Assembly (NCBI GenBank): GCA_028716485.1 | Contig: JAQUPS010000006.1 | Coordinates: 651-64,650 of the forward strand | From: Patescibacteria group bacterium | GTDB lineage: Bacteria; Patescibacteriota; Patescibacteriia; Patescibacteriales; WJLG01 | Length of the DNA stretch: 64,000 nt | Direction of reading: 5' to 3' | Shown: positions 1 to 64,000 of the stretch, piece by piece | Position numbering within the stretch: the stretch's first letter is position 1 | How the letters are laid out: every line of letters starts with the position of its first letter | The notes under the pieces: generated by a model | What the model was told of the DNA's origin: nothing | What the model saw: the letters and a program-made list of their open reading frames with translations, nothing else | Database searches by the model: none | Program-made: the position numbers and the translations under genes

Positions 1-92
1 TACTAAATTTATTAACGAGAATCCACTGGGCGAGTACTCATTAAGAGGCGCGCCCGCCCAGTGGTCGTTCTCTTAAAATTAATAATACGACC

Positions 93-392
93 ATGGACCA
101 AAATCAAAATCAAACCAGAGAAACGGCAGTTGTAGAATTGCCGTTTTCTAAGAAAAAAGTTAAGCATTACACCTACCTCCTGGCCAAGGATCTCTTCGGC
201 TTCAGGAAGTGCGAAAACACCGATCAGTACGTCTGCGAAACCTGCATCGTTGACATTGATGGCGATGAAAAGGATATTTTTGAAAAGGTTAAAAATTTGC
301 GTGGGAAAGATTACAAGGTCTTGGAGAAAATCTTCTTGAAAATGTTTAAGGACGAGACCGAAGAGACCGAGGAAAAAAAAACCTCTTCCTAG
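93..392 (+). CDS. hypothetical protein; possibly the 5' part of a longer gene (the -1 frame stays open to 589)
   Basis: 99-aa ORF ends 11 nt after an A9 run (373-381). The -1 frame then reads LEYYDYFRGEGDLPRQAMTLEICKYMGWDFYQYQEQPQPFINLILMRMSAEARAREYFNNKYNSEK and stops at 587-589, just before a hairpin terminator. Confidence 0.4.
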   Translation: MDQNQNQTRETAVVELPFSKKKVKHYTYLLAKDLFGFRKCENTDQYVCETCIVDIDGDEKDIFEKVKNLRGKDYKVLEKIFLKMFKDETEETEEKKTSS

Positions 393-592
393 AATACTAC
401 GATTACTTTCGCGGGGAAGGTGATTTGCCGAGACAGGCAATGACGCTCGAAATCTGCAAGTATATGGGCTGGGACTTCTATCAGTACCAAGAACAGCCAC
501 AGCCATTTATTAATTTGATTCTGATGCGCATGAGCGCGGAAGCCCGGGCCCGAGAGTATTTTAACAATAAATATAACAGTGAAAAATAAAAA

Positions 593-619
593 CATCCCCG
601 ACCAAATCGGCCGGGGATG
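593..619. terminator. hairpin between convergent genes (catccccg / cggggatg)
   Basis: 8-bp GC-rich inverted repeat 593-600 / 612-619, flanked by A/T runs, between the + gene ending near 589 and the - gene ending at 636. Confidence 0.55.
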
Positions 620-635
620 TTAAAACAAGAAATTA

Positions 636-1418
636 TTAGAGTTCTTTTTCCAACACTTGCCATGCTTTTTCGGCGGAGAGTGGCAATCTCAAATTTTTTT
701 CAACCACCGTATTATGCTCGATGAAAATTTGTTTAATGCGGTTTTTGCTCAGATTTAATTTTAGCGTAATTCGCCTGACTAAATCTAAGATTCCGGGAGC
801 CAACGATGAAGATAGAGAATCAAAATTAGGGGAGAATGGCGGATGTTTTTTAAGCAATTCCGGATTGTCTATCCCGCCCAAATTATTCGGCTCATTCAAA
901 TCAAGATAACAGACTTCGAGGTATGTTTGCAAGGATGCTTCTGTCCGCATTTCTTTCGCCAGAATACCCGCCAAACTTGAACGATCGTTGCGATATAAAC
1001 CCCAATCTCCGTTTACGGAATGCGTTGCAAGTTGCCTGTTTAGCGAGATCTTATCAACATCATTGTTAAACGTTTCATTAATAGCAGACCATTCCTCGTC
1101 TATTTTATCGGCCTCATCCTTTGATACGACAAGGCGAACATGATTAGGACGAGTGCGAACGAACATAAATTCTCCGCAATACTGGCATTTAGTTTTTGCC
1201 CCGGGAATTTTAGGGAGAATTTTGTGGCAATTCGGGCATTCCGCCTTCCGCTCATCTTTTATTTTGATTTGCTCTAATTCTTTATCCAGTATTTCTTGAG
1301 CAGGTGGCTGAACATTTTCCATTGATCCTTTAAATTTTTCAGCAACATTATTCTTTGCCACACGAAAGAAAAATTTAAATAATTTTTCTAAAAATCCCAT
1401 ATTACTGTTTAACAACAT
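636..1418 (-). CDS. hypothetical protein with a central zinc-ribbon (CPNC...CQYC)
   Basis: 260-aa ORF with CPNCHKILPKIPGAKTKCQYCGE. An alternative start MGFLEK at 1400 would avoid overlap with the upstream ORF. Confidence 0.55.
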   Translation of the reverse strand: MLLNSNMGFLEKLFKFFFRVAKNNVAEKFKGSMENVQPPAQEILDKELEQIKIKDERKAECPNCHKILPKIPGAKTKCQYCGEFMFVRTRPNHVRLVVSKDEADKIDEEWSAINETFNNDVDKISLNRQLATHSVNGDWGLYRNDRSSLAGILAKEMRTEASLQTYLEVCYLDLNEPNNLGGIDNPELLKKHPPFSPNFDSLSSSLAPGILDLVRRITLKLNLSKNRIKQIFIEHNTVVEKNLRLPLSAEKAWQVLEKEL

Positions 1419-1641
1419 ATTGATATTTGCATTTTGGACACCCAGTATACTTGGTTGATATTCGCCAAATCGGATAAATAAATCCGATTGCTATAAAAAA
1501 TAAAGCCAATGGACCGATAACAAAGAGTCCAATGAAGCTAAAAATAATTATTAAAACGCAAAATAATTCGATCAAAATTGAACCTTTAACGTAAGATGCT
1601 GATTTTCCCTCGTAGCCACAATTGGGGCATTTGATAAGCAT
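1402..1641 (-). CDS. small membrane protein with a split zinc-ribbon (CPNC ... CPKC) flanking two TM helices
   Basis: 79-aa ORF: N-terminal CPNCGYEG, a hydrophobic core, then C-terminal CPKCKYQY. Confidence 0.55.
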   Translation of the reverse strand: MLIKCPNCGYEGKSASYVKGSILIELFCVLIIIFSFIGLFVIGPLALFFIAIGFIYPIWRISTKYTGCPKCKYQYVVKQ

Positions 1642-1726
1642 ATTTTTAAAAATTATCCGGAATGTCCGGGATTAATAATTCAATTTTAACGCTAACATAT
1701 CAACCAATTTAAGTCAACTTTCTTAT

Positions 1727-3817
1727 ATGGCCGATAATAAAACCGAGCTACAAATTGTCTTAACCGCGATCGATAATGCCTCCAAAGAATTGGAGAAGGT
1801 TAAGAGTTCCCTAGGAGGATTAGATGATCAAGCTAAAAAATCTTCTCAGGGTCAGGAAAGCATGGCTGCCTCAGTTTTTAAGGGTGTTATGGCTTGGGAT
1901 TTACTAAAAAAGGGGGTTGGGGAGGCCACTAATTTTATTAAAGACAGTATTGAAGCTTCAATGCAAGCCCAAGCTGAGATGGCTATTGTAAAACAGAACG
2001 TGGAAAATGCCGGCCTCTCTTATGATGCGATAAAAGATAAGCTCGATGCCTACTCTAAATCGATGCTTCAGATGGGTTTTGACGATGAAGACACGGCCAC
2101 CAGCGTATCAAAATTATTATTGGTAACAAAAAATTACAATCAAGCACTTACCATGAATCAATTGGCGATGGATCTTGCGCGAAATAAACATATTAGCCTC
2201 GCCGAAGCTACTAGCCAGGTAATTCTCGTAAGTCAAGGAGTCACGAAACAATTAAAGGGGTACGGGATTGAATTAGATGATACCGCTTCCGCTGCTGATA
2301 ATTTGGCAAGTCTTCAGGACAAGGTTAAAGGTTCTGCTGAGGCGTTCGCCAATACAACTCAGGGGAAGATGCAAGTAGTGTCTGTAACCTGGAAAAATTT
2401 CGAGGAGCAGATAGGCGATATTTTTGGTCCGGCACTCAATGTAGCATTGAGTAATTTTAATTCTTTTTTAAACGCGGCAAATTCTAATTCAGGATCTTTT
2501 GCCAAATCTGCATCTAGAACTTTGGCGATGGTGGTCAACCCTGATTCCTGGAAGGCGGGAGGGCTACAAATAATAAACGAGGCTATAAATAAACCCATAG
2601 AAAGCTTCGGTAATGCGATTGTTGGTCTATCAGATAAAATTTACGGAACAAAATCAAAGGTAAATACACCCTACGAAGATCTCCAAAAAACAATTGATAG
2701 TTTAGACGGAAAAATTAACGAAGCAACTAATTCAGCTTTAAATTTACAATCTTCAGTCAAATTACAAGTTCCCGATATTAAAGATCCTTTCAAGGGAATT
2801 GGGAAGGGCGCGGGTGATGCCAAACAGCAGGCCGACGATCTTAAAAAAGCTTTATCCGGATTGGGAGATGAATATAAAACTTTAAAGCAATCCGGGTCCA
2901 ATGCCCTCTCAGAACTCGCCTACGACCATGAAAATAAAATGGCGTCGATTCGCGATGAGATCACAAAAACAAATCAGGTAATGGAAGACCTGGCAAAATC
3001 TTACAGTCAAACGCAAACCGACGATACCAAATCCGTCGCCGAGCAAATCGTCGCTACCGAGCAAAAAGTTGCCGATCTTAAACAGCAACTCAACGACGAG
3101 ACCGACAGCAAAAAGAAAGCCGATCTGATGAAGCAACTGAATCAGGAGCAGGCGGCTCTCGCCGGCAGCGCTGATTTTGAAAAGTCGATCGATGCGGCCG
3201 TGGTTGAAGCTCGCCGGCGCGCGAACGAAACAGATCTGCAGCGTGCGATCGAAGATTATCAATCCAAGCGATCTATCGCCACGCAAGAATATACCGACAA
3301 GTTGATGGACCTTCAAAACCAAATGAATGCCCAGGTTGCGGCGCAACAGCAAGAGATTGGTTTGTATAACGATAAGGTGAAAAAAATCAAAGATATCATG
3401 GACACGGCCGACAAAGATTACGCCACTGTGATGGACAGCCATTATAAAAAGACGGCCGACACGGTCAACGCCGAAATAGATCTCTTTAAAGCCCTGGCCA
3501 AGGCGATATCCGATTCACAGTCTGCGCAAAGCGCTTCGATCTTGACGACCAAGACCGCCAGCATTCCGATATCCGGCAAGAAGGCGGCCGGCGGACCGGT
3601 CGGGATAGGGGAGGCTTATCTGGTGGGGGAGCAAGGACCTGAAATTTTTGTCCCGGGCGCGAGCGGAAACATCGTGCCAAATAATAAAGTCGGCGGAAAT
3701 AGTACCAGTATTGTGATCAATGTCACCGGCAATCACTTCATGAACGAAAGGGATTTTGACAATATGATTGATAAATCAGTCATGAAAAAACTGCGGCAAA
3801 ATACTATGGTTTATTGA
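1727..3817 (+). CDS. phage tail tape measure protein
   Basis: 696 aa, long coiled-coil Q/K/E/A-rich body. The C-terminal GGPVGIGEAYLVGEQGPEIFVPGASGNIVPN motif is typical of tape measure proteins. Confidence 0.8.
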   Translation: MADNKTELQIVLTAIDNASKELEKVKSSLGGLDDQAKKSSQGQESMAASVFKGVMAWDLLKKGVGEATNFIKDSIEASMQAQAEMAIVKQNVENAGLSYDAIKDKLDAYSKSMLQMGFDDEDTATSVSKLLLVTKNYNQALTMNQLAMDLARNKHISLAEATSQVILVSQGVTKQLKGYGIELDDTASAADNLASLQDKVKGSAEAFANTTQGKMQVVSVTWKNFEEQIGDIFGPALNVALSNFNSFLNAANSNSGSFAKSASRTLAMVVNPDSWKAGGLQIINEAINKPIESFGNAIVGLSDKIYGTKSKVNTPYEDLQKTIDSLDGKINEATNSALNLQSSVKLQVPDIKDPFKGIGKGAGDAKQQADDLKKALSGLGDEYKTLKQSGSNALSELAYDHENKMASIRDEITKTNQVMEDLAKSYSQTQTDDTKSVAEQIVATEQKVADLKQQLNDETDSKKKADLMKQLNQEQAALAGSADFEKSIDAAVVEARRRANETDLQRAIEDYQSKRSIATQEYTDKLMDLQNQMNAQVAAQQQEIGLYNDKVKKIKDIMDTADKDYATVMDSHYKKTADTVNAEIDLFKALAKAISDSQSAQSASILTTKTASIPISGKKAAGGPVGIGEAYLVGEQGPEIFVPGASGNIVPNNKVGGNSTSIVINVTGNHFMNERDFDNMIDKSVMKKLRQNTMVY

Positions 3818-4005
3818 AGTGATTCCGATTCGGCTCCTTTTAAAAATTCGATAACGACAGCAAAGAGAGCGTGGTTTACCCTATTGTTTCGATTGATCAC
3901 GCACTCCTCAAGATTCATTTCCTTTTCGCATTTATCACAAGTACCAAAGGGACACTTTACCGGCTTATTTAATTCTTTCTCCATTTCCTCGATGTTGTTT
4001 GACAT
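3811..4005 (-). CDS. small Cys-rich hypothetical protein, antisense to the tail module
   Basis: 64-aa ORF with CPFGTCDKCEKEMNLEEC. It fills the 224-nt gap between tape measure and hub genes. No obvious SD. Confidence 0.3.
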   Translation of the reverse strand: MSNNIEEMEKELNKPVKCPFGTCDKCEKEMNLEECVINRNNRVNHALFAVVIEFLKGAESESLQ

Positions 4006-4041
4006 GAATTTATAGTTAATAATTACGAGCTAATTATAGCA

Positions 4042-5544
4042 ATGATATCAATAAAAATAAACGGAAACGACTTGAGCAGCCTGATCGATTGGGCGAGCTT
4101 GTCACTGGATCAGGAACTCACCAATGTTGTTGATGTTTTGAGCTTTAATTATAGCAAGTACGGCGATCGGGTTTACATCCCGGCAATCAACGACGAGGTC
4201 GAGCTCTACGAGGGCGCTGGCAAGATCTTCGGGGGCTACATAACGAACATTGTGGAATCGAACGTCAGCAACGCTGATGGCATCCTGTACGCTGTCCAGG
4301 CCTCAGATTATAGCTGCGCCTTCAACAGCATTCTCGCCACCAAAAGCTATGCCAACCAAACTATTGCGGCAATCATCACCGACCTGATCAGTTCCTTCGC
4401 TCCAGACTTCACCACTGCCAATGTGATCGGAAGTTTCGTGATCACTAAAATTGTTTTTAACGAAATGTACCTGGTCGATGCGCTGAAGAAGCTGGCCGAC
4501 ATCGTCAAATATGACTGGCACGTCGATCAAAATAAAGACCTGCACTTTTTCCCGCAGATGACAAATATCGCGCCGTTCAGCCTCACTGATACCGGCGGAA
4601 ATCACATCAACGAAACTCTGAGCCGCACGATCGACGGCACGCAAATCGTGAATCAGGTCAAAGTACGCGGCGGAGAATCCGACGGCGATACCTATACCGA
4701 CGTGATCACGGTCAACGGTTCTAACAGCTCAATTTTTGTCCTGCCATACCAGTTCAGCAATCTGACGATCCAGGTCGACACCGGATCCGGCTATGTCGCC
4801 AAAACAGTCGGTCAAGATTTTCATGATGACCCGTCGACCAAGGACTGCTTGTATAACAACAACGACAAGACGATCAAATTCCCGGCCGTCCTGGGCGATG
4901 GCAATAAAATTAAATTCAGCGGCAACCCGAAAGTTCCGGTCATGTCGATCATTTCCAACCAGGGCAGCATCGGCCTGTACGGCCTCAGAGAGAAGATGAT
5001 TGATGCTCCTAACATTATTGATATGGCGACAGCCCGGCAGCGCGCCAAGGCCGAATTATTGGCTTACCAATACGGCTGCAAGGAGATCACTTTTGACACT
5101 TACAGCAGCGGCTTGCGCGTGGGAATGATCATCAACCTGAACAGCGTGCGGCGTTCGGTCAATGAAAGTTATGTGATCAAAAAAATCACTTTCCAGGCGC
5201 AGACCCCGACCAATTTTTATTACTCGGTCGATGCCATCACCACCAACCAGCAGCAGCTCGTCAACCTGCTGCAGAAGCTGGTCACTAAAGACCAGGGCAG
5301 TCTCGATGACAGTGTTATAGCCGAAACGATTCTCACCGACATGAGCGATGTTGACATCACCGAAATAATCAGAAAAATATCGCCGCTCCTGGATCGCGTT
5401 GATCTTTCACTTTCGGAAACGATCAACAAGGATCCGCTCGGTGCCGGCGTTGAGCCGACTTGGGTGCTCAGTCCTTACACTCCGACCTCGGCAGCCGATC
5501 CGAAACGCCCGGGCCGTCTCGATATTTCATTAAAATTATATTGA
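4042..5544 (+). CDS. phage tail / baseplate hub-like protein (late-control-D / XkdQ-like N-terminus)
   Basis: 500 aa directly after the tape measure. N-terminus ISIKINGNDLSSLIDWASLSLDQELT...VELYEGAGKIFGGYITNI resembles tail hub proteins. Assigned by position and motif only. Confidence 0.6.
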   Translation: MISIKINGNDLSSLIDWASLSLDQELTNVVDVLSFNYSKYGDRVYIPAINDEVELYEGAGKIFGGYITNIVESNVSNADGILYAVQASDYSCAFNSILATKSYANQTIAAIITDLISSFAPDFTTANVIGSFVITKIVFNEMYLVDALKKLADIVKYDWHVDQNKDLHFFPQMTNIAPFSLTDTGGNHINETLSRTIDGTQIVNQVKVRGGESDGDTYTDVITVNGSNSSIFVLPYQFSNLTIQVDTGSGYVAKTVGQDFHDDPSTKDCLYNNNDKTIKFPAVLGDGNKIKFSGNPKVPVMSIISNQGSIGLYGLREKMIDAPNIIDMATARQRAKAELLAYQYGCKEITFDTYSSGLRVGMIINLNSVRRSVNESYVIKKITFQAQTPTNFYYSVDAITTNQQQLVNLLQKLVTKDQGSLDDSVIAETILTDMSDVDITEIIRKISPLLDRVDLSLSETINKDPLGAGVEPTWVLSPYTPTSAADPKRPGRLDISLKLY

Positions 5545-5551
5545 TAAATTT

Positions 5552-6133
5552 ATGACCGAAGTGATTAAAAAAAAGACTCAGGAAGATGTCAAAAATCTTG
5601 CCAACATTAAGCAATTTATACTTGCCGAAGGCGTGCAGGAAAATGGCCCCGAGGTCAAAGCGATCCGCAAATTCGTGAAGAGCGGCGACATCGCCGACAT
5701 CCAGGAATATATCGACTCGGGAAAAATCGTTCAGATGGAAAAGCAGCACAACATCATCGTCGACACCGGACTTGAACAGATGGCGATGAGCCAATCCGGC
5801 GAGCGCGCGACTTCGCCAAATATCAATTACGGAATTTTAGGCACACACGTCACTCCGACACCGTTGCCGAGTTCGGTGATAGGGGATATCACTGAGGGAT
5901 TCCGGAAAATTGCCAGCAGCCGATCACACGATGCCAATGTCAGCTATATCGATTTCTTTTTTACCGCGGCCGACTGCAACGGAACCTATACGCAATTTGC
6001 GAACGTGATCGACGGCACCGGCACGCCGGGCAGCGGCATTTTGTGGAGCTACATCGCGCCGTCTCCGGCCTGGGTCAAGACAAACGCGCAAAGTCTTTTT
6101 ATCAGCTGCGAATATCATAATAATAACGCTTAA
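5552..6133 (+). CDS. phage-module hypothetical protein
   Basis: 193-aa ORF, 7 nt after the hub gene and 5 nt before the fibre gene. Confidence 0.5.
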   Translation: MTEVIKKKTQEDVKNLANIKQFILAEGVQENGPEVKAIRKFVKSGDIADIQEYIDSGKIVQMEKQHNIIVDTGLEQMAMSQSGERATSPNINYGILGTHVTPTPLPSSVIGDITEGFRKIASSRSHDANVSYIDFFFTAADCNGTYTQFANVIDGTGTPGSGILWSYIAPSPAWVKTNAQSLFISCEYHNNNA

Positions 6134-6138
6134 AATAT

Positions 6139-7599
6139 ATGGCACAGACCAAAGAAAATTACGCCTACGGCGACAATGGACTCTACCTGCAGATGAATCA
6201 GTCCGGGAAAAACGCGAACGATGCCGGCGGTTTTCGCGACACGATCAACGCGGCCGAAACCATCGGAATTTTAAAACCGGTTTTCTTGGATGATGCCACT
6301 GACAACTGGAAGTATGCCGATGCCGATGATACTGCCCGCCTAAAATTTGACGGCTTCAGTTTGGCGGCCGGGTCGGCAGGCGTGGCGATGCCGGCGCAAT
6401 GCTCGGGCGTGGTCCGCGGATTATCTTCGCTCGACCCTGGCAAAAAATACTACGTCCAGGATGACGGCACGATCGGAATTGTGCCCGGCACTAATTTGAT
6501 TTTAGTCGGCATCGCGATTAGTGCGACCGAACTCTTGATCATAAAAATAAATACGCCAGGCGATAAAGATTTTTTCGGCGACGGATCGGATGGTGACGTC
6601 ACGATCAGCGGCAACACAACTCTCAGCCGCGATATGTACTACAATAACCTGACGATCAATAATGGCGTTTGGTTAAATCCCGCCGGCTTCAAAATTTTTG
6701 TCAGAAATAAATTGACAAATAACGGCACGATCAAATCCAATGGCGGAGATGCCGGCGGTGGTGGCAATGGAACGAGTGCCAACCCTGGCAGTGGATCACC
6801 GGGCGGTACAGCTGGAACCGCAGGCGCAGCGGCTCACGGTGATGCTTCCCTGAAGGGATCTAAACCCGGACAGCCGGGAGGTGTTGGCGGATCGGGTGGG
6901 TACGCTGGGTCAAACGGTAGCGCGGCCGCGGCTCCAGGAAATGGAGTTCAGGAAACAAATTCATTGAGCCCGGTTGCCGGCGCAAGTTCTGGACCAGGTG
7001 GACAGGGCGGGGGATCAACTAGCAATAGCGGTGGTGGTTATTCGAGCAGCACTTCCGGGTCTGCTGCAGCTGCTCCGAATATCGGAGTAAGATGCAAAGC
7101 GATGATACAGCGCTTCCTAGAGGCAGCCGATGCAGTTTTAAGTTCATTCTCAAGATACGCCGGATCAAGTTCTGCCGGCGGAGGCGGTGGCGGCGGAGGT
7201 GGAGCGGGAACGAATGGGCAAGGATCTTATGCCGCTTCAGGCGGAGGCGGTGGCGGATCAGGTGGAAACGGCGGAAACATTTTTATTGCTGCGTATATCT
7301 TGATCAATAACGGAACCATCCAGGCCAACGGCGGAGCGGGCGGCAATGGCGGAAACGGCGGAAACGGATACAGTGATGGAAACGGTGCTGGCGGAGGCGG
7401 TGGCGGCGGAGCGGGCGGATCAGGAGGCCTAATTTATCTGTCATATTGGCTAATATCAACGCTCGGAACTGTTCAGGCGCTCGGCGGTACCAAAGGACTT
7501 AAGGGATCAAAAGGATCTCTCGGCCACGTCGCGGCGGCAGATGGAACCGACGGATCAGATGGTACAGCGGGAACCGTGACCTACAAGCAAATCTTATAA
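6139..7599 (+). CDS. glycine-rich tail fibre-like protein
   Basis: 486 aa with a globular N-terminus, then long GGxGGNGG tracts interleaved with NNGTI(K/Q)(S/A)NGG motifs. Last gene of the tail module. Confidence 0.6.
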   Translation: MAQTKENYAYGDNGLYLQMNQSGKNANDAGGFRDTINAAETIGILKPVFLDDATDNWKYADADDTARLKFDGFSLAAGSAGVAMPAQCSGVVRGLSSLDPGKKYYVQDDGTIGIVPGTNLILVGIAISATELLIIKINTPGDKDFFGDGSDGDVTISGNTTLSRDMYYNNLTINNGVWLNPAGFKIFVRNKLTNNGTIKSNGGDAGGGGNGTSANPGSGSPGGTAGTAGAAAHGDASLKGSKPGQPGGVGGSGGYAGSNGSAAAAPGNGVQETNSLSPVAGASSGPGGQGGGSTSNSGGGYSSSTSGSAAAAPNIGVRCKAMIQRFLEAADAVLSSFSRYAGSSSAGGGGGGGGGAGTNGQGSYAASGGGGGGSGGNGGNIFIAAYILINNGTIQANGGAGGNGGNGGNGYSDGNGAGGGGGGGAGGSGGLIYLSYWLISTLGTVQALGGTKGLKGSKGSLGHVAAADGTDGSDGTAGTVTYKQIL

Positions 7600-7603
7600 A
7601 ATC

Positions 7604-7637
7604 AAAAACACCGATCAAATTGACCGGTGTTTTTTTG
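7604..7637. terminator. intrinsic terminator (acaccg / cggtgt + T6), A-run on the other side
   Basis: Stem 7608-7613 / 7625-7630, T-run 7631-7636. Lies between convergent genes. Confidence 0.65.
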
Positions 7638-7646
7638 TGGCAAAAT

Positions 7647-8054
7647 TTATCTCGTCATCATGAAGAAAAAAAGCGCGAGAACTGCGATGACCACGCAGAT
7701 GATTATCACTGAATTTTTTTCCGCCGCATCTTTTATTTTCTCGCCGGCATCGTATTTGCCGGCGAGAAAATAATTATACAATTTTAATCCGGCAGCATCA
7801 CCTGAAGCGGAAAGATTTCCATCATCGTCTTCGGTGATAGTTAATTGATTTGTGGAAGGGGACCGATGCGAAAAATAAAGGTAGAGAAGTCCCGGGACGA
7901 TTCCCAAAATCAAAAGTATCAGGGCGATCAGGCAGCTGCCTTTTTGGCCCGGATTGTTCCGCTGATAGCTGAGCATTGAATCAGATTGATTGATCAGCAC
8001 CCAGTTGGCACCGTTCACGCTCATGAAGTTTTTAAATCCCTTCAGTGTTTGCAT
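7647..8054 (-). CDS. membrane protein, hypothetical
   Basis: 135-aa ORF with two clear hydrophobic helices. Confidence 0.5.
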   Translation of the reverse strand: MQTLKGFKNFMSVNGANWVLINQSDSMLSYQRNNPGQKGSCLIALILLILGIVPGLLYLYFSHRSPSTNQLTITEDDDGNLSASGDAAGLKLYNYFLAGKYDAGEKIKDAAEKNSVIIICVVIAVLALFFFMMTR

Positions 8055-8089
8055 AATTTTTTATCGTTAAAATTTTTTAAAGCCGCAAA

Positions 8090-8118
8090 TTGACAATACT
8101 TTAAAATAGATGTATATA
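8090..8118 (+). promoter_or_regulatory. sigma70-like promoter TTGACA-17-TATATA
   Basis: ttgaca at 8090-8095, 17-nt spacer, tatata at 8113-8118 preceded by tg. Followed by two hairpins (8122-8143 perfect 8 bp; 8147-8175 imperfect). Confidence 0.45.
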
Positions 8119-8228
8119 AGCGAGATGCCCGCAAAGGCATCTCTGGCCACAATCGACGTGAGCCGTCAATCGTGGTTAGACTAAATTATAACACTTTTTG
8201 TTGCTTGTCACAAAACCGCAAAATTGTT

Positions 8229-8522
8229 ATGAGTACAGTAATCTTGTCCGCCGATCGGGTCATGACCGGCAGACCACTCGAACTGGGATCAACATTCCGT
8301 GACGAGAATCACGCCTGGGTAGTTTTCCTCGGCTATGATGACCAACACCGGCGCGTTGCCGTCAATTACAAGGACCTCGAACGTATCATTAAAAACGGGT
8401 TAAAAGAGGAGTACCAGGTCAATGTGAGCGTTGCTAGGAAGCGCCGCCCGGCCGAACTTCCGGGACGAATTAAGAGGCTTATCCACAGCCAACTTACAAA
8501 ATTGACCGAACAGCTGGCATAA
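8229..8522 (+). CDS. hypothetical protein (97 aa from the internal ATG)
   Basis: The ORF track starts at a GTG at 8172. MSTVILSADR at 8229 is the first ATG, downstream of the structured leader. Confidence 0.4.
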   Translation: MSTVILSADRVMTGRPLELGSTFRDENHAWVVFLGYDDQHRRVAVNYKDLERIIKNGLKEEYQVNVSVARKRRPAELPGRIKRLIHSQLTKLTEQLA

Positions 8523-8771
8523 AAAATTAAAATGGACGCTCTTGCGCCCATTTTAAAAGACTATGGACAGAAATCCCAAACGGTGATATGATGATAGTAG
8601 AACATTACATCAAATCAACGTCGAGCATTAAACCTAAAAGTTTAATTTTTTTTGGGCCTTGGAATACTTCGCTTAATCTACATTATGCGAAGTAGTGCAT
8701 ATCTCAAGCCTGGCATCTTTGGGGCTTTTGCCGGCCTTTCCCCTACCGTTACTAACTGCTAAAATATAAAT

Positions 8772-9731
8772 ATGGAAAATAAACCTATAATAAAATATCT
8801 CACTGATTTTTTGGATTACTTGGAAATCGAAAAAGGCCTGTCGGCCAAGACGCAGGAGAATTATACCAGATTCTTGCAGAAATTTTTTAAATGGCTGGAA
8901 GGGAATAATCTGGCTTCCCTATCCCCTGTCAAGCTGACAGCCGACCATATCTGGAAGTACCGGATTTTTTTGTCGCGCCACATTGATCCGCATAAAAAAA
9001 CCGGCTTGAAGAAATCCACCCAGAATTATTACCTGATTGCTTTAAGAAGTTTGCTGGAATTTTTCGTGGAAAAGAATATTGCCAGCCTGCCTCCGTCAAA
9101 AATAAAATTAGCCAGGGATAAATCCGATCACGCGGTTAAATTTCTTAATTTGGGGCAAATTGAGCAGCTTTTAAGCGCTCCTGACACCGGAAACATCATC
9201 GGTTTAAGAGACCGGGCGATTCTGGAATCTTTTTTTTCCACTGGCTTGCGCATCTCCGAACTTTCCGGACTTAATCGCGAACAGCTGAAAATAAAAAAAG
9301 ATACCCGCGAATTGGAAATCGCCGTGGTGGGCAAGGGCTCGAAAGTCCGGACGGTTTATTTTTCCGCGCGCGCTGTCGACGCTTTGCGAAACTATCTTGG
9401 TAAGCGCACGGATATGGATGAAGCTTTGTTCGTTAATTTCGGAGCCGGCAAGAAGCGCGAAGATGGCTCGTGGCGGCTTTCTAATCGCGCCATCGAAGAT
9501 ATTGTCAAAAAATATGTCCTCATTGCCGGCCTGCCGGTGATGGCCACGCCGCATACTTTGCGCCATTCTTTTGCCACGGACTTGCTTTCCCATGGCGTTG
9601 ATTTGAGGCTGGTACAGGAATTTCTCGGCCACCGCAATATCGCCACCACGCAAATCTATACTCATGTCACCAATAAGCAGTTGCGCGATGTCCATCGCCA
9701 GTCGCATGGCGGCAAAGACATTAAATCATGA
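8772..9731 (+). CDS. xerC: tyrosine recombinase, XerC/XerD family
   Basis: N-terminal SAM-like core-binding domain (FLDYLEIEKGLSAKTQENY). C-terminal HTLRHSFATDLL...LGHRNIATTQIYTHV carries the R-H-R-Y catalytic signature. Confidence 0.9.
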   Translation: MENKPIIKYLTDFLDYLEIEKGLSAKTQENYTRFLQKFFKWLEGNNLASLSPVKLTADHIWKYRIFLSRHIDPHKKTGLKKSTQNYYLIALRSLLEFFVEKNIASLPPSKIKLARDKSDHAVKFLNLGQIEQLLSAPDTGNIIGLRDRAILESFFSTGLRISELSGLNREQLKIKKDTRELEIAVVGKGSKVRTVYFSARAVDALRNYLGKRTDMDEALFVNFGAGKKREDGSWRLSNRAIEDIVKKYVLIAGLPVMATPHTLRHSFATDLLSHGVDLRLVQEFLGHRNIATTQIYTHVTNKQLRDVHRQSHGGKDIKS

Positions 9732-9760
9732 AAATATTAGAGTATTAGAACGTTTGCATA

Positions 9761-9789
9761 AAAAATGCGGAATTATCCGCATTTTTTTA
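9761..9789. terminator. intrinsic terminator (aatgcgga / tccgcatt + T7)
   Basis: Stem 9764-9771 / 9776-9783 followed by a T-run. Between convergent xer and M23 genes. Confidence 0.65.
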
Positions 9790-9820
9790 AATACGTTTTT
9801 ATGTTCTCATGTTTCAATGC

Positions 9821-11053
9821 TTATTGCGGCAGATATTCCAGCGGGTTTACCGGCACGCCGTCCTGGCGGACTTCAAAGTGCAGATGCGGACCGGTGGTGA
9901 AAGGGCCGGAACCCAATGTGCCGGGCGTTCCTCCGCTCAAGCCGATAGTATCGCCCTGCGCCACGTAATCATCTTCTTTGACGAATATTTTACTGACATG
10001 GCCATAGACGGTGGAAAGCCCGTTGCCGTGGATAATCATTATATAAGCATACTTCGTTCCATTCATCTGGGCATGAGCCACATAACCCGAATCGGCCGCT
10101 ACGATCGTTGTCCCCTGCCCGGCGCGGATATCCACGCCGGGATGCTCGAACAAGTAGCGGAAAGGATAATCAGGATCATGGAAATAGGTGGTGATGTAAT
10201 TTTGCGGCACCGGCCAAACCAGGCCGTTGGGATTGAGCGCCAATTTATTTTTATCCGAACTGGCCAATTTATCCCGCAAGGTTTTTTCCAGATTGGTTAT
10301 TTCCGTATTCGCCTGGTCTTGCTGCTCTTTTAATTGCGCGATTAGGCCCCGGTATTTGGCCTGCGAATTTTGCGTTTCCGCCAGAACATCGGCCTTATCA
10401 AGCTTGTCGCTTTCCAAGGCGTCTTTATTTTGCGCCAGGGTAACCGCCAAGGCTTGCAAATCTTTATTTTTTTGCGCTAAATCAGCCTTCCCCTTCTCCA
10501 AATTCGCCTCATCATTTTTTAAATTATCCAGGCTGTCTTCAATTCCCTTATTTACATCTTCTAAATATTTTATCCGGTCAAGAAAATCAGTCAGCGAATT
10601 ATTCATCAATAAAACTTCCAAAACGCTCACATCTTTTTCTTTGTAAATCAATTTAATCGTGATGGCAATATCATTTTTATCCTTTTCAATCGCCGCTTGC
10701 TTGTTGCCGATGTCGATGTTGATCTGCTTTATCTGCAAATTAGTCTGATCGATCTGGTTTTGGGTGCTATCAATATCCAGTTGCGCGGCCGCGATGCGAT
10801 TATCCAAAATCGCCATCTGCCCCTGCAAAGTATCGGCTTGCGCCTGCGCTGCCGCGATATTTTTGGCATATTGCGCTTTCTGGCTCTCAATATCCTGCAT
10901 TTTATTCTTATTGCTCCTGATTTGTTCGTTCAGCTGATTGATTTCCGCGGTTGTCTGGTCATCGGTCATCGACCTGGCCACGGCCGAAGTATTAAGCGAA
11001 ACGCCCAAAATGCACAATATTACAAAAAATATTTTGATTTTTTTGTTAGTCAT
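9821..11053 (-). CDS. M23 family metallopeptidase with long coiled-coil (EnvC-like)
   Basis: Signal/TM, ~250 aa of coiled coil, then HPGVDIRAG...HGNGLSTVYGH...GPHLHFEV. Confidence 0.85.
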   Translation of the reverse strand: MTNKKIKIFFVILCILGVSLNTSAVARSMTDDQTTAEINQLNEQIRSNKNKMQDIESQKAQYAKNIAAAQAQADTLQGQMAILDNRIAAAQLDIDSTQNQIDQTNLQIKQINIDIGNKQAAIEKDKNDIAITIKLIYKEKDVSVLEVLLMNNSLTDFLDRIKYLEDVNKGIEDSLDNLKNDEANLEKGKADLAQKNKDLQALAVTLAQNKDALESDKLDKADVLAETQNSQAKYRGLIAQLKEQQDQANTEITNLEKTLRDKLASSDKNKLALNPNGLVWPVPQNYITTYFHDPDYPFRYLFEHPGVDIRAGQGTTIVAADSGYVAHAQMNGTKYAYIMIIHGNGLSTVYGHVSKIFVKEDDYVAQGDTIGLSGGTPGTLGSGPFTTGPHLHFEVRQDGVPVNPLEYLPQ

Positions 11054-11129
11054 ATTTCAAGTATAGCATAGATCATTCTTATGCTCAATACATTATTACA
11101 ATATAATTAACTAATTAAGTCAAATTGTC

Positions 11130-11158
11130 TTGACATTGTTCTCCTCTCTTGTTATACT
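11130..11158 (+). promoter_or_regulatory. sigma70-like promoter TTGACA-17-TATACT upstream of rpmA
   Basis: ttgaca at 11130-11135 and tatact at 11153-11158. A ~100-nt leader carries catgttt-type 8-nt periodic repeats. Confidence 0.5.
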
Positions 11159-11257
11159 GCTTAATAATGAACCGCCAAATTCGATTCATTTTATTTTTTT
11201 AAATTAATATGCTACATGTTTCCATGATCTCATGTTTTCATGTTTCAATGATTGAAT

Positions 11258-11545
11258 ATGTCTCATAAGAAAGCAGCGGGCGTAACCAGATTGGGCCGCG
11301 ATTCCGCTTCCCAGCGCTTAGGAGTTAAAAAGGGCGACGGCCAGTTCGCCAAGTCCGGCAATATCATCATCCGCCAGCGCGGCACGCAATATTTCGCCGG
11401 CAAAAATGTGAAGATGGGCGTTGACCATACTTTGTTCGCCACCGCCGCCGGTTTGGTCAAATTCACCGAAAAGACGATGAAGAAATTTGATAATCGCTCC
11501 GCGCGCGTCAAAGTCGTCAATGTAATTCCGGCCAAGAAAAAATAA
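11258..11545 (+). CDS. rpmA: 50S ribosomal protein L27
   Basis: [29 protein letters not shown]...IIIRQRGT is a canonical L27. ATG at 11258; the track ORF begins at a TTG at 11252. Confidence 0.95.
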
Positions 11546-11557
11546 TTTCCGCCAATA

Positions 11558-11588
11558 AAAAACTGCTCCGGATAATGGGGCAGTTTTT
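11558..11588. terminator. hairpin terminator between convergent genes
   Basis: aaaaactgctcc ggataat ggggcagttttt: stem with one G-U pair, A-run and T-run on either side. Confidence 0.5.
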
Positions 11589-11592
11589 GCTT

Positions 11593-11829
11593 TTAAAAAT
11601 TCAGTTCCTTTACTCCCAAGTCATCATTATGCATTTCCACCAAGAGCTTTAGATCATCTTCTTCTTCAATGATTGGCGGACCAGACGGTTTTCCCGGAAG
11701 TTCTTCGACCGCTTCTCCGATTGGGTCATTATCCGGATCTTCTTCCCTGACTTTAACGACTTTTTCCAATTCCTCCACGCTAAGAGGCTGGAAATGTCTT
11801 GCCGGTTTGAAGGATTTTTTTTGTTTCAA
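11593..11829 (-). CDS. acidic hypothetical protein
   Basis: 78-aa ORF with a TTG start preceded by a strong SD (agggaggcacc). Lies immediately downstream of pyrG. Confidence 0.55.
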   Translation of the reverse strand: MKQKKSFKPARHFQPLSVEELEKVVKVREEDPDNDPIGEAVEELPGKPSGPPIIEEEDDLKLLVEMHNDDLGVKELNF

Positions 11830-11869
11830 GGTGCCTCCCTTGTCGTAATTTGTTGATGAAAAAAGAACC

Positions 11870-13552
11870 TTATTTTTTGGATAATTTACCTTTTTTATTT
11901 TTGAGCGTCAAGCAGACTTTGACGAACTCCACGAACAGCGGATGCGGAGCGAGCGGACGGGAAATGTATTCGGGATGGAATTGCGTGCCGATGAAGAAAG
12001 GATGATCAGCGATTTCCACCGCTTCAACGATCATATTGTCGGGCGAAGTGCCGGAAACGGTCAAGCCCTTTTTTTCCATCAGTTCGCGATAATCGTTGTT
12101 GTATTCAAAGCGATGGCGATGGCGCTCCATCACGATATCTTCGCAATTTTTTTTCACTTGATATGCTTTATACAGATGCGTTTCCGGTTTAATCTTGCAC
12201 GGCCAGCCGCCCAGGCGGATTGTTCCGCCAAATTGCTTTTTAGCGATTAGCTCCGCCTGTCCGGGCATAACATGGATTACCGGATGTTTGGTTTCCGGAT
12301 TGACTTCAGCCGAATTGGCATCTTTATAACCCAGAACATTGCGCGCGAATTCAATCACCGCCATCTGCATGCCGTAGCATAAGCCGAAATACGGTTTTTT
12401 ATTTTCCCGGCAATATTTAATCGTGGCGATTTTCCCTTCGGCGCCGCGGGAGCCCCAGCCTTGCGGAACGATAATGCCGTCGAATTTTTTAAGGGACGCT
12501 GTTCCGGCTTTTTCAATATCGTCAGTGTTGATCCAAGTCAGACATGCCCGGCAATTATTGAAAGTGGCGGCGTGCTTCAAGGCTTCGATCACGGAAAGAT
12601 AAGAATCGGAAAGGCAGAAATGGCCAGAAGTGAAATATTTTCCCACGATGCCGATTTTTACTTCTTGCCGGGCGTTTCGTCTTCTGGCTACCATATCGCG
12701 CCAGGCTTTTAAATCTTCATGGCGCTTGGCGAGCTTTAATTTTTCCAAGATGCGGTCGCCTAAATTATCTTTTTCAAAATTCAAGGGCACGTCGTAAATC
12801 GAGTCGATGTCCGGGGCGGAAATGACATCTTCCGGCGCGATGCCGCAATTGATGGCGATTTTGGCGCGGCGCGGCTCATCAACCGGCACTTCGGCGCGGG
12901 CGACGATGAAATTCGGCTGGATACCGGCGGCGTTGAGCGAATGGATCGCGTATTGCGTCGGCTTGGTTTTCATCTCGCCCAATTTGCTCGGTATTGGCAG
13001 GAAAGAAACCATCACAAAAAGGACATTTTCCGGATTATAAAGTTTCATCATTCTGCCCGCTTCCAAAAACAGCAGGTTCTGGTATTCGCCGACCGTGCCG
13101 CCGATTTCGATTACCATAATTTCCGCATTGGTTTTTTCCACGGCTTTATGGATGCGATCGATGACTTCCATGGGGATGTGCGGCACGACCTCCACGCATT
13201 TTCCGCCGTATTCCAGGTTGCGCTCTTTTTGGATGACCGACAAATAAACCCGGCCAGTCGTCATATAATTCTCGCGGTAGATATTTTTGTTCAAGAATCT
13301 TTCATAATTTCCGACATCCTGATCGGTTTCGTCGCCGTCGTCGGTGACGAAAACTTCGCCATGTTCGACCGGGTTCATCGTTCCCGCGTCCACGTTGATA
13401 TAAGGATCGATTTTAATGGCGCTGACATTATAGCCCTTGCTTTGCAAAATCATGGCGATGGAAGCGGTAGTAACGCCTTTCCCTACGCCGGACATCACGC
13501 CGCCGACTACGAAAATATATTTGGTTTTATCTTGCTTGATTTTTTCTACCAT
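11870..13552 (-). CDS. pyrG: CTP synthase
   Basis: TKYIFVVGGVMSGVGKG synthase N-terminus and a GATase domain with GLCYGMQ and HRHRFE. Start moved to MVEKIK. Confidence 0.95.
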   Translation of the reverse strand: MVEKIKQDKTKYIFVVGGVMSGVGKGVTTASIAMILQSKGYNVSAIKIDPYINVDAGTMNPVEHGEVFVTDDGDETDQDVGNYERFLNKNIYRENYMTTGRVYLSVIQKERNLEYGGKCVEVVPHIPMEVIDRIHKAVEKTNAEIMVIEIGGTVGEYQNLLFLEAGRMMKLYNPENVLFVMVSFLPIPSKLGEMKTKPTQYAIHSLNAAGIQPNFIVARAEVPVDEPRRAKIAINCGIAPEDVISAPDIDSIYDVPLNFEKDNLGDRILEKLKLAKRHEDLKAWRDMVARRRNARQEVKIGIVGKYFTSGHFCLSDSYLSVIEALKHAATFNNCRACLTWINTDDIEKAGTASLKKFDGIIVPQGWGSRGAEGKIATIKYCRENKKPYFGLCYGMQMAVIEFARNVLGYKDANSAEVNPETKHPVIHVMPGQAELIAKKQFGGTIRLGGWPCKIKPETHLYKAYQVKKNCEDIVMERHRHRFEYNNDYRELMEKKGLTVSGTSPDNMIVEAVEIADHPFFIGTQFHPEYISRPLAPHPLFVEFVKVCLTLKNKKGKLSKK

Positions 13553-13583
13553 AGATAAAAATATAAAATTCAAATTTTAAAAT

Positions 13584-14885
13584 TTAAAATTTTGATTTTA
13601 AAATTTCGACCGCCTTGTCCATTTGCGGGTCCGCTCCGGCATTGATAGCCGCTTCGGTGGTAGTCGCGATAACATCAGGCACTATCCCCTGCTCATTTAT
13701 CGAGTAGCCGTTGGGAGTGAACCACTTGGCTACGGTAACTTTAAGCATTGAGCCGTCGCTTAAAGTCTGCAAGACCTGCACCGAACCTTTGCCGTAAGTT
13801 TTTTCGCCGACGATTTTGGCCAGATTGTAATCCTTGAGCGCCCCGGCCAAAATTTCCGAAGCCGAAGCCGATCCGCCGTTGACCAAGACAACCGTGGGAA
13901 AATTATTCAAATGCTGGATGCCCGAGGAATCATATTCGTTATTTTCGGACGGATCGGTTGATTTTTCGCTAACCACCGGCTTGCCGCTCTTAACCCATTC
14001 CGAGGCCAAACTTACCGCCGAATCCAAAAAGCCGCCGGGATTATTGCGCAAATCGATGATCAAGCCCTTGGGATTATCCTTGACCGCTTGTTGCGCCGCG
14101 CTCTTGAATAGGTCGGCGGTATCTTCATTAAAATTGGAAATGGTGATGACGAAAATTTTATCCGGCCGCAAGACGGTTTGTACGCTCTTGACATAAATCA
14201 CATCACGGATGATAGAGATGTCTTTTGTTTCCTTGAAGCCTTGGCGGAAAATCGTCAAAACAACTTTTGTTCCTTTGGGGCCGCGGATTTTTTCCACCGC
14301 GGCATCGATGGTCATGTTTACCGTCGAAGAACCGTTAATGGCGAGAACTTTGTCGCCAGCCTTGATACCGGCTTTTTCGGCCGGCATTCCGGCCAGCGGC
14401 GCGATAATAGTGATCACATCGTCGCGCAAGCCGACTTCGGCGCCAATGCCCTCGAAAGTTCCGGACAAATCATTGCTGAAAGTCTGCGAATCTTTAGGGT
14501 CGAAAAATACCGTATAGGGGTCGCCCAATGATGCCGCCAAACCGGAAAGGGAACCGTAAAACATTTTCTTTTCATTGATTTTATCTTTGTCCACGTATTT
14601 CGCTTTCAAAGCGTCCCAAACTTCCCAATACAAATTAAAGTCAATATCCTGTGACAAGCGGCCGCCGGTGTCTTGAGTGTACTTGCCCGTGACTTTACCC
14701 AGATAAACCGATTCTTTATTGGCAAGCGCGGCGACTAATTTATTCTTGCCGGTGATATACATTCCCGCGCCGAATGAAACGAGCATTAAAACCAAAACTA
14801 AAAATAACAGGATCGCTTTGCGCACCAAATGATGTTTTTTTGACAACTCCCCTTCCCCGGGTTTTTTAAAAATGAAATTAAACAT
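13584..14885 (-). CDS. ctpA: S41 family C-terminal processing peptidase
   Basis: N-terminal TM, a PDZ segment (GMPAEKAGIKAGDKVLAING), GGSASASEILAGAL and TYGKGSVQ motifs. Confidence 0.9.
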   Translation of the reverse strand: MFNFIFKKPGEGELSKKHHLVRKAILLFLVLVLMLVSFGAGMYITGKNKLVAALANKESVYLGKVTGKYTQDTGGRLSQDIDFNLYWEVWDALKAKYVDKDKINEKKMFYGSLSGLAASLGDPYTVFFDPKDSQTFSNDLSGTFEGIGAEVGLRDDVITIIAPLAGMPAEKAGIKAGDKVLAINGSSTVNMTIDAAVEKIRGPKGTKVVLTIFRQGFKETKDISIIRDVIYVKSVQTVLRPDKIFVITISNFNEDTADLFKSAAQQAVKDNPKGLIIDLRNNPGGFLDSAVSLASEWVKSGKPVVSEKSTDPSENNEYDSSGIQHLNNFPTVVLVNGGSASASEILAGALKDYNLAKIVGEKTYGKGSVQVLQTLSDGSMLKVTVAKWFTPNGYSINEQGIVPDVIATTTEAAINAGADPQMDKAVEILKSKF

Positions 14886-14904
14886 TTAAAATTATAATTA
14901 GTTA

Positions 14905-15495
14905 TTATTTTCTTAAAATTTTTATCCGTGAAATGTTTCTTAAATCAATCAGCCGGGAGGGCTTTCCTTTGATTGTTCCGGTGTCAATAATCAAATCGGG
15001 CTTGGTTGTTTTGAAATAGTGGCCGAGATTGCCGACTCGGTCAAGCTGTTTCTCGCCGCTGATATTCAAGCTGGTGGAAACGAGCGGCGCCCCCAGTTCT
15101 TTAATCATTTTAGTAAGAAATCCGCTCTTTGGCAAACGCGCCGCCACGCTGGACATTTGAGCTGAAACGTAGTTTGGCAGTACGGGTTTTTTGTTTAAAA
15201 TTACCGACACTTTCCCTGGCCAGATTTTCCGCAAATAGGCGGCCTGATTTTTGTCCACCTGAAAATATTTCCGTAGCATTTTAAAATCGGCAATCAAAAC
15301 CAGAAGCGGTTTTTTCTTTTTCCTTTTTTTTATCCGATAAATCTTATCGATCGCCTTTTTATCAAGAGCTAAACAGCCCAAACCATAGATCGTGTCGGTC
15401 GGATAAACGATAACTTTCCCCCTTTTCAAAAAATCGACGATCAAGCCGATTTCTTGCTTAGTTATTTTTTTTAAATTGGTTTTAATTGACTGCAC
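14905..15495 (-). CDS. tsaC: L-threonylcarbamoyladenylate synthase (TsaC/YrdC/Sua5 family)
   Basis: VIVYPTDTIYGLGCLA and STSLNISGEK motifs. Confidence 0.85.
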   Translation of the reverse strand: MQSIKTNLKKITKQEIGLIVDFLKRGKVIVYPTDTIYGLGCLALDKKAIDKIYRIKKRKKKKPLLVLIADFKMLRKYFQVDKNQAAYLRKIWPGKVSVILNKKPVLPNYVSAQMSSVAARLPKSGFLTKMIKELGAPLVSTSLNISGEKQLDRVGNLGHYFKTTKPDLIIDTGTIKGKPSRLIDLRNISRIKILRK

Positions 15496-15500
15496 AGTTT

Positions 15501-15547
15501 AATTCCCCTCCCCGGGAGGGGTGGCCGAAGGCCGGGGTGGGTTTCCC
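15501..15547. repeat. GC-rich double-hairpin element (family 2, intergenic copy)
   Basis: aattcccctccccgggaggggtggccgaaggccggggtgggttt shares aattcccctc / aggggtggcc / ggggtg.gtt blocks with 27681-27736. Confidence 0.6.
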
Positions 15548-16063
15548 TTAAATTAATGATTTAATATCTTTTAAGCTTCCAGATAAGAACGGCATCAAAA
15601 TTTTAGCGACTAATAATAAGGTTGGCGCGATTTTGGAATTTGTCAGCCAATTGCCGACCAAAGTTCCGGCTGGCGCATATTTGGCAACTACATACAAAAT
15701 CAAACCCATAACCAAAGCGCCGACGAATAATGTTAAGGCCGCTCCGGCCAGACGGTTGATTGATTTCAAAAATGGAATAATTGAAAGCAGGTTGTAAGTT
15801 TTGTCCAAGATTATAAAGATAAATTTAATCACCCAAGTGGCAACGACAAAAATTATGATAAAACTGACAACCTTGCCGATATTTTCATAACCGCCATACC
15901 AGTTTTGCGTAGCCGCGAACAGATTTAGATAAAAATGGCTGGCCAGCCAAGCGCCGGCAATCAAACCGACAAACGAACCAACCGCTTTTATTAAACCAGA
16001 AGTAAAACCGCGCAAAGCGCAACCGGCTAAGATGACGATTAAAATAATATCAAATCCTGACAT
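15548..16063 (-). CDS. cvpA: CvpA family membrane protein
   Basis: 171 aa with four TM helices. The N-terminus FDIILIVILAGCALRGFTSGLIK is typical of CvpA. Confidence 0.7.
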   Translation of the reverse strand: MSGFDIILIVILAGCALRGFTSGLIKAVGSFVGLIAGAWLASHFYLNLFAATQNWYGGYENIGKVVSFIIIFVVATWVIKFIFIILDKTYNLLSIIPFLKSINRLAGAALTLFVGALVMGLILYVVAKYAPAGTLVGNWLTNSKIAPTLLLVAKILMPFLSGSLKDIKSLI

Positions 16064-16088
16064 AATTTATTTATTATTAATTTATAAA

Positions 16089-17561
16089 TTATTTTGCGGC
16101 CTCCAAGGCGACAAGCCGGGGAAAAAGAGATTTGCCTTTTTTGATTTGCGGTTCAGAAAATTGCTTTTGCAATTTCTGCGCGGTGGTTGGCATGAACGGT
16201 TCAAGCAAGAATGCGATATTTAGAATATTCTGGGCAATCGGTTCTAAAACTTTCTTGATTTCCGCTTTGTCTTCCATCTTCCAAGGCTTTTTCTCGGTCA
16301 GCATCACATCGCTGGCGGTAACTTTTGCCCAAAGCACGGCCAAAGCTTCGTCAAAAGCATATTGATTCATCTTCTCGGCAAATCCTGAAATAGAATTTAT
16401 GGTCGGTTTGTCCAGCTTAGTTTCAAGCGAATTCTTTTCCAGAAGAGTTGAAACGCGCGCGGCCAAATTTCCCAAGCCATTGGCCAAATCGGCCGTATAA
16501 AGTGTTTCCATCTTTTCAAAAGAAAAATCACTATCAGCGAATGGTTTGATTTCTTTCAATAGGAAATAACGTGTTGCGTCAACGCCGTATTTATTAATCA
16601 GTTCGGTCGGATTGATTACATTGCCGGTAGATTTTGACATTTTTTGCCCATTGATGCTGATGAAGCCGAAAACCAAGACCTGCTTGGAATTAGGCAATCC
16701 CGCCGACATCAGCATTGCCTGCCACATCGCTGTCTGCTGGCGCAGATTATCTTTTCCGCAAACCTGCAAACCCGGCCAGAATTCTTTGAACAAATCCCGT
16801 CGGGCTTCGCCCGCCGTAGCTTTGCCCTGCAAAGCGAAGGCCGGCCATCCTAAACACGAAATATAATTAACAAGTGCATCGAACCATACGTACATAACTT
16901 GTTGATTGTCTTGGGGCACCGGAATTCCCCAGGGCATTTTGGAAGCTAAGCGGGAGATGGAAAAATCTTCTAATCCCCTTTCCACAAAAGATTTGATTTC
17001 ATTCATCCGCCAGTCCGGCTTCACGAATTCCCGATTACTTTTATACAATTCCAATAAAGGTTTTTGATATTTGGAAAATTTGAAAAAATAATTTTCTTCG
17101 TCAATAATTTCCAGCGGCTTATTCGGATGCAGCGGGCAGCAGCCATTCACCAATTCCGAATCGGTTTTTTCCAGCTCGCAGCCCACGCAATATTTCACCT
17201 TATAGTTTTTTTTGTAAATATCACCGTTGGTTTCGCATAATTTCCAAAAAGCCTGCGCCGCCTGGATATGCTTTTCGTCCGTGGTGCGGATAAAATTGGT
17301 CACGCTCAAATTCAACAGCTCTTTCAAGCCGTGGAATTTGGCCGCGTATTCATCGCAATAAGTCTGCGGATCGATACCCGCCTCTATAGCCTTCTCGTAA
17401 ATTTTCTGGCCATGCTCGTCAGTCCCAGTATTAAAAAATACCTCGTCGCCTAAAAGCGCGTGCCATCTGGCAATGACGTCCGCCTTAATAATCTCCGCCG
17501 CAAACCCGATATGCGGATCAGCGTTGACGTATGGAAGGGTGGTGGTTATATAGAATTTCAT
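16089..17561 (-). CDS. metG: methionine--tRNA ligase
   Basis: PYVNADPHIGF (HIGH-type), zinc knuckle CVGCE...CCPLH, KMSKSTGN. Confidence 0.95.
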   Translation of the reverse strand: MKFYITTTLPYVNADPHIGFAAEIIKADVIARWHALLGDEVFFNTGTDEHGQKIYEKAIEAGIDPQTYCDEYAAKFHGLKELLNLSVTNFIRTTDEKHIQAAQAFWKLCETNGDIYKKNYKVKYCVGCELEKTDSELVNGCCPLHPNKPLEIIDEENYFFKFSKYQKPLLELYKSNREFVKPDWRMNEIKSFVERGLEDFSISRLASKMPWGIPVPQDNQQVMYVWFDALVNYISCLGWPAFALQGKATAGEARRDLFKEFWPGLQVCGKDNLRQQTAMWQAMLMSAGLPNSKQVLVFGFISINGQKMSKSTGNVINPTELINKYGVDATRYFLLKEIKPFADSDFSFEKMETLYTADLANGLGNLAARVSTLLEKNSLETKLDKPTINSISGFAEKMNQYAFDEALAVLWAKVTASDVMLTEKKPWKMEDKAEIKKVLEPIAQNILNIAFLLEPFMPTTAQKLQKQFSEPQIKKGKSLFPRLVALEAAK

Positions 17562-17592
17562 GACAATTAAAAGTGAAAAATTATAAATTAAT

Positions 17593-18045
17593 TTAGGCGA
17601 TTTTTAATCTTTCCGCGAAAGCGGCGGCGCGGGATAGGTCTTTTTCATTCGGGCGGCCTTTGCCGGTTCCGCCGATTAGTTTGAATGGCCCGACAGTGTC
17701 GAACCCAATGCAATCGAATTTTCCAGTAATCACGAAATTTTTAGACTTTAATTTTTTAATGGTTTTTTGGGCGTATAGAAGCGGAATCGGCGAGCCGTGA
17801 GTAAAAAATATAAAAGCTTTTTTACCTGACATATCCGACAGGCTATCGATAAATTTATTTATTGACGCGTGGAATTTCCAGAAATAGATTCCCGAACCAA
17901 AACCGATCAAATCATAATCTTTTAAATTTGCCAAAACAACTTCGTGCGGCCTTTTTAAATCTGCTTCCAAAATTTCGGCGATTTTTTTGGCGACTTTTTC
18001 CGTATTGCCGTGATGGATTGATTCATAGATTATTAATGTTTTCAT
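17593..18045 (-). CDS. flavodoxin-like protein
   Basis: MKTLIIYESIHHGNTEKVAKKIAEIL. The track ORF is extended upstream (to 18087) by read-through into a palindromic repeat. Confidence 0.7.
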   Translation of the reverse strand: MKTLIIYESIHHGNTEKVAKKIAEILEADLKRPHEVVLANLKDYDLIGFGSGIYFWKFHASINKFIDSLSDMSGKKAFIFFTHGSPIPLLYAQKTIKKLKSKNFVITGKFDCIGFDTVGPFKLIGGTGKGRPNEKDLSRAAAFAERLKIA

Positions 18046-18055
18046 ACTGCATTTT

Positions 18056-18088
18056 ATAGATCCCTCGCCCGGGGCTCGGGATGACAAA
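18056..18088. repeat. family-1 palindromic element, solo half copy
   Basis: atagatccctcgcccggggctcgggatgacaaa is the reverse complement of the tttgtcatcc...ggatctat unit seen at 27339 and 37409. Confidence 0.65.
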
Positions 18089-18147
18089 ATAATAAAAATT
18101 TTTAATTCTTCTTTCCCTGCCGGCAGGCAGGTTAATTCTTAATTGGT

Positions 18148-18864
18148 TTACCCGACAATCACTACAAACTCCCCTCTTTGATCGTCGGGCGTAGCGGTGA
18201 TTTGGGAAATTATGTTATCAATGTCGCCGCGATAGACGGTTTCGTGCATTTTGGAAATCTCGCGGGCGACAACCACGCTTTCCAAATTTTTACGCTTTTT
18301 CGCGACTTCTTCCTCGTCGGATAAGCTTGTGCTTTCTTTCATCGTTTTTAATTCATTTAAGAATTTGACGATACGATGCTTGGATTCATAAATCACGACA
18401 GGGTATTCGCTGTCTAAAATTCTTCTGATAAAAGTTTGCCGGCCTTTTTTATGAGGCGGAAAACCCATGAAGATGAATTTGTCGGTCGGAATGCCGGAAA
18501 TCGACAGTGCCGCGGTGACGGCTGACGGGCCGGGCACGGATTCGATTTTCATATCCTCGCCAAAATGTTCCAAAACTTTTGAAACCAAAACTCCGCCCGG
18601 GTCGGAAATGCCCGGTGTGCCGGCGTCGGTGACTAGCGCCAGATTCTTCCCCTGCTCCAATAATTTAATGATCTGGTCGACTTTGATATCGTCCGAATGC
18701 TGATGATAGGAAATCCGCGGCGTTTTGATATTATAATGATCCAGCAGAACGCCGGTCGTGCGCGTGTCTTCGCACAAAATAAAATCAACCTCACCGAGGA
18801 TGCGAAGCGCGCGCATGCTGATATCTTCCAGGTTGCCGATGGGAGTGCCGACTATGTACAACAT
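18148..18864 (-). CDS. rsmI: 16S rRNA (cytidine1402-2'-O)-methyltransferase
   Basis: MLYIVGTPIGNLEDISMRALRILGEVDFILCEDTR, with a tetrapyrrole-methylase fold signature. Confidence 0.9.
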   Translation of the reverse strand: MLYIVGTPIGNLEDISMRALRILGEVDFILCEDTRTTGVLLDHYNIKTPRISYHQHSDDIKVDQIIKLLEQGKNLALVTDAGTPGISDPGGVLVSKVLEHFGEDMKIESVPGPSAVTAALSISGIPTDKFIFMGFPPHKKGRQTFIRRILDSEYPVVIYESKHRIVKFLNELKTMKESTSLSDEEEVAKKRKNLESVVVAREISKMHETVYRGDIDNIISQITATPDDQRGEFVVIVG

Positions 18865-18967
18865 GAATTTTTAATTTTTGAATTTTTAAATAAATCCTAA
18901 TTTTTAATTTTTAAAAATAAGTATTAAAAATTTTTTAAAAAATTAAAAATTATAAAATTTAAAAATT
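18865..18967. repeat. AT-only periodic inverted repeat (aattttt / aaaaatt units)
   Basis: Left arm aatttttaatttttgaattttt faces right arm aaaaattaaaaattataaaatttaaaaatt. Confidence 0.5.
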
Positions 18968-20644
18968 CTATTCTATGTCTTCCTTGCGCTCGCGGACATA
19001 TCTCGTCCATTGCTCGGCGATTTCGACGAAGACTTTAAATGGCGCTTCGATGACGAAGTCCATAATAAAGATAAAGACATTGATTTTGGAAAATTTCTGC
19101 GACAGCCATTTGCCTACCGCCGCCACCGGAATAAAGAAAAAGTCGAGCAGGAAATTGAGCAGATTTTCTTTTTCTTCCACCACGATCAATTGCTGGACGT
19201 TCTTGCGGATGCGGATGCTGAAAAAGCTGACGAAAGCCAGGAAGAAAAGGAATATCACGATGCTCACCCAGGTAAAATGAATCTTATCCAAAACCCAAAC
19301 CACTGCGCCGAAAGAAATCAAAAAAGTGAGGGAATAAAGCAGGCTGAAAATAAAACCGATAACCGAGCCGCGGACAGAAGGCTTGCGCAGGACAATCGGC
19401 TCGCGGCGCGTTTTTTCCTCAAAAGTTATTTCCTCAACCCCGGCCACGATCCGCTTGTTGTTGTCGTTGGAGGAAACTTTGGTGAATAAAATCACCAGCA
19501 ACAAAAGAAACGGCGGAAATAAGATATTAATCGCCAAAGAAAAAGGATTTACCTGCTCGCCCAGATATTTCGTCGCCGGAATTTCCAGTAAGACCGCGAA
19601 AATCGTCTTGGTCAAGAAGATATAGATGATGCTATTGATGCCGGAACGCCAGAGCCGAGCCTTAGTCTGGTTGAATTTTTTCTGGAAATTATTTTTTACC
19701 AGATCGGAAAAAACCTGCGGCTTATTTTTGATCGTTTCATACAGCCGAGCCGGATCCTCTTTGATCATATCGACGAGAATCGAATAAAAAACCGTATACT
19801 TATTGATAATTTTGTCCAGCTGCTTCATTAGCGGATGGTCAAGTTGAGCTTCGATCGCGGAGCGGAGCGGCAAAATGCTGGCGGCGATTTTGGCGATATT
19901 TTCTTCGGTCGGATTCCACCAGTCGGCGTTATAATATTTAAAAATTATGAAACCGAGCATGGAACGGTCGAATTTCAAATAAGTGCGGTAGATGCTTAGA
20001 TAGATCTGGATCGGCAGATCTTTTTCAAAAGCGGCGAAATTGACCGGCAATTTAATATCTTTAACCAGATATTCGTAGATATCGCTAATCACCATTTCTT
20101 TCACCTTGTCCACTTCCAAAATCGACTCGATCTCGCTGGCGGCCAGTCCGATCAGCCAATCCCCCAGTTCGCGCTTTTCCGCGGTTACCAGCTTGGCCAT
20201 TTGCGCGGTAATGCCGCGAGGCATGGCCTGTTCGCGCAAGCGCAAATGTTTTTCCAGGATATTTTTGACTTCGTCGATTTTGCTCTCCGAAATTTTGTCA
20301 TTAGGCAGATAGCCGGCGCGGATCAATTCGGTCAAAAGATGGCGAGAGGTTTCCTCGCTCTCGGCGATTTTCACCGCACCCTCGATGACTAACTGCCGTT
20401 TCAGAATTCTGGCCACGGCATTTTTGCGGTGCAGATGCTCTTCGTTATAGTCAACGTAGTTGCGGATTTTTTCGTAATAAAAAGCGACTTTGGAAATCAA
20501 AGCTGAAACTTTTATTTTCGCCTCGCCCTCGCTTTCTTTGGCCGGCTGGTTCTGTTCGCGATAGACAACCTGAAAAAGCTTCCTGACGCCCAGCGTGACG
20601 GAAAGCGTTTCGCTGGTTTTTTTAGTTAAATGAGGGCTGACCAT
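18968..20644 (-). CDS. large membrane protein, hypothetical
   Basis: 558 aa: ~330-aa soluble N-terminal region, then several TM helices. Confidence 0.6.
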   Translation of the reverse strand: MVSPHLTKKTSETLSVTLGVRKLFQVVYREQNQPAKESEGEAKIKVSALISKVAFYYEKIRNYVDYNEEHLHRKNAVARILKRQLVIEGAVKIAESEETSRHLLTELIRAGYLPNDKISESKIDEVKNILEKHLRLREQAMPRGITAQMAKLVTAEKRELGDWLIGLAASEIESILEVDKVKEMVISDIYEYLVKDIKLPVNFAAFEKDLPIQIYLSIYRTYLKFDRSMLGFIIFKYYNADWWNPTEENIAKIAASILPLRSAIEAQLDHPLMKQLDKIINKYTVFYSILVDMIKEDPARLYETIKNKPQVFSDLVKNNFQKKFNQTKARLWRSGINSIIYIFLTKTIFAVLLEIPATKYLGEQVNPFSLAINILFPPFLLLLVILFTKVSSNDNNKRIVAGVEEITFEEKTRREPIVLRKPSVRGSVIGFIFSLLYSLTFLISFGAVVWVLDKIHFTWVSIVIFLFFLAFVSFFSIRIRKNVQQLIVVEEKENLLNFLLDFFFIPVAAVGKWLSQKFSKINVFIFIMDFVIEAPFKVFVEIAEQWTRYVRERKEDIE

Positions 20645-20799
20645 ACGCAGATCAATTAAAAATTAAAAGTGAAAAATTAAAAATTTACCGTAAGCGTCCG
20701 TTTACTAAAAAAATAACTCCTTATAAAGGATTTCCGATTGAATTCAATGGATTGTAATTTTGATTATATTTTAACTTATTTTAAGGATAAAATCAAGCT

Positions 20800-20831
20800 A
20801 AAAAACGGCACCCGAGATGAGCGCCGTTTTT
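20800..20831 (-). terminator. intrinsic terminator for the lipoprotein gene
   Basis: On the minus strand: acggc gctcatctcgggt gccgt followed by T6. Confidence 0.6.
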
Positions 20832-20836
20832 GATAT

Positions 20837-21310
20837 TTATTTGAGTTTGAAATTTTTGATCAGCTGCTGTTTCATCGCGTCCGACCATTTGCCCTGCCAG
20901 TCGCTGGGGATCGAGTCCCAGAAAATCAAGGCATAAACTTTATCCTTTTTTTCGGCGACTTTAATCGACTGCGCTTTAAGGTCGGCGTTCAAATTATCGT
21001 AGGCAGTCTTGTCGTAAACCCTGACGATTATCGGCTCGGCATAACCGGGCACCTGCTCGGGGTAATTGGTGTCGGCGGTCGGCACAAAAATATCTAAATC
21101 GGTGTAACCGGGAAAGGTCATCCGCTGGGTCTGATAATATCGGAACTCTTTGGGCAATGACAAATCAAAGTTGAACATTTCATTATGATACGGATAAAAT
21201 CCCTGTTTATTGACTTCATCCATCATCACCGGCTTGCCGCAACCGGTCGTGAAAAAAATTAAAAATAAAAGGGAAAAAAGAAAAAATAGTCTTTTCATAA
21301 AAAGTTTCAT
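20837..21310 (-). CDS. putative lipoprotein
   Basis: MKLFMKRLFFLFSLLFLIFFTTGCGK is a signal peptide plus lipobox. Start trimmed from 21388. Confidence 0.6.
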   Translation of the reverse strand: MKLFMKRLFFLFSLLFLIFFTTGCGKPVMMDEVNKQGFYPYHNEMFNFDLSLPKEFRYYQTQRMTFPGYTDLDIFVPTADTNYPEQVPGYAEPIIVRVYDKTAYDNLNADLKAQSIKVAEKKDKVYALIFWDSIPSDWQGKWSDAMKQQLIKNFKLK

Positions 21311-21432
21311 TGTTAAATTGTTGCCTTGCTGATACGCCATGCAACATTTAGGTAAACTTAATGATATAACAATGTAGCAATTTAACAATAAAAAATCAAG
21401 CCCGTAAGCAAGATTTTTTAACCAGCCTGTTT

Positions 21433-21660
21433 TTAGAACTTAATATATTTATCAAGCATTCCTTTCAGATGCCAGATTTTGTAGGCGCTGTAAAGGAAGA
21501 CATAGGCGACAATCACTGCCATCAATCCCATCACCAGCCGCAGCATAAAATCAGTCCAGACGATCAAGACGCCAAGGATCAATAAAACAATTCCATTGGC
21601 CACCAAGACCCAGGCCAGGTGATTTAATTTTTTATCGACGATGGTTGAAATTTTGTCCAT
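21433..21660 (-). CDS. small two-TM membrane protein
   Basis: 75-aa ORF with two hydrophobic helices. Confidence 0.45.
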   Translation of the reverse strand: MDKISTIVDKKLNHLAWVLVANGIVLLILGVLIVWTDFMLRLVMGLMAVIVAYVFLYSAYKIWHLKGMLDKYIKF

Positions 21661-21860
21661 ATTTTTTTATTTTATTTAATTATTTGACTGTGGATATTAT
21701 ACCATATTGCGGCGATGCCTGCAATTTTTTAGTTTTCTTTGGATATTTAGGCGATTTTACCAAGGATCGCTCGGCCATCATTGACATTTTATTAATTTTA
21801 TGCTAATATAATTTGATTTTGTTCTTTTCATTTCTATCACACAAACCCGGGAGGTTTCCA

Positions 21861-23165
21861 ATGATTAAGGTCGTGTTTACGCATTTTGCTCCTCATTTTG
21901 AAGAAGTTATGGCGTTTTTACTTTTTCTTCTTTGCGGCGAAAAAAAATTTTCTCGCGAGGCAAATGTCAATCTGAAATACGTGACAAATGCCAATGAAGT
22001 CCCCGGCCTGCCCGTGGGAGTCAAATTTTCCGAGTGTATTTTTTTAGGGATCGGAAAAAAGTTGACCAAAGATTTGATTGCCGCCGGAGTCCCCGAAAAT
22101 CAGATAATCGACGAGCACGAAGGCGCCAGTCGCGACGAAGATTCGTCTTTCCGCAAGCTGTTAAATCGGCTTGAGCTTGGCGAGGACAGAAAGCTTGCCG
22201 CCTGGGCAAAATCTCTTGGCTGTAAGGATTCGGGCAAAGGCAGTGACAACTTTTCCGTTTATCGGACTCTGACCGCGATTTATTCCAAGGAGATGGAAGA
22301 GGGCGGTTGCGATGAAGGTGTTGCGTGGGCGATGGAATTGGCTCGCGCGGCCATGTCTCGCGATGATTATTTTGTTAAAGGCGGGCGGAGCATTATTGCC
22401 GGAAGATTTTTCGAAAGACTCGCCTGTGTTTGGGCCTGCTATCGCGCGGGTTTTATGAACAAGCGGGAATCGTTAGAAAATTTCTTTTTCAAAGGTTGGG
22501 AGAATTGCTCCGCGTCTTTTCCGCAAACCTTAAAAAGACTCGATAAAGCTGGCGACAAAACGCTTTCGGAAATAATTCGGATGGTGGAAAACGGCAGCCA
22601 GCGTTCGCTCAGTCCGCTGGGATTACCTCGCCTGCTTTACGCTTTCTACGAAAAAAACGGCTTAGACAGAACGATTGCCGCGGCCTGCAAGGCGCTGGAT
22701 GCGGAAAAAAGGAAGCAGGAGAATTTTTTTCTCGCCGCGGAAGAAATAAAAACGGCGAGCAAGATTCCCTTGAACGACGGCCGGACATTCGCCTTGTTCG
22801 TTTGCTCGAACAATCAGCAGATCAACTGCGCCGCCCGCTATGTTTTTGAGGAAGAAGTAGGCGTAATATTCCAAGAACAATCATTCCCAAAAAGGAGCAT
22901 CCAGATTTTCACCAACGGTCAGGTCGGAATTTCGCTGGAAAATGTTTATTTGGAAATCTTGAACGAAGAAGCCAGATTGGAAGCGCAGTTCCGAAAAACA
23001 TCGAGGAAGAAATGGCATTTCCTGACCGGAATAAATGACACGCTGCTGAACGGCAGCGGATCTTATCCGGGAACTCCCGAATCGCTGATCACCAGCCGGT
23101 GGTTCGGTGAAAACATCCCAAGACTGGCGGAGTTCAAAAATGCCGCGCAAAGCCAGGCGGCATAA
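21861..23165 (+). CDS. hypothetical protein (434 aa)
   Basis: ATG at 21861 preceded by gggagg. The N-terminus VVFTHFAPHFEEVMAFLLF loosely recalls the metal-binding start of MYG1/DHH-type phosphoesterases. Confidence 0.6.
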   Translation: MIKVVFTHFAPHFEEVMAFLLFLLCGEKKFSREANVNLKYVTNANEVPGLPVGVKFSECIFLGIGKKLTKDLIAAGVPENQIIDEHEGASRDEDSSFRKLLNRLELGEDRKLAAWAKSLGCKDSGKGSDNFSVYRTLTAIYSKEMEEGGCDEGVAWAMELARAAMSRDDYFVKGGRSIIAGRFFERLACVWACYRAGFMNKRESLENFFFKGWENCSASFPQTLKRLDKAGDKTLSEIIRMVENGSQRSLSPLGLPRLLYAFYEKNGLDRTIAAACKALDAEKRKQENFFLAAEEIKTASKIPLNDGRTFALFVCSNNQQINCAARYVFEEEVGVIFQEQSFPKRSIQIFTNGQVGISLENVYLEILNEEARLEAQFRKTSRKKWHFLTGINDTLLNGSGSYPGTPESLITSRWFGENIPRLAEFKNAAQSQAA

Positions 23166-23184
23166 AAACGATTAACCTCAACCC

Positions 23185-23218
23185 AAGCTCTGTCACTATC
23201 GATGGCAGAGCTTTTTTA
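23185..23218 (+). terminator. intrinsic terminator (aagctctg / cagagctt + T run)
   Basis: Stem 23185-23192 / 23206-23213, then tttttt. Confidence 0.7.
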
Positions 23219-23318
23219 TTACAAATGCCACGAAAAAGGCATCTGAATTTGCTGTTTTACATATGCTATTAAATAAAAATTTTAATTAAGTTATTTAGGT
23301 AATATTAAATATAAAAAC

Positions 23319-23353
23319 ACTTTTAACTTTTTACTTTTAACTTTTTACTTTTT
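23319..23353. repeat. five tandem 7-nt units (actttta / acttttt)
   Basis: Read directly. Ends 4 nt before the -35 of the secE promoter. The same unit type occurs at 39113-39147. Confidence 0.7.
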
Positions 23354-23357
23354 CATC

Positions 23358-23386
23358 TTGACACTCTCCCCCATTTACTGTATTAT
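23358..23386 (+). promoter_or_regulatory. sigma70-like promoter TTGACA-17-TATTAT
   Basis: ttgaca at 23358-23363 and tattat at 23381-23386. Confidence 0.5.
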
Positions 23387-23439
23387 AATAATGTAATTAA
23401 ATAAACGCCCTGTCCGGGCTGTTTTTATTATAGAAAGAT

Positions 23440-23631
23440 ATGTTCGCTAAACTTTCCAACTACATCAAGTCGTCCATCGAAGAAATGAAAAAGGTCACCT
23501 GGCCGACCAAAAAAGAAACTTATAATTACACGGTTTTGGTCATCGGCGTTTCACTGGGAGTCGCCGCTTTTTTAGGAGCCCTCGATTATATTTTCAGCAC
23601 GCTGCTGCAAATCGCCATTAACGCGAAATAA
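23440..23631 (+). CDS. secE: preprotein translocase subunit SecE
   Basis: 63 aa, EEMKKVTWPTKKET then a single TM helix. Sits in the conserved secE-nusG position. Confidence 0.85.
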   Translation: MFAKLSNYIKSSIEEMKKVTWPTKKETYNYTVLVIGVSLGVAAFLGALDYIFSTLLQIAINAK

Positions 23632-23673
23632 AAATACTCTTAGAAAATTATTTTAACAAGGAAGGAAACGTAG

Positions 23674-23742
23674 CTCGTATTTCATGTCTCGTATTTGAAA
23701 AATATAAATACGAAATACCAAATACGAGATACGAAATACGAA
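23674..23742. repeat. 7-nt periodic inverted repeat (cgtattt / aaatacg units)
   Basis: Left arm 23674-23697 pairs with 23719-23742 (19 of 24 positions). Ends 5 nt before the nusG ATG. Confidence 0.75.
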
Positions 23743-23747
23743 TATAT

Positions 23748-24293
23748 ATGGCCAAACAAACTTTAAATCAAGGCAGAAGATGGTATGTTCTCCACACCTC
23801 CTCGGGTTACGAAGAAAACGTCTCAACCAATTTGCGCCAGAGAATCGAGACCATGGATGTGGAGGATCAGATTTTCAATGTCTTGGTGCCGACCGAACGA
23901 AAAATAAAAATTAAGAACGGCAAGCGCAAGGTCGTGGAGGAGAAAATTTACCCCGGCTATGTTTTGGTGGAAATGATCGTGACTGATAAGTCCTGGTATG
24001 TGGTCCGCAACACGCCGAACGTCACCGGCTTTATCGGCACAGGCACGACTCCGACGCCGGTTTCCGAGGAAGAAATAAAATCTTTGCAGAAACGGATGGG
24101 CATCGAAGAGCCGAAATTCAAGATTGATTTCTCGGTTGACTCCCCGGTTAAGATCGTCGATGGGCCTTTTAAAAATCTGGAAGGAAAAATCACCAGCATT
24201 GACGAAGAAAAAGGCCGCGTCAAAGTACTCGTCAATATGTTCGGCCGCGAAACTCCGATTGAATTGGACTTCTTGCAGATAAAAAAGATATAA
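23748..24293 (+). CDS. nusG: transcription termination/antitermination factor NusG
   Basis: WYVLHTSSGYEENV NGN domain and a C-terminal KOW (VKIVDGPFKNLEGKITSID). Confidence 0.95.
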   Translation: MAKQTLNQGRRWYVLHTSSGYEENVSTNLRQRIETMDVEDQIFNVLVPTERKIKIKNGKRKVVEEKIYPGYVLVEMIVTDKSWYVVRNTPNVTGFIGTGTTPTPVSEEEIKSLQKRMGIEEPKFKIDFSVDSPVKIVDGPFKNLEGKITSIDEEKGRVKVLVNMFGRETPIELDFLQIKKI

Positions 24294-24301
24294 ATAAACA
24301 T

Positions 24302-24383
24302 CCTAATCCCCGAATAAATCCTAATCTACAAATAGCCGCTTATAGAAAAATTAGCAGATTAGGATTTATTCGGATTAATTAGG
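24302..24383. repeat. inverted repeat (cctaatc / gattagg units), 18-bp perfect stem
   Basis: cgaataaatcctaatct pairs with agattaggatttattcgg around a 28-nt loop. Confidence 0.75.
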
Positions 24384-24422
24384 ATTTTAAATAATGGGAA
24401 TGCTTCTATCCCGCAAAATACT

Positions 24423-24857
24423 ATGGCGAAAGCTAAAAAGAAATTAATAACGCAGATCAAATTACAAATTCCCGCGGGTGCCGCGACTCCCGCGCCGCCG
24501 GTCGGTCCGGCTTTGGGCCAGCATGGCTTGAATATCCAGGAATTCGTCACCAAATTCAACGCCGCCTCACAGGCGATGAAAGGCGATATTTTGCCGGTAA
24601 TTATCAATGTTTACGAAGGCCGTACTTATGATTTTATCATGAAGAAACCGCCAGCCTCCAATCTGATCAAGAAAGCCTTGAAGATTGAAAGCGGCGCGCA
24701 CAATCCTTTAATGGAAAAAGTCGGCACATTGACTGATGCGCAATTGACGGAAATCGCCAAAATTAAGATGCCGGATCTGAATACCACCGATATCGAAGCC
24801 GCCAAGCGCATCATCGCCGGCACGGCCAGACAAATGGGCGTGCTGATCAAGGAATAA
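24423..24857 (+). CDS. rplK: 50S ribosomal protein L11
   Basis: IKLQIPAGAATPAPPVGPALGQHGLNIQEF is a canonical L11. Confidence 0.95.
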   Translation: MAKAKKKLITQIKLQIPAGAATPAPPVGPALGQHGLNIQEFVTKFNAASQAMKGDILPVIINVYEGRTYDFIMKKPPASNLIKKALKIESGAHNPLMEKVGTLTDAQLTEIAKIKMPDLNTTDIEAAKRIIAGTARQMGVLIKE

Positions 24858-24880
24858 ATATAATTTAATCGTTAAAATAA

Positions 24881-24979
24881 TTGTGGGAGACTATTTAATG
24901 CTAAATGCTAAATGCTAAATTATATACAATGATTTAGCATTTAGCATTCATCGTTTAGCATTTTGTCGATTTACCACAA
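24881..24979. repeat. 7-nt periodic inverted repeat (aatgcta / atttagc units) closed by ttgtgg/ccacaa
   Basis: Left arm 24897-24920 and right arm 24932-24962. Same unit as 28086-28131. Confidence 0.75.
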
Positions 24980-24988
24980 AACAAATCT

Positions 24989-25825
24989 ATGCCTAAAGAG
25001 AAGAAATCCGCCTACGCCAAGGCTACGGCGGACAAGGTCAAAAAAGAAGAAGTGAAAATCAAAACCGATGCGGTTGAAGAAAAAACCGCGGAAGCTGCCG
25101 AGGAAATAGTTCCGGAAAAGAAAAAATCGGCTAAGTCCGGCAAAAAGGCCGTGATGAAAAAGAAAAAAGTCGCGGTTAATTTTGACCGCAGCAAGAATTA
25201 TCCGATCGCCGAAGCCATTAAATTGGCCAAGGAGAATTCACACGAGAAATTCGACGCCTCCGTCGACGTGCATTTCAATCTGGGAATCGATACTGCCAAG
25301 GGCGAACAGCAAGTCCGCTCCACTGTTGCTTTGCCGCACGGCGTTGGTAAAACGGTCCGCATCGTCGCTTTCGTCGAACCGACCAAGGAAGCTGATGCCA
25401 AAAAAGCCGGCGCTGATTTTATCGGCAATGACGAATTCATCGACAAGATCAAGAAAACCGAAAAAACCGATTTTGATCTGGCCATTGCCGAACCTTCGGT
25501 GATGCGCAAACTCGGCGTGATTGCTAAGATCCTTGGCACCCGCGGCCTGATGCCGTCGCCGAAAAACGATACTGTTACCGCTGACCCGATCAAGGCCATT
25601 GCCGAATTCAAAAAAGGCAAATTAAGCTTCAAGAATGATGATACCGGCAATCTGCATATCACTATCGGCCGCAAATCTTTCGATAATGCTAAGCTGGTTG
25701 AAAATTTCAATGCCTTATTGGAAATCGTCCGCAAAGCCAAACCATCCAGCTCTAAGGGCACATTCATCAAGAATATCACCGTCTGCACCTCGATGGGCGC
25801 GGGCGTGAAAGTCGAAAATGCCTAA
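24989..25825 (+). CDS. rplA: 50S ribosomal protein L1 with a ~50-aa K/E/A-rich N-terminal extension
   Basis: Core (HEKFDASVDVHFNLGID...RSTVALPHGVGK...) is a canonical L1. The first ~50 aa are low-complexity lysine/glutamate. Confidence 0.93.
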   Translation: MPKEKKSAYAKATADKVKKEEVKIKTDAVEEKTAEAAEEIVPEKKKSAKSGKKAVMKKKKVAVNFDRSKNYPIAEAIKLAKENSHEKFDASVDVHFNLGIDTAKGEQQVRSTVALPHGVGKTVRIVAFVEPTKEADAKKAGADFIGNDEFIDKIKKTEKTDFDLAIAEPSVMRKLGVIAKILGTRGLMPSPKNDTVTADPIKAIAEFKKGKLSFKNDDTGNLHITIGRKSFDNAKLVENFNALLEIVRKAKPSSSKGTFIKNITVCTSMGAGVKVENA

Positions 25826-25854
25826 ACTAAACTTCATAATATATATGCAAAGGA

Positions 25855-25905
25855 GCCCCTCACTATTTTTTGAAGCATTTCAAAAAATAGTGAGGGGCTT
25901 TTTTG
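25855..25905 (+). terminator. strong intrinsic terminator (17-bp stem + T6)
   Basis: gcccctcactatttttt gaagcatttc aaaaaatagtgaggggc tttttt. Confidence 0.8.
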
Positions 25906-25969
25906 TATTTTTTAGCAAAAAGATGCTATCATTATCGATGGAGATAATAAATTAATTTTAAAAAAAACT

Positions 25970-26644
25970 ATGGCGCAAATCAAAGTTTTTCCTTTCAAAG
26001 AATCGATAAAAACCGGCTGGAGCATCGCCAGAGATAATTTCATTTTCTTTTTGCTGGCTGCAATTACTCTCATCATCTTTTCAAGTCTGCGTAATTTTGT
26101 TCCGCTCAACGCCATTAAAAACCACCCTCAGCTCGGTTTGCTGGCCTTTGTTCTTTTTGTCATCTCTATTTTCTTTAGCATCCTTCTGGATTTGGGAATC
26201 ATTAAAGCAATTTTGGAATTGCTCGACGGCAAAAAGCCTAAATTTAAAGAACTTTTTTCCCTCTCCGACCGAGTAATTAATATGTTCATCTCTTCCCTGC
26301 TCTGTTTTTTAATCGTTTTGGGCGGATTAATTCTTTTTATAGTGCCAGGAATTATCTGGGGCCTTAAATTCAGCTTATACCGTTATTTTATCGTGGAAAA
26401 GAACGCCGGCCCGATTGAAGCTTTAAAATTAAGTTCACAAGCAACCAAAGGCGCCAAATGGAATCTTTTCCTTTTTGGTTTTATCTGCGTCGGCATAAAT
26501 ATTCTCGGCGCGCTCTGCTTAGGCATCGGTTTATTCTTCACGATCCCATTAACTTGGGTGGCTGAAGTATTCATCTACCGCAAACTGACAAGCCAGATGG
26601 AGCCAATCACTCCAGTTACGCCTATTCCAACACCAACCGCTTAA
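25970..26644 (+). CDS. multi-pass membrane protein, hypothetical
   Basis: 224 aa with ~5 TM helices. Confidence 0.55.
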   Translation: MAQIKVFPFKESIKTGWSIARDNFIFFLLAAITLIIFSSLRNFVPLNAIKNHPQLGLLAFVLFVISIFFSILLDLGIIKAILELLDGKKPKFKELFSLSDRVINMFISSLLCFLIVLGGLILFIVPGIIWGLKFSLYRYFIVEKNAGPIEALKLSSQATKGAKWNLFLFGFICVGINILGALCLGIGLFFTIPLTWVAEVFIYRKLTSQMEPITPVTPIPTPTA

Positions 26645-26650
26645 ACATAA

Positions 26651-26681
26651 AACTCTCCGGATTAAAACGGGGAGTTTTTTT
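26651..26681 (+). terminator. intrinsic terminator
   Basis: aactctccgg attaaaa cggggagtt followed by T7. Confidence 0.6.
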
Positions 26682-26796
26682 GTCGGCAAAAATCAGCCCG
26701 AAACGCAAGCAAATCAAGGCAGTGTCAAGATTGCGGCATGAGCTCTAATCTGATAATATTATGATACGAGATTCAATTATTAAATCATCAAAAAAT

Positions 26797-27330
26797 ATGG
26801 ACTTCAAAAAAAATCCGCGGCAAATAAGATTGTCTTGGGACGAATTGTTTATGAATCTGGCCGTGATGGTTTCCAAACGCACTGCCTGCAAATTCCACGA
26901 GGCAGGAGCGGTCTGCGTGGACAAAAATCACCGGGTGATTTCTACCGGCTATAACGGAGCGACCGAGGGCGATCTGCATTGTCTGGAAGCCGGCTGCGCC
27001 AAAGTCGACGGTGATCCGATTACCAAGCAATTAAAACGCTGCCGCGGCGCTCACGCCGAGGCCAATGCCATCTGCAACGCCCTGGACGGCTCGCGTCTGC
27101 GCGGCGCCACTTTATATTCAGTATTATTCCCCTGCTATGACTGTATGAAAACGATCAATAATGCCGGCATCAAAGAAATCGTCTATAAAGATATTTATGA
27201 ACGGATTAAGACTGGCGGCGAAGGAAAAGAGGAAGAAAACGAATCGGCCGAACTGGCCAAAGCGCGCGGCATCGTCATCCGCCGTTATAGCGGGCCGATC
27301 TTCTGCAATTTGGACTGCTGCAATAAATAA
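26797..27330 (+). CDS. comEB: dCMP deaminase (ComEB/deoxycytidylate deaminase)
   Basis: GAHAEANAI and PCYDCMK zinc-binding motifs. Start taken at MDFKKNP. Confidence 0.85.
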   Translation: MDFKKNPRQIRLSWDELFMNLAVMVSKRTACKFHEAGAVCVDKNHRVISTGYNGATEGDLHCLEAGCAKVDGDPITKQLKRCRGAHAEANAICNALDGSRLRGATLYSVLFPCYDCMKTINNAGIKEIVYKDIYERIKTGGEGKEEENESAELAKARGIVIRRYSGPIFCNLDCCNK

Positions 27331-27338
27331 TCCTGCTA

Positions 27339-27474
27339 TTTGTCATCCCGAGCCTCTGGCGAGGGATCTATATTGGACAAATGTAGGGCCTCAAAGACCA
27401 AAATTTTTGCCACCTAAGTGATTATTGTTTGGATAATAGATCCTTCTCCGCCAGGGGCGGATCAGGATGACAAA
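27339..27474. repeat. family-1 composite palindromic element (MITE-like, 136 bp)
   Basis: tttgtcatcccgagcctctggcgagggatctat (27339-27371) and its inverted partner (27436-27474) flank a 64-nt core containing aaatttttg. Confidence 0.7.
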
Positions 27475-27481
27475 AAAATTC

Positions 27482-28078
27482 ATGATATTAGGAATTAAAA
27501 AGCTCCACGAATTGGTAGAGGAAATAAAATTAGTGGAAGGTTTGTGCGAGCGGGAAATGAACAATCCCGAAGGCGCGGGCTTTGATTTACGCTTGAGCGA
27601 GGTTTATCAGCTCGAGGGTGACGGATTTTTGGGCGTGGAAGAGCGGCAAACTCCGGCGGCTAAATTGATTGCTAAAGCAAAAAATTCCCCTCTCGAGAGG
27701 GGTGGCCAGCCCCTGGCTGGACGGGGTGTGTTAAACGCCGGCGATTCAGAAGATGCTTTCGTTTTTCAACCCGGCAAATATTATTTGATCAAGACGATGG
27801 AAAAAGTTAATCTGCCGACCAATCTTTCCGGCATTATTTTTCCCCGCACTACGATGTTCCGTTCCGGAATCGGGATGTTCAACGGCATAGTCCAGCCTGG
27901 CTATTCCGGCGAATTGACTTTCGGCGTCTGTAACCTTGGCCAATCCAATATTAAAATTTCTTTTGGCGCCCGCGTCGCCCATATCACTTTCCACGAAGTC
28001 CTCGGCGAGGGCAATCAATACAAAGGCCAATGGCAAGGCGGCCGCGTTTCTACCGGAGCCAAGGAAACTCAAATATGA
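27482..28078 (+). CDS. dcd: dCTP deaminase / dUTPase-superfamily protein
   Basis: MILGIKKLHELV start, GFDLRL, PRTTMFRSGI, VQPGYSGELTFGVCN. The track start at 27467 lies inside the repeat. Confidence 0.75.
   Translation: MILGIKKLHELVEEIKLVEGLCEREMNNPEGAGFDLRLSEVYQLEGDGFLGVEERQTPAAKLIAKAKNSPLERGGQPLAGRGVLNAGDSEDAFVFQPGKYYLIKTMEKVNLPTNLSGIIFPRTTMFRSGIGMFNGIVQPGYSGELTFGVCNLGQSNIKISFGARVAHITFHEVLGEGNQYKGQWQGGRVSTGAKETQI
27681..27736. repeat. family-2 double-hairpin element lying inside the dcd reading frame
   Basis: aaaattcccctctcgagaggggtggccagcccctggctggacggggtgtgtt encodes KNSPLERGGQPLAGRGVL. Confidence 0.55.
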
Positions 28079-28085
28079 AATTAAT

Positions 28086-28131
28086 AATGCTAAATGCTAA
28101 ATTTTTTATTTAGCATTTAGCATTTAGCATT
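28086..28131. repeat. 7-nt periodic inverted repeat (aatgcta / atttagc)
   Basis: Left arm 28086-28102 and right arm 28108-28131. Ends 2 nt before the thyA ATG. Confidence 0.75.
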
Positions 28132-28133
28132 AA

Positions 28134-29123
28134 ATGCAACATCCCGAACAACAATACCTCGACCTAATGCGCGATTTGCTTAAAAATGGCATTGAGCAAG
28201 TCGATGCCGGCACCGGCGTAAAGACTTATTCCCTTTTCGGGCGGCAAATCCGTTTTGATTTAAGCCAAGGCTTCCCGCTTTTGACGACCAAAAAAATATT
28301 TTGGCGCGGAATCGTGGAAGAAGTTTTTTGGTTTTTATCCGGCCAAAATAATATTAAATATTTAGTTGATAAAAATATTCACATTTGGGACGACTATCCT
28401 TACCGCATTTACCGGGAAAAAATGGCAACGGGGCAGGAAAAGGAAATGACCAAAGAGGAATTTATCGCCCAGATCGCCGCCGATAATGATTTTGCCGCCG
28501 AACACGGCGCTTTGCCGCATATTTACGGCGATATGTGGCGTCATTGGCCGACTCGAGCTGGCAAGACGATTGACCAGGTTCAATGGGTCGTCGATACTTT
28601 AAAAAAAGACCCAAGCGCGCATAATGCGCTGGTTAATTCCTGGAATCCCGAATATCTTTATGAAATGGCCGCGCCGGGCGAAGCCTGCCGCTTCCCGATC
28701 TGCCATAATTTATATCAAGTGAGCGTTCGCGGGGATAAATTGTTCCTACAGCTTTATCAGCGCACGGCTGACATATTTTTGGGCGTGCCTTTTAATATCG
28801 CCTCCTATGCGCTTTTGACAATAATTCTGGCGCAGATAATCGGTTATCAGCCGGGCGAATTCATCCATACTTTCGGCGATGTCCATTATTATGAAAATCA
28901 TCGCGAGGCAATCAAAGAACAATTGACCCGCGAACCGCTCCCCTTTCCGACTGTAAAATTAAATTCCAATGTTAAAAATATCGATGATTTCAAGCCGGAA
29001 TCTGTCGAACTTGTCGGTTATGAATCGCATCCGCCGATCAAAGCCGAACTTTCTCCTACCGGCGGCATCGTCGATAAATCCTGGAAAAAATTCGTGCAAG
29101 ATGAGAAGTCGAATAAAAAATAA
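28134..29123 (+). CDS. thyA: thymidylate synthase (ThyA)
   Basis: QQYLDLMRDLL start, FPICHNLYQ active-site Cys, and the DIFLGVPFNIASYALL motif. Confidence 0.95.
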   Translation: MQHPEQQYLDLMRDLLKNGIEQVDAGTGVKTYSLFGRQIRFDLSQGFPLLTTKKIFWRGIVEEVFWFLSGQNNIKYLVDKNIHIWDDYPYRIYREKMATGQEKEMTKEEFIAQIAADNDFAAEHGALPHIYGDMWRHWPTRAGKTIDQVQWVVDTLKKDPSAHNALVNSWNPEYLYEMAAPGEACRFPICHNLYQVSVRGDKLFLQLYQRTADIFLGVPFNIASYALLTIILAQIIGYQPGEFIHTFGDVHYYENHREAIKEQLTREPLPFPTVKLNSNVKNIDDFKPESVELVGYESHPPIKAELSPTGGIVDKSWKKFVQDEKSNKK

Positions 29124-29152
29124 TTTTTAATCTTGAATTTTTAATTGAAGAT

Positions 29153-29626
29153 ATGATATCAATGATCTGCGCAATCGGGCGCAACCGAGAAATCGGCAAT
29201 AAAAATAGCTTGCTTTGGAATATAAAGGGTGACATGAAACATTTTGTTCAAGCTACCCGCGGCAAAACGGTTGTTATGGGCGAAACGACCTATCATTCTT
29301 TGTTTATCAAGCCTTTGCCCGGCCGGCATAATATTGTTTTGACGATAAATAAGGATTTGATCGCGCCCGGCTGTGAAATATCTTTTGATCTGCAAGCGGT
29401 GGCGGAAAAATATCAGAATTCGCCCAAGGAAGTTTTTATTATCGGCGGCGCTTCTATTTATAAGCAATTCATCCCTTACGCTTCGAAACTTTATCTGACT
29501 TTAGTCGATGACGCGCCGGCGGCTGATACTTTTTTTCCTGATTATTCCGATTTCAAGATTATCTCCGAAAGCGAGACGCAAGAAGAAAACGGGATAAAGT
29601 ATAAATTCGCGGAATTAATGAAATAA
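29153..29626 (+). CDS. folA: dihydrofolate reductase
   Basis: ISMICAIGRNREIGNKNSLLWNIKGDMKHF...VVMGETTY...IIGGASIY. Confidence 0.9.
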   Translation: MISMICAIGRNREIGNKNSLLWNIKGDMKHFVQATRGKTVVMGETTYHSLFIKPLPGRHNIVLTINKDLIAPGCEISFDLQAVAEKYQNSPKEVFIIGGASIYKQFIPYASKLYLTLVDDAPAADTFFPDYSDFKIISESETQEENGIKYKFAELMK

Positions 29627-29661
29627 AAAAGGGCGAAGAAGTTGTTAAACTATCTTCGCCC
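29625..29661 (-). terminator. intrinsic terminator read on the minus strand (9-bp GC stem + U6)
   Basis: Minus strand reads gggcgaaga tagtttaacaac ttcttcgccc tttttt. On the plus strand the same hairpin follows folA with only a weak T tract. Confidence 0.65.
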
Positions 29662-29988
29662 TTGTGAGCACGGTCGTCGTGGCTGGTCGACGCGTGCTGA
29701 GCACGGACGTTGGATTGGTGTTAAGCATTGTGGCTTATCGTCAATAATCCAAGTCCGGTTTGGTCCGCGGCGAATTCGTCGGTTAAGCCATTGCTCATTA
29801 AATAATGAGCTAAGGCAGAGCCGGATGAGGCGACCAAGGCATAATGTGCGATGGATAAGCCATCTCCGGTCTCATAACCAAGACGAATCACGTCCGCGGC
29901 GCGTGTTGGCCAGCATTGATGCCGTTGTTCAGTAGTGAGCTGAAGAATGGGCTACTGGCCAAAATCAAAAGGAACATCTCAATGTTGT
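29626..29988 (-). ncRNA. candidate structured ncRNA of unknown class (~360 nt)
   Basis: Visibly GC-rich island in a 425-nt gap with 7+ consecutive hairpins. A minus-strand promoter lies at 29995-30023 and a minus-strand terminator at 29625-29661. No plausible protein frame. Confidence 0.45.
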
Positions 29989-29994
29989 ATAAGA

Positions 29995-30023
29995 ATATTA
30001 TCACAAAACAAAAATATTGTCAA
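29995..30023 (-). promoter_or_regulatory. sigma70-like promoter on the minus strand, TTGACA-17-TAATAT
   Basis: Minus strand reads ttgaca atatttttgttttgtga taatat (plus tgtcaa 30018-30023, atatta 29995-30000), with TG upstream of the -10. Confidence 0.5.
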
Positions 30024-30051
30024 TAGCTCATGAGAATAATTCAATGATATT

Positions 30052-30603
30052 ATGAAAAATAAGCTAATATTAGCGGTAGTAGGAATGTGCGGTTCGGGTA
30101 AAAGCGAGGTCGTAAAATACCTGGTCAAGAAATTAAATTGGCCGGTTGTTTATCTGGGCGAGATTACTTTTGATTGGATGAAAAAGAAAAAATTGGCGAT
30201 AAATAATCAAACGGAAATGTTCGCCCGCGAAAAAATCCGCGCCGAGCACGGCATGGGCGCTTATGCCAAATTATCTTTGCCGAAAATAGCCGCGCTCTTG
30301 AAAAAAAATCAAGGCGTCATCGTGGAAAGCTTATACAGCTGGAGCGAATATAAAATCTTAAAAGAAAAATACGACGATAGATTCAAGATTGTCGCCGCGC
30401 ACGCCTCCCCTGCCATCCGATTCAAACGGCTCAAATCAAGAAAAAATAATCGCCCGATGAAAAATTACGCCGAGTTCAAGGCCCGCGATTATTCGGAAAT
30501 CGAAAATATTGAGAAAGGCGGGCCGATCGCCATGGCCGATTATCTGATTCTTAACGAAGGGAATCTGCGCGACTTGCATAAAAAATTAGATAGTATAAGA
30601 TAA
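30052..30603 (+). CDS. P-loop nucleotide/nucleoside kinase-like protein (CoaE/dNMP-kinase-like)
   Basis: ILAVVGMCGSGKSEV Walker A. Small size and position after the thyA-folA cluster. Confidence 0.55.
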   Translation: MKNKLILAVVGMCGSGKSEVVKYLVKKLNWPVVYLGEITFDWMKKKKLAINNQTEMFAREKIRAEHGMGAYAKLSLPKIAALLKKNQGVIVESLYSWSEYKILKEKYDDRFKIVAAHASPAIRFKRLKSRKNNRPMKNYAEFKARDYSEIENIEKGGPIAMADYLILNEGNLRDLHKKLDSIR

Positions 30604-30631
30604 ATTAAACGTTCTTTATAAGGGAGGGATA

Positions 30632-30955
30632 ATGGAAGATATCGGCAAGAAAGACAAGCTGGTGCTGGGCCTATTCTGGATTTTCGCGGCGTGGAGCTGG
30701 TTGCAGGGATGTTTTCTATTCCACCTTGTCGCGGTAAAGAAATTGCCCTGGCAAAAGATTGGGGCGGTCGAAATAATCTCCCACGTCATATTGATCACGG
30801 CCGCCATCGCTATGATCATTAGATTTCCGATTTTGCGGTCGAAATTTTTGGAATTTAGCCGGAAGATAATCTGGCAAGTTAAAATAACGGCGGTTTTTCT
30901 GACAACTTTTGCGACACTGATTATTCTCGCGGCTTTAAAATTTCTCCTTGGCTGA
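30632..30955 (+). CDS. small membrane protein
   Basis: 107 aa with 3 hydrophobic helices. Confidence 0.45.
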   Translation: MEDIGKKDKLVLGLFWIFAAWSWLQGCFLFHLVAVKKLPWQKIGAVEIISHVILITAAIAMIIRFPILRSKFLEFSRKIIWQVKITAVFLTTFATLIILAALKFLLG

Positions 30956-30978
30956 CAAAATCATAGAATCAAAATCAT

Positions 30979-31011
30979 CCCGCGCCTTTTAAAACAGGCG
31001 CGGCTTTTTTA
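30979..31011 (+). terminator. intrinsic terminator (cccgcgcc / ggcgcgg + T6)
   Basis: Stem 30979-30986 / 30997-31003, then cttttttat. Confidence 0.7.
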
Positions 31012-31178
31012 TCTACGAATTCAGATAATCGAATTAGTAACAAAAATCATCAAATCTTCGCTTGATTTTTACCTATAAAAAGATTAAAATGAATATATCG
31101 ACCGGATACTATCAAGGCTTAACAAAATTCTGTTTATCAAATTTTTAACTTTCAACTTTTCATTTTAAATTGATTTAT

Positions 31179-32687
31179 ATGGAATACGACATTATCATCG
31201 GCATGGAAATCCACGCCGAGCTGAAAACCAAGTCCAAAATGTTCTGCCGCTGCGATAACAATGCGCGGGGAGCCGATCCGAATACCAAGACCTGTCCGAT
31301 CTGCCTTGGTCATCCCGGCACTCTACCCTACCCCAACCAGCAAGCCATCGAATGGACCGTGCTCTTGGGCTTGGGCTTGCATTGCCATATCAATGAATTT
31401 TCCAAATTCGACCGCAAGAATTATTTTTATCCCGACTTGCCCAAAGGCTATCAGATTTCGCAATTTGAAATTCCGTTCTGCTCCGGCGGCTGGCTGGATA
31501 TCGACGGCGAAAAAATTGCCATCACCAGAATTCATTTGGAAGAAGACACGGGAAAATCAACGCACCCGGCCGGCAAAAATTATTCTTTGATCGATTTGAA
31601 CCGCGCCGGCACGCCGCTGATTGAGTTAGTTACCGAACCGGTCATCCGCACGGCGGAAATGGCCAAGAAATTCTGCCAACGTTATCAGCAAATTTTGCGC
31701 TATCTGGATATTTCCAACGCCGATATGGAGCAGGGCGAAATGCGCTGCGAAGCCAATATTTCCCTTCAGGAAAAAGGCAAATGGCTTTACGAAGACGGCC
31801 TGATCAAACCGGTCGGCGACTACAAATTAAATCCCAAAGTCGAATTGAAAAATATCAATTCTTTCCGCGCCGTGGAAAAAGCGGTTTTATATGAAGTCGA
31901 GCGGCAGAAAAAAGCTTTAGCTTCCGGCGAGGAATTGCGCCAAGAAACAAGAGGCTGGAACGAAGAATCCGGCAAAACCGTCCATCAGCGCTTCAAAGAA
32001 ACTTCGGCTGATTATCGCTACTTCCCCGAACCGGACATTCCGCCGCTGAAATTTTCCGGCCAGATGATTTTGGAAATCAAGGCTAAACTGATCGAATTGC
32101 CTTCCGAGAAAAAAATCCGCTTCATCGATGAATACGGTTTTGACGCTATCACCGCGGAAATTTTAGTATCCGACAAGGCGCTGGCCGATTACGCCGAGCA
32201 CGTCGTTTCCGAATTGGAATCCTGGATTGTTTCCTGCGGCGATACCTGGGAACGGCAGAAAAATAAGCTGGCCAAATTGGCAAGCAATTATCTGATCAGC
32301 GAATTATTCAAACATCTCAAAGCCAACAATCAGACCATCCGCGATATCAAAATATCCGCGGAAAATTTCGCCGAGCTGATGACTTTGGTTTATCAAGACA
32401 AAATAAATTCTTCCGCCGCGCAGACGATTTTGGGCGTGATGTATGCCAAAGGTTCTGATCCGACCGACGTGATGTATGAACTCGGTCTGGAACAGATGGA
32501 CGACACCGCCGTCCTCGAAGCTGTCGTCAATTCTGTCTTGGCCGCCAATCCCGACCAGGTTGCCCAATACAAAGCCGGCAAGACTAATGTCGCCCAATTC
32601 CTCGTCGGCCGCGTGATGGCGGAAACCAAAGGCAAAGCCAATCCAAAGAAAGTACAGGAAATAATAGGAAAAATTTTGAAATCTTAA
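31179..32687 (+). CDS. gatB: Asp-tRNA(Asn)/Glu-tRNA(Gln) amidotransferase subunit B
   Basis: MEYDIIIGMEIHAELKTKSKMFC...CPICLGHPGTLP...HLEEDTGK. C-terminal YqeY-like tail. Confidence 0.95.
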   Translation: MEYDIIIGMEIHAELKTKSKMFCRCDNNARGADPNTKTCPICLGHPGTLPYPNQQAIEWTVLLGLGLHCHINEFSKFDRKNYFYPDLPKGYQISQFEIPFCSGGWLDIDGEKIAITRIHLEEDTGKSTHPAGKNYSLIDLNRAGTPLIELVTEPVIRTAEMAKKFCQRYQQILRYLDISNADMEQGEMRCEANISLQEKGKWLYEDGLIKPVGDYKLNPKVELKNINSFRAVEKAVLYEVERQKKALASGEELRQETRGWNEESGKTVHQRFKETSADYRYFPEPDIPPLKFSGQMILEIKAKLIELPSEKKIRFIDEYGFDAITAEILVSDKALADYAEHVVSELESWIVSCGDTWERQKNKLAKLASNYLISELFKHLKANNQTIRDIKISAENFAELMTLVYQDKINSSAAQTILGVMYAKGSDPTDVMYELGLEQMDDTAVLEAVVNSVLAANPDQVAQYKAGKTNVAQFLVGRVMAETKGKANPKKVQEIIGKILKS

Positions 32688-32849
32688 TTTTAAAATTTAA
32701 ATCAATTTTGATTTCGGCCGAATCCCTTTAAAAATAAATAATGAACTTCCTTGCGACGAGCATTGAAAAATTTCCCTTAAGTCGCGCCGCAAAAAATTTA
32801 TCACAGTCGCGACAAATTATATTTATTAATTAAGCCAATATCAAACTAT

Positions 32850-33086
32850 ATGCCGGGATTAAAAACGCGTCAGCTTAGGTTTTATGTCATTTCCGTTATT
32901 ATCGTTTTTGCAATCGTCCTATCTTTGCGATATTTTATCCTCGGACCATCCAGAGTGTTAGGGGTTGCCGTCTTCTGCGCCGGATTCCTCTTAGGCATGC
33001 TCGGGATGTTCATCGCCGCGCATCTTTATAGATCCAAGTCGCTCTGGAAAAGCCAAAATCGTTTGAATGAGCCGGAGAAAAAATAA
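32850..33086 (+). CDS. small two-TM membrane protein
   Basis: 78-aa ORF. Its stop overlaps the ABC-F start codon (TAATG). Confidence 0.45.
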   Translation: MPGLKTRQLRFYVISVIIVFAIVLSLRYFILGPSRVLGVAVFCAGFLLGMLGMFIAAHLYRSKSLWKSQNRLNEPEKK

Positions 33087-34834
33087 TGCCCATACTTTTA
33101 CAAGCGACGAATTTAAGCAAACAATATTCAGGCCAGAAAATATTTTCTGGCCTGGCTTTTACTGTCCGGACAAGGCAGAAAATCGGCGTCATCGGAAGGA
33201 ACGGCGCGGGCAAATCCACGCTGTTTAAAATATTGACCGATGAGGAAGAAGCCGACGAAGGCAAAGTCATTATCGGCACCGAGGCGCATATCGGTTATTT
33301 GAAACAGGAAGATGATTTTAATGATGCGGAAAGCGCGCTGGAATATTTGAAGCGGACGAGCGTGCAGGAAGTTTGGAATATTAAAAAATTGGCTGCTAAA
33401 TTTCAGCTGGACGAAGAAAAACTCAATCAAAAAGCCAAAGGTTTGTCCGGCGGCTGGCGGATGCGCTTGAAAATCACGGCTATGCTTTTGGCTCAGCCGA
33501 ATTTATTTCTCTTGGACGAGCCGACTAATTATTTGGACTTGAGCACTTTATTGTTATTGCAAAATTATCTGCAATCTTATAAAGGAAGTTTCTTGATCAT
33601 TTCTCATGATCGGGAATTTTTGAAAAAAACCTGCGAGGAAACTTTGGATATCTCCCCTGCCGGCTGTTATCATTACCCGGGCAATATTGAAAATTATTTG
33701 ACTTTCAAAGAGCAGAAACTTTCCACGCTGGTCAAAACCAACAAAGGTTTGGCGCGCCAGCAGGAGCATCTGCAGGAATTCGTCGATCGATTCCGCTACA
33801 GCGCCGCGCGCGCCAAGCAAGCCCAGTCTTTCATTAGGAAAATAAACAAGATCGAGGCAAAGCGTATCACTATCGAACATAAAGCCGGCATCACCAGGAT
33901 CAGCATTCCGCCGACTCCTAAACGGCATAATCTGGCTCTGCGCGTCAAAAATATGACTATCGGCTATGGCGATAAGCCGGTGGTGACAAATATTAATCTC
34001 GACCTGCCAGCCGGCGAAAAACTGGCAATTTTGGGCTTAAACGGACAAGGCAAGACCACCCTGCTCCGAACTTTGGCTGGTTTTTTGCCGCCGATAAATG
34101 GTTCGTTTCATTGGTCGGCCAATACCAAGACGGCCTATCATGGTCCGGATCCGATTGATAATTTAATCGGCAAAGAACAGGTCGGCGAATTCTTGCAGCG
34201 GATGGCCGCGACTGATTTAAAAACCCAGGCAGTCTTGAAAATGGCCGGCGATTTCTTATTCCATGATGATGAGCTGAAAAAATCGATCAGCGTTCTGTCC
34301 GGCGGCGAAAAATCAAGATTGCTTTTGGCCGGCCTGCTTTTGTCCAAGCCCGATATTTTCATTTTAGACGAACCGACCTGCCATTTGGATTTTGAAACTG
34401 TCGAAGCTCTGGGTTCGGCGCTGATGAAATTCAACGGCACGGTCATCTTTACCAGCCATGACCGGACTTTCAGCAATCTGCTCTCTACCGGCTTGCTGGA
34501 AATAAAAGACGGCCAAGCCGCCAGGATTCTGGATAGTTATGAAGATTATGTCGATGATTTGGAAGCGGAATTGGAGCAAGCGGATAAATCGGCGGCAACG
34601 AAGAAAAAAGATCAGCCTATCCATCGAGACGATGATTACCGCAAAAAACGAGCCGTCCAGAAAGAAGCGGCTCTGCTGGAAAAAAAATTAGAAAAGCTCA
34701 ATCTTAAACAGCTTGAACTCCTCCAATATTTTTTGGAAAATCCGGTTAATTTCGATCCAGGCAAAGTTCAGGAGCTGGAAGAAGTGAAGAAGATGATTGC
34801 CGACCGCGAAGACGAATGGCTGAAAATCAGCTGA
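33086..34834 (+). CDS. ABC-F family ATPase (two NBDs, no TMD)
   Basis: Two Walker A sites (GRNGAGKST, GLNGQGKTT), two signature motifs (LSGGWRM, LSGGEKS) and a charged C-terminal coiled coil. Confidence 0.9.
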   Translation: MPILLQATNLSKQYSGQKIFSGLAFTVRTRQKIGVIGRNGAGKSTLFKILTDEEEADEGKVIIGTEAHIGYLKQEDDFNDAESALEYLKRTSVQEVWNIKKLAAKFQLDEEKLNQKAKGLSGGWRMRLKITAMLLAQPNLFLLDEPTNYLDLSTLLLLQNYLQSYKGSFLIISHDREFLKKTCEETLDISPAGCYHYPGNIENYLTFKEQKLSTLVKTNKGLARQQEHLQEFVDRFRYSAARAKQAQSFIRKINKIEAKRITIEHKAGITRISIPPTPKRHNLALRVKNMTIGYGDKPVVTNINLDLPAGEKLAILGLNGQGKTTLLRTLAGFLPPINGSFHWSANTKTAYHGPDPIDNLIGKEQVGEFLQRMAATDLKTQAVLKMAGDFLFHDDELKKSISVLSGGEKSRLLLAGLLLSKPDIFILDEPTCHLDFETVEALGSALMKFNGTVIFTSHDRTFSNLLSTGLLEIKDGQAARILDSYEDYVDDLEAELEQADKSAATKKKDQPIHRDDDYRKKRAVQKEAALLEKKLEKLNLKQLELLQYFLENPVNFDPGKVQELEEVKKMIADREDEWLKIS

Positions 34835-34963
34835 CAGCCGCAATCAATCGGCTGTAAGCTGATTTTTTGCTTGACAAAAATGCCGCAAAGCCTTTAAATT
34901 AAGATGGTTTGCACCTTGAAAATAATCATATTAAATTAACCACCAAAACCAACGGAGGCTGGA

Positions 34964-36448
34964 GTGAAAAATCTCATTTCCATTGATCAATTTTCCGCCC
35001 GGGAAATTTTTGAAAAGATTATTCCCGGCTGCATCAGGATGATCCCCGGAGCCAGAAAAGCGCAAAGCGGCAGATACAAACTGCCGGATTTCCGTGAGAG
35101 GAAACTGACGATTTTTTCCGTCGAGCCGAGCACCCGGACGATTGATTCGTATATGGAAGCTTCCGGACTGCTGGGCTGGTCTGATCACCGCACTCCGCCG
35201 CCCGACAACACTTCCCTGATGAAAAATGAAAGCTGGGCGGAGACAGCCAGAACCTGGGCCATCCAGGGCGCTGGTGTCATCGCCATGCGCACTAAGATCG
35301 AAGGCGTCCAGAAATTCCTGGCCGAAATCTTGGAGCGCGACGGTTTTAACGTCTCTATCCAGAATTGCGGCGACGGCGAACACGAGCATCCGAGCCAGAC
35401 ATTTCTCGACTTGGTGACGATCAAGCAGGAAAAAGGGCGCTTGAAGAATCTGGTTATCGGTTTTTTGGGCGATCTTCGCTTTGGCCGGACTGTGCATTCT
35501 CTGGTTAAAGCGCTGTCGCTTGCGCCGAATATTTCTTTGCGGCTCGTTTCCACCCGGGAGATGACTTTGCCCGAATATTATTTGAAAAATTTCAAGGGCG
35601 AGGTCAGATGCGGTGAAGAGATGGAGCTGCTGGCCGATTGCGATGTTATCTATGCGACTCGCATCCAAGCCGAGCGCTTTCCCTCGGAAGTGCAATATGC
35701 CATTGAAAAGGCCAAAGCAAAATACCGGTTGGATGAGGAAGCGCTTAGCTTATTTAAAGCTGACGCGATTGTTATGCATCCCCTGCCGCACGCCAATGGG
35801 ATCTCGCCCAAAGCGATTTTGGACAAGCGAGTGGTGGTGCACAAGCAATCGTGGTATGGCATTCCGACTCGGATGTATCTTTTGAATCGCGGCTATGCCA
35901 ACCGCTTCAAGAAAGAATCGCTGGGTCGAGTTTTCCAAGGCAAGCTGAAAATAGTCCGGGAGGAAAATCTGAAAGACTACCTGAAAAAAAGGAGGAAGAA
36001 AAAAAATCACACTCGCTTCGGCCGGATTGACAATGGCACGGTCATCGACCATTTGCCCTTGGATTTTGGCGCGAAGATCCGCAATATCCTGGAAAAATCC
36101 GGCTTCCTCAACGAAAAGAGCGCGACGCAAACCAATGAAGATGTTCCATCCACCAGCATGGGAAGAAAAGACGTGCTGGTGCTGGAAAATGTCTTTCTGA
36201 CAAACGAGATGATGATTTCCATCGCTTCTTTTGCGCCAGGCTCAACTTTCAATGTCATCGGAAAAGGACGTTTCCGCAAGCTGGTGCTGGACAAAACCGG
36301 GTCGATCGAAGAGATCGGCAAATGCCCGAATATGAATTGTATAACCAATCATGATCCGGAAGCATTTACGAAATTCATCCCGCTGGGCGGCGGCAACATC
36401 GAATGCCACTATTGCGAACGAAAATTTAAGAACAGTGAAATAATCTGA
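34964..36448 (+). CDS. pyrB: aspartate carbamoyltransferase, catalytic and regulatory chains fused (PyrB-PyrI)
   Basis: GTG start after ggagg. Catalytic motifs STRT, MR, HPSQ, GRTVHS, TRIQAER, HPLP. The C-terminal ~150 aa match PyrI (GTVIDHLP...MGRKDVLVLEN...CPNMNCITN...CHYCE). Confidence 0.85.
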   Translation: MKNLISIDQFSAREIFEKIIPGCIRMIPGARKAQSGRYKLPDFRERKLTIFSVEPSTRTIDSYMEASGLLGWSDHRTPPPDNTSLMKNESWAETARTWAIQGAGVIAMRTKIEGVQKFLAEILERDGFNVSIQNCGDGEHEHPSQTFLDLVTIKQEKGRLKNLVIGFLGDLRFGRTVHSLVKALSLAPNISLRLVSTREMTLPEYYLKNFKGEVRCGEEMELLADCDVIYATRIQAERFPSEVQYAIEKAKAKYRLDEEALSLFKADAIVMHPLPHANGISPKAILDKRVVVHKQSWYGIPTRMYLLNRGYANRFKKESLGRVFQGKLKIVREENLKDYLKKRRKKKNHTRFGRIDNGTVIDHLPLDFGAKIRNILEKSGFLNEKSATQTNEDVPSTSMGRKDVLVLENVFLTNEMMISIASFAPGSTFNVIGKGRFRKLVLDKTGSIEEIGKCPNMNCITNHDPEAFTKFIPLGGGNIECHYCERKFKNSEII

Positions 36449-36483
36449 GCTGACAACGGAAACCTTAAAAAAGTTTCCGTTTT

Positions 36484-37404
36484 TTAATTGCTTAAAAATT
36501 CTTTGACTTTATTTTCCGCGTCGGCTTTTTCATCAAGCCAATATATTTTACGTTTTTTTTCCCAGCGCTTGAACCAGGTCAGCTGTTTCTTGGTGAATTG
36601 GCTGATGGCGCGCTCGAGCAATCCGGCCATCTGGTCATAATCGATTTTTTCCTGCAGATATTGAGCGATAAATTTATATTCCAAGCCGAAAGATTCCAGT
36701 CTTTCCCAGGACAAGCCAGTCTTATCATGCAGGTCGCTGACTTCCTGGATCATATTTTCTTTTTCCAAACGATCAATCAGCCGGCGATGGATGCGTTCGG
36801 CCAGGATTTCTTTGGGGTAAGTAAGACCGAGGAGAATAAAATCGTAAGACGCTGGGCGCTGGGCGCTGGGCGCAAGAATTCGGGAAGTATCCTGAATCGC
36901 TATTTCTAAATATCTTATCAGTCGCCGCTTATTATTCTTATCGCTATTGTTTAATTTTTCCGCAAAGGCCGGATTTTTTGATTTAAGTTCGGCGAACAAT
37001 TCTTCGGCGCTCTTGTTTTCATTTTTCGCGCGCGCGGCCCTATCCGGCTTAATGTCAGTCAGCTGATAATTTTCCACCACGGCTTCAAGATATTGGCCGG
37101 AACCGCCGACGATTATCGGCAGCTTGCCCCTTTGTAAAATATCGTCGATGGCGGCAAAGGCTTGTTTCTGATATTCGGCCACGCTGAAAATTTGCTTCGG
37201 GTCGGCGATGTCGATGAGATGATATTTTATTTCTCCGTATTCCTGCAAATCTTTTCCCGAGCCGACATCCAGGCCGCAATAAACTTGCCGTGAGTCGGCG
37301 GAAATTATTTCGCCGTTAAATTGGCGCGCCAAAGCAACGCCGAGAGCTGTTTTTCCGCTGGCAGTTGTGCCTAAAATTACAATTACTTTATTATCGTTTT
37401 TCAT
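36484..37404 (-). CDS. miaA: tRNA dimethylallyltransferase
   Basis: VIVILGTTASGKTALGVALA P-loop and SADSRQVY. The track ORF is extended to 37530 through the repeat element; an alternative start is at 37431. Confidence 0.9.
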   Translation of the reverse strand: MKNDNKVIVILGTTASGKTALGVALARQFNGEIISADSRQVYCGLDVGSGKDLQEYGEIKYHLIDIADPKQIFSVAEYQKQAFAAIDDILQRGKLPIIVGGSGQYLEAVVENYQLTDIKPDRAARAKNENKSAEELFAELKSKNPAFAEKLNNSDKNNKRRLIRYLEIAIQDTSRILAPSAQRPASYDFILLGLTYPKEILAERIHRRLIDRLEKENMIQEVSDLHDKTGLSWERLESFGLEYKFIAQYLQEKIDYDQMAGLLERAISQFTKKQLTWFKRWEKKRKIYWLDEKADAENKVKEFLSN

Positions 37405-37408
37405 ATTC

Positions 37409-37584
37409 TTGTCATCCTGCTTGTCCTCCATAGCCTTAGCGAAGGGGGAAGCGCCACGCGAAGGATCTATCATAGAGAATGAGCGTCGCATAGGCGAAAG
37501 AAATTTTTGTTTTGGAAGTCCGGAGTTCATCTAAAATAGATCCTTCGTCGTCAGCCGAAGCGGCCAACTCCTCAGGATGACAAA
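37409..37584. repeat. family-1 composite palindromic element (MITE-like, 176 bp)
   Basis: ttgtcatcctg...gaaggatctat (37409-37470) and the inverted atagatcc...ctcaggatgacaaa (37536-37584) flank a 65-nt core containing aaatttttg. Confidence 0.7.
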
Positions 37585-38891
37585 TGAACACCGGTTAAAC
37601 CAAAATCGCGCACTTCCGTAATTTTAACTCTAACGAATTTTCCTTGCAAATTTTCCTTGGCCGAGCCGAGAATTTTTACCGTGACGAATTGCTCGTTTTT
37701 CCCCAGCCATTCCCCTCTTTTATTTTTTTCTTGAACTAAAACTTTTATAGCTTTATTTAAATATCTTTGATTATTTTTCCAAGCTGTTTGGCTTAAAATT
37801 TTATTCAAAGCTTCCTCGCGGCGCTGTTTTTCCGCGGCGCTAACATTGTCTTTCAGCTTGGCTGCCGCCGTACCCGGCCGCGAACTGAAACGCGCCAGAT
37901 AAACCATATCGTATTCCGCCTGACGCATCAATTTTTCTGTCTTGGCGAATTGCTTTTTAGTTTCTCCGGGAAAACCGACGATCAAATCGCTCGACAAGCC
38001 GATTTCCGGTATTGCCTTCCTCAGCGCCTTAACCAAGCTTAAATAATGTTTGACCGTATATTTGCGGTTCATCGCCGCCAAAATCCGATCATCGCCGGAC
38101 TGGGCGGGCAAATGGATTTGCCGGCAAATCTGGCGATTATTTTTCATCGCCGCGATTAATTCCGCGCTCATATTTTTCGGATGCGAGGTAAAAAATCTCA
38201 GCCAAAAATCGCCCGTCAATTTAGCCGCGGCAACCAGCAATTCGGGAAAATTTATTTCTTCGCCGGCTTTTTTATTGGGAAAAAATTTCAAATCAGCCTT
38301 GGCCGCCTTAATTTTATAGCTATTGACATTTTGAGCGATTAGAATTATTTCTTTGAAGCCTTGTTTGATAAATTTTTGCGCTTCGGCGATAATATCGCTT
38401 GCCGAGCGGTAAATTTCGCGGCCGCGCGCATAGGGCACGACGCAATATGAACAAAAATTATCGCAGCCATTGCCGATGGGAATAAAAACGGAAAATTTTG
38501 AATTGACTTTGGGATTTATTTCCAAATAATCATTTGTTTTATTTATTTTCTTAACCAGACCTAATTCTCGATACAGTTCGGGCAGATTTTTTATCGGCAA
38601 AAAAATATCAACAACTTTGTCTAATCTTCTTCGCACGTCTTTGCGTTCGGCTAAACAGCCGGTCAGAATTATCTTGACGAGCGGATTCTTTTCCCTGATT
38701 TCCGGAATCAAACCATAATTGCGGTCTTCGGCCTTTTGCCGGATTCCGCAAGTATTTAAAATCACCAAGCCGGCTTTGACGCGGTTTGGTTCGGACTTAA
38801 AGCCGTATGATTCTAAATAGGCGGCAATCCGTTCGCTGTCGGAAATATTCATCTGACAGCCGATAGTGATGATATGATATGTCTTTTTCAC
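37572..38891 (-). CDS. miaB: tRNA-2-methylthio-N6-dimethylallyladenosine synthase
   Basis: YHIITIGCQMNISDSE (UPF0004), radical-SAM GCDNFCSYCVVP, C-terminal TRAM. The last 4 codons lie in the repeat. Confidence 0.9.
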   Translation of the reverse strand: MKKTYHIITIGCQMNISDSERIAAYLESYGFKSEPNRVKAGLVILNTCGIRQKAEDRNYGLIPEIREKNPLVKIILTGCLAERKDVRRRLDKVVDIFLPIKNLPELYRELGLVKKINKTNDYLEINPKVNSKFSVFIPIGNGCDNFCSYCVVPYARGREIYRSASDIIAEAQKFIKQGFKEIILIAQNVNSYKIKAAKADLKFFPNKKAGEEINFPELLVAAAKLTGDFWLRFFTSHPKNMSAELIAAMKNNRQICRQIHLPAQSGDDRILAAMNRKYTVKHYLSLVKALRKAIPEIGLSSDLIVGFPGETKKQFAKTEKLMRQAEYDMVYLARFSSRPGTAAAKLKDNVSAAEKQRREEALNKILSQTAWKNNQRYLNKAIKVLVQEKNKRGEWLGKNEQFVTVKILGSAKENLQGKFVRVKITEVRDFGLTGVHLSS

Positions 38892-38992
38892 GATATTTTT
38901 TTAATTCTACCGACGTTTTATTCTACTTTTTTTCCACCAAATAGTCAATTTTTCTCCGTAAATTTCAGCACGGATTTCCGGATCATTTTCAC

Positions 38993-39021
38993 TTGCTTGC
39001 CGGCTATATTTTTGCTATAAT
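38993..39021 (+). promoter_or_regulatory. sigma70-like promoter TTGCTT-17-TATAAT upstream of gyrB
   Basis: ttgctt at 38993-38998 and tataat at 39016-39021. Confidence 0.5.
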
Positions 39022-39112
39022 TATAGCAGTTAAGTGGATAAATTCATCAAAATTTTATCAATAAATAACAGCTAATATTAAATAATATTTATCATCGACT
39101 TTACTCTTTATC

Positions 39113-39147
39113 GCTTTTAACTTTTCACTTTTAACTTTTAACTTCGT
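39113..39147. repeat. five tandem 7-nt units (gctttta acttttc actttta actttta acttcgt) abutting the gyrB ATG
   Basis: Read directly. Same unit type as 23319-23353. Confidence 0.7.
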
Positions 39148-41181
39148 ATGACCAATAAAGAACTTGAAAAAAAGAAAAAAGAATCGACTTATGACGCCAG
39201 TTCCATCACTGTTCTGGAAGGCTTGGAGCCGGTCAGAAAACGTCCTGGAATGTATATCGGCTCAACCTCCTCGACTGGTTTGCATCATTTGATTTGGGAA
39301 GTGGTCGACAACAGCATTGATGAAGCCATGGCCGGATTTGCTAATTATATCACAGTCTCGCTTTTACCCGACGGCTTAGTGGAAGTTATCGATAACGGCC
39401 GCGGCATCCCTGTGGGAAAGCATAAGGCCACCGGTGTTTCCGCCTTGGAAACCGTCTTGACCAAATTGCATGCCGGCGGAAAATTTGGCGGCGAAGGCTA
39501 TAAAGTTTCCGGCGGTTTGCACGGAGTCGGCGTATCAGTGGTCAATGCCTTGAGCTCGTATCTTAAAGCTGAAGTCCATCTCGACGGCAAAGCTTGGGTG
39601 CAGGAATACGGCAAGGGCAAGCCCAAGGGAGCGGCCAAAGCGGTCGGCAAAGCGGAAGGAACCGGCACAACCATCACTTTTAAAGCTGATGACACCATCT
39701 TCACCGAGTTGGAATATGACTGGGAAAAAATACTTACCCGTTTGCGTCAGCAGGCCTATCTTACCAAGGGTATCACCATCGAAGTCAATGATAAGCGAGT
39801 CAAGACCAATGAAAAAAAATACAAATTCCATTTCGAGGGCGGCATTATGGCTTATGTCAAGGCGCTGAACCGCAACAACGCGGTCAAACACGATAATATT
39901 TTTTACGTTGACAAGGATATTGATGATTGCAAAGTGGAAGTCGCCTTACAATACAACGATGAATTCAACGAATTAGTTCTGCCGTTCGCCAATAACATCC
40001 ACAATGTCGAAGGCGGCACGCATGTCATCGGTTTTAAAACCGCCCTTACCAGAACTTTGAATAACTACGCCCGCAATCATAATTTGATCAAAGAAAAAGA
40101 TGAAAACTTGACCGGCGAGGATGTGCGCGAAGGCTTGACCGCGGTGATCAGCGTCAAATTGAAAGACCCGCAATTCGAAGGCCAGACCAAGGCTAAGCTG
40201 GGCAACGCGGAAATAAAAACCGCGGTGGAACAGGTTTTCGGCACGGCCTTTGCCGATTTTCTCGAAGAGCATCCCAAGGACGCCGAAGCGATCATCGGCA
40301 AGTGCGTCCTGTCGGCGATGGCCAGGCTGGCCGCCCGCACAGCCCGCGCCTCCATCTTGCGCAAAGGCGCGCTGGAAGGCATGACTTTGCCGGGAAAATT
40401 AGCTGATTGTTCCAGTAACAAACCGGAAGGATGCGAATTATACATCGTCGAGGGCGACTCGGCCGGAGGTTCAGCCAAACAGGGTCGCGACCGCCGCTTC
40501 CAAGCCATTCTCCCCCTGCGCGGAAAAATTTTAAATGTCGAGCGCGCCCGTCTGGACAAGATGCTTGCCAATAATGAAATCAAAAATCTAGTCATCGCCT
40601 TGGGAACCAATATCGATGAGCAATTTGATTTAACCAAGTTGCGCTATCATCGCATCATCATTATGACCGATGCGGACGTTGACGGCGCTCACATCCGGAC
40701 TTTGCTTTTGACTTTATTCTATCGCCATTTCGAACAATTAGTGACGAGCGGACATATGTATATCGCTCAGCCGCCTTTGTATCAGATCAAGAAAGGCGCG
40801 CAGATCGAATATGCTTATTCTGATGAGGAGAAAATAAATATCATCAAAAAATTGGGCGGCAATGTCGAGGAAATCGAGGAAATTGCCGAGGGTGATGATT
40901 TAACCGAGCCCGCCTCTGCTCCAGAGGACGGAGCTTCGACGGGCAAGGGAAATAAAGCCGTATCTTTGCGTATTCAGCGCTATAAGGGTTTGGGCGAAAT
41001 GAATCCGGAACAGCTTTGGGAAACTACGATGGATCCGGCTCGCCGCATCTTAAAACAAGTTACCTTAGACGATGCTCAATCGGCCGACGAAATTTTCGAC
41101 ATGCTGATGGGCGACGATGTCGCGCCCCGCAAACACTTCATCCAGACGCATGCCAAGAAAGTAAAAAATTTGGATATATAG
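39148..41181 (+). CDS. gyrB: DNA gyrase subunit B
   Basis: YDASSITVLEGLEPVRKRPGMYIG, the GHKL ATPase domain, the Toprim EGDSAGG motif and the PLRGKILNVE motif. Confidence 0.97.
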   Translation: MTNKELEKKKKESTYDASSITVLEGLEPVRKRPGMYIGSTSSTGLHHLIWEVVDNSIDEAMAGFANYITVSLLPDGLVEVIDNGRGIPVGKHKATGVSALETVLTKLHAGGKFGGEGYKVSGGLHGVGVSVVNALSSYLKAEVHLDGKAWVQEYGKGKPKGAAKAVGKAEGTGTTITFKADDTIFTELEYDWEKILTRLRQQAYLTKGITIEVNDKRVKTNEKKYKFHFEGGIMAYVKALNRNNAVKHDNIFYVDKDIDDCKVEVALQYNDEFNELVLPFANNIHNVEGGTHVIGFKTALTRTLNNYARNHNLIKEKDENLTGEDVREGLTAVISVKLKDPQFEGQTKAKLGNAEIKTAVEQVFGTAFADFLEEHPKDAEAIIGKCVLSAMARLAARTARASILRKGALEGMTLPGKLADCSSNKPEGCELYIVEGDSAGGSAKQGRDRRFQAILPLRGKILNVERARLDKMLANNEIKNLVIALGTNIDEQFDLTKLRYHRIIIMTDADVDGAHIRTLLLTLFYRHFEQLVTSGHMYIAQPPLYQIKKGAQIEYAYSDEEKINIIKKLGGNVEEIEEIAEGDDLTEPASAPEDGASTGKGNKAVSLRIQRYKGLGEMNPEQLWETTMDPARRILKQVTLDDAQSADEIFDMLMGDDVAPRKHFIQTHAKKVKNLDI

Positions 41182-41258
41182 ATGTAAATCATAAATCCAA
41201 ATTTTAAAATCCAAAATAAATTAAAAACTTTGCATACTATTAAATATAATTAACATTT

Positions 41259-41693
41259 ATGTCTTATTTAATTTTACCGCTGATCGCCGCGATCATCGCC
41301 CAAACAGCGAAATTTTTTATTAAATCTAATCAGGAAAAACTGTCGTTTAAAATCATTACTTCTTATTCTGGCATGCCTTCGGGCCATGCCGCGCTGGTGA
41401 CGGCGCTGGTGACTATTATCGGGCTCAAGCAAGGAATTTTCTCTCCCCTTTTCGCCGTTAGTTTGGTTTTCGCGATAATCGTCATCAGGGACGCGGTCGG
41501 CATCCGCCGTTATCTGGGCGAGCACGGCCGCATGTTGAATGAATTGGTCAGTGATTTAAAAGAAGAACCGGACATGCCTTTGGACAAGAATTACCCGAAA
41601 GTGCTGGAAAAAATCGGCCACACGCCGGCGCAAGTGGCGGTCGGCGCGCTAATCGGATTAGCCGTCAGCCTGATCGGATTTTGGATCTTATAA
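41259..41693 (+). CDS. divergent PAP2 (DUF212) membrane protein
   Basis: SGMPSGHAALVTAL...RDAVGIRR...GHTPAQV. Confidence 0.8.
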   Translation: MSYLILPLIAAIIAQTAKFFIKSNQEKLSFKIITSYSGMPSGHAALVTALVTIIGLKQGIFSPLFAVSLVFAIIVIRDAVGIRRYLGEHGRMLNELVSDLKEEPDMPLDKNYPKVLEKIGHTPAQVAVGALIGLAVSLIGFWIL

Positions 41694-41808
41694 ATTATTG
41701 GTTTAAACATAAAAAAAAGCCAGGGCATTTCGTCGCCTCAGCTTTTTTTGTTTTATGCAAATTTTAAAAATATTTTATAACTTTACAGCTTTTTACTTTC
41801 AACTTGAT

Positions 41809-42648
41809 TTAGATAAGCGGCTTGCCATCCAGATTATCGGGAACTTCCAGCCCCATAATTTTCAAAATTGTCGGAGTCACATCGAATAAACTGCCGGAAG
41901 GCGGCACCAAGGCCAAGTCCCCGCCCGGCGCTTCAGGAAACCCGAAAGACTTGCCTTCGAATTCTTTGCCGACGATGACCAGCGGCACCGGATTGACCGA
42001 ATCTTTCTTGTCAGCAAGCTCGGTATTCATTGCCAGCGCCGCTTCGGCATTGCCGTGAGTGGAAGTGATCAATAAAACCCCGGAATTATCCAAGACGGTT
42101 TTAGCGACCCTGTCCAGGGCTTGGTCGATGTTTCGCGCCGCCTCGACCGTGGCCGTAAAATCGCCGCGATGCGCCGCCAAATCCAGATCGGCCGTAATCG
42201 CCAGGATGAAATCAAAGTTCCGGCTCTTTATTTTTTTGAGCAGTTCGTCGGCTATCTTGTCCGCAGGAACGATGGCAAAATTACCGGCCTCGACTTTTTT
42301 TTTATTGTTAATGAAAAAAAGCCCGTAGGAAAGCTTTTCCGGATCAGAAATCGAAAGCCATTTCAAGCCGGCCTGTTCCAAATAATCAAAAAGCGAAAAG
42401 TTGGCCGGGGATAATTTTTTCTTGCCCGTCCCCAGCGCCAGATAATTATGGGGAAGATTGATTTTTTTTCCCAAGCCGATAGCCGGAGCAGCGGCCAGAA
42501 TCGTTGCCGGATACTTATTCACTAAGGAGCGAAAAATCGGCATCCCGACTTGAGTGAAGGCATTGCCTTCGCCAGCCGGGGCAATGCCCCAACCGTCCAA
42601 AACCAGCAACACCACCGGTCCTAAATTTTTATTATTATCCAACGACAT
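41809..42648 (-). CDS. truncated iPGM-like protein lacking the transferase domain and several catalytic residues
   Basis: 279 aa with an iPGM-type N-terminus (VLLVLDGWGIAP) and C-terminus (ITSTHGNAE...NPVPLVIVG...DVTPTILKIMGL). No NSE.GH serine motif. Confidence 0.65.
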   Translation of the reverse strand: MSLDNNKNLGPVVLLVLDGWGIAPAGEGNAFTQVGMPIFRSLVNKYPATILAAAPAIGLGKKINLPHNYLALGTGKKKLSPANFSLFDYLEQAGLKWLSISDPEKLSYGLFFINNKKKVEAGNFAIVPADKIADELLKKIKSRNFDFILAITADLDLAAHRGDFTATVEAARNIDQALDRVAKTVLDNSGVLLITSTHGNAEAALAMNTELADKKDSVNPVPLVIVGKEFEGKSFGFPEAPGGDLALVPPSGSLFDVTPTILKIMGLEVPDNLDGKPLI

Positions 42649-42654
42649 GATATA

Positions 42655-44241
42655 TTATTTAATTAACAAGCTCGAACCGGTCATCACCGAAGGTTTTTTC
42701 TTGCCGATAATATCCAAAATCGTCGGCGAGATATCGCAAAGCGAACCGCCGGCCGCGAGTTTCCGTTTCTTTAATTTCTTATTGACCAGGATGAAAGGCA
42801 CCGGATAGGTGGAATGCTCCGTATCTACTTCGCCGGTTTTCAAATTGATCATTTCTTCGATATTGCCATGATCGGCGGTAATCAGAACCGTGCCATGTTT
42901 CTTTAAGTAAGCATCGGTAATTTTTTTAACGCAACCATCCAGTATCTCACAGCACTTGATTCCGGCCTTCAAGTTGCCGGTATGGGCGACCATATCGGAA
43001 GCGGCGAAATTCAAAACGGTGAAATCATATTTTCGCCGGGCAAGATTGCTTAATATTTTCTTGGTCAGTTCAACCGATTTCATCTGCGGCGTCCGGTCGT
43101 AAAACGATACGGCCGGAGACGGTATCATAAAATGATCTTCGCCGTTGATCATCCCCGCATAACCTCCATTGAAGAAATAAGTGACATGGGCGAATTTTTC
43201 CGATTCGGCGATATAAAGCTGGGTTAAATCGCTCAAAACGATCGGCAGGGTGCTGCTGATATCGACGCTGGGATAAGCCGAAAGAATACCATCCAAGTCC
43301 GGGCCGAAATCGGTCATGGTCACGAAAAATAAATTATCCAAATTTTTCTTACGGACAAATGATCCCGGGTTTCTTTTGGTAAAATTCTTTTGCACGAAAA
43401 CTTTGGCCAGCTGCCGGGCGCGATCGGAACGCAAGTTGAAAAAAATAACCGCGTCTTTATCCTCGATTAAACCATGACGGTTAATGACATACGGCTTGAT
43501 AAATTCATCAGTTTCGTTGCGATTATAGCTTTCAATGATCGCTTCTTCGGCATTGCCCGCCGCCAACCCTTTTCCCGTTACCATGCAATCATAGGCAGCC
43601 TGCGTCCGGCTCCATTCCTTCTTCCTGTCCATCGCGTAAAATCTGCCCATCAAAGTGGCGATCTTGATATGGTTTTTGACGCTTTTTTCCAAAGTTTCCA
43701 CGATACGCAACGCTTCGTGCTGGGGCGAGTCGCGGCCGTCGGTGAATAAATGCAGATAAATATCCTTGATTTTGTATTCTCTGGCCATTTTAATCAGCGC
43801 GGCGAGATGATTTATGTCGCTATGCGGGCTCATGCCATTGGAAAGCATGCCCATCAAATGCAATTTGGAGCGATTTTTAAAGACAACTTTCATCGCTTGT
43901 TTAAAGGCGATATTCTTATAAAAAGTTCCGTCCTTAATGCTGCGGTTGATTTTAACCGCGTCTTGCTCTACCACTCGGCCGGCGCCGATATTCATGTGAC
44001 CGGCTTCGCTGTTGCCGACTTGCTGCGGCGGCAAACCCACGAAGTGGCTGTGCGCGTGCAGTTTGGTAAACGGGTAATTTTTACTCAAATTATTTATCGC
44101 GGCTGTTTTAGCCAAATAAATCGCGTTTCCCCGGCTCGGTTTGGCAAGCCCCCAACCGTCTAAAATCACTAAAATCATGGGCAAGCCGCCCCATTTTTTT
44201 CCTCCGTTTTTTTTGTTTGATTTTTTTCGTTTCTTTGCCAT
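42655..44241 (-). CDS. gpmI: 2,3-bisphosphoglycerate-independent phosphoglycerate mutase
   Basis: ILDGWG, GNSEAGHMNIGAGR, DMVAHTG, ITADHGN, EHSTYPVPF. Confidence 0.95.
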   Translation of the reverse strand: MAKKRKKSNKKNGGKKWGGLPMILVILDGWGLAKPSRGNAIYLAKTAAINNLSKNYPFTKLHAHSHFVGLPPQQVGNSEAGHMNIGAGRVVEQDAVKINRSIKDGTFYKNIAFKQAMKVVFKNRSKLHLMGMLSNGMSPHSDINHLAALIKMAREYKIKDIYLHLFTDGRDSPQHEALRIVETLEKSVKNHIKIATLMGRFYAMDRKKEWSRTQAAYDCMVTGKGLAAGNAEEAIIESYNRNETDEFIKPYVINRHGLIEDKDAVIFFNLRSDRARQLAKVFVQKNFTKRNPGSFVRKKNLDNLFFVTMTDFGPDLDGILSAYPSVDISSTLPIVLSDLTQLYIAESEKFAHVTYFFNGGYAGMINGEDHFMIPSPAVSFYDRTPQMKSVELTKKILSNLARRKYDFTVLNFAASDMVAHTGNLKAGIKCCEILDGCVKKITDAYLKKHGTVLITADHGNIEEMINLKTGEVDTEHSTYPVPFILVNKKLKKRKLAAGGSLCDISPTILDIIGKKKPSVMTGSSLLIK

Positions 44242-44243
44242 AG

Positions 44244-45500
44244 TTATTTGATTAGATCTTCAATTTCCATCAGCCGATTATATTTTGCCAGACGTTCTCC
44301 GCGGGAAAGCGAACCCGCCTTGATAAAATCAGCGCCGACCGCCACCGCCAAATCGGCGATGAAATCATCATTAGTTTCGCCGCTGCGATGTGATACCATT
44401 ATTTTGTAATTATATTTTTGCGCCAGCTTGACGCATTCCATCGTTTCGCTCAAAGTACCAACCTGATTCGGCTTGATCAAAATGGCATTGGCGACTTTTT
44501 CTTTCAGACCCTTACGGAAACGGTTGATGTTGGTGGTGAACAGATCGTCGCCGATCAGCATTATCTTGTCGCCCAATTCCGCGGTTAATTTTTTCCAGCC
44601 TGACCAATCATCTTCGCCCAAGCCGTCTTCAATGGAAATAATCGGAAATTCTTTCAGCCATTCTTCGTATAAGCCAATCAGGTCGGCGCTGGCGAAAAAA
44701 GCATTATCCAGTTTAAAAACATATTTGCCGCTTTCCTCATTATAAAGCTCCGAGGAACCGACATCAATCCCGACGCCGACATCGACTCCGGGTTTGTAGC
44801 CGGCATTAATCGCGGCGGAAACGATGAATTCGATCGCCTGCACCGAGGAAACGATATCCGGCGCGTAGCCGCCTTCGGCGCCGACATCCGTGTCAAAACC
44901 GCCTTTTTTCAAAACATTCGCCAGCTCGTGGAAGACTTCCGCGCCCAGCCTGACTTTTTCCCTGAAAGAAGTCTTGGCAAGCGGCAAAATCATAAATTCC
45001 TGAAAATCCAAATTAGTGTCGGCATGCTTGCCGCCATTGAAGATATTAAATGACGGCGTGGGCAGAGAAAGCTTGTTTTGCAGGCCGTAGATTTCGCGCA
45101 GATATTCAAACAGTTCCTGATCGCGGGATAATGCGCCGGCTCTGGCTGCCGCCAAAGAAACGGAAAGAATGGCATTGGCGCCGAGATTTTTTTTATTGGC
45201 TGTGCCGTCGAGTTGAATCATCCTTTCGTCGATTTCCGATTGTTTAATGATATCAAGGCCGATCAATTCTTTAGCGATTTTTTCATTAACATTATTAACG
45301 GCAGTCAAGACGCCCATTCCGCCGTATCTTTTTTTGTCGCCATCGCGCAGTTCGTGCGCCTCATGGATGCCGGTCGAAGCGCCGGACGGCACGCTGGCTT
45401 TAGCGGCAAGGCCGTTGTCCAAAATAACTTTCGTTTCCACGGTCGGATTGCCCCGTGAATCCAAAATTTCCCGCGCGATGATATTTTTTATTTTAGGCAT
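44244..45500 (-). CDS. eno: enolase
   Basis: IIAREILDSRGNPTVE, SGASTGIHEA, IKPNQVGTLSET, SHRSGETND. Confidence 0.97.
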   Translation of the reverse strand: MPKIKNIIAREILDSRGNPTVETKVILDNGLAAKASVPSGASTGIHEAHELRDGDKKRYGGMGVLTAVNNVNEKIAKELIGLDIIKQSEIDERMIQLDGTANKKNLGANAILSVSLAAARAGALSRDQELFEYLREIYGLQNKLSLPTPSFNIFNGGKHADTNLDFQEFMILPLAKTSFREKVRLGAEVFHELANVLKKGGFDTDVGAEGGYAPDIVSSVQAIEFIVSAAINAGYKPGVDVGVGIDVGSSELYNEESGKYVFKLDNAFFASADLIGLYEEWLKEFPIISIEDGLGEDDWSGWKKLTAELGDKIMLIGDDLFTTNINRFRKGLKEKVANAILIKPNQVGTLSETMECVKLAQKYNYKIMVSHRSGETNDDFIADLAVAVGADFIKAGSLSRGERLAKYNRLMEIEDLIK

Positions 45501-45530
45501 AAATTATAAAATCCTAAATATTAAATTATA

Positions 45531-45707
45531 AATCCGAAACGAATTAGAAATACTAAGCGCGAAATTCGAAATAAATTGTTATCAACAAGATATAGCGTAA
45601 ATTTTGGAGCTTCAGCCGTTTCGGATTTTGTATTTCGTTTTTCGGATTTACGAAGTTCGTAGTATTCGGATATTTTGTAGATTCGGATTATATTTTTTTA
45701 TTCCGCG
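45531..45707. repeat. periodic inverted repeats (aatccga/tcggatt and tacgaa/ttcgta units)
   Basis: aaatccgaaacgaatt...cgaaattcgaaat on the left faces gtttcggatttt...tttcggatttacgaagttcgtagtattcggat...attcggatt on the right. Confidence 0.65.
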
Positions 45708-46859
45708 CTAATTCAACCCCGGCATCTTCTCCTCGCCCAGATACGCGAGCATCGCGCCGCCGCCGGTGGAAATCCAGTCGACATAAGCTTCCATTTTGGT
45801 AAGCTTCAAGGCTTCCAGAGTTTCGCCGCCGCCGACCACGCCGAAAGTCTTGCCCCGGGAGCGGGCGGCAATCAGCTGCCCAAGCGCGACGGTGCCATGG
45901 CGGAAATGAGGCTGTTCAAAAGCGCCCAGCGGCCCGTTCCAGACGATTGTCTTGGCTTGCTTGATTATCGCCGCGTAAAGCATAATCGTCTGCGGTCCGA
46001 TATCTAAAATAATGTCGTTTTTACTGATATTATCGATCAATTTGGCCTCGCCAGCGTTCGGACGCTCAACTACCGCGTCAATCGGCAAAACAATTTTCCT
46101 GTTGCTTAAAAGTTTTTTGGCTACCGCGACGCTCTCTTTATCGAACAAGGATTTGCCGATATTCATCCCCATCGCTTTGAAAAAATTATTGGCCAGCGCG
46201 CCGCCGATCAAAATCTTCTCGGCTTTATCCTGCAGATTCTTGATTAAATTGATTTTGGTCTTGATTTTCGCGCCACCCATCACGATAATAAGAGGTTTGG
46301 CCGGGTGCTTTATTTTATCCAAATTAAAAATTTCCTTTTCCAGCAAGAATCCGGCATAGGACGGCAGATAGCGGCGGATAGCGTCAACCGAGGCGTGGGC
46401 GCGATGGCAAACCGAAAAAGCATCATTGATATAAATATCAGCCAGCGACGCCAGCCGTTTGGCGAATTTTTTGTCATTTTGTTCCTCGCCTTTGTCAAAA
46501 CGCAGATTTTCCAAAAAAATTATTTCTCCGACCTTTTCCGTTTTGATTATCCGGTCAGCCCTGTTTCCCGTCGCTTCATCCGCGAATCTAACCCGGTTGC
46601 CGCCCAAAATAAAATTTAAGCGCTTAGCTAAAAATTTGCAGGATAGTTTGGGCACGGTTATTCCTCCCGGGTCGCCCAAATGCGTGGCTAAAATTATCCG
46701 GCAGCGATAGCGCAACAAAAACCGGATGGTTGGCAAGGCCGCTAAAATTTTGGTTTCATCTTTGATCTTGCCATTCTCAACCGGCACGTTAAAATCAACC
46801 CGCAAGAAAACCGTCTTGCCCTTGATATGCTTGATATTGCCAATCGATTTCAACTTCAT
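45708..46859 (-). CDS. pgk: phosphoglycerate kinase
   Basis: VFLRVDFNVP, ILATHLGDP, GGAKIKTKI, STGGGAMLAYL. Confidence 0.95.
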   Translation of the reverse strand: MKLKSIGNIKHIKGKTVFLRVDFNVPVENGKIKDETKILAALPTIRFLLRYRCRIILATHLGDPGGITVPKLSCKFLAKRLNFILGGNRVRFADEATGNRADRIIKTEKVGEIIFLENLRFDKGEEQNDKKFAKRLASLADIYINDAFSVCHRAHASVDAIRRYLPSYAGFLLEKEIFNLDKIKHPAKPLIIVMGGAKIKTKINLIKNLQDKAEKILIGGALANNFFKAMGMNIGKSLFDKESVAVAKKLLSNRKIVLPIDAVVERPNAGEAKLIDNISKNDIILDIGPQTIMLYAAIIKQAKTIVWNGPLGAFEQPHFRHGTVALGQLIAARSRGKTFGVVGGGETLEALKLTKMEAYVDWISTGGGAMLAYLGEEKMPGLN

Positions 46860-46864
46860 ATATT

Positions 46865-48058
46865 TTATTTATATTCTTGTAGTTTTACTTTGACCGAATT
46901 TTCCGCGCCGGCGCGGCGGTAGATAATATTAATTTCATCGCCGGCCGCGTAATTTTCCAAGATGTTCCGCAAATCACGGGTGGCATCGATATTTACATTG
47001 TCCACGGAAATAATGATATCACCGGCTTGCAAACCGGCCGCGGCGGCGGCGCCGCCTAATTTTACCGCCGGTATTTTAGTGTTGGAATAGATCAAGGCGC
47101 CTTTATCGAATCCAACATCTTTAATCGCGTATTCCTGCAAATTAACATAACTGATCCCAAGCGAAGCGCGCTTGCTTTCTTTACCTTGCAGCAATCCCTT
47201 GACCAGGGGCTGGAAATCATAAATCTGGACCGGCCCGTTTTTTTTATCAAAATAGCCGACTACCTGGCTGTCCAGGCTGAAAATAAAAACCTCGTTGAAA
47301 TAATCGCCCAGGTTGTTGGCGAAAATAATGTTCGGCGAGCTGACGTCGCTGTCTTTGACCGATTGATCCGCCGCGACCTTGTCAACGATCGAAGTCAGAT
47401 AGCTTTCTCCCTGCCAATTCAAAGCCACCAGCGACTGGCTATTGGCCAGATCCATCTTGGAAACAAAACTTTTAACCGGCAAATCCCTGGCATTGGCCAG
47501 ATGAACAAAAACAAAAGAATTAATTCCGGTCGGGCTGATCTTGTCGATATTATAAATGTTCTTGGTTTTAGTGATGACGACAAAACTTTTTAACGCCGTA
47601 TTTTCCGGAATATTCTTGGTAAAATCCGAGGTGAGCACCCAGCCGTCGCTGGTCACGACGATCCCCTCGCTAACCGCGTCATTCAACCGATAATAATCGG
47701 CGATGGCAAAGGGCTTTCCCGCTGCCGCGACTGAACTGGTCGCCGCCGCTGGATTTTTTTTAAAGACGCCGACCAGGCTGTTTTGGCTCGCGCTGATGGT
47801 GTCATTGATTTTGTTTTCCTGGCCGGCAATAATTTTTTTGGCGCTTTCAATGACCGAATTGGCCTGGCGCAAACTATCCTGCGAAGTATCGATTTGCCCG
47901 CCAGCCGGCTGCTGGCTGATATTGAGGGACAAATAAGGCCGGGCGACAATTATCGCGGCCGCTCCCCCGCCGATTCCCAATAAAAGAGCCAAAGCAAAAA
48001 TCACAAAAATATTTAAATGATACCCGCGCTTTTCGATTAATGAATTCTTTTCTCTCAT
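46865..48058 (-). CDS. membrane-anchored HtrA-like protein with PDZ domain but no recognisable catalytic triad
   Basis: TM anchor. IVVTSDGWVLTSDF sits where HtrA has ...ILTNNHV, and there is no GNSGG. C-terminal PDZ (GLQAGDIIISVDNVNI). Confidence 0.65.
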   Translation of the reverse strand: MREKNSLIEKRGYHLNIFVIFALALLLGIGGGAAAIIVARPYLSLNISQQPAGGQIDTSQDSLRQANSVIESAKKIIAGQENKINDTISASQNSLVGVFKKNPAAATSSVAAAGKPFAIADYYRLNDAVSEGIVVTSDGWVLTSDFTKNIPENTALKSFVVITKTKNIYNIDKISPTGINSFVFVHLANARDLPVKSFVSKMDLANSQSLVALNWQGESYLTSIVDKVAADQSVKDSDVSSPNIIFANNLGDYFNEVFIFSLDSQVVGYFDKKNGPVQIYDFQPLVKGLLQGKESKRASLGISYVNLQEYAIKDVGFDKGALIYSNTKIPAVKLGGAAAAAGLQAGDIIISVDNVNIDATRDLRNILENYAAGDEINIIYRRAGAENSVKVKLQEYK

Positions 48059-48077
48059 ATGAATGACAAGATAATAA

Positions 48078-48815
48078 CTAAGCCCATCTGGCGCTTAAGA
48101 ATATCAAAAGCAAAAAAATAAATCCGGATGCCAAGTATAATTTAACGCTGCGGCCAGTTAATTTTTCCGCCAGCGATAATTTAACGAAACTGATTAGCAA
48201 ATAATAGCAGATGACGGCGATCAATCCCAAGGCATTGTAATTAAAAGGCAGAAAATAAACGGCCCAGGCAAGCTCGACGAGCAGAAGTCCGGCCAGAAAG
48301 GCATAGGCGAGCATATTTTCGGCCTGGATTTTATTGGCCCACAGAATTTGATAAATTATCAGAATCATTGCCGCGCCCGAGCATAAAATCAAGAGCCAGA
48401 TCGGCAAACCAAGAAAAGATTCCAAGCCGTAAATAACCGAAAAGCAGAAAAAGACGGTCAGCAGGTTGCCATAAGCGGAAATATTTTCCAAAAAATCCCG
48501 CTGGGCGCCGCGATAAATATTTTTTAAATAAAAGTAGGTGAAAAAAAGATTCAGAACGAACAAAAGATGGATCAAGGTATGATTGACGGCCAATAACGAA
48601 TAAGCGGCCAAGGAGCTGGAAAAGAGAATGGGGAAAATCGAAAAATTCCAAAAATCTCTGCTGATAATTTTTTTTCCGGTTATTATCCGCACCGCCAGCA
48701 AGAGCAATAAATCGGAAATGAGTATCACGGCGTAAAATAAATTAGCCTTGAAGAAAAACACTTCAAAGAGGATGAAATTCAACAACGGAGTAATGATAAT
48801 TACAAAGTAAACCAT
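48078..48815 (-). CDS. multi-pass membrane protein, hypothetical
   Basis: 245 aa with ~8 TM helices. Confidence 0.55.
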   Translation of the reverse strand: MVYFVIIITPLLNFILFEVFFFKANLFYAVILISDLLLLLAVRIITGKKIISRDFWNFSIFPILFSSSLAAYSLLAVNHTLIHLLFVLNLFFTYFYLKNIYRGAQRDFLENISAYGNLLTVFFCFSVIYGLESFLGLPIWLLILCSGAAMILIIYQILWANKIQAENMLAYAFLAGLLLVELAWAVYFLPFNYNALGLIAVICYYLLISFVKLSLAEKLTGRSVKLYLASGFIFLLLIFLSARWA

Positions 48816-48842
48816 TTTTTATAACAAGGTATAATTATACCA

Positions 48843-49095
48843 TTAATTAATCGACCAATTGTATTTCAATTTAATCACAGCTTGATTGATTTTATTCGGT
48901 TGACATTCAAATCCATTGAATATCACGCCTATTTTGTTACTACATCAAGCCTGATTTTTGTGTTTCAAACATTGCGCCATCGCTATATCCCGCATGGCTT
49001 TTTCCGCATCAATTCTTCAGCCGTATTTTTCCTGAAAATTTTTAATATCAGTCAAATTACTGATTATGTATTTATTAATGTCAATTAAGGTGATC
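48843..49095 (-). pseudogene. degraded 4th copy of the C-terminal cassette
   Basis: Minus-strand reading gives MITLIDINKYIISNLTDIKNFQEKYG*RIDAEKAMRDIAMAQCLKHKNQA*CSNKIGVIFNGFECQPNKINQAVIKLKYNWSIN*. It has two in-frame stops and is truncated after KLKYN. Confidence 0.7.
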
Positions 49096-49108
49096 ATTTA
49101 TAATCTTT

Positions 49109-49225
49109 TAAAATCCTGAAAAATTATGAATAATATCCTTATAGTGAAAAAAGGCAAAATTGAAATTAAAATCATCACTAAAAACGAAAACAAAATAATT
49201 GTTATTTTTTTTCTTTAAACTTTCC
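49109..49225 (-). CDS. 38-aa remnant of a small ORF (MESLKKK...)
   Basis: My own translation. The N-terminus resembles MENLKKK of 50231-50551. Below the ORF-track size threshold. Confidence 0.3.
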
Positions 49226-49232
49226 ATAAATT

Positions 49233-49550
49233 TTAAAATTTACTGATTAAATATTTTATATCCTCTTTTATTATATTATACCCCGCCTGATTAATCCATT
49301 TAGTGAGCAAAAACACATTCAATTTGGTTAAAATCAGATTGTATTTTAATTTAATTAACGCTTGATTAATTTTGCTAAACTGATATTCGAACCTGTCAAA
49401 TGTTTTTCCAATTTTTGCATCGCACCAGGCTTGATTTTTATGCTTCAAACATTGCGCCATGGCTTTGTCCCGCATTACTTTTTCTTTATCGATTCTCTGG
49501 CCGTATTTTTCCTGGAAATTTTTAATAACTGAGGACTGCGCCGGAACCAA
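49233..49550 (-). CDS. orphan C-terminal cassette 3
   Basis: From IKNFQEKYGQRIDK onward it is collinear with the last ~95 aa of the 1503-aa protein. The 5' homology is shorter than in cassette 2. Confidence 0.55.
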   Translation of the reverse strand: MVPAQSSVIKNFQEKYGQRIDKEKVMRDKAMAQCLKHKNQAWCDAKIGKTFDRFEYQFSKINQALIKLKYNLILTKLNVFLLTKWINQAGYNIIKEDIKYLISKF

Positions 49551-49583
49551 AATAGCTGAATTAAAACAAATAACCCGGCTTTT

Positions 49584-49832
49584 TTAGCCCAAAGGAATTA
49601 AATTGGTGTTACCATTATATAAATTTATTATAGCGAAAACTAATAAAATAAAATAAAATAAAATAAAATAAAATAAATGGCGTTTTTTATCGCCTAACTT
49701 AATCAGCAAAAATGGAAATATGAAAATAAAATAAACAATGTAGATAAAAATATCAAACAAATGAAAGACAAATAACAAAAGAAAAGGAATTAAAAATAAC
49801 AAGAAAATTATAACTTCTTTGTACTTTTTCAT
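49584..49832 (-). CDS. small very hydrophobic F/L/I-rich membrane protein (cassette partner 2)
   Basis: 82-aa ORF 4 nt downstream of cassette 2. Contains the (TTTAT)7 tract. Confidence 0.5.
   Translation of the reverse strand: MKKYKEVIIFLLFLIPFLLLFVFHLFDIFIYIVYFIFIFPFLLIKLGDKKRHLFYFILFYFILLVFAIINLYNGNTNLIPLG
49643..49677. repeat. pentanucleotide microsatellite (ATAAA)x7 inside a CDS
   Basis: Seven perfect units counted. Encodes FYFILFYFILL on the minus strand. Confidence 0.9.
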
Positions 49833-49836
49833 AAAT

Positions 49837-50184
49837 TTAGTTTAATTTATTAATTAAATATTTTACATCCTCTCTAATCATATTATATCCTGCTTGATTA
49901 ATCCATTTTACCCGCAAATATACATCCAATTTGGTTAAAATTAAATTATATTTTAATTTAATCAAGGCTTGATTAAATCTGCTAAGCTGATATTCAATTC
50001 TGTTGAATATCTTTCCGATTTTTGCATCGCACCAGGCTTGATTTTTATGCTTCAGGCATTGAGCCATTGCCTTGTCCCGCATCGTCTTTTCTTTATCGAT
50101 TCTTTGACCATATTTTTCCTGAAAATTTTTAATGTCGGTCAAATCGTTGATTAAACCATTCTTTGCTTCAACTTTTGTGATCAT
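49837..50184 (-). CDS. orphan C-terminal cassette 2
   Basis: 115-aa ORF. DNA homology to the main gene extends upstream of its ATG to ~50222. Confidence 0.6.
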   Translation of the reverse strand: MITKVEAKNGLINDLTDIKNFQEKYGQRIDKEKTMRDKAMAQCLKHKNQAWCDAKIGKIFNRIEYQLSRFNQALIKLKYNLILTKLDVYLRVKWINQAGYNMIREDVKYLINKLN

Positions 50185-50230
50185 TTTCTCGTCATAGGCG
50201 CGATTGACATCGGTAATTGTGCCAATATTT

Positions 50231-50551
50231 TTACAATATCGTCATGTGACCAAAAGCATTTATTAGACCCATGTAGGTATATATATATATAGCAATATAC
50301 GGAATAATTAAAAATAAAATGATAAAAATTATTTTACTGATTATTTTTTTTAAACCAGACAATCTAAACGGAATAAAAAATAAAAATGGGTGAGTAAATA
50401 GTAAATAAAACCCCAGGTATCCGGAAAAATCAAAATTATCACTACGGCCATTTTTACCTAAAAATAGAGCTATAAAAAAAATAACAAAGAAAGACACCCA
50501 ATAAAGCAATGCTGGCGCGAACATTTTAATTTTTTTCTTTAAATTTTCCAT
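50231..50551 (-). CDS. small hydrophobic membrane protein (cassette partner 1)
   Basis: 106-aa ORF 5 nt downstream of the giant gene, with 3 TM helices. Contains a (TA)7 tract at 50278-50291. Confidence 0.55.
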   Translation of the reverse strand: MENLKKKIKMFAPALLYWVSFFVIFFIALFLGKNGRSDNFDFSGYLGFYLLFTHPFLFFIPFRLSGLKKIISKIIFIILFLIIPYIAIYIYTYMGLINAFGHMTIL

Positions 50552-50556
50552 AAGTA

Positions 50557-53500
50557 TTATAACTTACTAATTAAATATTTCATATCACCCCTTATTATAT
50601 TATATCCACTCTGATTTATCCATTTAGTGCGCAAAAACACATCCAATTTGGTTAAAATCAGATTATATTTTAATTTAATCAGGGCCTGATTGATTTTATT
50701 AAGCTGATATTCAAATCTATCAAATATCGTATCTATTTTCTTAGTACACCAGACTTGATTTTTATATTTCAAGCATTGAGCCATGGCCTTATCCCGCATG
50801 ACTTTCCCTTTATCAATTCTTTGACCGTATTTTTCCTGAAAATTTTTAATGTCAGTCAAATCGTTGATTAAACCATTCTTTGCTTCAACTTTTGTGATCA
50901 TTTTCTCGTCATAGGCGCGATTGACATCGGCAATCGTACCATTAATATCAGTGATTACGGAAAAATTAATGATTTGTTCGGCTTGATTTCCGGCTAAATC
51001 TTGAATAGCGATTTTAACCTGATGCGAGCCGAGATTTTGTTTAAATAAATCAATGGTGTTTGAGTTGATAGTCTGGCCATTAAAATAAATTTTGGCGGTG
51101 GCAGTATTAATGCCGGAAAAATTATCAGCTGCGAAATACTCAACGTCCAGCGCGTTATTGCGCAAAACTTCCTGGCCTTCCTGCGGCAACAAAACGCTGA
51201 TAATTGGTTTGATTTGATCTACTTCTATAGTCGCTGTTTGATTCGCTTCTTGATTTCCCGCCTTATCGATGGAACGGTAAATAATATTATGTTCGCCGTC
51301 TCCTGACAAAATTATCTTATCTACATAATCCTGCCAGACCTGGCCGTCATCCAAACTGTATTCAGTTTTCAGAACTCCGGAATTGTCATCGGTGGCGGAT
51401 AATTTTATCTGGACATCGGAAACATAATAGCCGTTATTGCCAGCTTGACCGGAAATGTTTATAGTCGTTTGCGGAGCGGTCAGATCGTTTATTTGTTCAC
51501 CGGTGAGCACCGAATCCGGGGCTATAGTTTTATCAATCGTACCATCACCATTAGAATCAACTTTGGCCAAATACTGCGTTTGGTTATCGGAAATATCATA
51601 TTCAACATTGGCAGCGGCAGAATCAAGCTTGACCGAATCAAAATAAGCGAATTGGATTGGCTGGCTATTTTCTATTTTTTGAATCGTAATACCTAACTCG
51701 CCGCTGGAAGTGGCTTGGTTGACGACGCGGTAAGAGTGGCCGGCTGGCAAAAACGCATATTTATCATTACCTAAAATATCATAAGTTACGCCGGGAATAT
51801 TTTCTTCAATATCACCGTCGACGGTCGGACCGGTGTGATTGCCATTTTCATCATAGATATTTAATTCTACCGGGCTGTGAGAACCGACTTGGGTTCCGTT
51901 AATACTTTTACAAATTCTCTGCTGGTCTTGGCTTTGACCTAAATTTGAATATTGCGAAAAATTAAAATTATTTTCATTACCGCTCAAAATTGACGTGACA
52001 AGTTGGCGAACGCCGTTTGCGCTTGGAATATAGCCATGGGTTGTGGCATTGGTATAATATTGATGGCTACCGAATGGAATGGCGCTTTTTAGAGGCACCG
52101 TGCCATCGCCGTCAACCGGAGGCAATGCCCAATTTCCATTGCCTTTTTTCTCTACCCCGGCATAGGTGGCTTGACCGCAACCGATGATATTATAGTAATT
52201 GTCAGAATTGGGTAGATTGTCTATCCTGCTATGCAATTCATCGTTGACATTGACTGCGTTTATTCCAACATAACCGAGTAAAAAATTATTTCTTCCTTGA
52301 TCGTTTAAAAATGACATTGACTGATCATAATTGAGCGGACTTAAAATGCCAACGTTCTGATTGCCACCGGCGATATCGTAGATGTAGCTACTGGTTATGG
52401 GAAGGCCGGGAATGTCTGATTCAAAATATTTACGGCTGGGAAGAAGTTGATAAATGGAGGGCATGTTTTGGGAAATAGACTTAACTTCATCTGGATTTAA
52501 TCTAAATATCCCAGAAAAATTTATATCCAAATCATCTCCATAATTCAATATTTTAAAAGCGCTTGGCGAACCTAAATGCGGCGTAGCAATATCAATAAAT
52601 TTATCAATGTTATCATTGCCATTTTTATCAATGTAGTCCTTGACCAATAATCCACCCATACTGTGGGCAATAATATCCACTTTTTCTGCGCCGGTTTGAT
52701 TTTTTATATCAATTATTTTTTGTTTTAAAGTTGCTTGCCAAATGGACTGACTGTCACCAGTAGTCGAATCAAGATTCATCCGCCAATCATAGGGAAAAAC
52801 AAATAAATCTTTATTCTCTTCGTAACCATTATTTTCTAATTCTTCTATCAACCCCCTAAAAAAATCTCTATCAATTAAAACTTTTCCTATAATTTCAAGA
52901 TGCACATCTCTAAAAATATCTGCCGAATTTGCTATCGGATTATTCTCGTCTTGATTCCCGTATTGATCCAATTTTAACGCGTTCAAATAACTATCCGACC
53001 CCGGCAATGCCATTAGCGCAAAATTCGGCCAAAGCTCGTCGCCAGAAAGATAATCCTTTAAATAACTCCCCAAAATCCCCGGCACGATGATTACCGGATT
53101 GCGCGCGAGCGAAAAATCCGTAGCAACGGCAGGGTTGCTCATTGTTTGCCAGGCCGAGGCATTGCTTTGCGAATCCACCGCTCTTGCCTGCCAGTGATAT
53201 TGGTCATTTGATAAATTCAATAAAGCTACCGAAGCAATCTGACCGGAAGCGACAAAACTACTGGTCGCGGTGGGCACGCCGGTAAATGCGGTTCCTGATG
53301 GTTGGACTTCAACCTGCAACTGCGTCTGGTTGTTCGCGGGGTTAGTTAGCGTGCCCCGAAACACCACAATGTTTTCTGTGATGCTTACGCCCACGGAAAT
53401 CGGAGTTGTGCCGTCAAACCTAAACTGACCGAGATTAGAAAGTTGGGGAATTGGAATTGTCCCGTTATTTGTTATCGTGATTTGCTCCGAACCGCTAACC

Positions 53501-55068
53501 CCGTAACTATCATTCGCCGTTGCCGTTACGGTCACCGTTCCCGGATTTTTCGCATTAAGCAAGCCAGTTTGATTAATTGTTGCCGAGCCCGTTCCGTTTA
53601 TTACTGTCCATATTATATTTTGATTGCTTGCGCTTGATGGAAATACGGTTGCATTCATTTGCAAGGTATCGCCGCTGACAACGCCATTGATTTGATTCAG
53701 CTTAACTATAAAGCCTTGCCAAGTATAATAATCTGGGTAGGTCACATACGGCGTATCATTATCAACGAATAAAGGGAGGATGGAGGTGTCTGTGCCAAGC
53801 GACCAACCAGAAACATAGGGACTGCCTACGCTTACCCAGTTAGTGCCATCATATTTCATTACAACCGGACGAATATTATATTCACCGCTGATATACGCCG
53901 CGTACGGCGTACCATTCTCAACGAACAACGCTATAGGCCATGTTGCTCCGCCCTGACGAGGAAAATCCGGGTTTCCTACGTTTACCCAACCTGTCCCGTT
54001 GTACTCTATTACATTAATCTTGTAATTGTTTGCCATATTCTCATATGCTAAATACGGAACGCCATCGGATACGGAAAAGGACAGATAATGGCTAAATTGA
54101 TCAACGCTTACATCCGGATTTCCTACGTTTACCCAAATAGTTCCATCGTACTTCTCTACGTTAATATTTCCTCCGTTTGAATATGCTACATACGGAATAC
54201 CGTTGGATACGGATAAAGAAATATATTTTTCTTTATCTGAAAAATTCGGATTTCCTACGTTTTCCCAATTGATTCCATTATACTTCATTACCGTAACACT
54301 GTAATTATTATAGCTATCCAAGAATGCTACATATGGGATGCCATCGGATATTGATAAGGAAGCAACTCTCGCGCCTCCTTGTTGAGAAAAATTAAAATTG
54401 CCTAAATATACCCAATTTGTTCCGTCATACTTCATTACGCCATCAATACAAGCAACAAAAGGAGTGCCATTGTATACGGATAAATAGGAAAAGGAAGGAT
54501 TAAAACCTTTACAAAAATCCGGACCTCCTACGTTTTCCCAATTAATTCCATTATACTTTTTTACAATTATAGAATTGTTCCCCTCCATATATGTTACGTA
54601 TGGGATGTTATTATCAACGAACACTTCGTATGCTTGAGAAAAATCAGGGGTTCCTACGGGTGAAAATGATGCGCCTGCGCCCTCCACAGTTATTTTAACA
54701 ACTGGTATTAAAGACATGGTAATCCCCCTGTCAATCACAGATGAAGCGGTTACAATTATGCCATTGTTTGCCCCCAGGATAATCACATTGTCCCCAATCA
54801 ATATATCAGCAATGGCCGCGCCTTCACTGTTTTTCGTAAAGATAGTCGCGCCCGTGGTATTAATTGTGTAAGCCGTATTACTGTCACTTATCATCGTAAA
54901 ACTATTTCCGTTTAGCGCGCTCACGCTACCAGCTACGGCGGTATCAGCAAATGTAATTTTTGCAAACATAAAAAAACCGCCCACAACAATAGCGGCGGCC
55001 AACACAAAAATAAATTTGCTTGACAGCCATTGACTTCTGAATTTTATCGTGGCATGCATTTTATTCAA
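50557..55068 (-). CDS. giant secreted/surface protein: signal anchor, propeller-like repeats, Ig-like (Big_2-type) domain, LCAT/PGAP1-like alpha/beta-hydrolase (lipase) domain, Ig-like domains, variable helical C-terminal module
   Basis: 1503 aa.
- N-terminal TM (aa 17-40).
- ~7 repeats of the type NG(I/T)PYVAY...KY(N/D)G(I/T)NW.NVG (aa ~140-450).
- Big_2-like region (aa ~460-535).
- Lipase domain aa ~656-1030 (nt 51979-53103) with PGILGS, AHSMGG, DGDGTVP and THGY.
- C-terminal module from aa ~1377 (nt 50940). Confidence 0.85.
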   Translation of the reverse strand: MNKMHATIKFRSQWLSSKFIFVLAAAIVVGGFFMFAKITFADTAVAGSVSALNGNSFTMISDSNTAYTINTTGATIFTKNSEGAAIADILIGDNVIILGANNGIIVTASSVIDRGITMSLIPVVKITVEGAGASFSPVGTPDFSQAYEVFVDNNIPYVTYMEGNNSIIVKKYNGINWENVGGPDFCKGFNPSFSYLSVYNGTPFVACIDGVMKYDGTNWVYLGNFNFSQQGGARVASLSISDGIPYVAFLDSYNNYSVTVMKYNGINWENVGNPNFSDKEKYISLSVSNGIPYVAYSNGGNINVEKYDGTIWVNVGNPDVSVDQFSHYLSFSVSDGVPYLAYENMANNYKINVIEYNGTGWVNVGNPDFPRQGGATWPIALFVENGTPYAAYISGEYNIRPVVMKYDGTNWVSVGSPYVSGWSLGTDTSILPLFVDNDTPYVTYPDYYTWQGFIVKLNQINGVVSGDTLQMNATVFPSSASNQNIIWTVINGTGSATINQTGLLNAKNPGTVTVTATANDSYGVSGSEQITITNNGTIPIPQLSNLGQFRFDGTTPISVGVSITENIVVFRGTLTNPANNQTQLQVEVQPSGTAFTGVPTATSSFVASGQIASVALLNLSNDQYHWQARAVDSQSNASAWQTMSNPAVATDFSLARNPVIIVPGILGSYLKDYLSGDELWPNFALMALPGSDSYLNALKLDQYGNQDENNPIANSADIFRDVHLEIIGKVLIDRDFFRGLIEELENNGYEENKDLFVFPYDWRMNLDSTTGDSQSIWQATLKQKIIDIKNQTGAEKVDIIAHSMGGLLVKDYIDKNGNDNIDKFIDIATPHLGSPSAFKILNYGDDLDINFSGIFRLNPDEVKSISQNMPSIYQLLPSRKYFESDIPGLPITSSYIYDIAGGNQNVGILSPLNYDQSMSFLNDQGRNNFLLGYVGINAVNVNDELHSRIDNLPNSDNYYNIIGCGQATYAGVEKKGNGNWALPPVDGDGTVPLKSAIPFGSHQYYTNATTHGYIPSANGVRQLVTSILSGNENNFNFSQYSNLGQSQDQQRICKSINGTQVGSHSPVELNIYDENGNHTGPTVDGDIEENIPGVTYDILGNDKYAFLPAGHSYRVVNQATSSGELGITIQKIENSQPIQFAYFDSVKLDSAAANVEYDISDNQTQYLAKVDSNGDGTIDKTIAPDSVLTGEQINDLTAPQTTINISGQAGNNGYYVSDVQIKLSATDDNSGVLKTEYSLDDGQVWQDYVDKIILSGDGEHNIIYRSIDKAGNQEANQTATIEVDQIKPIISVLLPQEGQEVLRNNALDVEYFAADNFSGINTATAKIYFNGQTINSNTIDLFKQNLGSHQVKIAIQDLAGNQAEQIINFSVITDINGTIADVNRAYDEKMITKVEAKNGLINDLTDIKNFQEKYGQRIDKGKVMRDKAMAQCLKYKNQVWCTKKIDTIFDRFEYQLNKINQALIKLKYNLILTKLDVFLRTKWINQSGYNIIRGDMKYLISKL

Positions 55069-55098
55069 AAAAATATTAATATCAACGTTGATGACTTA

Positions 55099-55440
55099 CT
55101 AAAGCATTTCGGAAAAGGAAAATTTTTCCGCGTTGATTTCCAGCCAACCATCCTGAGCATCGTCCCATTTGTAAATTCCCAAACGGGAACTTTTTTCCGT
55201 CGGGCTGTAAAGATATTCCACTCCGGTATCTGATCCGCCGCGATGAGAATAGATGGTTTTTTTACCCAAAACCAAAGGCTTTTCGATCAATTCAAGCCTG
55301 ATTTTTCCAATCGGGCTTTCAAATTCGATAAAATCAATATCAACTCCGCCTTCCTCGTCGAAATGCTCCGACCCCTTATCGATAACCTTGCCGGCATCCA
55401 GAACTTTTCCCTTAATCGCTTCCCATTTTTCACGGGTCAT
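55099..55440 (-). CDS. hypothetical protein
   Basis: 113-aa ORF 30 nt upstream of the giant gene, same strand. Confidence 0.5.
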   Translation of the reverse strand: MTREKWEAIKGKVLDAGKVIDKGSEHFDEEGGVDIDFIEFESPIGKIRLELIEKPLVLGKKTIYSHRGGSDTGVEYLYSPTEKSSRLGIYKWDDAQDGWLEINAEKFSFSEML

Positions 55441-55446
55441 AAATCA

Positions 55447-55591
55447 CGTAACACGCAACCCATAACACATAACATGCAAAGAATCGCCCGTTACCTTTAT
55501 TTCTTCTTAATGCAATTATATCATTTCCTTGATAAAAATCAAAGGGAAATTTTATCGGCGGCTTGTTGCGTGTTACGCGCTACGTGTTACG
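55447..55591. repeat. 7-nt periodic inverted repeat (gtaacac / gtgttac units)
   Basis: cgtaacacgcaac (55447-55459) is perfectly complementary to gttgcgtgttacg (55565-55577). cgtgttacg is repeated at 55583-55591. Confidence 0.7.
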
Positions 55592-56482
55592 AGAAGAAAA
55601 TTCGCAGCCGCAATATTTTTGCCGATAAAAACCGTATTTTTTCGATAATACCAGGGAGCGCTGCCAGCCGTTGTTTTCCTTAAAATCTTTATCAAGAAAT
55701 TTCTGGCCCATTGATTCGGCGATGGCCGAGCCGATTTTATTGACCAGATAAGAATTTTTATGCGGACTGATAGCCAGAGTTGTGCCGTAAAAATGGAAAT
55801 TTCTTCGGCTGGCCAGCTCGGCGGCCGACTGCAAGCGATGGGTAAAGCACAGTTCGCAGCGGGAACCGCCTTCGAGATCCGCTTCGTGGCCTTTGACCGC
55901 CTCTAACCAGTTCTGATAATCATAATTCCCTACTCTCAATTTAACACCGAATTTTTTAGCTAGATTCTTAACCTCAGCCAAGCGCTTCCGATATTCTTTT
56001 TCCGGGTGAATATTCGGATTGAAAAAATACAATTCCAATTTATACCCGGCTTGCAAGATTTCCGCCACGGCTACCGCGCAGGGCGCGCAGCAGACATGTA
56101 AGAGCAATTTTTGCCGAGGGGCGTAATTAAGCATGTAAGCCAAAGGAATGGCTAGTAAAGTTCCGATCAAGCCGGCCGAAAAATCCAAATACGAAGGCGT
56201 GCGTCCGGGAATATAAGCCTGCGCGTATTCGCCCAGCACATTAATCAAGGTAACCGCGGTAAATGAAAATAAAGCGATGCGAGCGAATTTAAATTTATCC
56301 CAGGCAATGCCAATCACGATAAATAAATATGCCATGACGCCGAAAAATACCAGATGTGCCGCTTTATCGTAATAAGTTATCTCTCTGACAGTTCTGGGCA
56401 CATCAACCATCGGATACCAAAGCAGCGATAGCACTCCTGCCACCCAGCAAAGCAAAATAAAAATTAATAAATATTTTTTCAT
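55580..56482 (-). CDS. queH: VanZ-like membrane domain fused to epoxyqueuosine reductase QueH (DUF208)
   Basis: The N-terminal ~130 aa are VanZ-like (DKAAHLVFF...GEYAQAYIPGRTPSYLDF). The C-terminal part is LLLHVCCAPC...CELCF...YCGCEF. Start trimmed to MKKYLL. Confidence 0.8.
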   Translation of the reverse strand: MKKYLLIFILLCWVAGVLSLLWYPMVDVPRTVREITYYDKAAHLVFFGVMAYLFIVIGIAWDKFKFARIALFSFTAVTLINVLGEYAQAYIPGRTPSYLDFSAGLIGTLLAIPLAYMLNYAPRQKLLLHVCCAPCAVAVAEILQAGYKLELYFFNPNIHPEKEYRKRLAEVKNLAKKFGVKLRVGNYDYQNWLEAVKGHEADLEGGSRCELCFTHRLQSAAELASRRNFHFYGTTLAISPHKNSYLVNKIGSAIAESMGQKFLDKDFKENNGWQRSLVLSKKYGFYRQKYCGCEFSSRNT

Positions 56483-56524
56483 AATTTCGCCTGTGAATAT
56501 TATGGGGCGCAAGATATCGCGTTC

Positions 56525-57553
56525 CTACGATTTTTTTTCCAAAAAAGCAAAAGCGACAATCAGCCCGACCATAATTAAAAAAAGCAATCCTATCGCCAAT
56601 AATTTTCCCCGGCTTTGCAAAAATAGAGCGCTCAAACCGAACAATAGAGAAAAGCCGTAAAAAATCAAAACTGTTTTTCTCTGCCCGATGCCCAAGCCCA
56701 GCAAGCGATAATGCAGGTGCGCCCGGTCGGCAGCGCGGAAAGGATTTTTTCCGGCAATGGTTCGCCGCAAAATCGTCCAGGCGAAATCCAAAAGCGGCAA
56801 CCCCAAAACCAATAAAGCAATGGCAATCTTGCCGCCGGAAATAATGGCTAAAACTCCCAAAATATAGCCCAAGAGCAATGAACCGCCTTCGCCCAGGAAA
56901 ATTCTGGCCGGATGCCAGTTGAAAATCAGAAAACCGAAACAGGCGGCGGCGAAAATTATCGCCGCCAGGGCGATGTCCGGCTGAAAATATTTGGGAAAAA
57001 TAGTGAAAAGAAAAATTACCAATCCGCCGATGCCGCTTATTCCGGCAACTAACCCGTCAAGTCCATCGAGTAATTTGGTGGTGTACATCATCGCCAAGAG
57101 CCAGATAACCGTGAAAATCGCCGAGGCGCCGGCGCCGATATACAAAAAACCACCCAAAGGATTGGTGATTTTGCCAATGCCGATTTGTCCGGCTATCACG
57201 CAGGCAATCGCCAGAATCGGCCAGATAATCTGCCGGCTTGGCTTTAAATCATATTTGTCATCAAAAAATCCGCCGACCATCAAGAAACAGGCGCCGGCAA
57301 AAAACCAGAGCCAATGGCGGCAGGTGAGGACGCCGACGATCAGCTCGGCGCGGAAAAAAAACAACGTCAAAAAAAACGCCGCGAAAATCGCCAGGCCGCC
57401 GAGCAAGGGAATGGGCTTATCGTGGAATTTCCTTTGCGCGTCAGGACGGTCAAGAATATTAAACCTGGCGGCCAAACGCATCGCCAGCAGAGTAAAAACT
57501 ATTGCCAGCGCCCCGGAGCAGATTGCCGGGATGAAATAGGAAAGTATTGACAT
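56525..57553 (-). CDS. polyprenyl-phosphate sugar-1-phosphate transferase (MraY/WecA, GT4 family)
   Basis: 342 aa with ~10 TM helices. Motifs FFDDKYDL, TKLLDGLDGL, FLGEGGS. Confidence 0.85.
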   Translation of the reverse strand: MSILSYFIPAICSGALAIVFTLLAMRLAARFNILDRPDAQRKFHDKPIPLLGGLAIFAAFFLTLFFFRAELIVGVLTCRHWLWFFAGACFLMVGGFFDDKYDLKPSRQIIWPILAIACVIAGQIGIGKITNPLGGFLYIGAGASAIFTVIWLLAMMYTTKLLDGLDGLVAGISGIGGLVIFLFTIFPKYFQPDIALAAIIFAAACFGFLIFNWHPARIFLGEGGSLLLGYILGVLAIISGGKIAIALLVLGLPLLDFAWTILRRTIAGKNPFRAADRAHLHYRLLGLGIGQRKTVLIFYGFSLLFGLSALFLQSRGKLLAIGLLFLIMVGLIVAFAFLEKKS

Positions 57554-57625
57554 TAAATAAAAAATTATTTATGATGAATTTAGGAATGCTCTTTCTTTAA
57601 CGCTTGCCAAAAAAGGAGGTAAAAA

Positions 57626-57859
57626 ATGGATTGCAAAGACAAGCGGATAATAAATGCCCTGGTTTTTGCTTCTTCCGATTCTGATCCGCCCAAGCTTGAC
57701 GACACGAAAGCTTTGGAAATCTACACTGAAGTCGCCAAAGAATTAGCGGCTCAGGAAGAAAATCAAAGCGAAAAAGCGTTGTCTCAACCGTCCCGGCATT
57801 TCCTGCAGACCCTGAAGAAAGTGCTGGACAGAATGTACGCCATAACCGCGGAGGATTAA
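57626..57859 (+). CDS. hypothetical protein
   Basis: 77-aa ORF with a strong SD (aaaggaggtaaaaaATG) and a downstream terminator. Confidence 0.55.
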   Translation: MDCKDKRIINALVFASSDSDPPKLDDTKALEIYTEVAKELAAQEENQSEKALSQPSRHFLQTLKKVLDRMYAITAED

Positions 57860-57878
57860 ATGACCAGAGCAACCGTTG

Positions 57879-57920
57879 AAGGACGCGATTATTTTTTAAT
57901 AATACGCGTCCTTTTCTTTT
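57879..57920 (+). terminator. intrinsic terminator (aaggacgcg / cgcgtcctt + T-rich)
   Basis: Stem 57879-57887 / 57905-57913, then ttctttt. Confidence 0.6.
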
Positions 57921-57972
57921 CGAATATCGGATTTCGGATTTTGGATATGCTCTTTGATCTTTGCTCTTAATC

Positions 57973-60720
57973 TTATAACTCCCTCGCTTTTTTAACTTCT
58001 ATCTCGGCGCTGTCGTTGATGACGACCGTATCGCGGCGAGCTAATTCATTGCCTAATATTTTTTTAGCGATTTCATCTTCGATCTTATCCTGAATCAGGC
58101 GGCGCAACGGGCGGGCGCCGAATTTTGGATCATAGCCCAAGCGGGCGATTTCCGCCAAACCGGCATCGGAAATTTCCAATTCCATTCCTTTCGCTTTAAG
58201 CATTCCCGCCACGTCAGCCAGCATCAACCGGGCGATGGCGACAGTATCCTTTTCCGAAAGCGGCTTGAAGACGATGATGCCATCAAAGCGATTGATCAAT
58301 TCCGGCCGCATAATCCGGCTCAACTGTTCATTGATCAAAGAATTTTTTATCTGTTCAATCGGCGTATTTTTAATAATCTCGTCTTCAATATAATTAGAGC
58401 CGGCATTGGAAGTGGCAATGACGATGCTATTGGTAAAATCAATCGTCTGGCCTTGGCCGTCGGTAAGGCGGCCGTCATCCATCACTTGTAAAAATAAATT
58501 AAAAATTTTCGGATTGGCTTTCTCAAATTCATCCAAAAGAATAAGCGAGAAAGGTTTTTGGCGCACGGCTTCGGTCAGATAGCCTTTGGTGCCGTCCGAA
58601 TCGCCGATCATTTTCTTGATGCTGTCTTCTTCCTGATATTCGCTCATATCCAGCCTGACCAGCAGATCTTTCTTGTTAAAATAAACGCGGGAAATGGTTT
58701 TGGCCAGTTCGGTTTTACCGACGCCGGTCGGGCCGAGGAATAAAAAGCTGGCGATCGGCCGCTTGCCTTCGCGCATTTCCGTGCGGGCGCGGCGCAAACT
58801 ATTCGCCACCATGTCGACCGCTTCCTCCTGGTCAACCATATATTTATGGATTTCTTCTTCCAGATTTAATAATTTTTCGCCTTCCTGCTCTCCTAAATCC
58901 TGCACCGGAATTTCTGTCAGCTGATTAATGATCAAGGCGATGTCATTTTTATCGCAAATATGCCTTTCGCCCTTATGCTCGCCGGCCGCCTTGACGGCGG
59001 TTTTTTCTAAGATTTCAATCGCCTTTTCCGGCAAGGATTTTTCGTGGATGAATTTAGCGGACAGCTCGACCGCGGCCTCGATCGCGTTATACGAAAAGAA
59101 TATATTGTTGCGCGCTTCCAGATAGCCGATCTTGCTTTCCAAAATCTGAATGGCCTGGTCTTTGTCCGGCTCGGCGATTTTCAAACGCGTCATCGTCCGC
59201 CCGATGGCCGACTTTTCCACATGCTGGGAATAATTTTGATCCGAGGCCGTGGCCAAGCAGCGCAATAATCCTTTTTCCAGCTGGGTCGCCAAGACTTCGG
59301 ACAATTCCAAACTGCCTTCCGCTCCGGCCGTAATGCCGATGATATTTTCCAGATTGTCGATAAATAAAATAATGTTGCCGGCGCGATTTATTTCGTCAAT
59401 TATAGTTAAGAGGCGCGCTTCGGCATCGGCGGCTGTCGCCCCGGAAACCAATCTGGCCACGTCCAGCTCGATTAAGCGCTTGTCGCGCATAAAATCCGGC
59501 ACGTTTTCTTCGGTAACCATTTCCCGGGCAATGCCTTCGATTATCGTCTTCTTGCCCACTCCGTCCTGGCCGGTCAATAAAACCCCGTTCGCCCCGCTTT
59601 TCAAGGCATCAAAAACAGCGGTGATTTCTTTGGCTCTGGCCACGCAAAGCTGTAATCTTCCCCACTTGGCGGCCAGCGTCAGATCATAGCCGAAATTATT
59701 CAAAAGCGGCGTGGCCACGGCCGTATAAGCGCGATCCATTATCGTCTTAGGTTTAAAAATAGCTAATTTCCGGTAAAGCCGGTAATTTGCCACTTGCTGT
59801 TCATTGATACGGAACCAGGCGATGGTATTCTTGATTTTATTTTCATCGATCTTCAAGTCCAAAAGAATTTCCGCGACAATGCGATTGCTGACGACGCAGG
59901 GCAAAAGCAAATTCAGAACCGTAGTATTATCTTCTTTTAATTCATAGGCTTCGACAAAGCCTTGCATTAAAATTTCTTTCACTTCATTGGCGATTTTCAA
60001 ATCAGCTTCTTTTTTCAAAGTAGCGGGCAAAGCTGATAGCTGGCTGTTGAGCCGATCGACCAAATCCCGTCCGCTGACATTAAGCCGGGCGAAAAGAACC
60101 GAAATTTTGACCGATTTAAGCATGGCGGAAAATAAATGCAAGCTGGTAACCTCGGGATTTTTCAATTTCAGCGCCAGCGAATAAGCATCCTCGATTATCG
60201 ACAATGTCTTATCCCGGAAAGTCAGGGAAATATCCAGTCTTTTTTTATAGCGGCGCAATTGTTCCCAGTTATCGGGATAAGTTTTCAGTTCGATTAATTT
60301 GAATTCTTTGATTCTCGCTTCATCGTCGCGCATTTTATCGGCGCGATAAATCAAAAACATCAGCGCCGCGAGCCCCAACCAGAAAAATAAGATGAAAATG
60401 CTTTTCTCCTGCCAGAAAAATAAAATTTTATTTAAAATTCCGGCTGATAAATTCTGCCAAAGCCAAAAAACCAGCGAACCCAACCCGCCGATAAAGATCA
60501 AAAAAGCGATCAGGTCAATCAGCAAGTCCAAAAAATGCTTGACTTGGCGCAAGAAAATATTGCCGCGGCTGATGCGCAATCCCCAATACAAAAAATTGCC
60601 GCGATAAAAAAGGCCTTCGCCGATTCCGCCGCATTCGGCGCAAGAAAAATTCTTGTCATTGGCGCCGCTGCCCGAGCAGGTCGGACAGGTGATGAAAGAT
60701 TGTTCGGAATTTTGCTTCAT
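57973..60720 (-). CDS. membrane-anchored Clp/Hsp100-type AAA+ protein with N-terminal DnaJ-type zinc finger; D1 degenerate, D2 canonical
   Basis: CPTCSGSG...CAECGGIG, two TM helices, Clp_N-like repeats. D1 has GQDGVGKKT and FIDNLEN. D2 has GPTGVGKTE and LLDEFEKA. Confidence 0.85.
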   Translation of the reverse strand: MKQNSEQSFITCPTCSGSGANDKNFSCAECGGIGEGLFYRGNFLYWGLRISRGNIFLRQVKHFLDLLIDLIAFLIFIGGLGSLVFWLWQNLSAGILNKILFFWQEKSIFILFFWLGLAALMFLIYRADKMRDDEARIKEFKLIELKTYPDNWEQLRRYKKRLDISLTFRDKTLSIIEDAYSLALKLKNPEVTSLHLFSAMLKSVKISVLFARLNVSGRDLVDRLNSQLSALPATLKKEADLKIANEVKEILMQGFVEAYELKEDNTTVLNLLLPCVVSNRIVAEILLDLKIDENKIKNTIAWFRINEQQVANYRLYRKLAIFKPKTIMDRAYTAVATPLLNNFGYDLTLAAKWGRLQLCVARAKEITAVFDALKSGANGVLLTGQDGVGKKTIIEGIAREMVTEENVPDFMRDKRLIELDVARLVSGATAADAEARLLTIIDEINRAGNIILFIDNLENIIGITAGAEGSLELSEVLATQLEKGLLRCLATASDQNYSQHVEKSAIGRTMTRLKIAEPDKDQAIQILESKIGYLEARNNIFFSYNAIEAAVELSAKFIHEKSLPEKAIEILEKTAVKAAGEHKGERHICDKNDIALIINQLTEIPVQDLGEQEGEKLLNLEEEIHKYMVDQEEAVDMVANSLRRARTEMREGKRPIASFLFLGPTGVGKTELAKTISRVYFNKKDLLVRLDMSEYQEEDSIKKMIGDSDGTKGYLTEAVRQKPFSLILLDEFEKANPKIFNLFLQVMDDGRLTDGQGQTIDFTNSIVIATSNAGSNYIEDEIIKNTPIEQIKNSLINEQLSRIMRPELINRFDGIIVFKPLSEKDTVAIARLMLADVAGMLKAKGMELEISDAGLAEIARLGYDPKFGARPLRRLIQDKIEDEIAKKILGNELARRDTVVINDSAEIEVKKAREL

Positions 60721-60723
60721 ATA

Positions 60724-61083
60724 TCAAAATTGCAGGACTATCATGTAAATAATCAAGATTGGCGATAAAAGCCAGAGCCAAAAAATAATCAAGGCAATAA
60801 TCACCCAAAACAATAAAATCAGGCTGCGGAAAATAATCTGGATCAATCTGACAAAAAAACTGATGATTGCGCCCTGGATATCGCGCTGGCCATACATCGG
60901 CACGAAGATATTTTTTATCCACACTATCAGGGCTAAAGATTTTTCCTTGCCAGCGACAAATCCGGCCAAACCTTTGACAATCTTGGCTAAGCCGAGGGAA
61001 TACCACCAGAACGGAAAAAAGACGATATCTTTGAAAATATCGGCGAAAATTTTGGATAAAGTTATGTTGGAATTTTTAAGCAT
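60724..61083 (-). CDS. small membrane protein
   Basis: 119-aa ORF 3 nt upstream of the Clp-like gene, with 3 TM helices. Confidence 0.5.
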   Translation of the reverse strand: MLKNSNITLSKIFADIFKDIVFFPFWWYSLGLAKIVKGLAGFVAGKEKSLALIVWIKNIFVPMYGQRDIQGAIISFFVRLIQIIFRSLILLFWVIIALIIFWLWLLSPILIIYMIVLQF

Positions 61084-61164
61084 TTCAGCCTATCAGGATC
61101 ATTAATTAAATTTTTTATTATACCGTTATTATAACACAAATCCTTAGCTTGTTGAACAGTTTAC

Positions 61165-61245
61165 GTCTTGGGCTAAAGGCCTATGGCGCAAGGCCAGGGT
61201 CTGAACAGAATCCTTTAGCCATAAGCCTTGCACCTAAAGCCCAAA
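61165..61245. repeat. 7-nt periodic element with unit-wise complementarity
   Basis: ctaaagg cctatgg cgcaagg is followed by cctttag ccataag ccttgca cctaaag. The complements appear in the same order rather than mirror order. Confidence 0.6.
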
Positions 61246-61250
61246 TGCCG

Positions 61251-61278
61251 AATAAAAACCCCGCTCTTGGCAAGCGAG
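61251..61278 (-). terminator. intrinsic terminator on the minus strand
   Basis: Minus strand reads cctcgct tgccaag agcgggg ttttt. Confidence 0.55.
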
Positions 61279-61299
61279 GTATTGTCTAAATTTGAAAAA

Positions 61300-61629
61300 T
61301 CAGAAAGAAGCTTGAGCCTCGGTGAATTTGCGGGAAGCGGATAGTTGCGCTGCTATTGGAGTTAATTCTATGATATTGAATCTTCGCAGCTCCGTCAAAC
61401 CCAATAATTTTTCCAATTCGTAGGCCTCTTGAGCGGGATACAGAAAAGTCAATTCTCCAAGAAAAATCCTGACATAATTCGAACCCATGAAAAAAAATTC
61501 AGCGGCAATTTTGTCGTTACGAAAAACATCCATGCCTTTATCGGAAAATTTCTTCCAATCGTTAAGGTTTTTTTCGATGGATTTATAAACCACTTCGTAA
61601 ACCATCGTCCGTTTGTCCGAATCATCCAT
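61300..61629 (-). CDS. hypothetical protein
   Basis: 109-aa ORF downstream of gltX, same strand. Confidence 0.5.
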   Translation of the reverse strand: MDDSDKRTMVYEVVYKSIEKNLNDWKKFSDKGMDVFRNDKIAAEFFFMGSNYVRIFLGELTFLYPAQEAYELEKLLGLTELRRFNIIELTPIAAQLSASRKFTEAQASF

Positions 61630-61653
61630 CTTTTCCTCCTTTTGTTAAAGAGC

Positions 61654-63126
61654 TTATTTTAATTTTTCTATCGCTTTTTTAATTTTATCCAAAACTTCGG
61701 CTTTACCCAAGGCATCGGCCATTTCAAACGGCGACGGACTGGCTTTTTCACCGGTCAAAGCCGCGCGCATCGGCCAAAGATAGTCGCCAACGCTGGAATT
61801 ATTGCTTTTCAGCCAGGCGGTTACCGATTCTTCCAATTTTTTAGTTTGCCAATCATTATCGCCTATTTTATCTAAAAAGTCAAACAAACTTTCCAGATTT
61901 ACCTTGGTCGCTTCGGGCGTTGATTTCTTCCAGACCAGTAAATTTTTATCATATTCTAAATTATCGACGAAAAATAATTTGGTATGCTCCCCTATTTCCG
62001 ATAAGTTTTTCAGCCGCTCGCGCTCTAAACTGACAACTTTACCGATGAATTCGTCAGTCTTTTTAAAATCATTCGAAGTAAGGGCTAAATTTTCCGCCAA
62101 ATACGGCCGGCATAATTCGATCAATTCCGGGATTGATTTTTTTCGAATATAAACACCGTTCAGATAATCCAATTTATCCGTGTTAAAAATCGCCGGACTG
62201 GTGCCGATGTCCTCAATCTTGAATTCCTTGATTGCGTCAGTTATGGAAAAAATTTCATTTTCACCGGCAGGATGCCAGCCTAAGAGCGCGTTAAAATTTA
62301 TCAAGGCTTCGGGCAGAAAGCCTTTGGCGCGGAAATCTTCCACGGCCACGTCGCCTTTGCGTTTGCTTAACTTTCCGCCGTTCTTATCCAAAACCAGCGG
62401 CAGATGGATAAATTTAGGCGCATCCCAGCCGAAAGATTTGTAAAGCAGGATATTCTTCGGCAAAGACGGCAGCCATTCTTCGCCGCGAACCACATGGCTG
62501 GTTTCCATCAAGTGATCATCAACCACCGAAGCGAATTGATAAGTCGGCACGCCATCGGATTTGATCAAAACATAATCATCCAAATCGGCGATATTAAATT
62601 TCAAGTCGCCGCGCAATTCATCGTGAACGATAATTTCTCCCGCCAGCGGCAATTTATGCCTGATGACATATTTTTCTCCGGCCGCGATTCTCTTGGCAGC
62701 TTCATCAGCGCTTAAATCCCGGCAAGTCCGGTCATAGCGCGGCGGTTTTTTCATCGCCTCGGCCTCGGCGCGCATCTGCGTTAATCTTTCTTCGGTGCAA
62801 AAGCAAGGATAAACCTCGCCTTTAGCTAATAATTCCTTATTATATTTTTGATAAATATCCTGACGCTGCGACTGGATATACGGGCCGAAATTTCCGCCGA
62901 TGTGCGGACCCTCATCAAAAGTTATTCCCGCCCAAGCCAAAATTTCGATCAATTTATCCGCCGCTCCTTCCACTTCCCTTTTTTGGTCAGTATCCTCGAT
63001 ACGCAAAAACAAAACCCCGCCTAATGATTTGGCGATCAAATAATCGAATAACGCGGTGCGCAGCCCGCCGATATGCAGAAACCCGGTCGGCGACGGCGCG
63101 AATCTTAATCGAATTTTATCCGACAT
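61654..63126 (-). CDS. gltX: glutamate--tRNA ligase
   Basis: IRLRFAPSPTGFLHIGGLRTAL (HIGH) and KLSKRKG (KMSKS). Confidence 0.95.
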   Translation of the reverse strand: MSDKIRLRFAPSPTGFLHIGGLRTALFDYLIAKSLGGVLFLRIEDTDQKREVEGAADKLIEILAWAGITFDEGPHIGGNFGPYIQSQRQDIYQKYNKELLAKGEVYPCFCTEERLTQMRAEAEAMKKPPRYDRTCRDLSADEAAKRIAAGEKYVIRHKLPLAGEIIVHDELRGDLKFNIADLDDYVLIKSDGVPTYQFASVVDDHLMETSHVVRGEEWLPSLPKNILLYKSFGWDAPKFIHLPLVLDKNGGKLSKRKGDVAVEDFRAKGFLPEALINFNALLGWHPAGENEIFSITDAIKEFKIEDIGTSPAIFNTDKLDYLNGVYIRKKSIPELIELCRPYLAENLALTSNDFKKTDEFIGKVVSLERERLKNLSEIGEHTKLFFVDNLEYDKNLLVWKKSTPEATKVNLESLFDFLDKIGDNDWQTKKLEESVTAWLKSNNSSVGDYLWPMRAALTGEKASPSPFEMADALGKAEVLDKIKKAIEKLK

Positions 63127-63287
63127 AAACGTTGATCATATAATCCGAACCTACGAAATATCCGAATACTACGAACAAATTAAACAAATTATGACTTCAT
63201 CTTACCATAGTTTACGAAAAATAAAAGAGGGAGATAAAAACATCTTCCTCAATTGAAATAGCTAAAATAATTTTACCAATACAATAT

Positions 63288-63917
63288 TTATTCCAAGCAA
63301 ACCAAATTCTGCATATCCCAAATTAAATACCTTACAGCGGAATTTTCAAGCGAAGATGATTGGCTGGAAAGCATTTTTTGAATATTACGAAAAAATGATT
63401 TTTTTGCATTTAAACAAGAATCTTTCGGGGTATGCCCTTTTATAAGAGATATCATCACTTGATTGGACGGATCTAAAAAATTATCTACTACCGCGTCTTG
63501 CTCCGGCCTGGTACGGCACTTTTCATCATAAACAAATATAAATTTCTCTTTATAGCCGATAAAGGCTTTGGCGCCATTTTTTACCAGCGCCGGACCAAGT
63601 TCTTTGCCGGAACAGCAAGACAAGGAATAAATAACCCTGCTATCAAATATTTTTTCATTATCGCCAACCGCGGCTAAAATTTCATTATCCTGACCGGTAA
63701 TCACGCTATTGTCTCCATGACCATTTAAAAAAACAAGGCTTGGATCTTGTTTTTTAAGCATGCTTTCCAAATATTTTCTTTTTGCCCTGCCGTTTTTTAA
63801 ATCTAAAACATTAAAATCTCTTTCTTCGGCAAAATTTTTAACCCTTTCGGCCCAAGTTGAAATATATCTGACAGTTTGATCGTGGTTGGGGCGCGTAAGA
63901 AGAAGCTTATTATTCAT
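63288..63917 (-). CDS. hypothetical protein with a caspase-fold-like His...Cys arrangement
   Basis: 209 aa. VFLNGHGDN and, ~40 aa later, IYSLSCCSG are each preceded by a hydrophobic strand. Confidence 0.45.
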   Translation of the reverse strand: MNNKLLLTRPNHDQTVRYISTWAERVKNFAEERDFNVLDLKNGRAKRKYLESMLKKQDPSLVFLNGHGDNSVITGQDNEILAAVGDNEKIFDSRVIYSLSCCSGKELGPALVKNGAKAFIGYKEKFIFVYDEKCRTRPEQDAVVDNFLDPSNQVMISLIKGHTPKDSCLNAKKSFFRNIQKMLSSQSSSLENSAVRYLIWDMQNLVCLE

Positions 63918-64000
63918 ATAATATGCCGTTCTTTAGCCCTCTTAAAAAATTCATTTCAACCTCGATGATTTTTTGCCCCATTTCCCCGCCTTCTTCAACC
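63910..64000 (-). CDS. 3' end of a gene continuing beyond the window
   Basis: Open frame ...VEEGGEMGQKIIEVEMNFLRGLKNGILYE*. Its stop overlaps the next start (ATGAATAA). Confidence 0.3.
   Translation of the reverse strand, partial: VEEGGEMGQKIIEVEMNFLRGLKNGILYE

Follow-up and report, generated by a model that had tools for sequence, protein, structure and literature searches.

A GC-rich palindromic module carried in frame by a patescibacterial dcd gene, and its association with DUF559 endonuclease cassettes

Within the dcd gene of a Patescibacteria bacterium, one segment probably represents a small, structured DNA module in solo form, which entered the gene at the DNA level and would be read through as a loop tolerated by the enzyme. 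On this reading, the module belongs to a family that extends across bacterial phyla and is linked to cassettes encoding a DUF559 nuclease, which may have contributed to its mobilisation.

The copy in dcd lies on the forward strand at positions 27683-27732 of the window, that is, of the whole 64-kb stretch of DNA analysed, and was characterised by its sequence, statistics, comparison with orthologs, and predicted disorder. Its core (TCCCCTC...GGGGTG) spans positions 27686-27728 on the same strand, with AATT at 27683-27686, the block GGGGTG at 27723-27728, and the tail TGTT running to 27732. The first hairpin (27687-27702, forward strand) pairs CCCCTC (27687-27692) with GAGGGG (27697-27702) around the loop TCGA, and is the stem whose sequence is conserved in the alignment of the family. 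The second (27706-27720, forward strand) pairs CCAGCC (27706-27711) with GGCTGG (27715-27720) around the loop CCT, between two GGGGTG blocks, and represents the variable, covarying stem. The copy (50 bases) is GC-rich and encodes residues N73-L89 (NSPLERGGQPLAGRGVL) of a 203-codon open reading frame, the final codon, TTA, reaching 27733. Given a length that is a multiple of three and the absence of stop codons, the copy would be read through as a Gly/Pro/Arg-rich loop of 16-17 residues.

The host gene (27482-28078, forward strand; 198 amino acids) was identified as dCTP deaminase/dUTPase-like through Pfam, PDB, and Foldseek. The open reading frame had been called mechanically from an ATG at 27467, which lies inside another repeat, and the true start is likely to be the ATG at 27482 (MILGIKK), to judge from its presence in all the orthologs and in a 198-residue database entry. 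The protein is 100% identical to this 198-residue protein from a Patescibacteria MAG, matches the Pfam profiles DCD (3.8e-21) and dUTPase (2.1e-11), as well as PDB sequences, and its model aligns with 4xjc (TM 0.66/0.78; Foldseek E 1.4e-11). Both the profiles and the trimeric dUTPase-like beta fold of the model would thus place it in the dCTP deaminase/dUTPase superfamily. In the AlphaFold model, residues 74-94 are the only internal segment with a pLDDT below 50, and sit between the strands 65-70 and 97-100, while the remaining fold matches 4xjc. The insert is predicted from this model to form a disordered surface loop compatible with the fold.

A second copy, of a different subfamily, is found at 15501-15543 (forward strand; sequence, statistics, and synteny), in the 52-nt spacer between the stop of a CvpA-like gene (15548) and the GTG start of a Sua5/TsaC-like gene (15495), both on the minus strand, and it is therefore transcribed in the orientation opposite to that of the dcd copy. 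It comprises AATT (15501-15504), CCCCTCC (15505-15511) paired with GGAGGGG (15515-15521), GGCC (15523-15526) paired with GGCC (15530-15533), GGGGTG (15534-15539), and the tail GGTT, which ends at 15543. Directly downstream is the Sua5/TsaC-like gene (14905-15495, minus strand), recognised by its open reading frame and by the Pfam Sua5_yciO_yrdC match of the syntenic gene in the relative L005; on the minus strand, the GGAGGGG of the copy lies 9 nt upstream of its GTG start. The stop that abuts the copy on the other side belongs to a gene for a CvpA/Colicin-V-production-like membrane protein (15548-16063, minus strand), recognised by its open reading frame and by the Pfam Colicin_V match of the syntenic L005 gene. 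In L005 and in a further relative, L006, the CvpA-like and Sua5-like genes abut and the spacer is absent.

The preliminary description had read the letters of both loci correctly, and its proposal that they share a repeat is confirmed by sequence comparison, which indicates two copies of one structured repeat, with a similarity well beyond chance. Aligned locally, the two loci obtain a score of 35, which none of 5000 shuffles preserving the composition reaches (12.2 +/- 2.3). The pattern CCCCTC-N3-9-GAGGGG has these as its only two sites in the 64 kb, where 0.01 would be expected, and two matches were obtained in 0/100 shuffles; the 11-mer GAGGGGTGGCC also occurs exactly twice in the window, although when one mismatch is allowed, at least two matches are recovered in 6/100 shuffles. 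The common plan of the repeat is (A)ATTCCCCTC(C)-loop-(G)GAGGGGTG-variable GC hairpin-GGGGTG(G/T)(G)TT, within which two subfamilies can be distinguished, type A (CTCT/AGAG...TGTGTT), represented by the dcd copy, and type B (CTCC/GGAG...TGGGTT), represented by the intergenic copy. Minimum-free-energy prediction recovers both hairpins on either strand, with single-sequence z-scores that are modest (-2.1 to -0.2), and the structural support was for this reason drawn from the comparison of the family instead.

Copies in this family are about 35-60 nt long. Among 150 unique copies, which include 115 distinct hairpin-2 sequences, 81% have a second stem of at least 4 bp, compared with 11% of the shuffles. 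The two hairpins said earlier to be preserved by the variable parts of the two loci are a feature of the family, with covariation in the variable stem. The stems were tested on regex-anchored pieces rather than on the MAFFT and RNAalifold alignment of 113 copies, in which hairpin 1 is out of register due to its variable loop lengths, and whose pair counts were not used. As the conserved blocks of the cross-phylum sample were imposed by the search pattern, the independent evidence there is limited to features outside that pattern, namely the pairing of hairpin 2, the flanking AAT and GTT, and the proximity to DUF559 genes.

The module is not specific to the CPR, and is found in viral contigs as well as in many bacterial phyla. 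Copies in frame occur in Pfam-confirmed genes of other phyla, including those encoding PolA, HgmA, AspRS, TopA, a BNR/T9SS protein, and a Type ISP restriction-modification enzyme, and in the GatB gene of CPR relatives as well. A Paceibacteria MAG (L037) has a near-identical copy, including the second hairpin, inside an unrelated gene. Both orientations and all three frames are represented among the copies within genes, many +/- and -/+ doublets are separated by gaps of 60 nt or less, and the copies of a single genome differ in their second hairpins. One match to the module pattern was recorded in a Rickettsiales MAG (L083). A blastn search of GenBank phages and PLSDB plasmids with one consensus module returned no match, this being a weak probe of 45 nt with one specific second hairpin, and a full-text search of the literature, of incomplete coverage, found no description of the module or of a repeat associated with DUF559.

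The history of the insertion can be read from the homologs of Dcd. The loop has 22 residues in 69 of 118 homologs and 38 in the present protein, while the 182-residue orthologs have no such segment and the empty site of one relative (L009) reads straight through. The extra residues are thus absent from orthologs without the repeat, in keeping with the insertion in frame proposed earlier, and these comparisons show that an ancestor shared by the host and its nearest relatives acquired the module, at the DNA level, in the part of dcd that encodes this loop. Neither this comparison nor the alignment test of the two loci gave the outcome that, by the preliminary description, would refute it. Independent samples and assemblies, namely an NCBI MAG and contigs from JGI and ENA, also have the insert.

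The same loop has received other elements. In the relatives L001, L002, and L007, the module has the same orientation, with second hairpins that are different yet still paired, and the insert of L001 is an inverted doublet. In L005 and L006, the orientation of the module family is reversed, in L003 and L008 short, one-hairpin forms are present, and L210 has a hairpin of 87 nt (-42.5 kcal/mol) from an unrelated second family, with further copies elsewhere. The loop is thus shown to be a permissive hotspot, in which several families of hairpin repeats have lodged independently in different CPR lineages. A 10-residue variant of the loop (NPxCxxGxExKGV; common, with 21 sequences) was also considered as repeat-derived, and was rejected, since in L211 its hairpin is weak and no convincing copies of a repeat were found.

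Selection appears to have acted differently on the gene and on its insert. Between this dcd and that of L002, third positions differ at 47% and residues at 8%, which indicates that dcd is under purifying selection and is a functional gene that tolerates the insert. Third-position differences number 3/17 in the module versus 81/171 in the rest of dcd (p = 0.02). Residue differences in comparison with L007 reach 8/17 in the module peptide versus 15/171 elsewhere (p = 2e-4), and this peptide differs at 27-47% of its residues among close relatives. The pattern indicates that the insert is constrained as DNA or nucleic acid, and not as a peptide. The removal of the insert from the RNA, in the manner of a mini-intron, is unlikely, because all the in-gene copies examined maintain the frame and have no stop codons.

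Cassettes encoding a DUF559 (Vsr-like) endonuclease have the module as their inverted ends in many genomes, with a forward module, the DUF559 gene, and a reverse module in succession. In 80 loci sampled by DUF559, a forward module is found upstream in 38 and a reverse module downstream in 27, where approximately 1.3 would be expected (p below 1e-27). Among the open reading frames that lie between paired modules, DUF559 alone recurs (10/56), and no other cluster has more than two members. Approximately 7% of the loci sampled by module contain DUF559; most modules are solo, and full cassettes are greatly outnumbered by solo modules and empty forward-reverse doublets, of which 32 have a gap of up to 60 nt and 15 a gap of 61-250 nt. 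The window itself has no DUF559 gene and only the two copies of the module. The tie to these genes, which lay beyond the reach of the window, amends the preliminary description.

DUF559 has been grouped with Vsr and the homing endonuclease I-Bth0305I in a single PD-(D/E)XK clade (PMC3424549, PMC3239194). The cassette genes encode stand-alone domains of approximately 110 residues, with Pfam DUF559 matches of E ~1e-29, in which the catalytic-type residues E60, D62, H66, and D75 are invariant in the A3 alignment. DUF559 is not known to mobilise DNA, and no cleavage activity is known for the stand-alone genes. In 26 two-ended cassettes, no consistent target-site duplication was found, which is a weak negative, since the flanks often extend the inverted repeat and the exact ends are uncertain.

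The preliminary description had compared the dcd insert with the Rickettsia palindromic elements (RPEs), and the comparison holds for behaviour, that is, the tolerated insertion in frame, and would fail for membership of that family, given the differences in size and host and an apparent one in sequence. RPEs, in the summary available, are approximately 100-150 bp long, come from Rickettsia, and encode conserved peptides (Ogata et al. 2000, summarised in PMC10969869). They are described there as lying in frame in conserved housekeeping genes, where they are tolerated due to their surface-exposed landing, and also between genes (PMC10969869). The module resembles them as a palindromic insert in frame that leaves a conserved gene undisrupted, in its predicted surface location, and in its occurrence between genes as well, a likeness of behaviour only. 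It differs in its length of 35-60 nt, its presence in many phyla, its unconserved peptide, its free second stem, and its link to DUF559. The RPE-like reading is supported as an analogy, and not as homology.

REPs are extragenic and have lineage-specific sequences, and the gene associated with them is an IS200/IS605-like Y1 (HUH) transposase (RAYT). The module shares with REPs and REPINs the short, GC-rich, imperfect palindromes, the frequent inverted doublets, and the single associated gene flanked by repeats. However, its copies are also intragenic (dcd, PolA, HgmA, AspRS, TopA, and GatB), its blocks are common across phyla, and its only recurrent neighbour, by the clustering of the open reading frames between module pairs, is a Vsr-like PD-(D/E)XK nuclease. 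Cyanobacterial small dispersed repeats, on which Elhai et al. wrote in 2008, are reportedly 21-27 nt long, located in hairpin contexts, apparently mobile, and able to nest within one another. They are similar to the module in their very small size and hairpin context, and their sequences appear to be different; we know of no association with a nuclease or spread across phyla in these repeats.

MITEs, such as Correia/NEMIS, ERIC, and Nezha, are small, non-coding, multi-copy elements with inverted repeats, which sometimes form intragenic fusions in frame (PMC10969869, PMC3184786). The module shares these traits. MITEs have their ends in common with a larger element that carries a gene, and the DUF559 cassette, bracketed by inverted modules, may be such an element for the module, of which a solo copy corresponds to only one end. 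The module differs in that no target-site duplication was found, its unit is smaller, its second hairpins vary within a genome, and the candidate parent element encodes no known transposase. The Vsr-like (EDxHD) homing endonucleases, such as I-Bth0305I, have NUMOD/HTH DNA-binding domains and are found in introns, inteins, and fractured genes (PMC3239194; Dassa et al., PMC2677866). DUF559 falls within their nuclease clade (PMC3424549) and retains the catalytic-type residues, and both would be selfish genes that lodge in or beside conserved genes, whereas the DUF559 proteins found here are stand-alone domains bracketed by structured inverted modules, for which the empty forward-reverse doublets are possible targets.

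The preferred reading, a solo module linked to DUF559 cassettes, would attribute the spread of the modules, or at any rate their mobilisation, to recombination or homing initiated by an endonuclease and involving DUF559, which possibly acts on hairpin or cruciform DNA, while the copies that survive in genes would be those selected for preserving the frame in loops and linkers. Against this, no exact junction can be defined at the module ends, second hairpins that differ within a genome are unusual for simple copy-and-paste MITEs, and the conservation of the sequence across phyla could reflect a conserved cellular function instead. Such a function is the basis of an improbable alternative, in which the module is a cis-element (for instance, a hairpin for the stabilisation or processing of mRNA, a structure resembling a terminator, or a ribosome-binding site, GGAGGGG, sequestered in a hairpin with CCCCTCC) maintained by selection, with the in-gene copies as by-products. 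The conserved blocks, the nucleotide-level constraint in dcd, and the GGAGGGG before the Sua5-like start are in line with this role, but an RNA signal should be strand-specific, and the copies in the window are transcribed in opposite directions, while those in genes occur in both orientations and three frames. Neither of the window copies has a T-run 3' of its hairpins, and Rfam has no matching family (no meaningful match for the whole window at gathering thresholds, or for 27600-27800 at E up to 10). The presence or absence of the module at orthologous sites and its clustering by a nuclease gene also fit a mobile element better.

It is unlikely, if well within reason, that the modules are an independent repeat family that spreads by some other route (hairpin-mediated template switching, gene conversion, or another enzyme), with DUF559 being a free-standing homing gene that targets the doublets, rather than the agent of their spread. 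With a DUF559 gene placed exactly between inverted modules, the arrangement is the one classically seen when a homing gene occupies its own target, homing is an established activity of Vsr-like nucleases (PMC3239194), and the abundance of empty doublets and solo modules, with DUF559 in so few of the module-sampled loci, would be expected on these terms. This account nevertheless leaves unexplained the arrival of solo modules at new sites, such as the dcd loop, and no other recurrent neighbour gene was found. There is hardly any chance that the extra residues represent an ancestral variable loop of this Dcd clade, a resemblance due to chance or composition, or an error of assembly. The loop does vary in length among orthologs, and the NPxCxxGxExKGV variant has no repeat signal at the DNA level. 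For the module-bearing sequences, however, this possibility is refuted by the alignment test, the recurrence of the DNA module at the intergenic locus of the window and in genes and phyla unrelated to this one, the opposite orientation of the L005 copy, which cannot derive from the same ancestral peptide, and the independent assemblies.

A broader reading can be put forward tentatively, in which the module and the DUF559 cassettes represent an unrecognised, pan-bacterial class of selfish elements, whose structured inverted ends, free of stop codons and translatable in every frame, bracket a minimal Vsr-like endonuclease gene. Their solo ends and doublets would be scattered through genomes, including those of the CPR and phages, and would seed loops and linkers in essential proteins, with the Type ISP enzymes gaining a whole nuclease domain in frame. 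If this is true, one small DNA module would explain many of the Gly/Pro/Arg-rich, low-complexity inserts found across phyla, and would account for spurious "hypothetical proteins" from the annotation of metagenomes. Selfish DNA would be accepted within core enzymes even by genomes as streamlined as those of the CPR, providing a natural map of permissive loops, such as those of Dcd and GatB, and mobile DNA would have a way of generating loops, linkers, and domain fusions that are new to proteins. For DUF559, a large orphan family, a concrete role would emerge, as the nuclease of a cassette with structured ends. The recognition of the module may also improve gene calling, as in the case of the false upstream ATG of dcd inside another repeat, and the trimming of alignments in CPR phylogenomics.

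An origin of the repeat from a tRNA or tmRNA was also considered, and none was found in the window. A scan of the window for GC islands, which was unselective due to the 44% GC content of the genome, returned 151 islands, among which only two, in MetRS and GyrB, were retained as leads.

Comparison of DNA loci and proteins establishes a widespread family of structured repeats, one member of which lies, as an in-frame insertion, within a functional dcd gene. The window contains two copies of this GC-rich double-hairpin module, one in dcd (27683-27732; AATT-CCCCTC-tcga-GAGGGG-TG-g-CCAGCC-cct-GGCTGG-ac-GGGGTG-TGTT) and one intergenic (15501-15543; AATT-CCCCTCC-ccg-GGAGGGG-T-GGCC-gaa-GGCC-GGGGTG-GGTT), both of which match exactly the segments read in the preliminary description. 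The relatedness claimed there was upheld by formal alignment, with a Smith-Waterman score of 35 for the dcd locus versus the intergenic locus, in comparison with 12.2 +/- 2.3 for composition-preserving shuffles, none of which (0/5000) reached 35. The pattern CCCCTC-N3-9-GAGGGG has two sites in the 64 kb, both of them module copies, against an expectation of 0.01, and two matches were obtained in 0/100 shuffles of the window. Minimum-free-energy folds of either strand predict both the sequence-conserved hairpin 1 and the variable hairpin 2; the single-sequence z-scores are modest, so that structural support must rest on the comparison among copies. No further copy was found in the window with one mismatch allowed per block, and no Rfam family matches the module.

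The intergenic copy occupies the entire 52-nt minus-strand spacer between the stop codon of a CvpA-like gene and the GTG start of a Sua5-like gene, and these genes abut without a spacer in the comparison loci L005 and L006, by which criterion this copy is an insertion too. As it lies between minus-strand genes, the two copies of the window are transcribed in opposite orientations.

The dcd product is a dCTP deaminase/dUTPase-family protein (Pfam DCD, 3.8e-21, together with PDB sequence matches), with a predicted model that compares with 4xjc at TM 0.66/0.78, and is encoded in a dTMP-synthesis cluster, with dCMP deaminase on one side and ThyA on the other. A 198-aa protein from a Patescibacteria MAG is 100% identical to it. 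ATG 27482, which matches all the orthologs, is the probable start codon; the ATG further upstream, at 27467, falls within the GGATGACAAA end of a repeat family other than the module, the third hairpin family of the window, and is thus probably a false start. By evolutionary criteria, the gene is functional, since its third positions differ from those of the L002 ortholog (90% identical) at 81/171 sites (47%), yet only 8% of the residues differ.

The Dcd loop, taken as the stretch that separates the conserved motifs ExxTP and PGKYYL, was measured in 118 anchorable homologs. The loop has 22 residues in 69 of these (67 scored directly, plus P0043 and P0091, 182-aa proteins misplaced by the anchor pattern), exceeds 22 residues in about 49, with a maximum of 52, and has 38 in the window protein. 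In the L009 ortholog, which lacks the insert, the DNA is continuous across the site, and the reading of the dcd segment as an insertion relative to the orthologs is borne out. The modelled protein likewise places the insert in a predicted loop, given that residues 74-94, between strands 65-70 and 97-100, form the sole internal segment of the AlphaFold model with a pLDDT below 50.

Comparison among the orthologs shows that the insert is constrained as nucleic acid, and not as peptide. Third positions of the module differ between the window and L002 at 3/17 sites, versus 47% over the remainder of dcd (Fisher p = 0.02), while the module peptide differs from that of L007 at 8/17 residues, versus 15/171 elsewhere (p = 2e-4), and from that of L001 at 4/15, versus 14/171 elsewhere (p = 0.04). 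The differences among the dcd modules cluster in hairpin 2, where pairing is retained, with the sequences GCCAGCCCCTGGCTGGAC in the window, GCGCGGAGCGCC in L001, and CCGAGCCCGGCGAGGC in L007 all being paired.

The distribution of inserts among homologs identifies the dcd site as a permissive loop in repeated use. The module is found in this loop in the orientation of the window in L001, L002, and L007, and reversed in L005 and L006, two different samples, which reflects either an independent insertion or an in-place inversion. One-hairpin short forms are present in L008 (reverse) and L003 (forward), and the loop of L001 bears a reverse-plus-forward doublet. The loop of homolog P0030 (L210, 10175-10303) contains an unrelated hairpin repeat of 87 nt (-42.5 kcal/mol; GTCATTGCGAG...CTCGCAATGAC), which is translated as CHCEKAEPTKQS...EIALPEARNDN (peptide CHCE...EIA...RNDN), with copies near L210:6300 and L211:2040, and with 14-mers also found in Verrucomicrobiota, Flavobacterium, Pelosinus, and Bacteroidales loci. 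At the protein level, an SSAKATADK-like insert peptide is seen in 11 Dcd homologs, and no repeat signal was found in the common 10-residue variant of the loop. A further homolog, P0045, has a different insert, PSTGSGQA, in another loop, between YELE and GFLG (columns 80-87 of protein alignment A1), which resembles a further translated GC-rich repeat.

The module is not restricted to the Patescibacteria (CPR), with matches in many phyla and in viral contigs. When the pattern TCCCCTC-N3-10-GAGGGGTG-N4-30-GGGGTG was scanned over one genome per GTDB species, at least 119 stretches matched, and the matches listed include Bacteroidota, Cyanobacteria, Acidobacteriota, Verrucomicrobiota, Chlamydiota, Firmicutes, Proteobacteria, Planctomycetota, and Patescibacteria. 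Among the matches to the same pattern listed from the IMG/VR viral contigs, which include prophage predictions, many contigs have several copies. The conserved blocks of the matches are imposed by the search pattern, and a few tens of chance matches are expected in 596 Gb, by our own estimate under uniform composition. Most matches appear to be true family members because features outside the pattern recur: the segment between the GGGGTG blocks, with 115 distinct sequences in 150 unique copies, folds into a stem of 4 bp or more in 81% of these copies, versus 11% of shuffles; the 5' flank is AAT in 43/150 copies and the 3' tail GTT, GGT, or TGT in most; and the same two subfamilies turn up in different phyla, one having CTCT/AGAG and the tail TGTGTT, the other CTCC/GGAG and the tail TGG(G)TT. 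A sugar-transferase gene in a Paceibacteria MAG (L037) contains a match almost identical to the dcd copy, hairpin 2 (GTCAGCCTCTGGTTGGAC) included, and this points to the recent common ancestry of copies in unrelated genes.

In-frame copies were also found in other genes, with the hosts confirmed by Pfam: the linker of DNA polymerase I (L039), homogentisate dioxygenase (L031), the GAD domain of aspartyl-tRNA synthetase (L042), topoisomerase I of a Nomurabacteria MAG (L029), a BNR/T9SS protein (L101), an Eco57I-like methylase (L020), and two Type ISP restriction enzymes (L128 and L036). All three frames and both orientations are represented among the in-gene modules. The GatB genes of CPR relatives share one site with an in-frame short form, TCCCCTCCTTCCGAAGGAGGGGCT(A/G)GGGGTG, encoding SPPSEGG(AR)GG (L001:8950-8980 and L010:9686-9716), and this site is empty in the GatB gene of the window (31149-32684) and in those of L003 and L009.

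Comparison of loci reveals a strong and specific association of the module family with genes of DUF559, a family of small Vsr-like nucleases, in an inverted-end layout. Among the matches listed, a DUF559 ORF lies within 130 nt of a module in 8 of the approximately 119 module-sampled loci, usually with a forward module, its GGGGTGGTT tail toward the gene, followed by 20-80 nt, DUF559, and a reverse module (AACCACCCC...GGAGGGGAATT), often a short form; the CPR relative L009 has a degenerate version. To avoid circularity, 80 metagenome loci were picked independently, by DUF559 homology alone. A forward module was found within 250 nt upstream of DUF559 in 38 of these, a reverse module within 250 nt downstream in 27, and both in 18, where the background of 0.12 modules/kb predicts approximately 1.3 loci per category (binomial p <1e-27). 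Wrong-orientation modules (14 and 17) are also elevated; this excess stems in part from doublets and in part from the fuzzy pattern, which sometimes calls a single palindromic site on both strands. DUF559 is the sole recurrent cargo between neighbouring module pairs (10/56 ORFs), and is present in 7/11 forward-reverse pairs 251-700 nt apart. In the Type ISP/MmeI-like ORFs of Bacteroidota-like loci (L128:711-3539 and L036:2508-4166), a complete DUF559 domain and its flanking modules lie in frame and divide the Type_ISP_C match into two stretches; the host protein seems to have taken up a nuclease cassette as an extra domain. A small 23S_rRNA_IVP (four-helix-bundle) gene, of a family that tends to sit among repeats of this kind, was observed at L003:56-418, near the syntenic region of this CPR relative; it was not found as recurrent cargo between module pairs.

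The module may be, or derive from, one end of a selfish cassette that encodes DUF559, and would have spread by nuclease-initiated recombination, with the in-gene copies being filtered subsequently by selection for their frame and position. In the main rival reading, DUF559 does no more than home into module doublets, the modules having spread by another route. The residues E, D, H, and D are invariant in the DUF559 alignment, and the family forms a single PD-(D/E)XK clade with Vsr and the I-Bth0305I homing endonuclease (PMC3424549, PMC3239194). No target-site duplication was found at the cassettes, several flanks of which prolong the inverted repeat (aaaagc|...|gcttttt in L074, for example), and the 64-kb window contains no DUF559 gene. 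A role as a cis-regulatory element is less likely, as the module is found in either orientation with respect to the direction of transcription. For the sequences that bear the module, three further readings are excluded: chance, an ancestral loop, and an assembly artefact.

The likeness to Rickettsia palindromic elements (RPEs) proposed in the preliminary description stands for the behaviour, in-frame insertion, and fails for membership, given the differences in size and peptide conservation. Some features are shared with REP/REPIN elements and MITEs, and others are not. In kind, the module is one of the small palindromic repeats of mobile type known to insert in frame. The literature covered, which is incomplete, contained no description of the module, of CPR in-frame repeats, or of a DUF559-repeat link. 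Such peptides are well known as noise in annotations, suggesting that the DNA element has been seen already, but not characterised.

Other repeats were observed in the window. The third hairpin family, (T)ATAGATCC-stem-loop-stem-GGATGACAAA, is present at 27339-27372 and 27437-27475, an inverted doublet in the interval from dCMP deaminase to dcd, and at 18055-18088, which is 94% complementary to 27339-27372. A perfect 28-nt inverted repeat, ATTTAATGCTAAATGCTAAATGCTAAAT, built from a TGCTAAA-type short tandem unit (24893-24920 and 28108-28135), has arms 3.2 kb apart that bracket the dCMP deaminase-dcd region, the second in the dcd-thyA spacer, and a 39-nt inverted repeat, GTTCGTAGTATTCGGATATTTTGTAGATTCGGATTATAT (45655-45693 and 63138-63176; 95% complementary), has arms 17.4 kb apart. 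A GC-rich hairpin (16787-16827; -10.5 kcal/mol) in the minus-strand MetRS ORF (16089-17561) encodes ...FALQGKATAGEARRDLF..., a peptide resembling the SSAKATADK-type Dcd-loop inserts of other CPR lineages, and may be another in-frame repeat insertion, while the strong hairpin GAGCCCGCCTCTGCTCCAGAGGACGGAGCTTC (40898-40937; -18.3 kcal/mol), encoding ...TEPASAPEDGAS... in a plus-strand GyrB-like ORF (39142-41178), may be another translated hairpin insert. A 300-nt unit has four diverged copies (48751-50854 and 53738-54624), spaced 480-717 nt apart, with 60-82% identity to the reference copy. The minus-strand ORF at 50560-55095 (1512 aa), with multiple internal repeats of a period of about 130-150 nt, probably encodes a repetitive surface protein, and a 490-aa ORF (6127-7596) has long Gly-rich tracts of GGxGG repeats that correspond to direct-repeat family D4.

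What the first reader, a model, noticed from the sequence alone, without database searches (positions are those of the whole stretch)
29626..30023. Stand-alone ~360-nt GC-rich structured RNA candidate with its own promoter and terminator, antisense to the flanking nucleotide-metabolism genes
**Evidence for a transcription unit**
- The 425-nt gap between folA and the kinase gene is conspicuously more GC-rich than its surroundings.
- On the minus strand there is a near-consensus promoter (TTGACA, 17 nt, TAATAT at 30023-29995).
- The region ends in a minus-strand intrinsic terminator: a 9-bp GC stem plus U6 at 29661-29625.

**Hairpins read in between (plus-strand coordinates)**
- ttggccag / ctggccaa (29905-12 / 29953-60).
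- cacg...cgtg around ccgcggc.
- gagccggatg / catctccggtctc, enclosing a helix with a tandem AG/GA internal loop.
- A 12-bp helix around gctcatt aaat aatgagc.
- ggcg aatt cgtc.
- ttggatt / aatccaa, enclosing taagc / gctta.
- agcacg / cgtgct, where a second agcacg copy offers alternative pairing.

The only ORF here (29642-29935, plus strand) is Arg-rich nonsense.

**Known classes checked by eye**
I could not find the RNase P CR-I/CR-V motifs at proper spacing, a tmRNA tRNA-like end or tag frame, or the SRP GGAA/AGCA domain IV motif. It may be a new RNA class or a very divergent known one.
Basis: partly seen in the sequence, partly recalled or inferred. Interest (0 to 1): 0.7.

Follow-up and report, generated by a model that had tools for sequence, protein, structure and literature searches.

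The report
Fast-evolving structured small RNA gene
Between the folA gene and a kinase gene of an ultrasmall (Patescibacteria) bacterium lies a probably genuine gene, about 360 bases long, for a tightly folded non-coding RNA that matches no known RNA family and whose relatives in sister genomes keep its promoter, start and end but have a largely different middle.

Summary
Window 29625-30023 (minus strand) carries:
- a perfect -35 / extended -10 promoter;
- a 26-nt unpaired leader;
- four hairpin domains;
- a strong intrinsic terminator.

It is the strongest folding outlier in the 64-kb window (z = -9.2; -7.4 without the terminator). It is also the most GC-rich non-coding gap.

It does not look protein-coding:
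- codon scores are poor in all six frames;
- neither the longest minus-strand reading frames nor the long plus-strand ORF found a homologue among 5.8 billion protein clusters;
- no ORF is conserved in relatives.

It matches no Rfam family, tRNA or tmRNA, and no other copy was found in any collection searched.

Syntenic loci from related Patescibacteria settle most of the question. Some have folA overlapping the kinase gene, with no element. Seven distinct relatives (nine loci) carry one to three minus-strand units of 85-640 nt in the same place. Every unit tested folds strongly (z -4.2 to -10.4). Promoter, leader, first hairpin, P2 stem and 3' hairpin modules are shared mosaically. Compensatory and G.U changes favour the minus strand. 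The middle of the window's RNA aligns with none of them.

Verdict: a probably real, lineage-restricted, fast-evolving structured sRNA gene from an unnamed family. Its function is unknown and expression is untested.

The parts
29995..30023 (-). Sigma-70-type promoter: -35 TTGACA (30023-30018), 17-nt spacer ending in TGA (extended -10 TG at 30003-30002), -10 TAATAT (30000-29995). The predicted transcription start is A at about 29988.
   Evidence: 10/12 matches, TG present. The same TATTGACAAT...TTTGTGATAnnAT arrangement sits at the same position in L094, L096, L098 and L099. L101 and L102 have a weaker version...AAATGATA, without the TG.
29963..29988 (-). Unpaired, AU-rich 5' leader: ACAACAUUGAGAUGUUCCUUUUGAUU. 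It is the best-conserved transcribed segment of the family.
   Evidence: Unpaired in both the MFE and centroid folds. Related leaders: ACAACAUCGGAAAGCACCUUUG (L098B), ACAACUUUGAAUCGCACCUUUUG (L098A), ACGAGUUUGGAUAGCACUUUCG (L094A), ACGAUUACAGAUUGAACUUUUC (L096B).
29906..29962 (-). Hairpin 1: 10-bp outer stem UUGGCCAGUA/UGCUGGCCAA, inner GCC/GGC, apical UUCAG/CUGAA.
   Evidence: The GGCCAG/CUGGCC stem is kept in L098B and L096B. The seventh pair reads U.G (window), C-G (L098B) and U-A (L096B).
29765..29899 (-). P2 domain. The long-range helix CCGCGG/CCGCGG, then GAUUCGUC/GACGAAUU, then GGUUA/UAACC closes a three-way junction with two hairpins (29873-29818 and 29816-29787).
   Evidence: Folded alone: MFE -63 kcal/mol, z = -7.76, MFE frequency 0.12 in the ensemble. 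The outer stem is shared with L098B (CCGCG/CGCGG) and L096B (CCGUG/CGCGG, a U.G wobble in the minus sense only). This was read from the sequences.
29704..29757 (-). Hairpin 3: CGGAC/GUCCG, UUGGAU/AUCCAA, UAAGC/GCUUA.
   Evidence: No alignable counterpart in relatives.
29667..29698 (-). Hairpin 4, next to the terminator: AGCACG-CGUCG / CGACG-CGUGCU.
   Evidence: L096B has AAGCAC...GUGCUU followed by the same ACA(CA)AGGG linker and a terminator.
29625..29663 (-). Intrinsic terminator: stem AAGGGCGAAGA-AGUU...AACU-UCUUCGCCCUU, then U6. The U-tract overlaps the folA stop codon by 2 nt. The hairpin reads the same on both strands, but only the minus strand has a proper U-tract.
   Evidence: On the plus strand the stem is followed by UUGUG only.
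29153..29626 (+). folA (dihydrofolate reductase), the left neighbour, convergent with the RNA gene.
   Evidence: Pfam DHFR_1, E = 3.4e-47.
30052..30603 (+). AAA_17/AAA_18 nucleotide-kinase-like gene, the right neighbour, divergent from the RNA promoter. It has no Shine-Dalgarno sequence.
   Evidence: Orthologues in L094 and L098 are 80% and 75% identical.

Best explanation
Window 29988 to about 29625 (minus strand) is an independently transcribed gene for a non-coding RNA of about 364 nt.

**Layout (shown).**
- A strong constitutive-type promoter.
- A 26-nt single-stranded leader.
- Four stable hairpin domains.
- An intrinsic terminator that stops the transcript just as it reaches the end of folA.

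**Family (shown).** It belongs to an unnamed, lineage-restricted RNA family that occupies the folA-kinase spacer in a clade of Patescibacteria. Members are modular. They share the promoter, the leader and some end hairpins. The interior hairpins are gained, lost and replaced quickly. Some genomes carry two or three units in tandem.

**Mechanism (inferred, not shown).** I think the RNA itself is the functional product. The most likely mode is a trans-acting regulatory or protein-binding sRNA. The conserved unpaired 5' leader would be the interaction surface. The GC-rich hairpin stack and terminator would mainly give stability.
For: **Transcription signals.**

**Structure far beyond chance.**
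- z = -9.2, -7.35 without the terminator, -7.76 for the P2 domain.
- Top outlier of the window.

**Not coding.**
- No Pfam match.
- No homologue for the longest minus-strand reading frames or the long plus-strand ORF among 5.8 billion clusters.
- Codon score of the best frame is -0.015, against 0.219 +/- 0.091 for real genes.
- No ORF is shared among relatives. The L094A and L098A homologues differ by frame-shifting indels.

**Positional homologues.** L094/L095, L096/L097, L098, L099, L045, L101 and L102 all carry minus-strand units between folA and the orthologous kinase. The ten units folded have z from -4.2 to -10.4.

**Shared modules.**
- Promoter and leader.
- Hairpin 1, with a covarying seventh pair.
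- The 3' hairpin with linker and terminator, shared between the window and L096.
- L098B links the window-type 5' end to the 3' module of L045, L094B and L099B.

**Selection on pairing in family members.**
- 3' module: 12 of 27 pairs carry compensatory changes across 4 sequences.
- Unit A pair: 85 consensus pairs, 7 compensatory changes, 9 one-sided wobble changes, none broken. Consensus energy is -107 kcal/mol in the minus sense against -86 in the plus sense.
- With the L098A fold imposed, 92% of cells pair, against 38-51% when the partners are slid.
Against: - No expression data.
- The middle roughly 200 nt of the window's RNA has no alignable homologue, so its particular fold is supported by thermodynamics only.
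- The only other copies are 100% identical, in three Logan assemblies.
- The nearest relatives (FolA 86-87%: L043, L091-93) and L100 lack the element, so it is dispensable.
- The window's minus-strand fold has only 2 G.U among 116 pairs. The plus strand folds even more stably (-165.7 kcal/mol, 16 G.U). Within the window alone, strand is therefore set by the promoter and U-tract, not by pairing.
- The leader has no better-than-random target in the 64-kb window or in the relatives' loci.
- The promoter type is the general strong promoter of these genomes, so promoter similarity alone is weak evidence of homology.
- Covariation rests on 2-4 sequences per module.
Confidence: 0.55

Rival explanations
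1. A transcriptional cassette whose work is done at the DNA or transcription level. The element splits an ancestral folA-kinase operon. Its two-way hairpin ends folA transcription. The conserved promoter region restarts the kinase-gatB genes, possibly as a leaderless mRNA from TTGTCA-17-TTCAAT-6-ATG, whose -35 overlaps the RNA promoter's -35 on the other strand. The minus-strand RNA would then be a by-product. Alternatively it acts only in cis, through promoter competition, convergent transcription, or antisense pairing with plus-strand read-through.
For: - In L043 and L091-93, folA overlaps the kinase start, so co-transcription is a plausible ancestral state.
- The best-conserved part is the promoter block next to the kinase.
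- Body length varies from 85 to 640 nt and the body sequence is poorly conserved.
- The kinase has no Shine-Dalgarno sequence, and the -35/-10/ATG spacing recurs in the window, L098, L096 and L094 (read from sequence).
- The plus-strand terminator has a weak U-tract, so read-through would be fully complementary to the RNA.
Against: - Units A in L094 and L098 are not next to the kinase, yet they keep the promoter, the leader and a conserved fold with compensatory changes.
- A by-product would not be expected to hold z of -4 to -10 in every unit, nor covarying hairpins.
- The proposed plus-strand -10 is poorly conserved (TTCAAT, ATCAAT, TTATCA, GCAATT, ACTAGT).
- The plus-strand TTGTCA follows automatically from TTGACAA on the other strand.
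Confidence: 0.2
2. A mobile or selfish insertion: a MITE-like element, or a pile-up of palindromic repeats in a permissive intergenic spot. The promoter-like and terminator-like features would be incidental.
For: - Presence is patchy among close relatives.
- The folA-kinase junction is a variable spot that elsewhere holds a GNAT gene, an HD-like gene, a kinase paralogue, or a small palindromic repeat (L042, weak WsnRNA46-like match).
- The region weakly resembles its own reverse complement (nhmmer E about 2e-8).
- L096 also carries long AT-rich perfect hairpins.
Against: - No terminal inverted repeats. The only strict palindrome is the terminator.
- The apparent direct repeat ATGAAATAA/ATGAAAAATAA is explained by the conserved FolA C-terminus (ELxK*) seen in L042, L004 and L045.
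- No second copy in the window.
- No copy in phage or plasmid records, IMG/VR or JGI metagenomes.
- Units always lie in one orientation at one locus, with conserved promoter and leader.
Confidence: 0.1
3. A heavily folded mRNA for a small protein, for example a type I toxin such as the 29-aa MFLLILASSPFFSSLLNNGINAGQHAPRT that starts at 29977, or the 56-aa GTG ORF at 29891-29721.
For: - Type I toxin mRNAs such as hok are 300-400 nt, highly structured, stand-alone and patchily distributed (general knowledge).
- The first ORF has a hydrophobic N-terminus.
Against: - No ribosome-binding site in front of either ORF.
- No protein homologues and no Pfam match.
- Codon scores are non-coding.
- No equivalent ORF in L096B, L098B or the other units.
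- The 16-residue hydrophobic stretch is too short for a typical membrane helix.
Confidence: 0.05
4. A very divergent copy of a universal RNA: RNase P RNA, tmRNA, 6S RNA or SRP RNA.
For: The size (about 360 nt) matches RNase P RNA and tmRNA. No such RNA is annotated in the window.
Against: - No Rfam match on either strand, even at E up to 10 with relaxed filters. The same holds for all homologous loci.
- ARAGORN finds no tmRNA.
- Family members range from 85 to 640 nt and lack a conserved core, which does not fit any universal RNA.
- The element is absent from close relatives.
Confidence: 0.03

Closest known systems
Stand-alone bacterial regulatory sRNA genes with a conserved 5' seed and a variable remainder (for example the RybB/OmrA type). 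This comparison rests on general knowledge.
   Same: - An orphan transcription unit in an intergenic spacer, with its own sigma-70 promoter and intrinsic terminator.
- Non-coding.
- The 5' single-stranded end is the best-conserved transcribed part.
- Narrow phylogenetic range and rapid sequence turnover.
   Different: - It is 3-6 times longer than typical sRNAs (364 nt here, up to about 640 nt in relatives).
- It has an unusually large, GC-rich multi-hairpin body.
- No target was found.
- No Hfq or ProQ context is known for this phylum.
Large structured ncRNAs found by the GC-rich-intergenic-region approach (OLE, GOLLD, ROOL, HEARO, raiA; Rfam families)
   Same: - A long, GC-rich, strongly folded RNA standing out in an AT-rich intergenic background.
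- No coding potential.
   Different: - Those families keep a conserved sequence and structure core across wide phylogenetic distances. Here the interior is not conserved even among genomes whose FolA proteins are about 80% identical to the window's.
- No Rfam match.
6S RNA and Ms1 RNA (RNA-polymerase-binding RNAs)
   Same: - Highly structured.
- Sequence-variable.
- Driven by a strong promoter.
- Ms1 is about 300 nt.
   Different: - The minus-strand fold has no closing stem between the 5' and 3' ends and no central bubble.
- Length varies 7-fold within the family.
- No Rfam 6S match.
Type I toxin mRNAs (hok-like)
   Same: - A stand-alone, highly folded RNA of 300-400 nt.
- Patchy distribution.
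   Different: No conserved small ORF, no ribosome-binding site, and no identifiable antisense partner.
Bacterial MITEs that carry promoters or terminators (Correia, ERIC, RUP)
   Same: - An intergenic insertion inside an operon.
- Folds into stable hairpins.
- Carries transcription signals.
- Absent from close relatives.
   Different: - No terminal inverted repeats or target-site duplication.
- Single copy.
- Fixed locus and orientation across genomes.

Membership tests
Bacterial RNase P RNA | Match to the RNaseP_bact_a/b covariance models (conserved CR-I to CR-V and P4). | tested here: not met
   cmscan found no hit at the gathering threshold, nor at E up to 10 with relaxed filters, on either strand.
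tmRNA | A tRNA-like domain plus a tag-peptide reading frame. | tested here: not met
   ARAGORN found 0 genes in the window and in the homologous loci. No Rfam tmRNA hit.
6S RNA / SRP RNA | Match to the Rfam 6S or SRP models; for 6S, a closing stem with a central bubble; for SRP, the domain IV motif. | tested here: not met
   No Rfam hit. In the MFE and centroid folds the 5' leader is unpaired rather than paired with the 3' end.
Known large ncRNAs (OLE, GOLLD, ROOL, HEARO, raiA) and riboswitches | Match to the family covariance model. | tested here: not met
   0 of 4227 Rfam families matched in the whole window at gathering. Only chance-level hits (E of 1 or more) appeared in 29400-30250.
MITE | Terminal inverted repeats. 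| tested here: not met
   Aligning the region to its own reverse complement recovers only the terminator hairpin.
MITE | Multiple dispersed copies. | tested here: not met
   None in the 64-kb window, phages, plasmids, IMG/VR or JGI metagenomes. The rest of the genome could not be searched.
MITE | Target-site duplication. | tested here: inconclusive
   ATGAAATAA (29618-26) resembles ATGAAAAATAA (30052-62). However, the left copy is homologous to the conserved FolA end seen in L042, L004 and L045.
Type I toxin-antitoxin | A conserved small hydrophobic ORF with a ribosome-binding site. | tested here: not met
   No homologues, no shared ORF in positional homologues, non-coding codon scores.
Stand-alone bacterial sRNA gene (generic kind) | Own promoter and intrinsic terminator on one strand, in an intergenic region. 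| tested here: met
   The same arrangement is seen in L094, L096, L098, L099, L101 and L102.
Stand-alone bacterial sRNA gene (generic kind) | No protein-coding capacity. | tested here: met
Stand-alone bacterial sRNA gene (generic kind) | Conservation of sequence or structure in relatives. | tested here: inconclusive
   The ends are conserved. Other family members show covariation. The interior of the window's own RNA is not alignable.
Stand-alone bacterial sRNA gene (generic kind) | A discrete transcript is detected. | not testable with these tools
   No transcriptome data were accessible.

The most novel reading that the evidence does not exclude
The folA-kinase spacer of this Patescibacteria clade may be a dedicated locus for a new class of modular, hypervariable, highly expressed structured RNAs. 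They would have a conserved 5' leader and exchangeable hairpin cassettes, in one to three tandem units of 85-640 nt. Their fast turnover and dispensability would reflect an arms-race role, for example RNA-based interference with phages, or with the host cell on which these epibionts depend, rather than housekeeping regulation.
Probability: 0.1. Interest if true: 0.8.

Novelty: new member of a known kind. Interest (0 to 1): 0.45.

Why it matters
Patescibacteria have tiny, gene-dense genomes, and I found no paper describing regulatory RNAs in them. A 0.4-1.1-kb non-coding stretch sits inside a nucleotide-metabolism operon in several lineages and is filled with strongly folded RNAs driven by strong promoters. 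That is unexpected for such streamlined genomes.

It also gives a concrete, testable entry point:
- a defined promoter;
- a defined leader;
- defined module boundaries;
- a set of natural presence/absence and copy-number variants.

If the RNA is abundant, it could also serve as a marker or as an expression scaffold in these hard-to-manipulate organisms. If it proves to be only an operon-splitting cassette, it still shows how operons are rewired in reduced genomes.

Tried and rejected
**Known RNA families.**
- Rfam at the gathering threshold on the whole window, and at E up to 10 on the locus: only chance hits (S774, P31, RT-6, mir-101).
- Rfam on 14 related loci: nothing relevant.
- ARAGORN: nothing.

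**Protein coding.**
- Pfam on the three local ORFs: nothing.
- Protein search with the concatenated minus-strand frames and with the plus-strand ORF: zero hits each.
- tblastn of genes found at this junction in other genomes (HD-like, kinase paralogue, GNAT, small ORFs) against all units: no remnants, so the element is not a decayed gene.

**Other copies of the element.**
- Repeats in the window: none involve the element.
- blastn against phages and plasmids: chance hits only.
- Translated-pattern scans of IMG/VR and JGI metagenomes: nothing.

**Mobile-element features.**
- Self reverse-complement alignment for terminal inverted repeats: only the terminator.
- A target-site-duplication reading of ATGAAATAA/ATGAAAAATAA: dropped after alignment with L042, L004 and L045.

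**Alignment with relatives.** Whole-length alignment of the window with L098B and L096B: only hairpin 1 and nearby positions are credible.

**Function.**
- Leader-target searches in the window and in each relative's own locus: no better than shuffled leaders, and no shared target.
- I considered an 'anti-Shine-Dalgarno' reading of the leader's CACCUUU. I dropped it because the neighbouring genes (thyA, folA, the kinase and gatB) have no Shine-Dalgarno sequence (read).

**Literature.** The searches found no description of such RNAs in Patescibacteria.

**Tools.** The mirrored-structure energies were discarded because non-canonical pairs are not properly penalised there.
Full report
**1. What is in the sequence**

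The 425-nt gap between folA (29153-29626, +; DHFR_1, E = 3e-47) and an AAA_17/18 kinase-like gene (30052-30603, +) carries a complete minus-strand transcription unit:
- a promoter: TTGACA (30023-18), a 17-nt spacer ending in TGA, and TAATAT (30000-29995). It is the best promoter-like site in 2 kb, with 10/12 matches plus an extended -10;
- a predicted start at A 29988;
- a terminator: an 11+4-bp GC-rich stem (29663-29629) followed by U6 then AUUU. The U-tract overlaps the folA stop codon by 2 nt.

On the plus strand the same hairpin is followed only by UUGUG. As a terminator it therefore reads best in the minus sense.

**2. Is the structure more than chance?**

Yes.
- The 365-nt minus-strand RNA folds to -141.2 kcal/mol. 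Dinucleotide shuffles give -92.9 +/- 5.2, so z = -9.2.
- Without the terminator z = -7.35.
- The central 135-nt domain alone gives z = -7.76, and its MFE makes up 12% of the ensemble.
- In a scan of the whole window (300-nt windows, 100-nt steps, MFE regressed on GC), this locus is the top outlier on both strands.
- It is also the most GC-rich of the 17 non-coding gaps of at least 150 nt: 0.46, or 0.50 for the RNA body. The others are 0.21-0.41.

The fold is:
- an unpaired leader (29988-63);
- hairpin 1 (29962-06);
- a P2 domain closed by CCGCGG/CCGCGG with a three-way junction (29899-65);
- hairpin 3 (29757-04);
- hairpin 4 (29698-67);
- the terminator.

Two small local hairpins are replaced by the long-range P2 helix.

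One caveat. The plus strand folds at least as well (-165.7 kcal/mol, z = -8.75, 16 G.U pairs). The minus-strand fold has only 2 G.U among 116 pairs. Within the window alone, strand is therefore assigned from the promoter and U-tract, not from pairing.

**3. Not a protein gene and not a known RNA**

- The local ORFs (56 aa, 38 aa and 27 aa on the minus strand; 97 aa on the plus strand) have no Pfam match.
- They have no homologue among 5.8 billion protein clusters.
- Codon-usage scores for all six frames range from -0.69 to -0.015. Real genes of this window score 0.219 +/- 0.091.
- Rfam gives nothing at the gathering threshold in all 64 kb, and only chance hits at E of 1 or more on the locus.
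- ARAGORN finds no tRNA or tmRNA.
- No other copy exists in the window.
- None was found in phage or plasmid records, IMG/VR or JGI metagenomes.
- The only other occurrences are 100% identical copies in three Logan assemblies.
- The identical FolA is labelled in NCBI as coming from a 'Patescibacteria group bacterium' MAG.

**4. Comparative evidence**

I fetched syntenic loci through FolA.

*Relatives without the element.*
- In L043 and L091-93 (FolA 86-87% identical), folA overlaps the start of the orthologous kinase.
- L100 has a protein gene in that place.
- L042 has a kinase paralogue plus a small palindromic repeat.

*Relatives with non-coding units.* L094/L095, L096/L097, L098, L099 (FolA 81-83%), L045 (73%), L101 and L102 have stretches of 146-1159 nt after folA with few or no called genes. 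Two short ORFs called there, in L094 and L098, have no Pfam match.
- In L094 and L098 the kinase downstream is the window's orthologue, 80% and 75% identical.
- These stretches are made of one to three minus-strand units.
- The complete units start at a TTGACA-17-TAnnAT-type promoter, weaker in L101 and L102. The units next to the kinase in L094, L096, L098 and L099 have the same TGTGATA extended -10. All units end at a strong hairpin with a U-tract.
- The ten units folded have z between -4.2 and -10.4.
- None has an Rfam match.
- None is a remnant of a neighbouring gene.
- No ORF is shared, and the L094A and L098A homologues differ by frame-shifting indels.

**5. How the window's RNA relates to these units**

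By sequence, only the ends align. blastn finds just the promoter region against L098. nhmmer links 29848-30050 to L098 (E = 6e-9) and to L096 (E = 1e-3).

| Module | Window | Relatives |
|---|---|---|
| Promoter block | TATTGACAAT...TTTGTGATAnnAT | same in the units next to the kinase |
| Leader | ACAACAUUGAGAUGUUCCUUUUG | ACAACAUCGGAAAGCACCUUUG (L098B), ACAACUUUGAAUCGCACCUUUUG (L098A), ACGAGUUUGGAUAGCACUUUCG (L094A) |
| Hairpin 1, stem GGCCAG/CUGGCC, seventh pair | U.G | C-G (L098B), U-A (L096B) |
| Linker and outer P2 stem | CCGCGG/CCGCGG | CCGCG/CGCGG (L098B), CCGUG/CGCGG (L096B; its U.G is possible only in the minus sense) |
| Hairpin next to terminator, ACA(CA)AGGG linker, terminator | AGCACG...CGUGCU | AAGCAC...GUGCUU (L096B only) |

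L098B combines the window-type 5' end with the 3' module of L045, L094B and L099B. The units therefore form one mosaic family. The interior of the window's RNA (the inner part of P2, and hairpin 3) aligns with nothing.

**6. Evidence for selection on RNA pairing in the family**

- 3' module of L098B, L045, L094B and L099B: 12 of 27 pairs carry compensatory changes.
- Unit A, L098A against L094A (73-80% identical):
  - The consensus structure has 85 pairs, 7 with compensatory changes, 9 with one-sided wobble changes, and none broken.
  - Consensus energy is -107 kcal/mol in the minus sense against -86 in the plus sense.
  - With the L098A single-sequence fold imposed, 92% of cells pair, against 38-51% with slid partners. 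There are 5 compensatory changes, 11 one-sided wobble changes and 16 broken pairs, the broken ones mostly in two doubtful helices.

These counts rest on 2-4 sequences. They support the case without deciding it.

**7. Interpretation**

*Shown.*
- A non-coding, exceptionally foldable unit bounded by a promoter and a terminator.
- It sits at a locus where related genomes carry homologous units.
- The ends of those units are conserved, and their hairpins tolerate only pair-preserving changes.

*Inferred.*
- The RNA is made and is the functional product.
- The conserved unpaired leader is its interaction surface.
- The hairpin stack provides stability.

I found no target for the leader in the window or in the relatives' loci, so the mode of action stays open.

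*Main rival: an operon-splitting cassette.* The promoter block is the best-conserved part. The kinase has no Shine-Dalgarno sequence. A plus-strand TTGTCA-17-TTCAAT-6-ATG would give a leaderless kinase mRNA from a promoter whose -35 overlaps that of the RNA promoter. Plus-strand read-through would be fully antisense to the RNA. Against this, the A units are not next to the kinase, yet they keep their promoter, leader and fold.

*Other readings.* The MITE, small-protein and known-RNA readings each fail tested defining features.

The promoter type is also seen in front of an unrelated unit in L101. Promoter similarity alone is therefore weak evidence of homology.

**8. Novelty and score**

This is a new, unnamed RNA family of a familiar general kind, the stand-alone bacterial sRNA gene. 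Its unusual traits are:
- length (364 nt here, up to about 640 nt in relatives);
- tandem units;
- a mosaic, fast-changing interior;
- its presence in a streamlined Patescibacteria genome.

It is not a deeply conserved 'large ncRNA', and it is dispensable in close relatives. Its function is unknown and its expression unverified. Interest is moderate: 0.45.

Noticed in passing
window 24893-24963 and 28071-28135: Runs of the heptamer AATGCTA/TAGCATT. 28-nt arms are 100% complementary and lie 3.2 kb apart. The right-hand run sits immediately upstream of the thyA start (28134). It could be an operator-like site or the boundaries of a segment (I5, I12, I21, I25).
   Followed up: no
window 18055-18088 and 27339-27372; L042 1076-1181: 34-nt inverted copies of TATAGATCCCTCGCCCGGGGCTCGGGATGACAAA. 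The same GTCATCCCG-type palindrome fills the 100-nt folA-kinase gap of relative L042, where it gives a sub-threshold WsnRNA46 match (42 bits, gathering 65). This is probably a small MITE-like palindromic repeat family in these genomes.
   Followed up: partly
window 45655-45693 and 63138-63176: A 39-nt inverted repeat, 95% complementary, with arms 17.4 kb apart. It may mark the ends of a mobile or invertible segment (I2).
   Followed up: no
L101 2155-2400 (+): Upstream of folA in a relative: a TTGACA-17-TACAAT promoter, a GC-rich region of about 200 nt and a plus-strand terminator. This is another candidate sRNA with no Rfam match.
   Followed up: partly
L096 2972-3217: Two long, AT-rich, near-perfect hairpins (246 nt, GC 0.37, z = -8.7) lie between folA and the RNA unit. 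They look like palindromic insertions rather than part of the RNA family.
   Followed up: no
window 30017-30054: The kinase gene has no Shine-Dalgarno sequence, and neither do folA or thyA. TTGTCA-17-TTCAAT-6-ATG suggests a leaderless mRNA. Its -35 overlaps the RNA promoter's -35 on the opposite strand. The spacing recurs in L098, L096 and L094 (read).
   Followed up: partly
window 1-64000: No tRNA gene and no Rfam family at the gathering threshold anywhere in the 64 kb.
   Followed up: yes
window 11054-11869 and 57554-57972: These are the next most GC-rich non-coding gaps (GC 0.41; 816 and 419 nt). Each lies at a perfect TTGACA promoter on the plus strand (11130 and 57547). They may hold small genes or further RNAs.
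   Followed up: no
window 29627-29935 (+): The 97-aa Arg-rich plus-strand ORF is in frame with folA, directly after its TAA stop. Several units in relatives also have long open plus-strand frames (58-144 codons). These are not conserved as proteins, shift frame between homologues and score as non-coding. They are probably a by-product of GC-rich helices.
   Followed up: yes
L101 4600-4802 (-): The same strong promoter type (TTGACAAT...TTTGTGGTATAAT) precedes a 170-nt unit with a Lys-rich open frame and a terminator, at an unrelated locus. This shows the promoter is a general consensus in these genomes.
   Followed up: partly

Follow-up and report, generated by a model that had tools for sequence, protein, structure and literature searches.

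A perfect pentanucleotide tract in a small membrane protein gene of a Patescibacteria lipase locus, a candidate unstable coding microsatellite

Organization of the lipase locus and its cassette array

The DNA analyzed is a stretch of 64 kb, here referred to as the window, from a Patescibacteria MAG with the locus tags PHO56_. A gene for a large predicted surface protein and a series of smaller genes and gene remnants extend from position 55068 down to approximately 48858, on the minus strand throughout:

50557..55068, minus strand: gene for a 1503-aa predicted surface protein, a lipase (Pfam, NCBIfam)
50231..50551, minus strand: p106, gene for a small membrane protein of 106 aa (ORF, orthologues)
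49837..50184, minus strand: cas115, intact orphan copy of the lipase C-terminal domain (MDD5527823.1, PHO56_02485; alignment)
49584..49832, minus strand: p82, gene for a small membrane protein of 82 aa (ORF, orthologues, AF2)
49233..49550, minus strand: cas105, second orphan copy, N-terminally truncated and with a TTG start (homology starts at IKNFQEKYG)
49100..49227, minus strand: remnant of a p106-like partner gene (MESLKKK...) after cas105 (translation, simulation)
48858..49097, minus strand: third orphan copy, a pseudogene with in-frame stops (tblastn, 67% over 80 aa)

The 1503-aa protein consists of an N-terminal hydrophobic segment, a Big_2 domain, a lipase domain of the LCAT/PGAP1 type, and an OmpL47-type barrel. 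Its last ~115 aa form a domain, here called the cassette, that recurs three times downstream. Each copy of the cassette domain is followed within 3–6 nt on its 3′ side by a small hydrophobic ORF or the remnant of one: p106 follows the full-length lipase gene (starting 5 nt past its stop codon), p82 follows cas115 (starting 4 nt past its stop codon), and the partner remnant follows cas105. The reading frame of the remnant is lost at a run of A8 (49205-49212), and a run of A7 would give a hydrophobic ORF of 42 aa. As A8/T8 runs are frequent in the window (n = 32), the idea that this one is a special site of slippage was rejected, and the frameshifted remnant is probably a case of plain decay. 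A scan for promoters and terminators returned counts at shuffled expectation and was uninformative. Just downstream of the array, a 245-aa polytopic membrane protein with a DUF5656 domain (Pfam E = 6.5e-07) is encoded on the minus strand (48078-48815).

The copies of the array are separated by dS values of ~0.8–1.4 with a dN/dS of ~0.1 (0.07 for cas105 vs. the other copies), and cas115 shares 89% identity with the C-terminus of P0014, the second lipase of the MAG, compared with 79% for its own upstream lipase. Based on these sequence distances, the orphan modules look like old or foreign displaced 3′ ends and not like recent tandem duplicates. Among all copies compared, the cassette domain displays 63–92% identity over its last 97 residues; identity to cas115 in the alignment is 62–83% and falls to 38% in the divergent family of the loci L010, L013, and L014. 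A profile search of 1.84 billion representatives recovered the domain in 54 clusters, in all of which it is located at the extreme C-terminus of a protein of 800–1470 aa or stands alone (41–210 aa). An LCAT lipase domain was identified in eight out of nine long members tested, behind varied N-terminal domains. The layout of a cassette followed by a small ORF is shared by the related loci L003-L006, L008, and L013 and by a JGI contig of 13,665 bp, and the MAG itself contains a second locus (MDD5527498.1-MDD5527500.1). In other related loci the partner position is occupied by unrelated-looking small hydrophobic ORFs of 96–109 aa, and overall diversity is much higher among the small partner ORFs than in the cassette domain upstream.

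The AF2 model of the cassette domain is a three-helix bundle (pLDDT 80). In a fold search, this model was matched only by generic helical bundles (best E = 0.35) and by no PDB entry significantly, so the function of the cassette is not inferable from its fold. No Pfam or NCBIfam family was found for the cassette domain, p82, or p106, and the CdvA, YibL, polymerase, and EptA lines that these searches returned for the three are far below the cut-offs.

Two small membrane protein genes follow the cassette domains

The AF2 model of p82 contains two helices (residues 2-46 and 49-78, pLDDT 70), and in the sequence the last helix is preceded by a charged loop (KLGDKKRH) and followed by a conserved tail (NLxNGxTNxIPxG). 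Full-length, ungapped orthologues are present at L004:3382-3630 (65% aa identity) and L011:139-387 (71%). The orthologues of L004 and L011/L012 (82 aa, other metagenomes) are likewise located directly after a cassette domain, and the p82 family has a dN/dS of 0.10–0.18. Orthologues of p106 at 68% aa identity were identified at L001:358-672, in L009, and as protein P0015, with P0016 as a further family member; those in L001/L002 and L009 also directly follow a cassette domain, and the dN/dS is 0.24. Neither p82 nor p106 of the window occurs in the protein collection, indicating that the depositor's annotation apparently missed both. The positional orthologues and the dN/dS values of 0.10–0.24 nevertheless argue that both ORFs are genuine genes that are kept by selection and encode small membrane proteins. 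A FD..Y..Y....PFL motif is visibly shared between the two; a profile–profile comparison gave a probability of 4.5%, which does not establish homology.

Perfect repeat tracts within p82 and p106

Each of the two genes contains one perfect repeat tract:

49643-49677: (ATAAA)7 pentanucleotide tract in the minus-strand gene p82, (TTTAT)7 in the coding sense (TRF, regex, simulation)
50278-50291: (TA)7 tract in the minus-strand gene p106, codons 87-92 (regex scan, ORF offset)

A preliminary description of this DNA had reported seven perfect ATAAA units in the 82-aa ORF and seven TA units in the 106-aa ORF, and both tracts were recovered. The former was identified by TRF (period 5, 7.2 copies, 100% matches at 49642-49677) and by a regex scan, in which the same run also appears as (AATAA)7 at 49642-49676, and the latter by the regex scan. 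They are the two longest perfect microsatellites of the 64-kb window. With a unit of 2–6 nt and a length of at least 10 nt, the window contains just two further perfect tracts, (GCG)4 at 47040 and (CG)5 at 37027, and the earlier remark that no comparable perfect tracts had been noticed in housekeeping genes therefore holds. The p82 tract covers nucleotides 156-190 of the ORF (codons 52-64, peptide H-LFYFILFYFIL-L) and would encode the first two-thirds of the last helix, given the position of that helix (49-78) in the AF2 model. The p106 tract covers nucleotides 261-274 of the ORF (codons 87-92), encoding (A)IYIY(T) within the local peptide AIYIYTYM. The unit lengths are 5 and 2, neither of them a multiple of 3, and both tracts are perfect and intragenic.

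The array region has a GC content of 25–27% compared with ~44% for the 64-kb window. To assess chance occurrence of the tracts, the AT-rich region 49100-50551 (27% GC) was simulated 5000 times under a second-order Markov model. A longest tract of at least 14 nt was obtained with P = 0.036, one of at least 20 nt with P = 0.0002, and one of 35 nt in 0 out of 5000 runs. The pentanucleotide tract is far beyond chance, and the (TA)7 tract is near chance for the local composition and marginally unusual. When the peptide and the local codon usage are taken as given, a perfect (TTTAT)7 encoding has a probability of P = 0.006, suggesting that a process acting on the DNA has been superimposed on the periodicity of the peptide. 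Published cut-offs for phase variation, which are calibrated on Neisseria and not on the present organism, are at least five units for pentanucleotides and, for dinucleotides, eight units in the methods and six in a table footnote (PMC5953494). On this Neisseria-calibrated scale, the seven units in p82 exceed the cut-off of 5, and (TA)7 is below 8 and above 6. By the usual bioinformatic criteria, p82 would be classified from its sequence as a candidate phase-variable gene.

Transcriptional slippage and a non-coding role of the + strand were also considered for the pentanucleotide tract and set aside, the tract being not homopolymeric and contained in a conserved ORF.

Repeats of a different type occur elsewhere in the window. 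Two intergenic hairpins (24897-24963 and 28086-28131, 3.2 kb apart) are each formed by (AATGCTA)n, a short loop, and the reverse-complement array (ATTTAGC)n. Each occupies the gap that separates two successive + strand ORFs, and the pair has the appearance of a recurring palindromic element resembling a terminator. Further tandem arrays with a period of 7 nt (3.4–7 copies, some perfect) are present at 13558-13606, 23319-23353, 23706-23742, 36850-36873, and 39114-39144.

Simulated changes in unit number

In the simulations, adding or removing a single unit puts p82 out of frame, in agreement with the earlier expectation, and has the same effect in p106. With 4, 7, or 10 units p82 is full-length, and its last helix differs by five residues per step. 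With 5 or 8 units a stop codon is reached at the end of the tract (...FY*), and with 6 or 9 units the sequence ...FISFRYNKFI* is added. The off-frame products of p82 are affected in their C-terminal 20–30 residues, the conserved tail included. The p106 gene is in frame with 4, 7, or 10 TA units, and other counts alter its last ~15 residues. Both tracts are located within the last third of their ORFs, and the loss caused by a frameshift is therefore limited to the C-terminal 10–30 residues.

One of the alternative frames of p106 extends up to the next gene. With (TA)6 or (TA)9, 31 more codons are read after IYIY (…LHGSNKCFWSHDDIVKILAQLPMSIAPMTRK*, window 50181-50291) and the frame is closed by a TGA overlapping the start codon of cas115 (ATGA). 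The stop codon of the present p106 frame is located 46 nt upstream of this overlap. Speculatively, TA slippage could switch translational coupling from p106 to the orphan cassette cas115.

Tract length among the relatives of p82

Homologues of p82 fall into copies with a pure tract and copies with an interrupted one:

P0009 (MDD5527498.1, PHO56_00790), 77 aa: same MAG, on another contig of 108.7 kb, adjoining the orphan cassette P0002 and the 1398-aa lipase P0014
P0011, 59 aa: another sample, closest homologue outside the MAG; pure-tract peptide, ends ...RLFYFILFY*
L004 and L011/L012: other metagenomes; interrupted tract (e.g., TTG CTC TAC TCC ATT CTA TTT TAC TCC GTT TTA), same 12-residue length
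L010/L013/L014: three samples; interrupted tract, same length, with a TAG point mutation three codons later

Comparing the tract between related genomes had been proposed earlier as a check on slippage, and its length does differ: the same MAG carries the seven units of p82 and, as seen at the protein level, a copy with four. All 77 residues of P0009 are identical to p82 (77/77), from which it differs by the absence of FYFIL, equal to exactly three units, and residue for residue it is the simulated four-unit product. The cassette P0002 beside P0009 is only 81–83% identical to cas115, and the two loci of the MAG are therefore distinct. P0009 is also the only length variant that was verified over the whole protein, and it is in-frame. 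The second pure-tract homologue, P0011, ends at the exact stop of the simulated five-unit (or two- or eight-unit) product, judging from its protein end; a TCG-to-TAG nonsense change at that codon would be an alternative cause.

The pure-tract copies thus appear to contain seven, four, and probably five units, and every homologue with an interrupted tract keeps the ancestral length. Such a pattern of lengths is the signature expected from purity-dependent slippage, and these sequences suggest at least one whole-unit change in the pentanucleotide tract, and probably two. The orthologues for which DNA is available have interrupted tracts of constant length, indicating that mutability is not conserved in the p82 family.

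A different type of truncation is present in the p82-like gene of a lineage that is more distant, in contigs of three separate samples (L010:2152-2403, L013:3029-3280, and L014:2957-3205), which share the same in-frame TAG at codon 68. Tract slippage was rejected as the cause, as the TAG is in frame three codons after the tract and the downstream frame is intact, with the conserved tail still in frame behind it. This gene would represent either a stable truncation or a pseudogene for which the repeat is not the cause.

The TA tract of p106

The IYIY peptide is invariant in three members of the p106 family, and the orthologue in L001 contains (AT)6 at the same place with the frame unchanged. 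The (TA)7 tract is thus explained by the ATA and TAT codons of a conserved peptide and is considered to be largely incidental. A possible length variant is P0016 (100 aa, sample 3300075153), which ends in IYIY-FSGLNQCFW*. Its tail matches the –2-nt frame of the window (LHGSNKCFW) at five out of nine residues, including C and W, with a BLOSUM62 score of 36 compared with 13 in frame. Judging from this protein end, the loss of a single TA unit, giving (TA)6, would produce the P0016 tail. Both putative frameshift variants, P0011 and P0016, derive from one metagenome (JGI 3300075153).

Origin and possible role of the pentanucleotide tract

The explanation that we favor, with moderate confidence, is that the pentanucleotide tract is an unstable coding microsatellite that originated as a by-product and would yield real variants in helix length as well as truncations. 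Hydrophobic helix segments rich in F, Y, I, and L would be encoded almost exclusively by A/T codons, from which repeat tracts could arise: TTT-TAT-TTT-ATT-TTA is (TTTAT)3 and ATA-TAT-ATA-TAT is (TA)6. An ancestral periodic segment of 12 residues (L[FL]Y[FS][IV] LFY[FSV][IV]LL) would have become a pure 35-nt repeat in this lineage, and the unit number of the pure tract would then change by slipped-strand mispairing, the presumed mechanism. The seven-unit and four-unit copies within the same MAG and the probably five-unit, out-of-frame copy of a relative would be the products of such changes. A change by three units would make the last membrane helix five residues longer or shorter, and other changes would replace or remove half of the last helix together with the NLxNGxTNxIPxG tail. 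Mini-tracts of (TTTAT)3 or (TATTT)3 are found in the hydrophobic partner ORFs of L010/L013/L014 and L008, and their occurrence elsewhere in AT-rich hydrophobic ORFs suggests a compositional by-product.

The preliminary description had interpreted both tracts as substrates of slipped-strand phase variation. This interpretation is retained in part for the pentanucleotide tract, which exceeds the cut-off of at least five units and exists in seven-unit and four-unit copies at the protein level, with the reservation that the verified variant is in-frame; it is largely not retained for the (TA)7 tract, which is near chance and encodes the invariant IYIY, with the P0016 tail predicted for (TA)6 as a point in its favor. 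The pentanucleotide tract is regarded as a credible, if unproven, on/off site of the contingency type that most likely has a by-product origin.

A stronger version of the same idea is that the locus is a dedicated phase-variation switch, in which selection keeps the tracts and the partners alternate reversibly between full-length and C-terminally altered forms, with p106 maybe also controlling the coupling to the cassette. We regard this as doubtful. Seven pentanucleotide units against a cut-off of at least 5 (PMC5953494), three close pure-tract copies that appear to hold seven, four, and probably five units, and a DNA purity above the prediction from codon usage (P = 0.006) are all consistent with a switch, as is the (TA)6/(TA)9 frame of p106 with its TGA overlapping the cas115 ATG, and a surface protein with alternative C-terminal modules is the usual kind of locus for phase variation. 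However, the tracts are located in the 3′ third of their ORFs, away from the 5′ end, the pure tract is lineage-specific and not kept in orthologues, and the one verified variant preserves the frame. The (TA)7 tract is accounted for by the conserved IYIY at a length near chance, similar AT-rich hydrophobic ORFs carry mini-tracts, and the array is partly decaying.

A further explanation is that the tracts reflect static low-complexity coding or the decay of redundant orphan modules by AT drift, relaxed selection, and rare one-off indels, with mutability not meaningfully raised. The array does form a gradient from the intact cas115 via the truncated cas105 to the stop-ridden third copy and the frameshifted partner remnant, its GC content is as low as 25%, a p82-like gene carries a TAG stop in three samples, and p82 and p106 are apparently uncalled in the depositor's annotation. 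Decay appears unlikely all the same. The partner of p106 is an intact full-length lipase gene and not an orphan, the p82 ORF is complete with its conserved C-terminal motif in a family with a dN/dS of 0.1–0.2, and the copies in the MAG differ exactly in the repeat, by whole units, with the other 77 residues identical. Whole-unit changes between identical flanks fit a repeat-specific instability and not random decay.

There is little likelihood that the two genes are true phase-variable, small polymorphic membrane partners of a surface lipase in a CPR episymbiont lineage, a scenario in which AT-only repeats would toggle or resize the p82 helix and the p106 stop codon would gate an otherwise silent cassette. 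If it were true, it would represent the first SSR contingency system described in CPR bacteria and would connect slippage in repeats with how a cassette array is used. Finally, an assembly or sequencing artefact, i.e., mis-assembly of near-identical modules in the MAG or repeat indel errors in the other metagenome, is very improbable. The two MAG loci are indeed near-identical in sequence, several related contigs are broken at the cassette (with L001 and L009 beginning within it), and one sample is the source of both putative frameshift variants. However, a tract of 35 nt is much shorter than a read, the differences amount to complete repeat units and not to single-base errors, and the distinct loci are separated by the 81–83% identity between P0002 and cas115.

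If the pentanucleotide tract really switches, SSR contingency behaviour would be extended to ultra-small, uncultivated Patescibacteria. The switch would then act at a probable cell-surface locus that combines an LCAT-type lipase, a small membrane partner, and displaced C-terminal modules. A confirmed SSR contingency locus would be plausible here rather than very surprising. If the tract is stable, it would be an ordinary consequence of the AT-rich coding of membrane helices. The unit number per read in existing metagenomes would provide a cheap marker of within-population heterogeneity.

Comparison with known systems

Rhs and CdiA polymorphic toxin loci contain arrays of orphan C-terminal modules and a small partner gene downstream of a large secreted protein. 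The lipase locus resembles them in layout: a large secreted protein is followed within a few bases by a small gene, copies of the 3′ end without a promoter and with small genes are located downstream and decay progressively, and an orphan module is closer to the main gene of the other locus (89% vs. 79%). In the window, a small ORF or its remnant follows each of the three orphan copies, which lie downstream of the main gene. Unlike in the toxin loci, where the C-terminal toxin domain is hypervariable and has a recognisable fold or family, the C-terminal domain of the lipase is conserved and the small partners are the diverse component; the cassette domain is a three-helix bundle without a match to a toxin fold and without a Pfam or NCBIfam family.

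PhasomeIt has been used to catalogue SSR contingency loci in Campylobacter and Neisseria (PMC6321876, PMC5953494). In common with these, p82 contains a perfect repeat inside its coding sequence, the unit length is not divisible by 3, and the unit number exceeds the cut-off of 5. The gene also has homologues whose tracts are interrupted or below the threshold, as in loci described as "sporadic" phase-variable (PMC5953494). The p82 gene differs from the catalogued loci in belonging to an uncultivated Patescibacteria MAG that is known from assembled sequence. In a full-text literature search, phase variation in Patescibacteria was not the subject of any study; both terms occurred together, once each, only in one paper on archaeal DNA methylation.

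The closest analogue of the p82 tract is the CTCTT coding repeat of the Neisseria opa genes. The opa repeat is located in the signal-peptide region at the 5′ end of the gene, and its switching has been measured experimentally (PMC13183285). Because of this 5′ position, off-frame opa alleles make no mature protein. In p82 the tract starts at codon 52 out of 82, outside a 5′ signal-peptide region, and occupies codons 52-64, so only the last helix and the tail would be affected. The p82 protein is also unrelated to Opa, and its tract is AT-only and known here from sequence alone. The likeness lies in the organization of the repeat itself: in opa (PMC13183285; PMC5953494) as in p82 the unit is a coding pentanucleotide whose number sets the frame, the repeat encodes a hydrophobic peptide segment, and the genome contains several related copies, of which one carries the tract at a locus with a surface-associated function.
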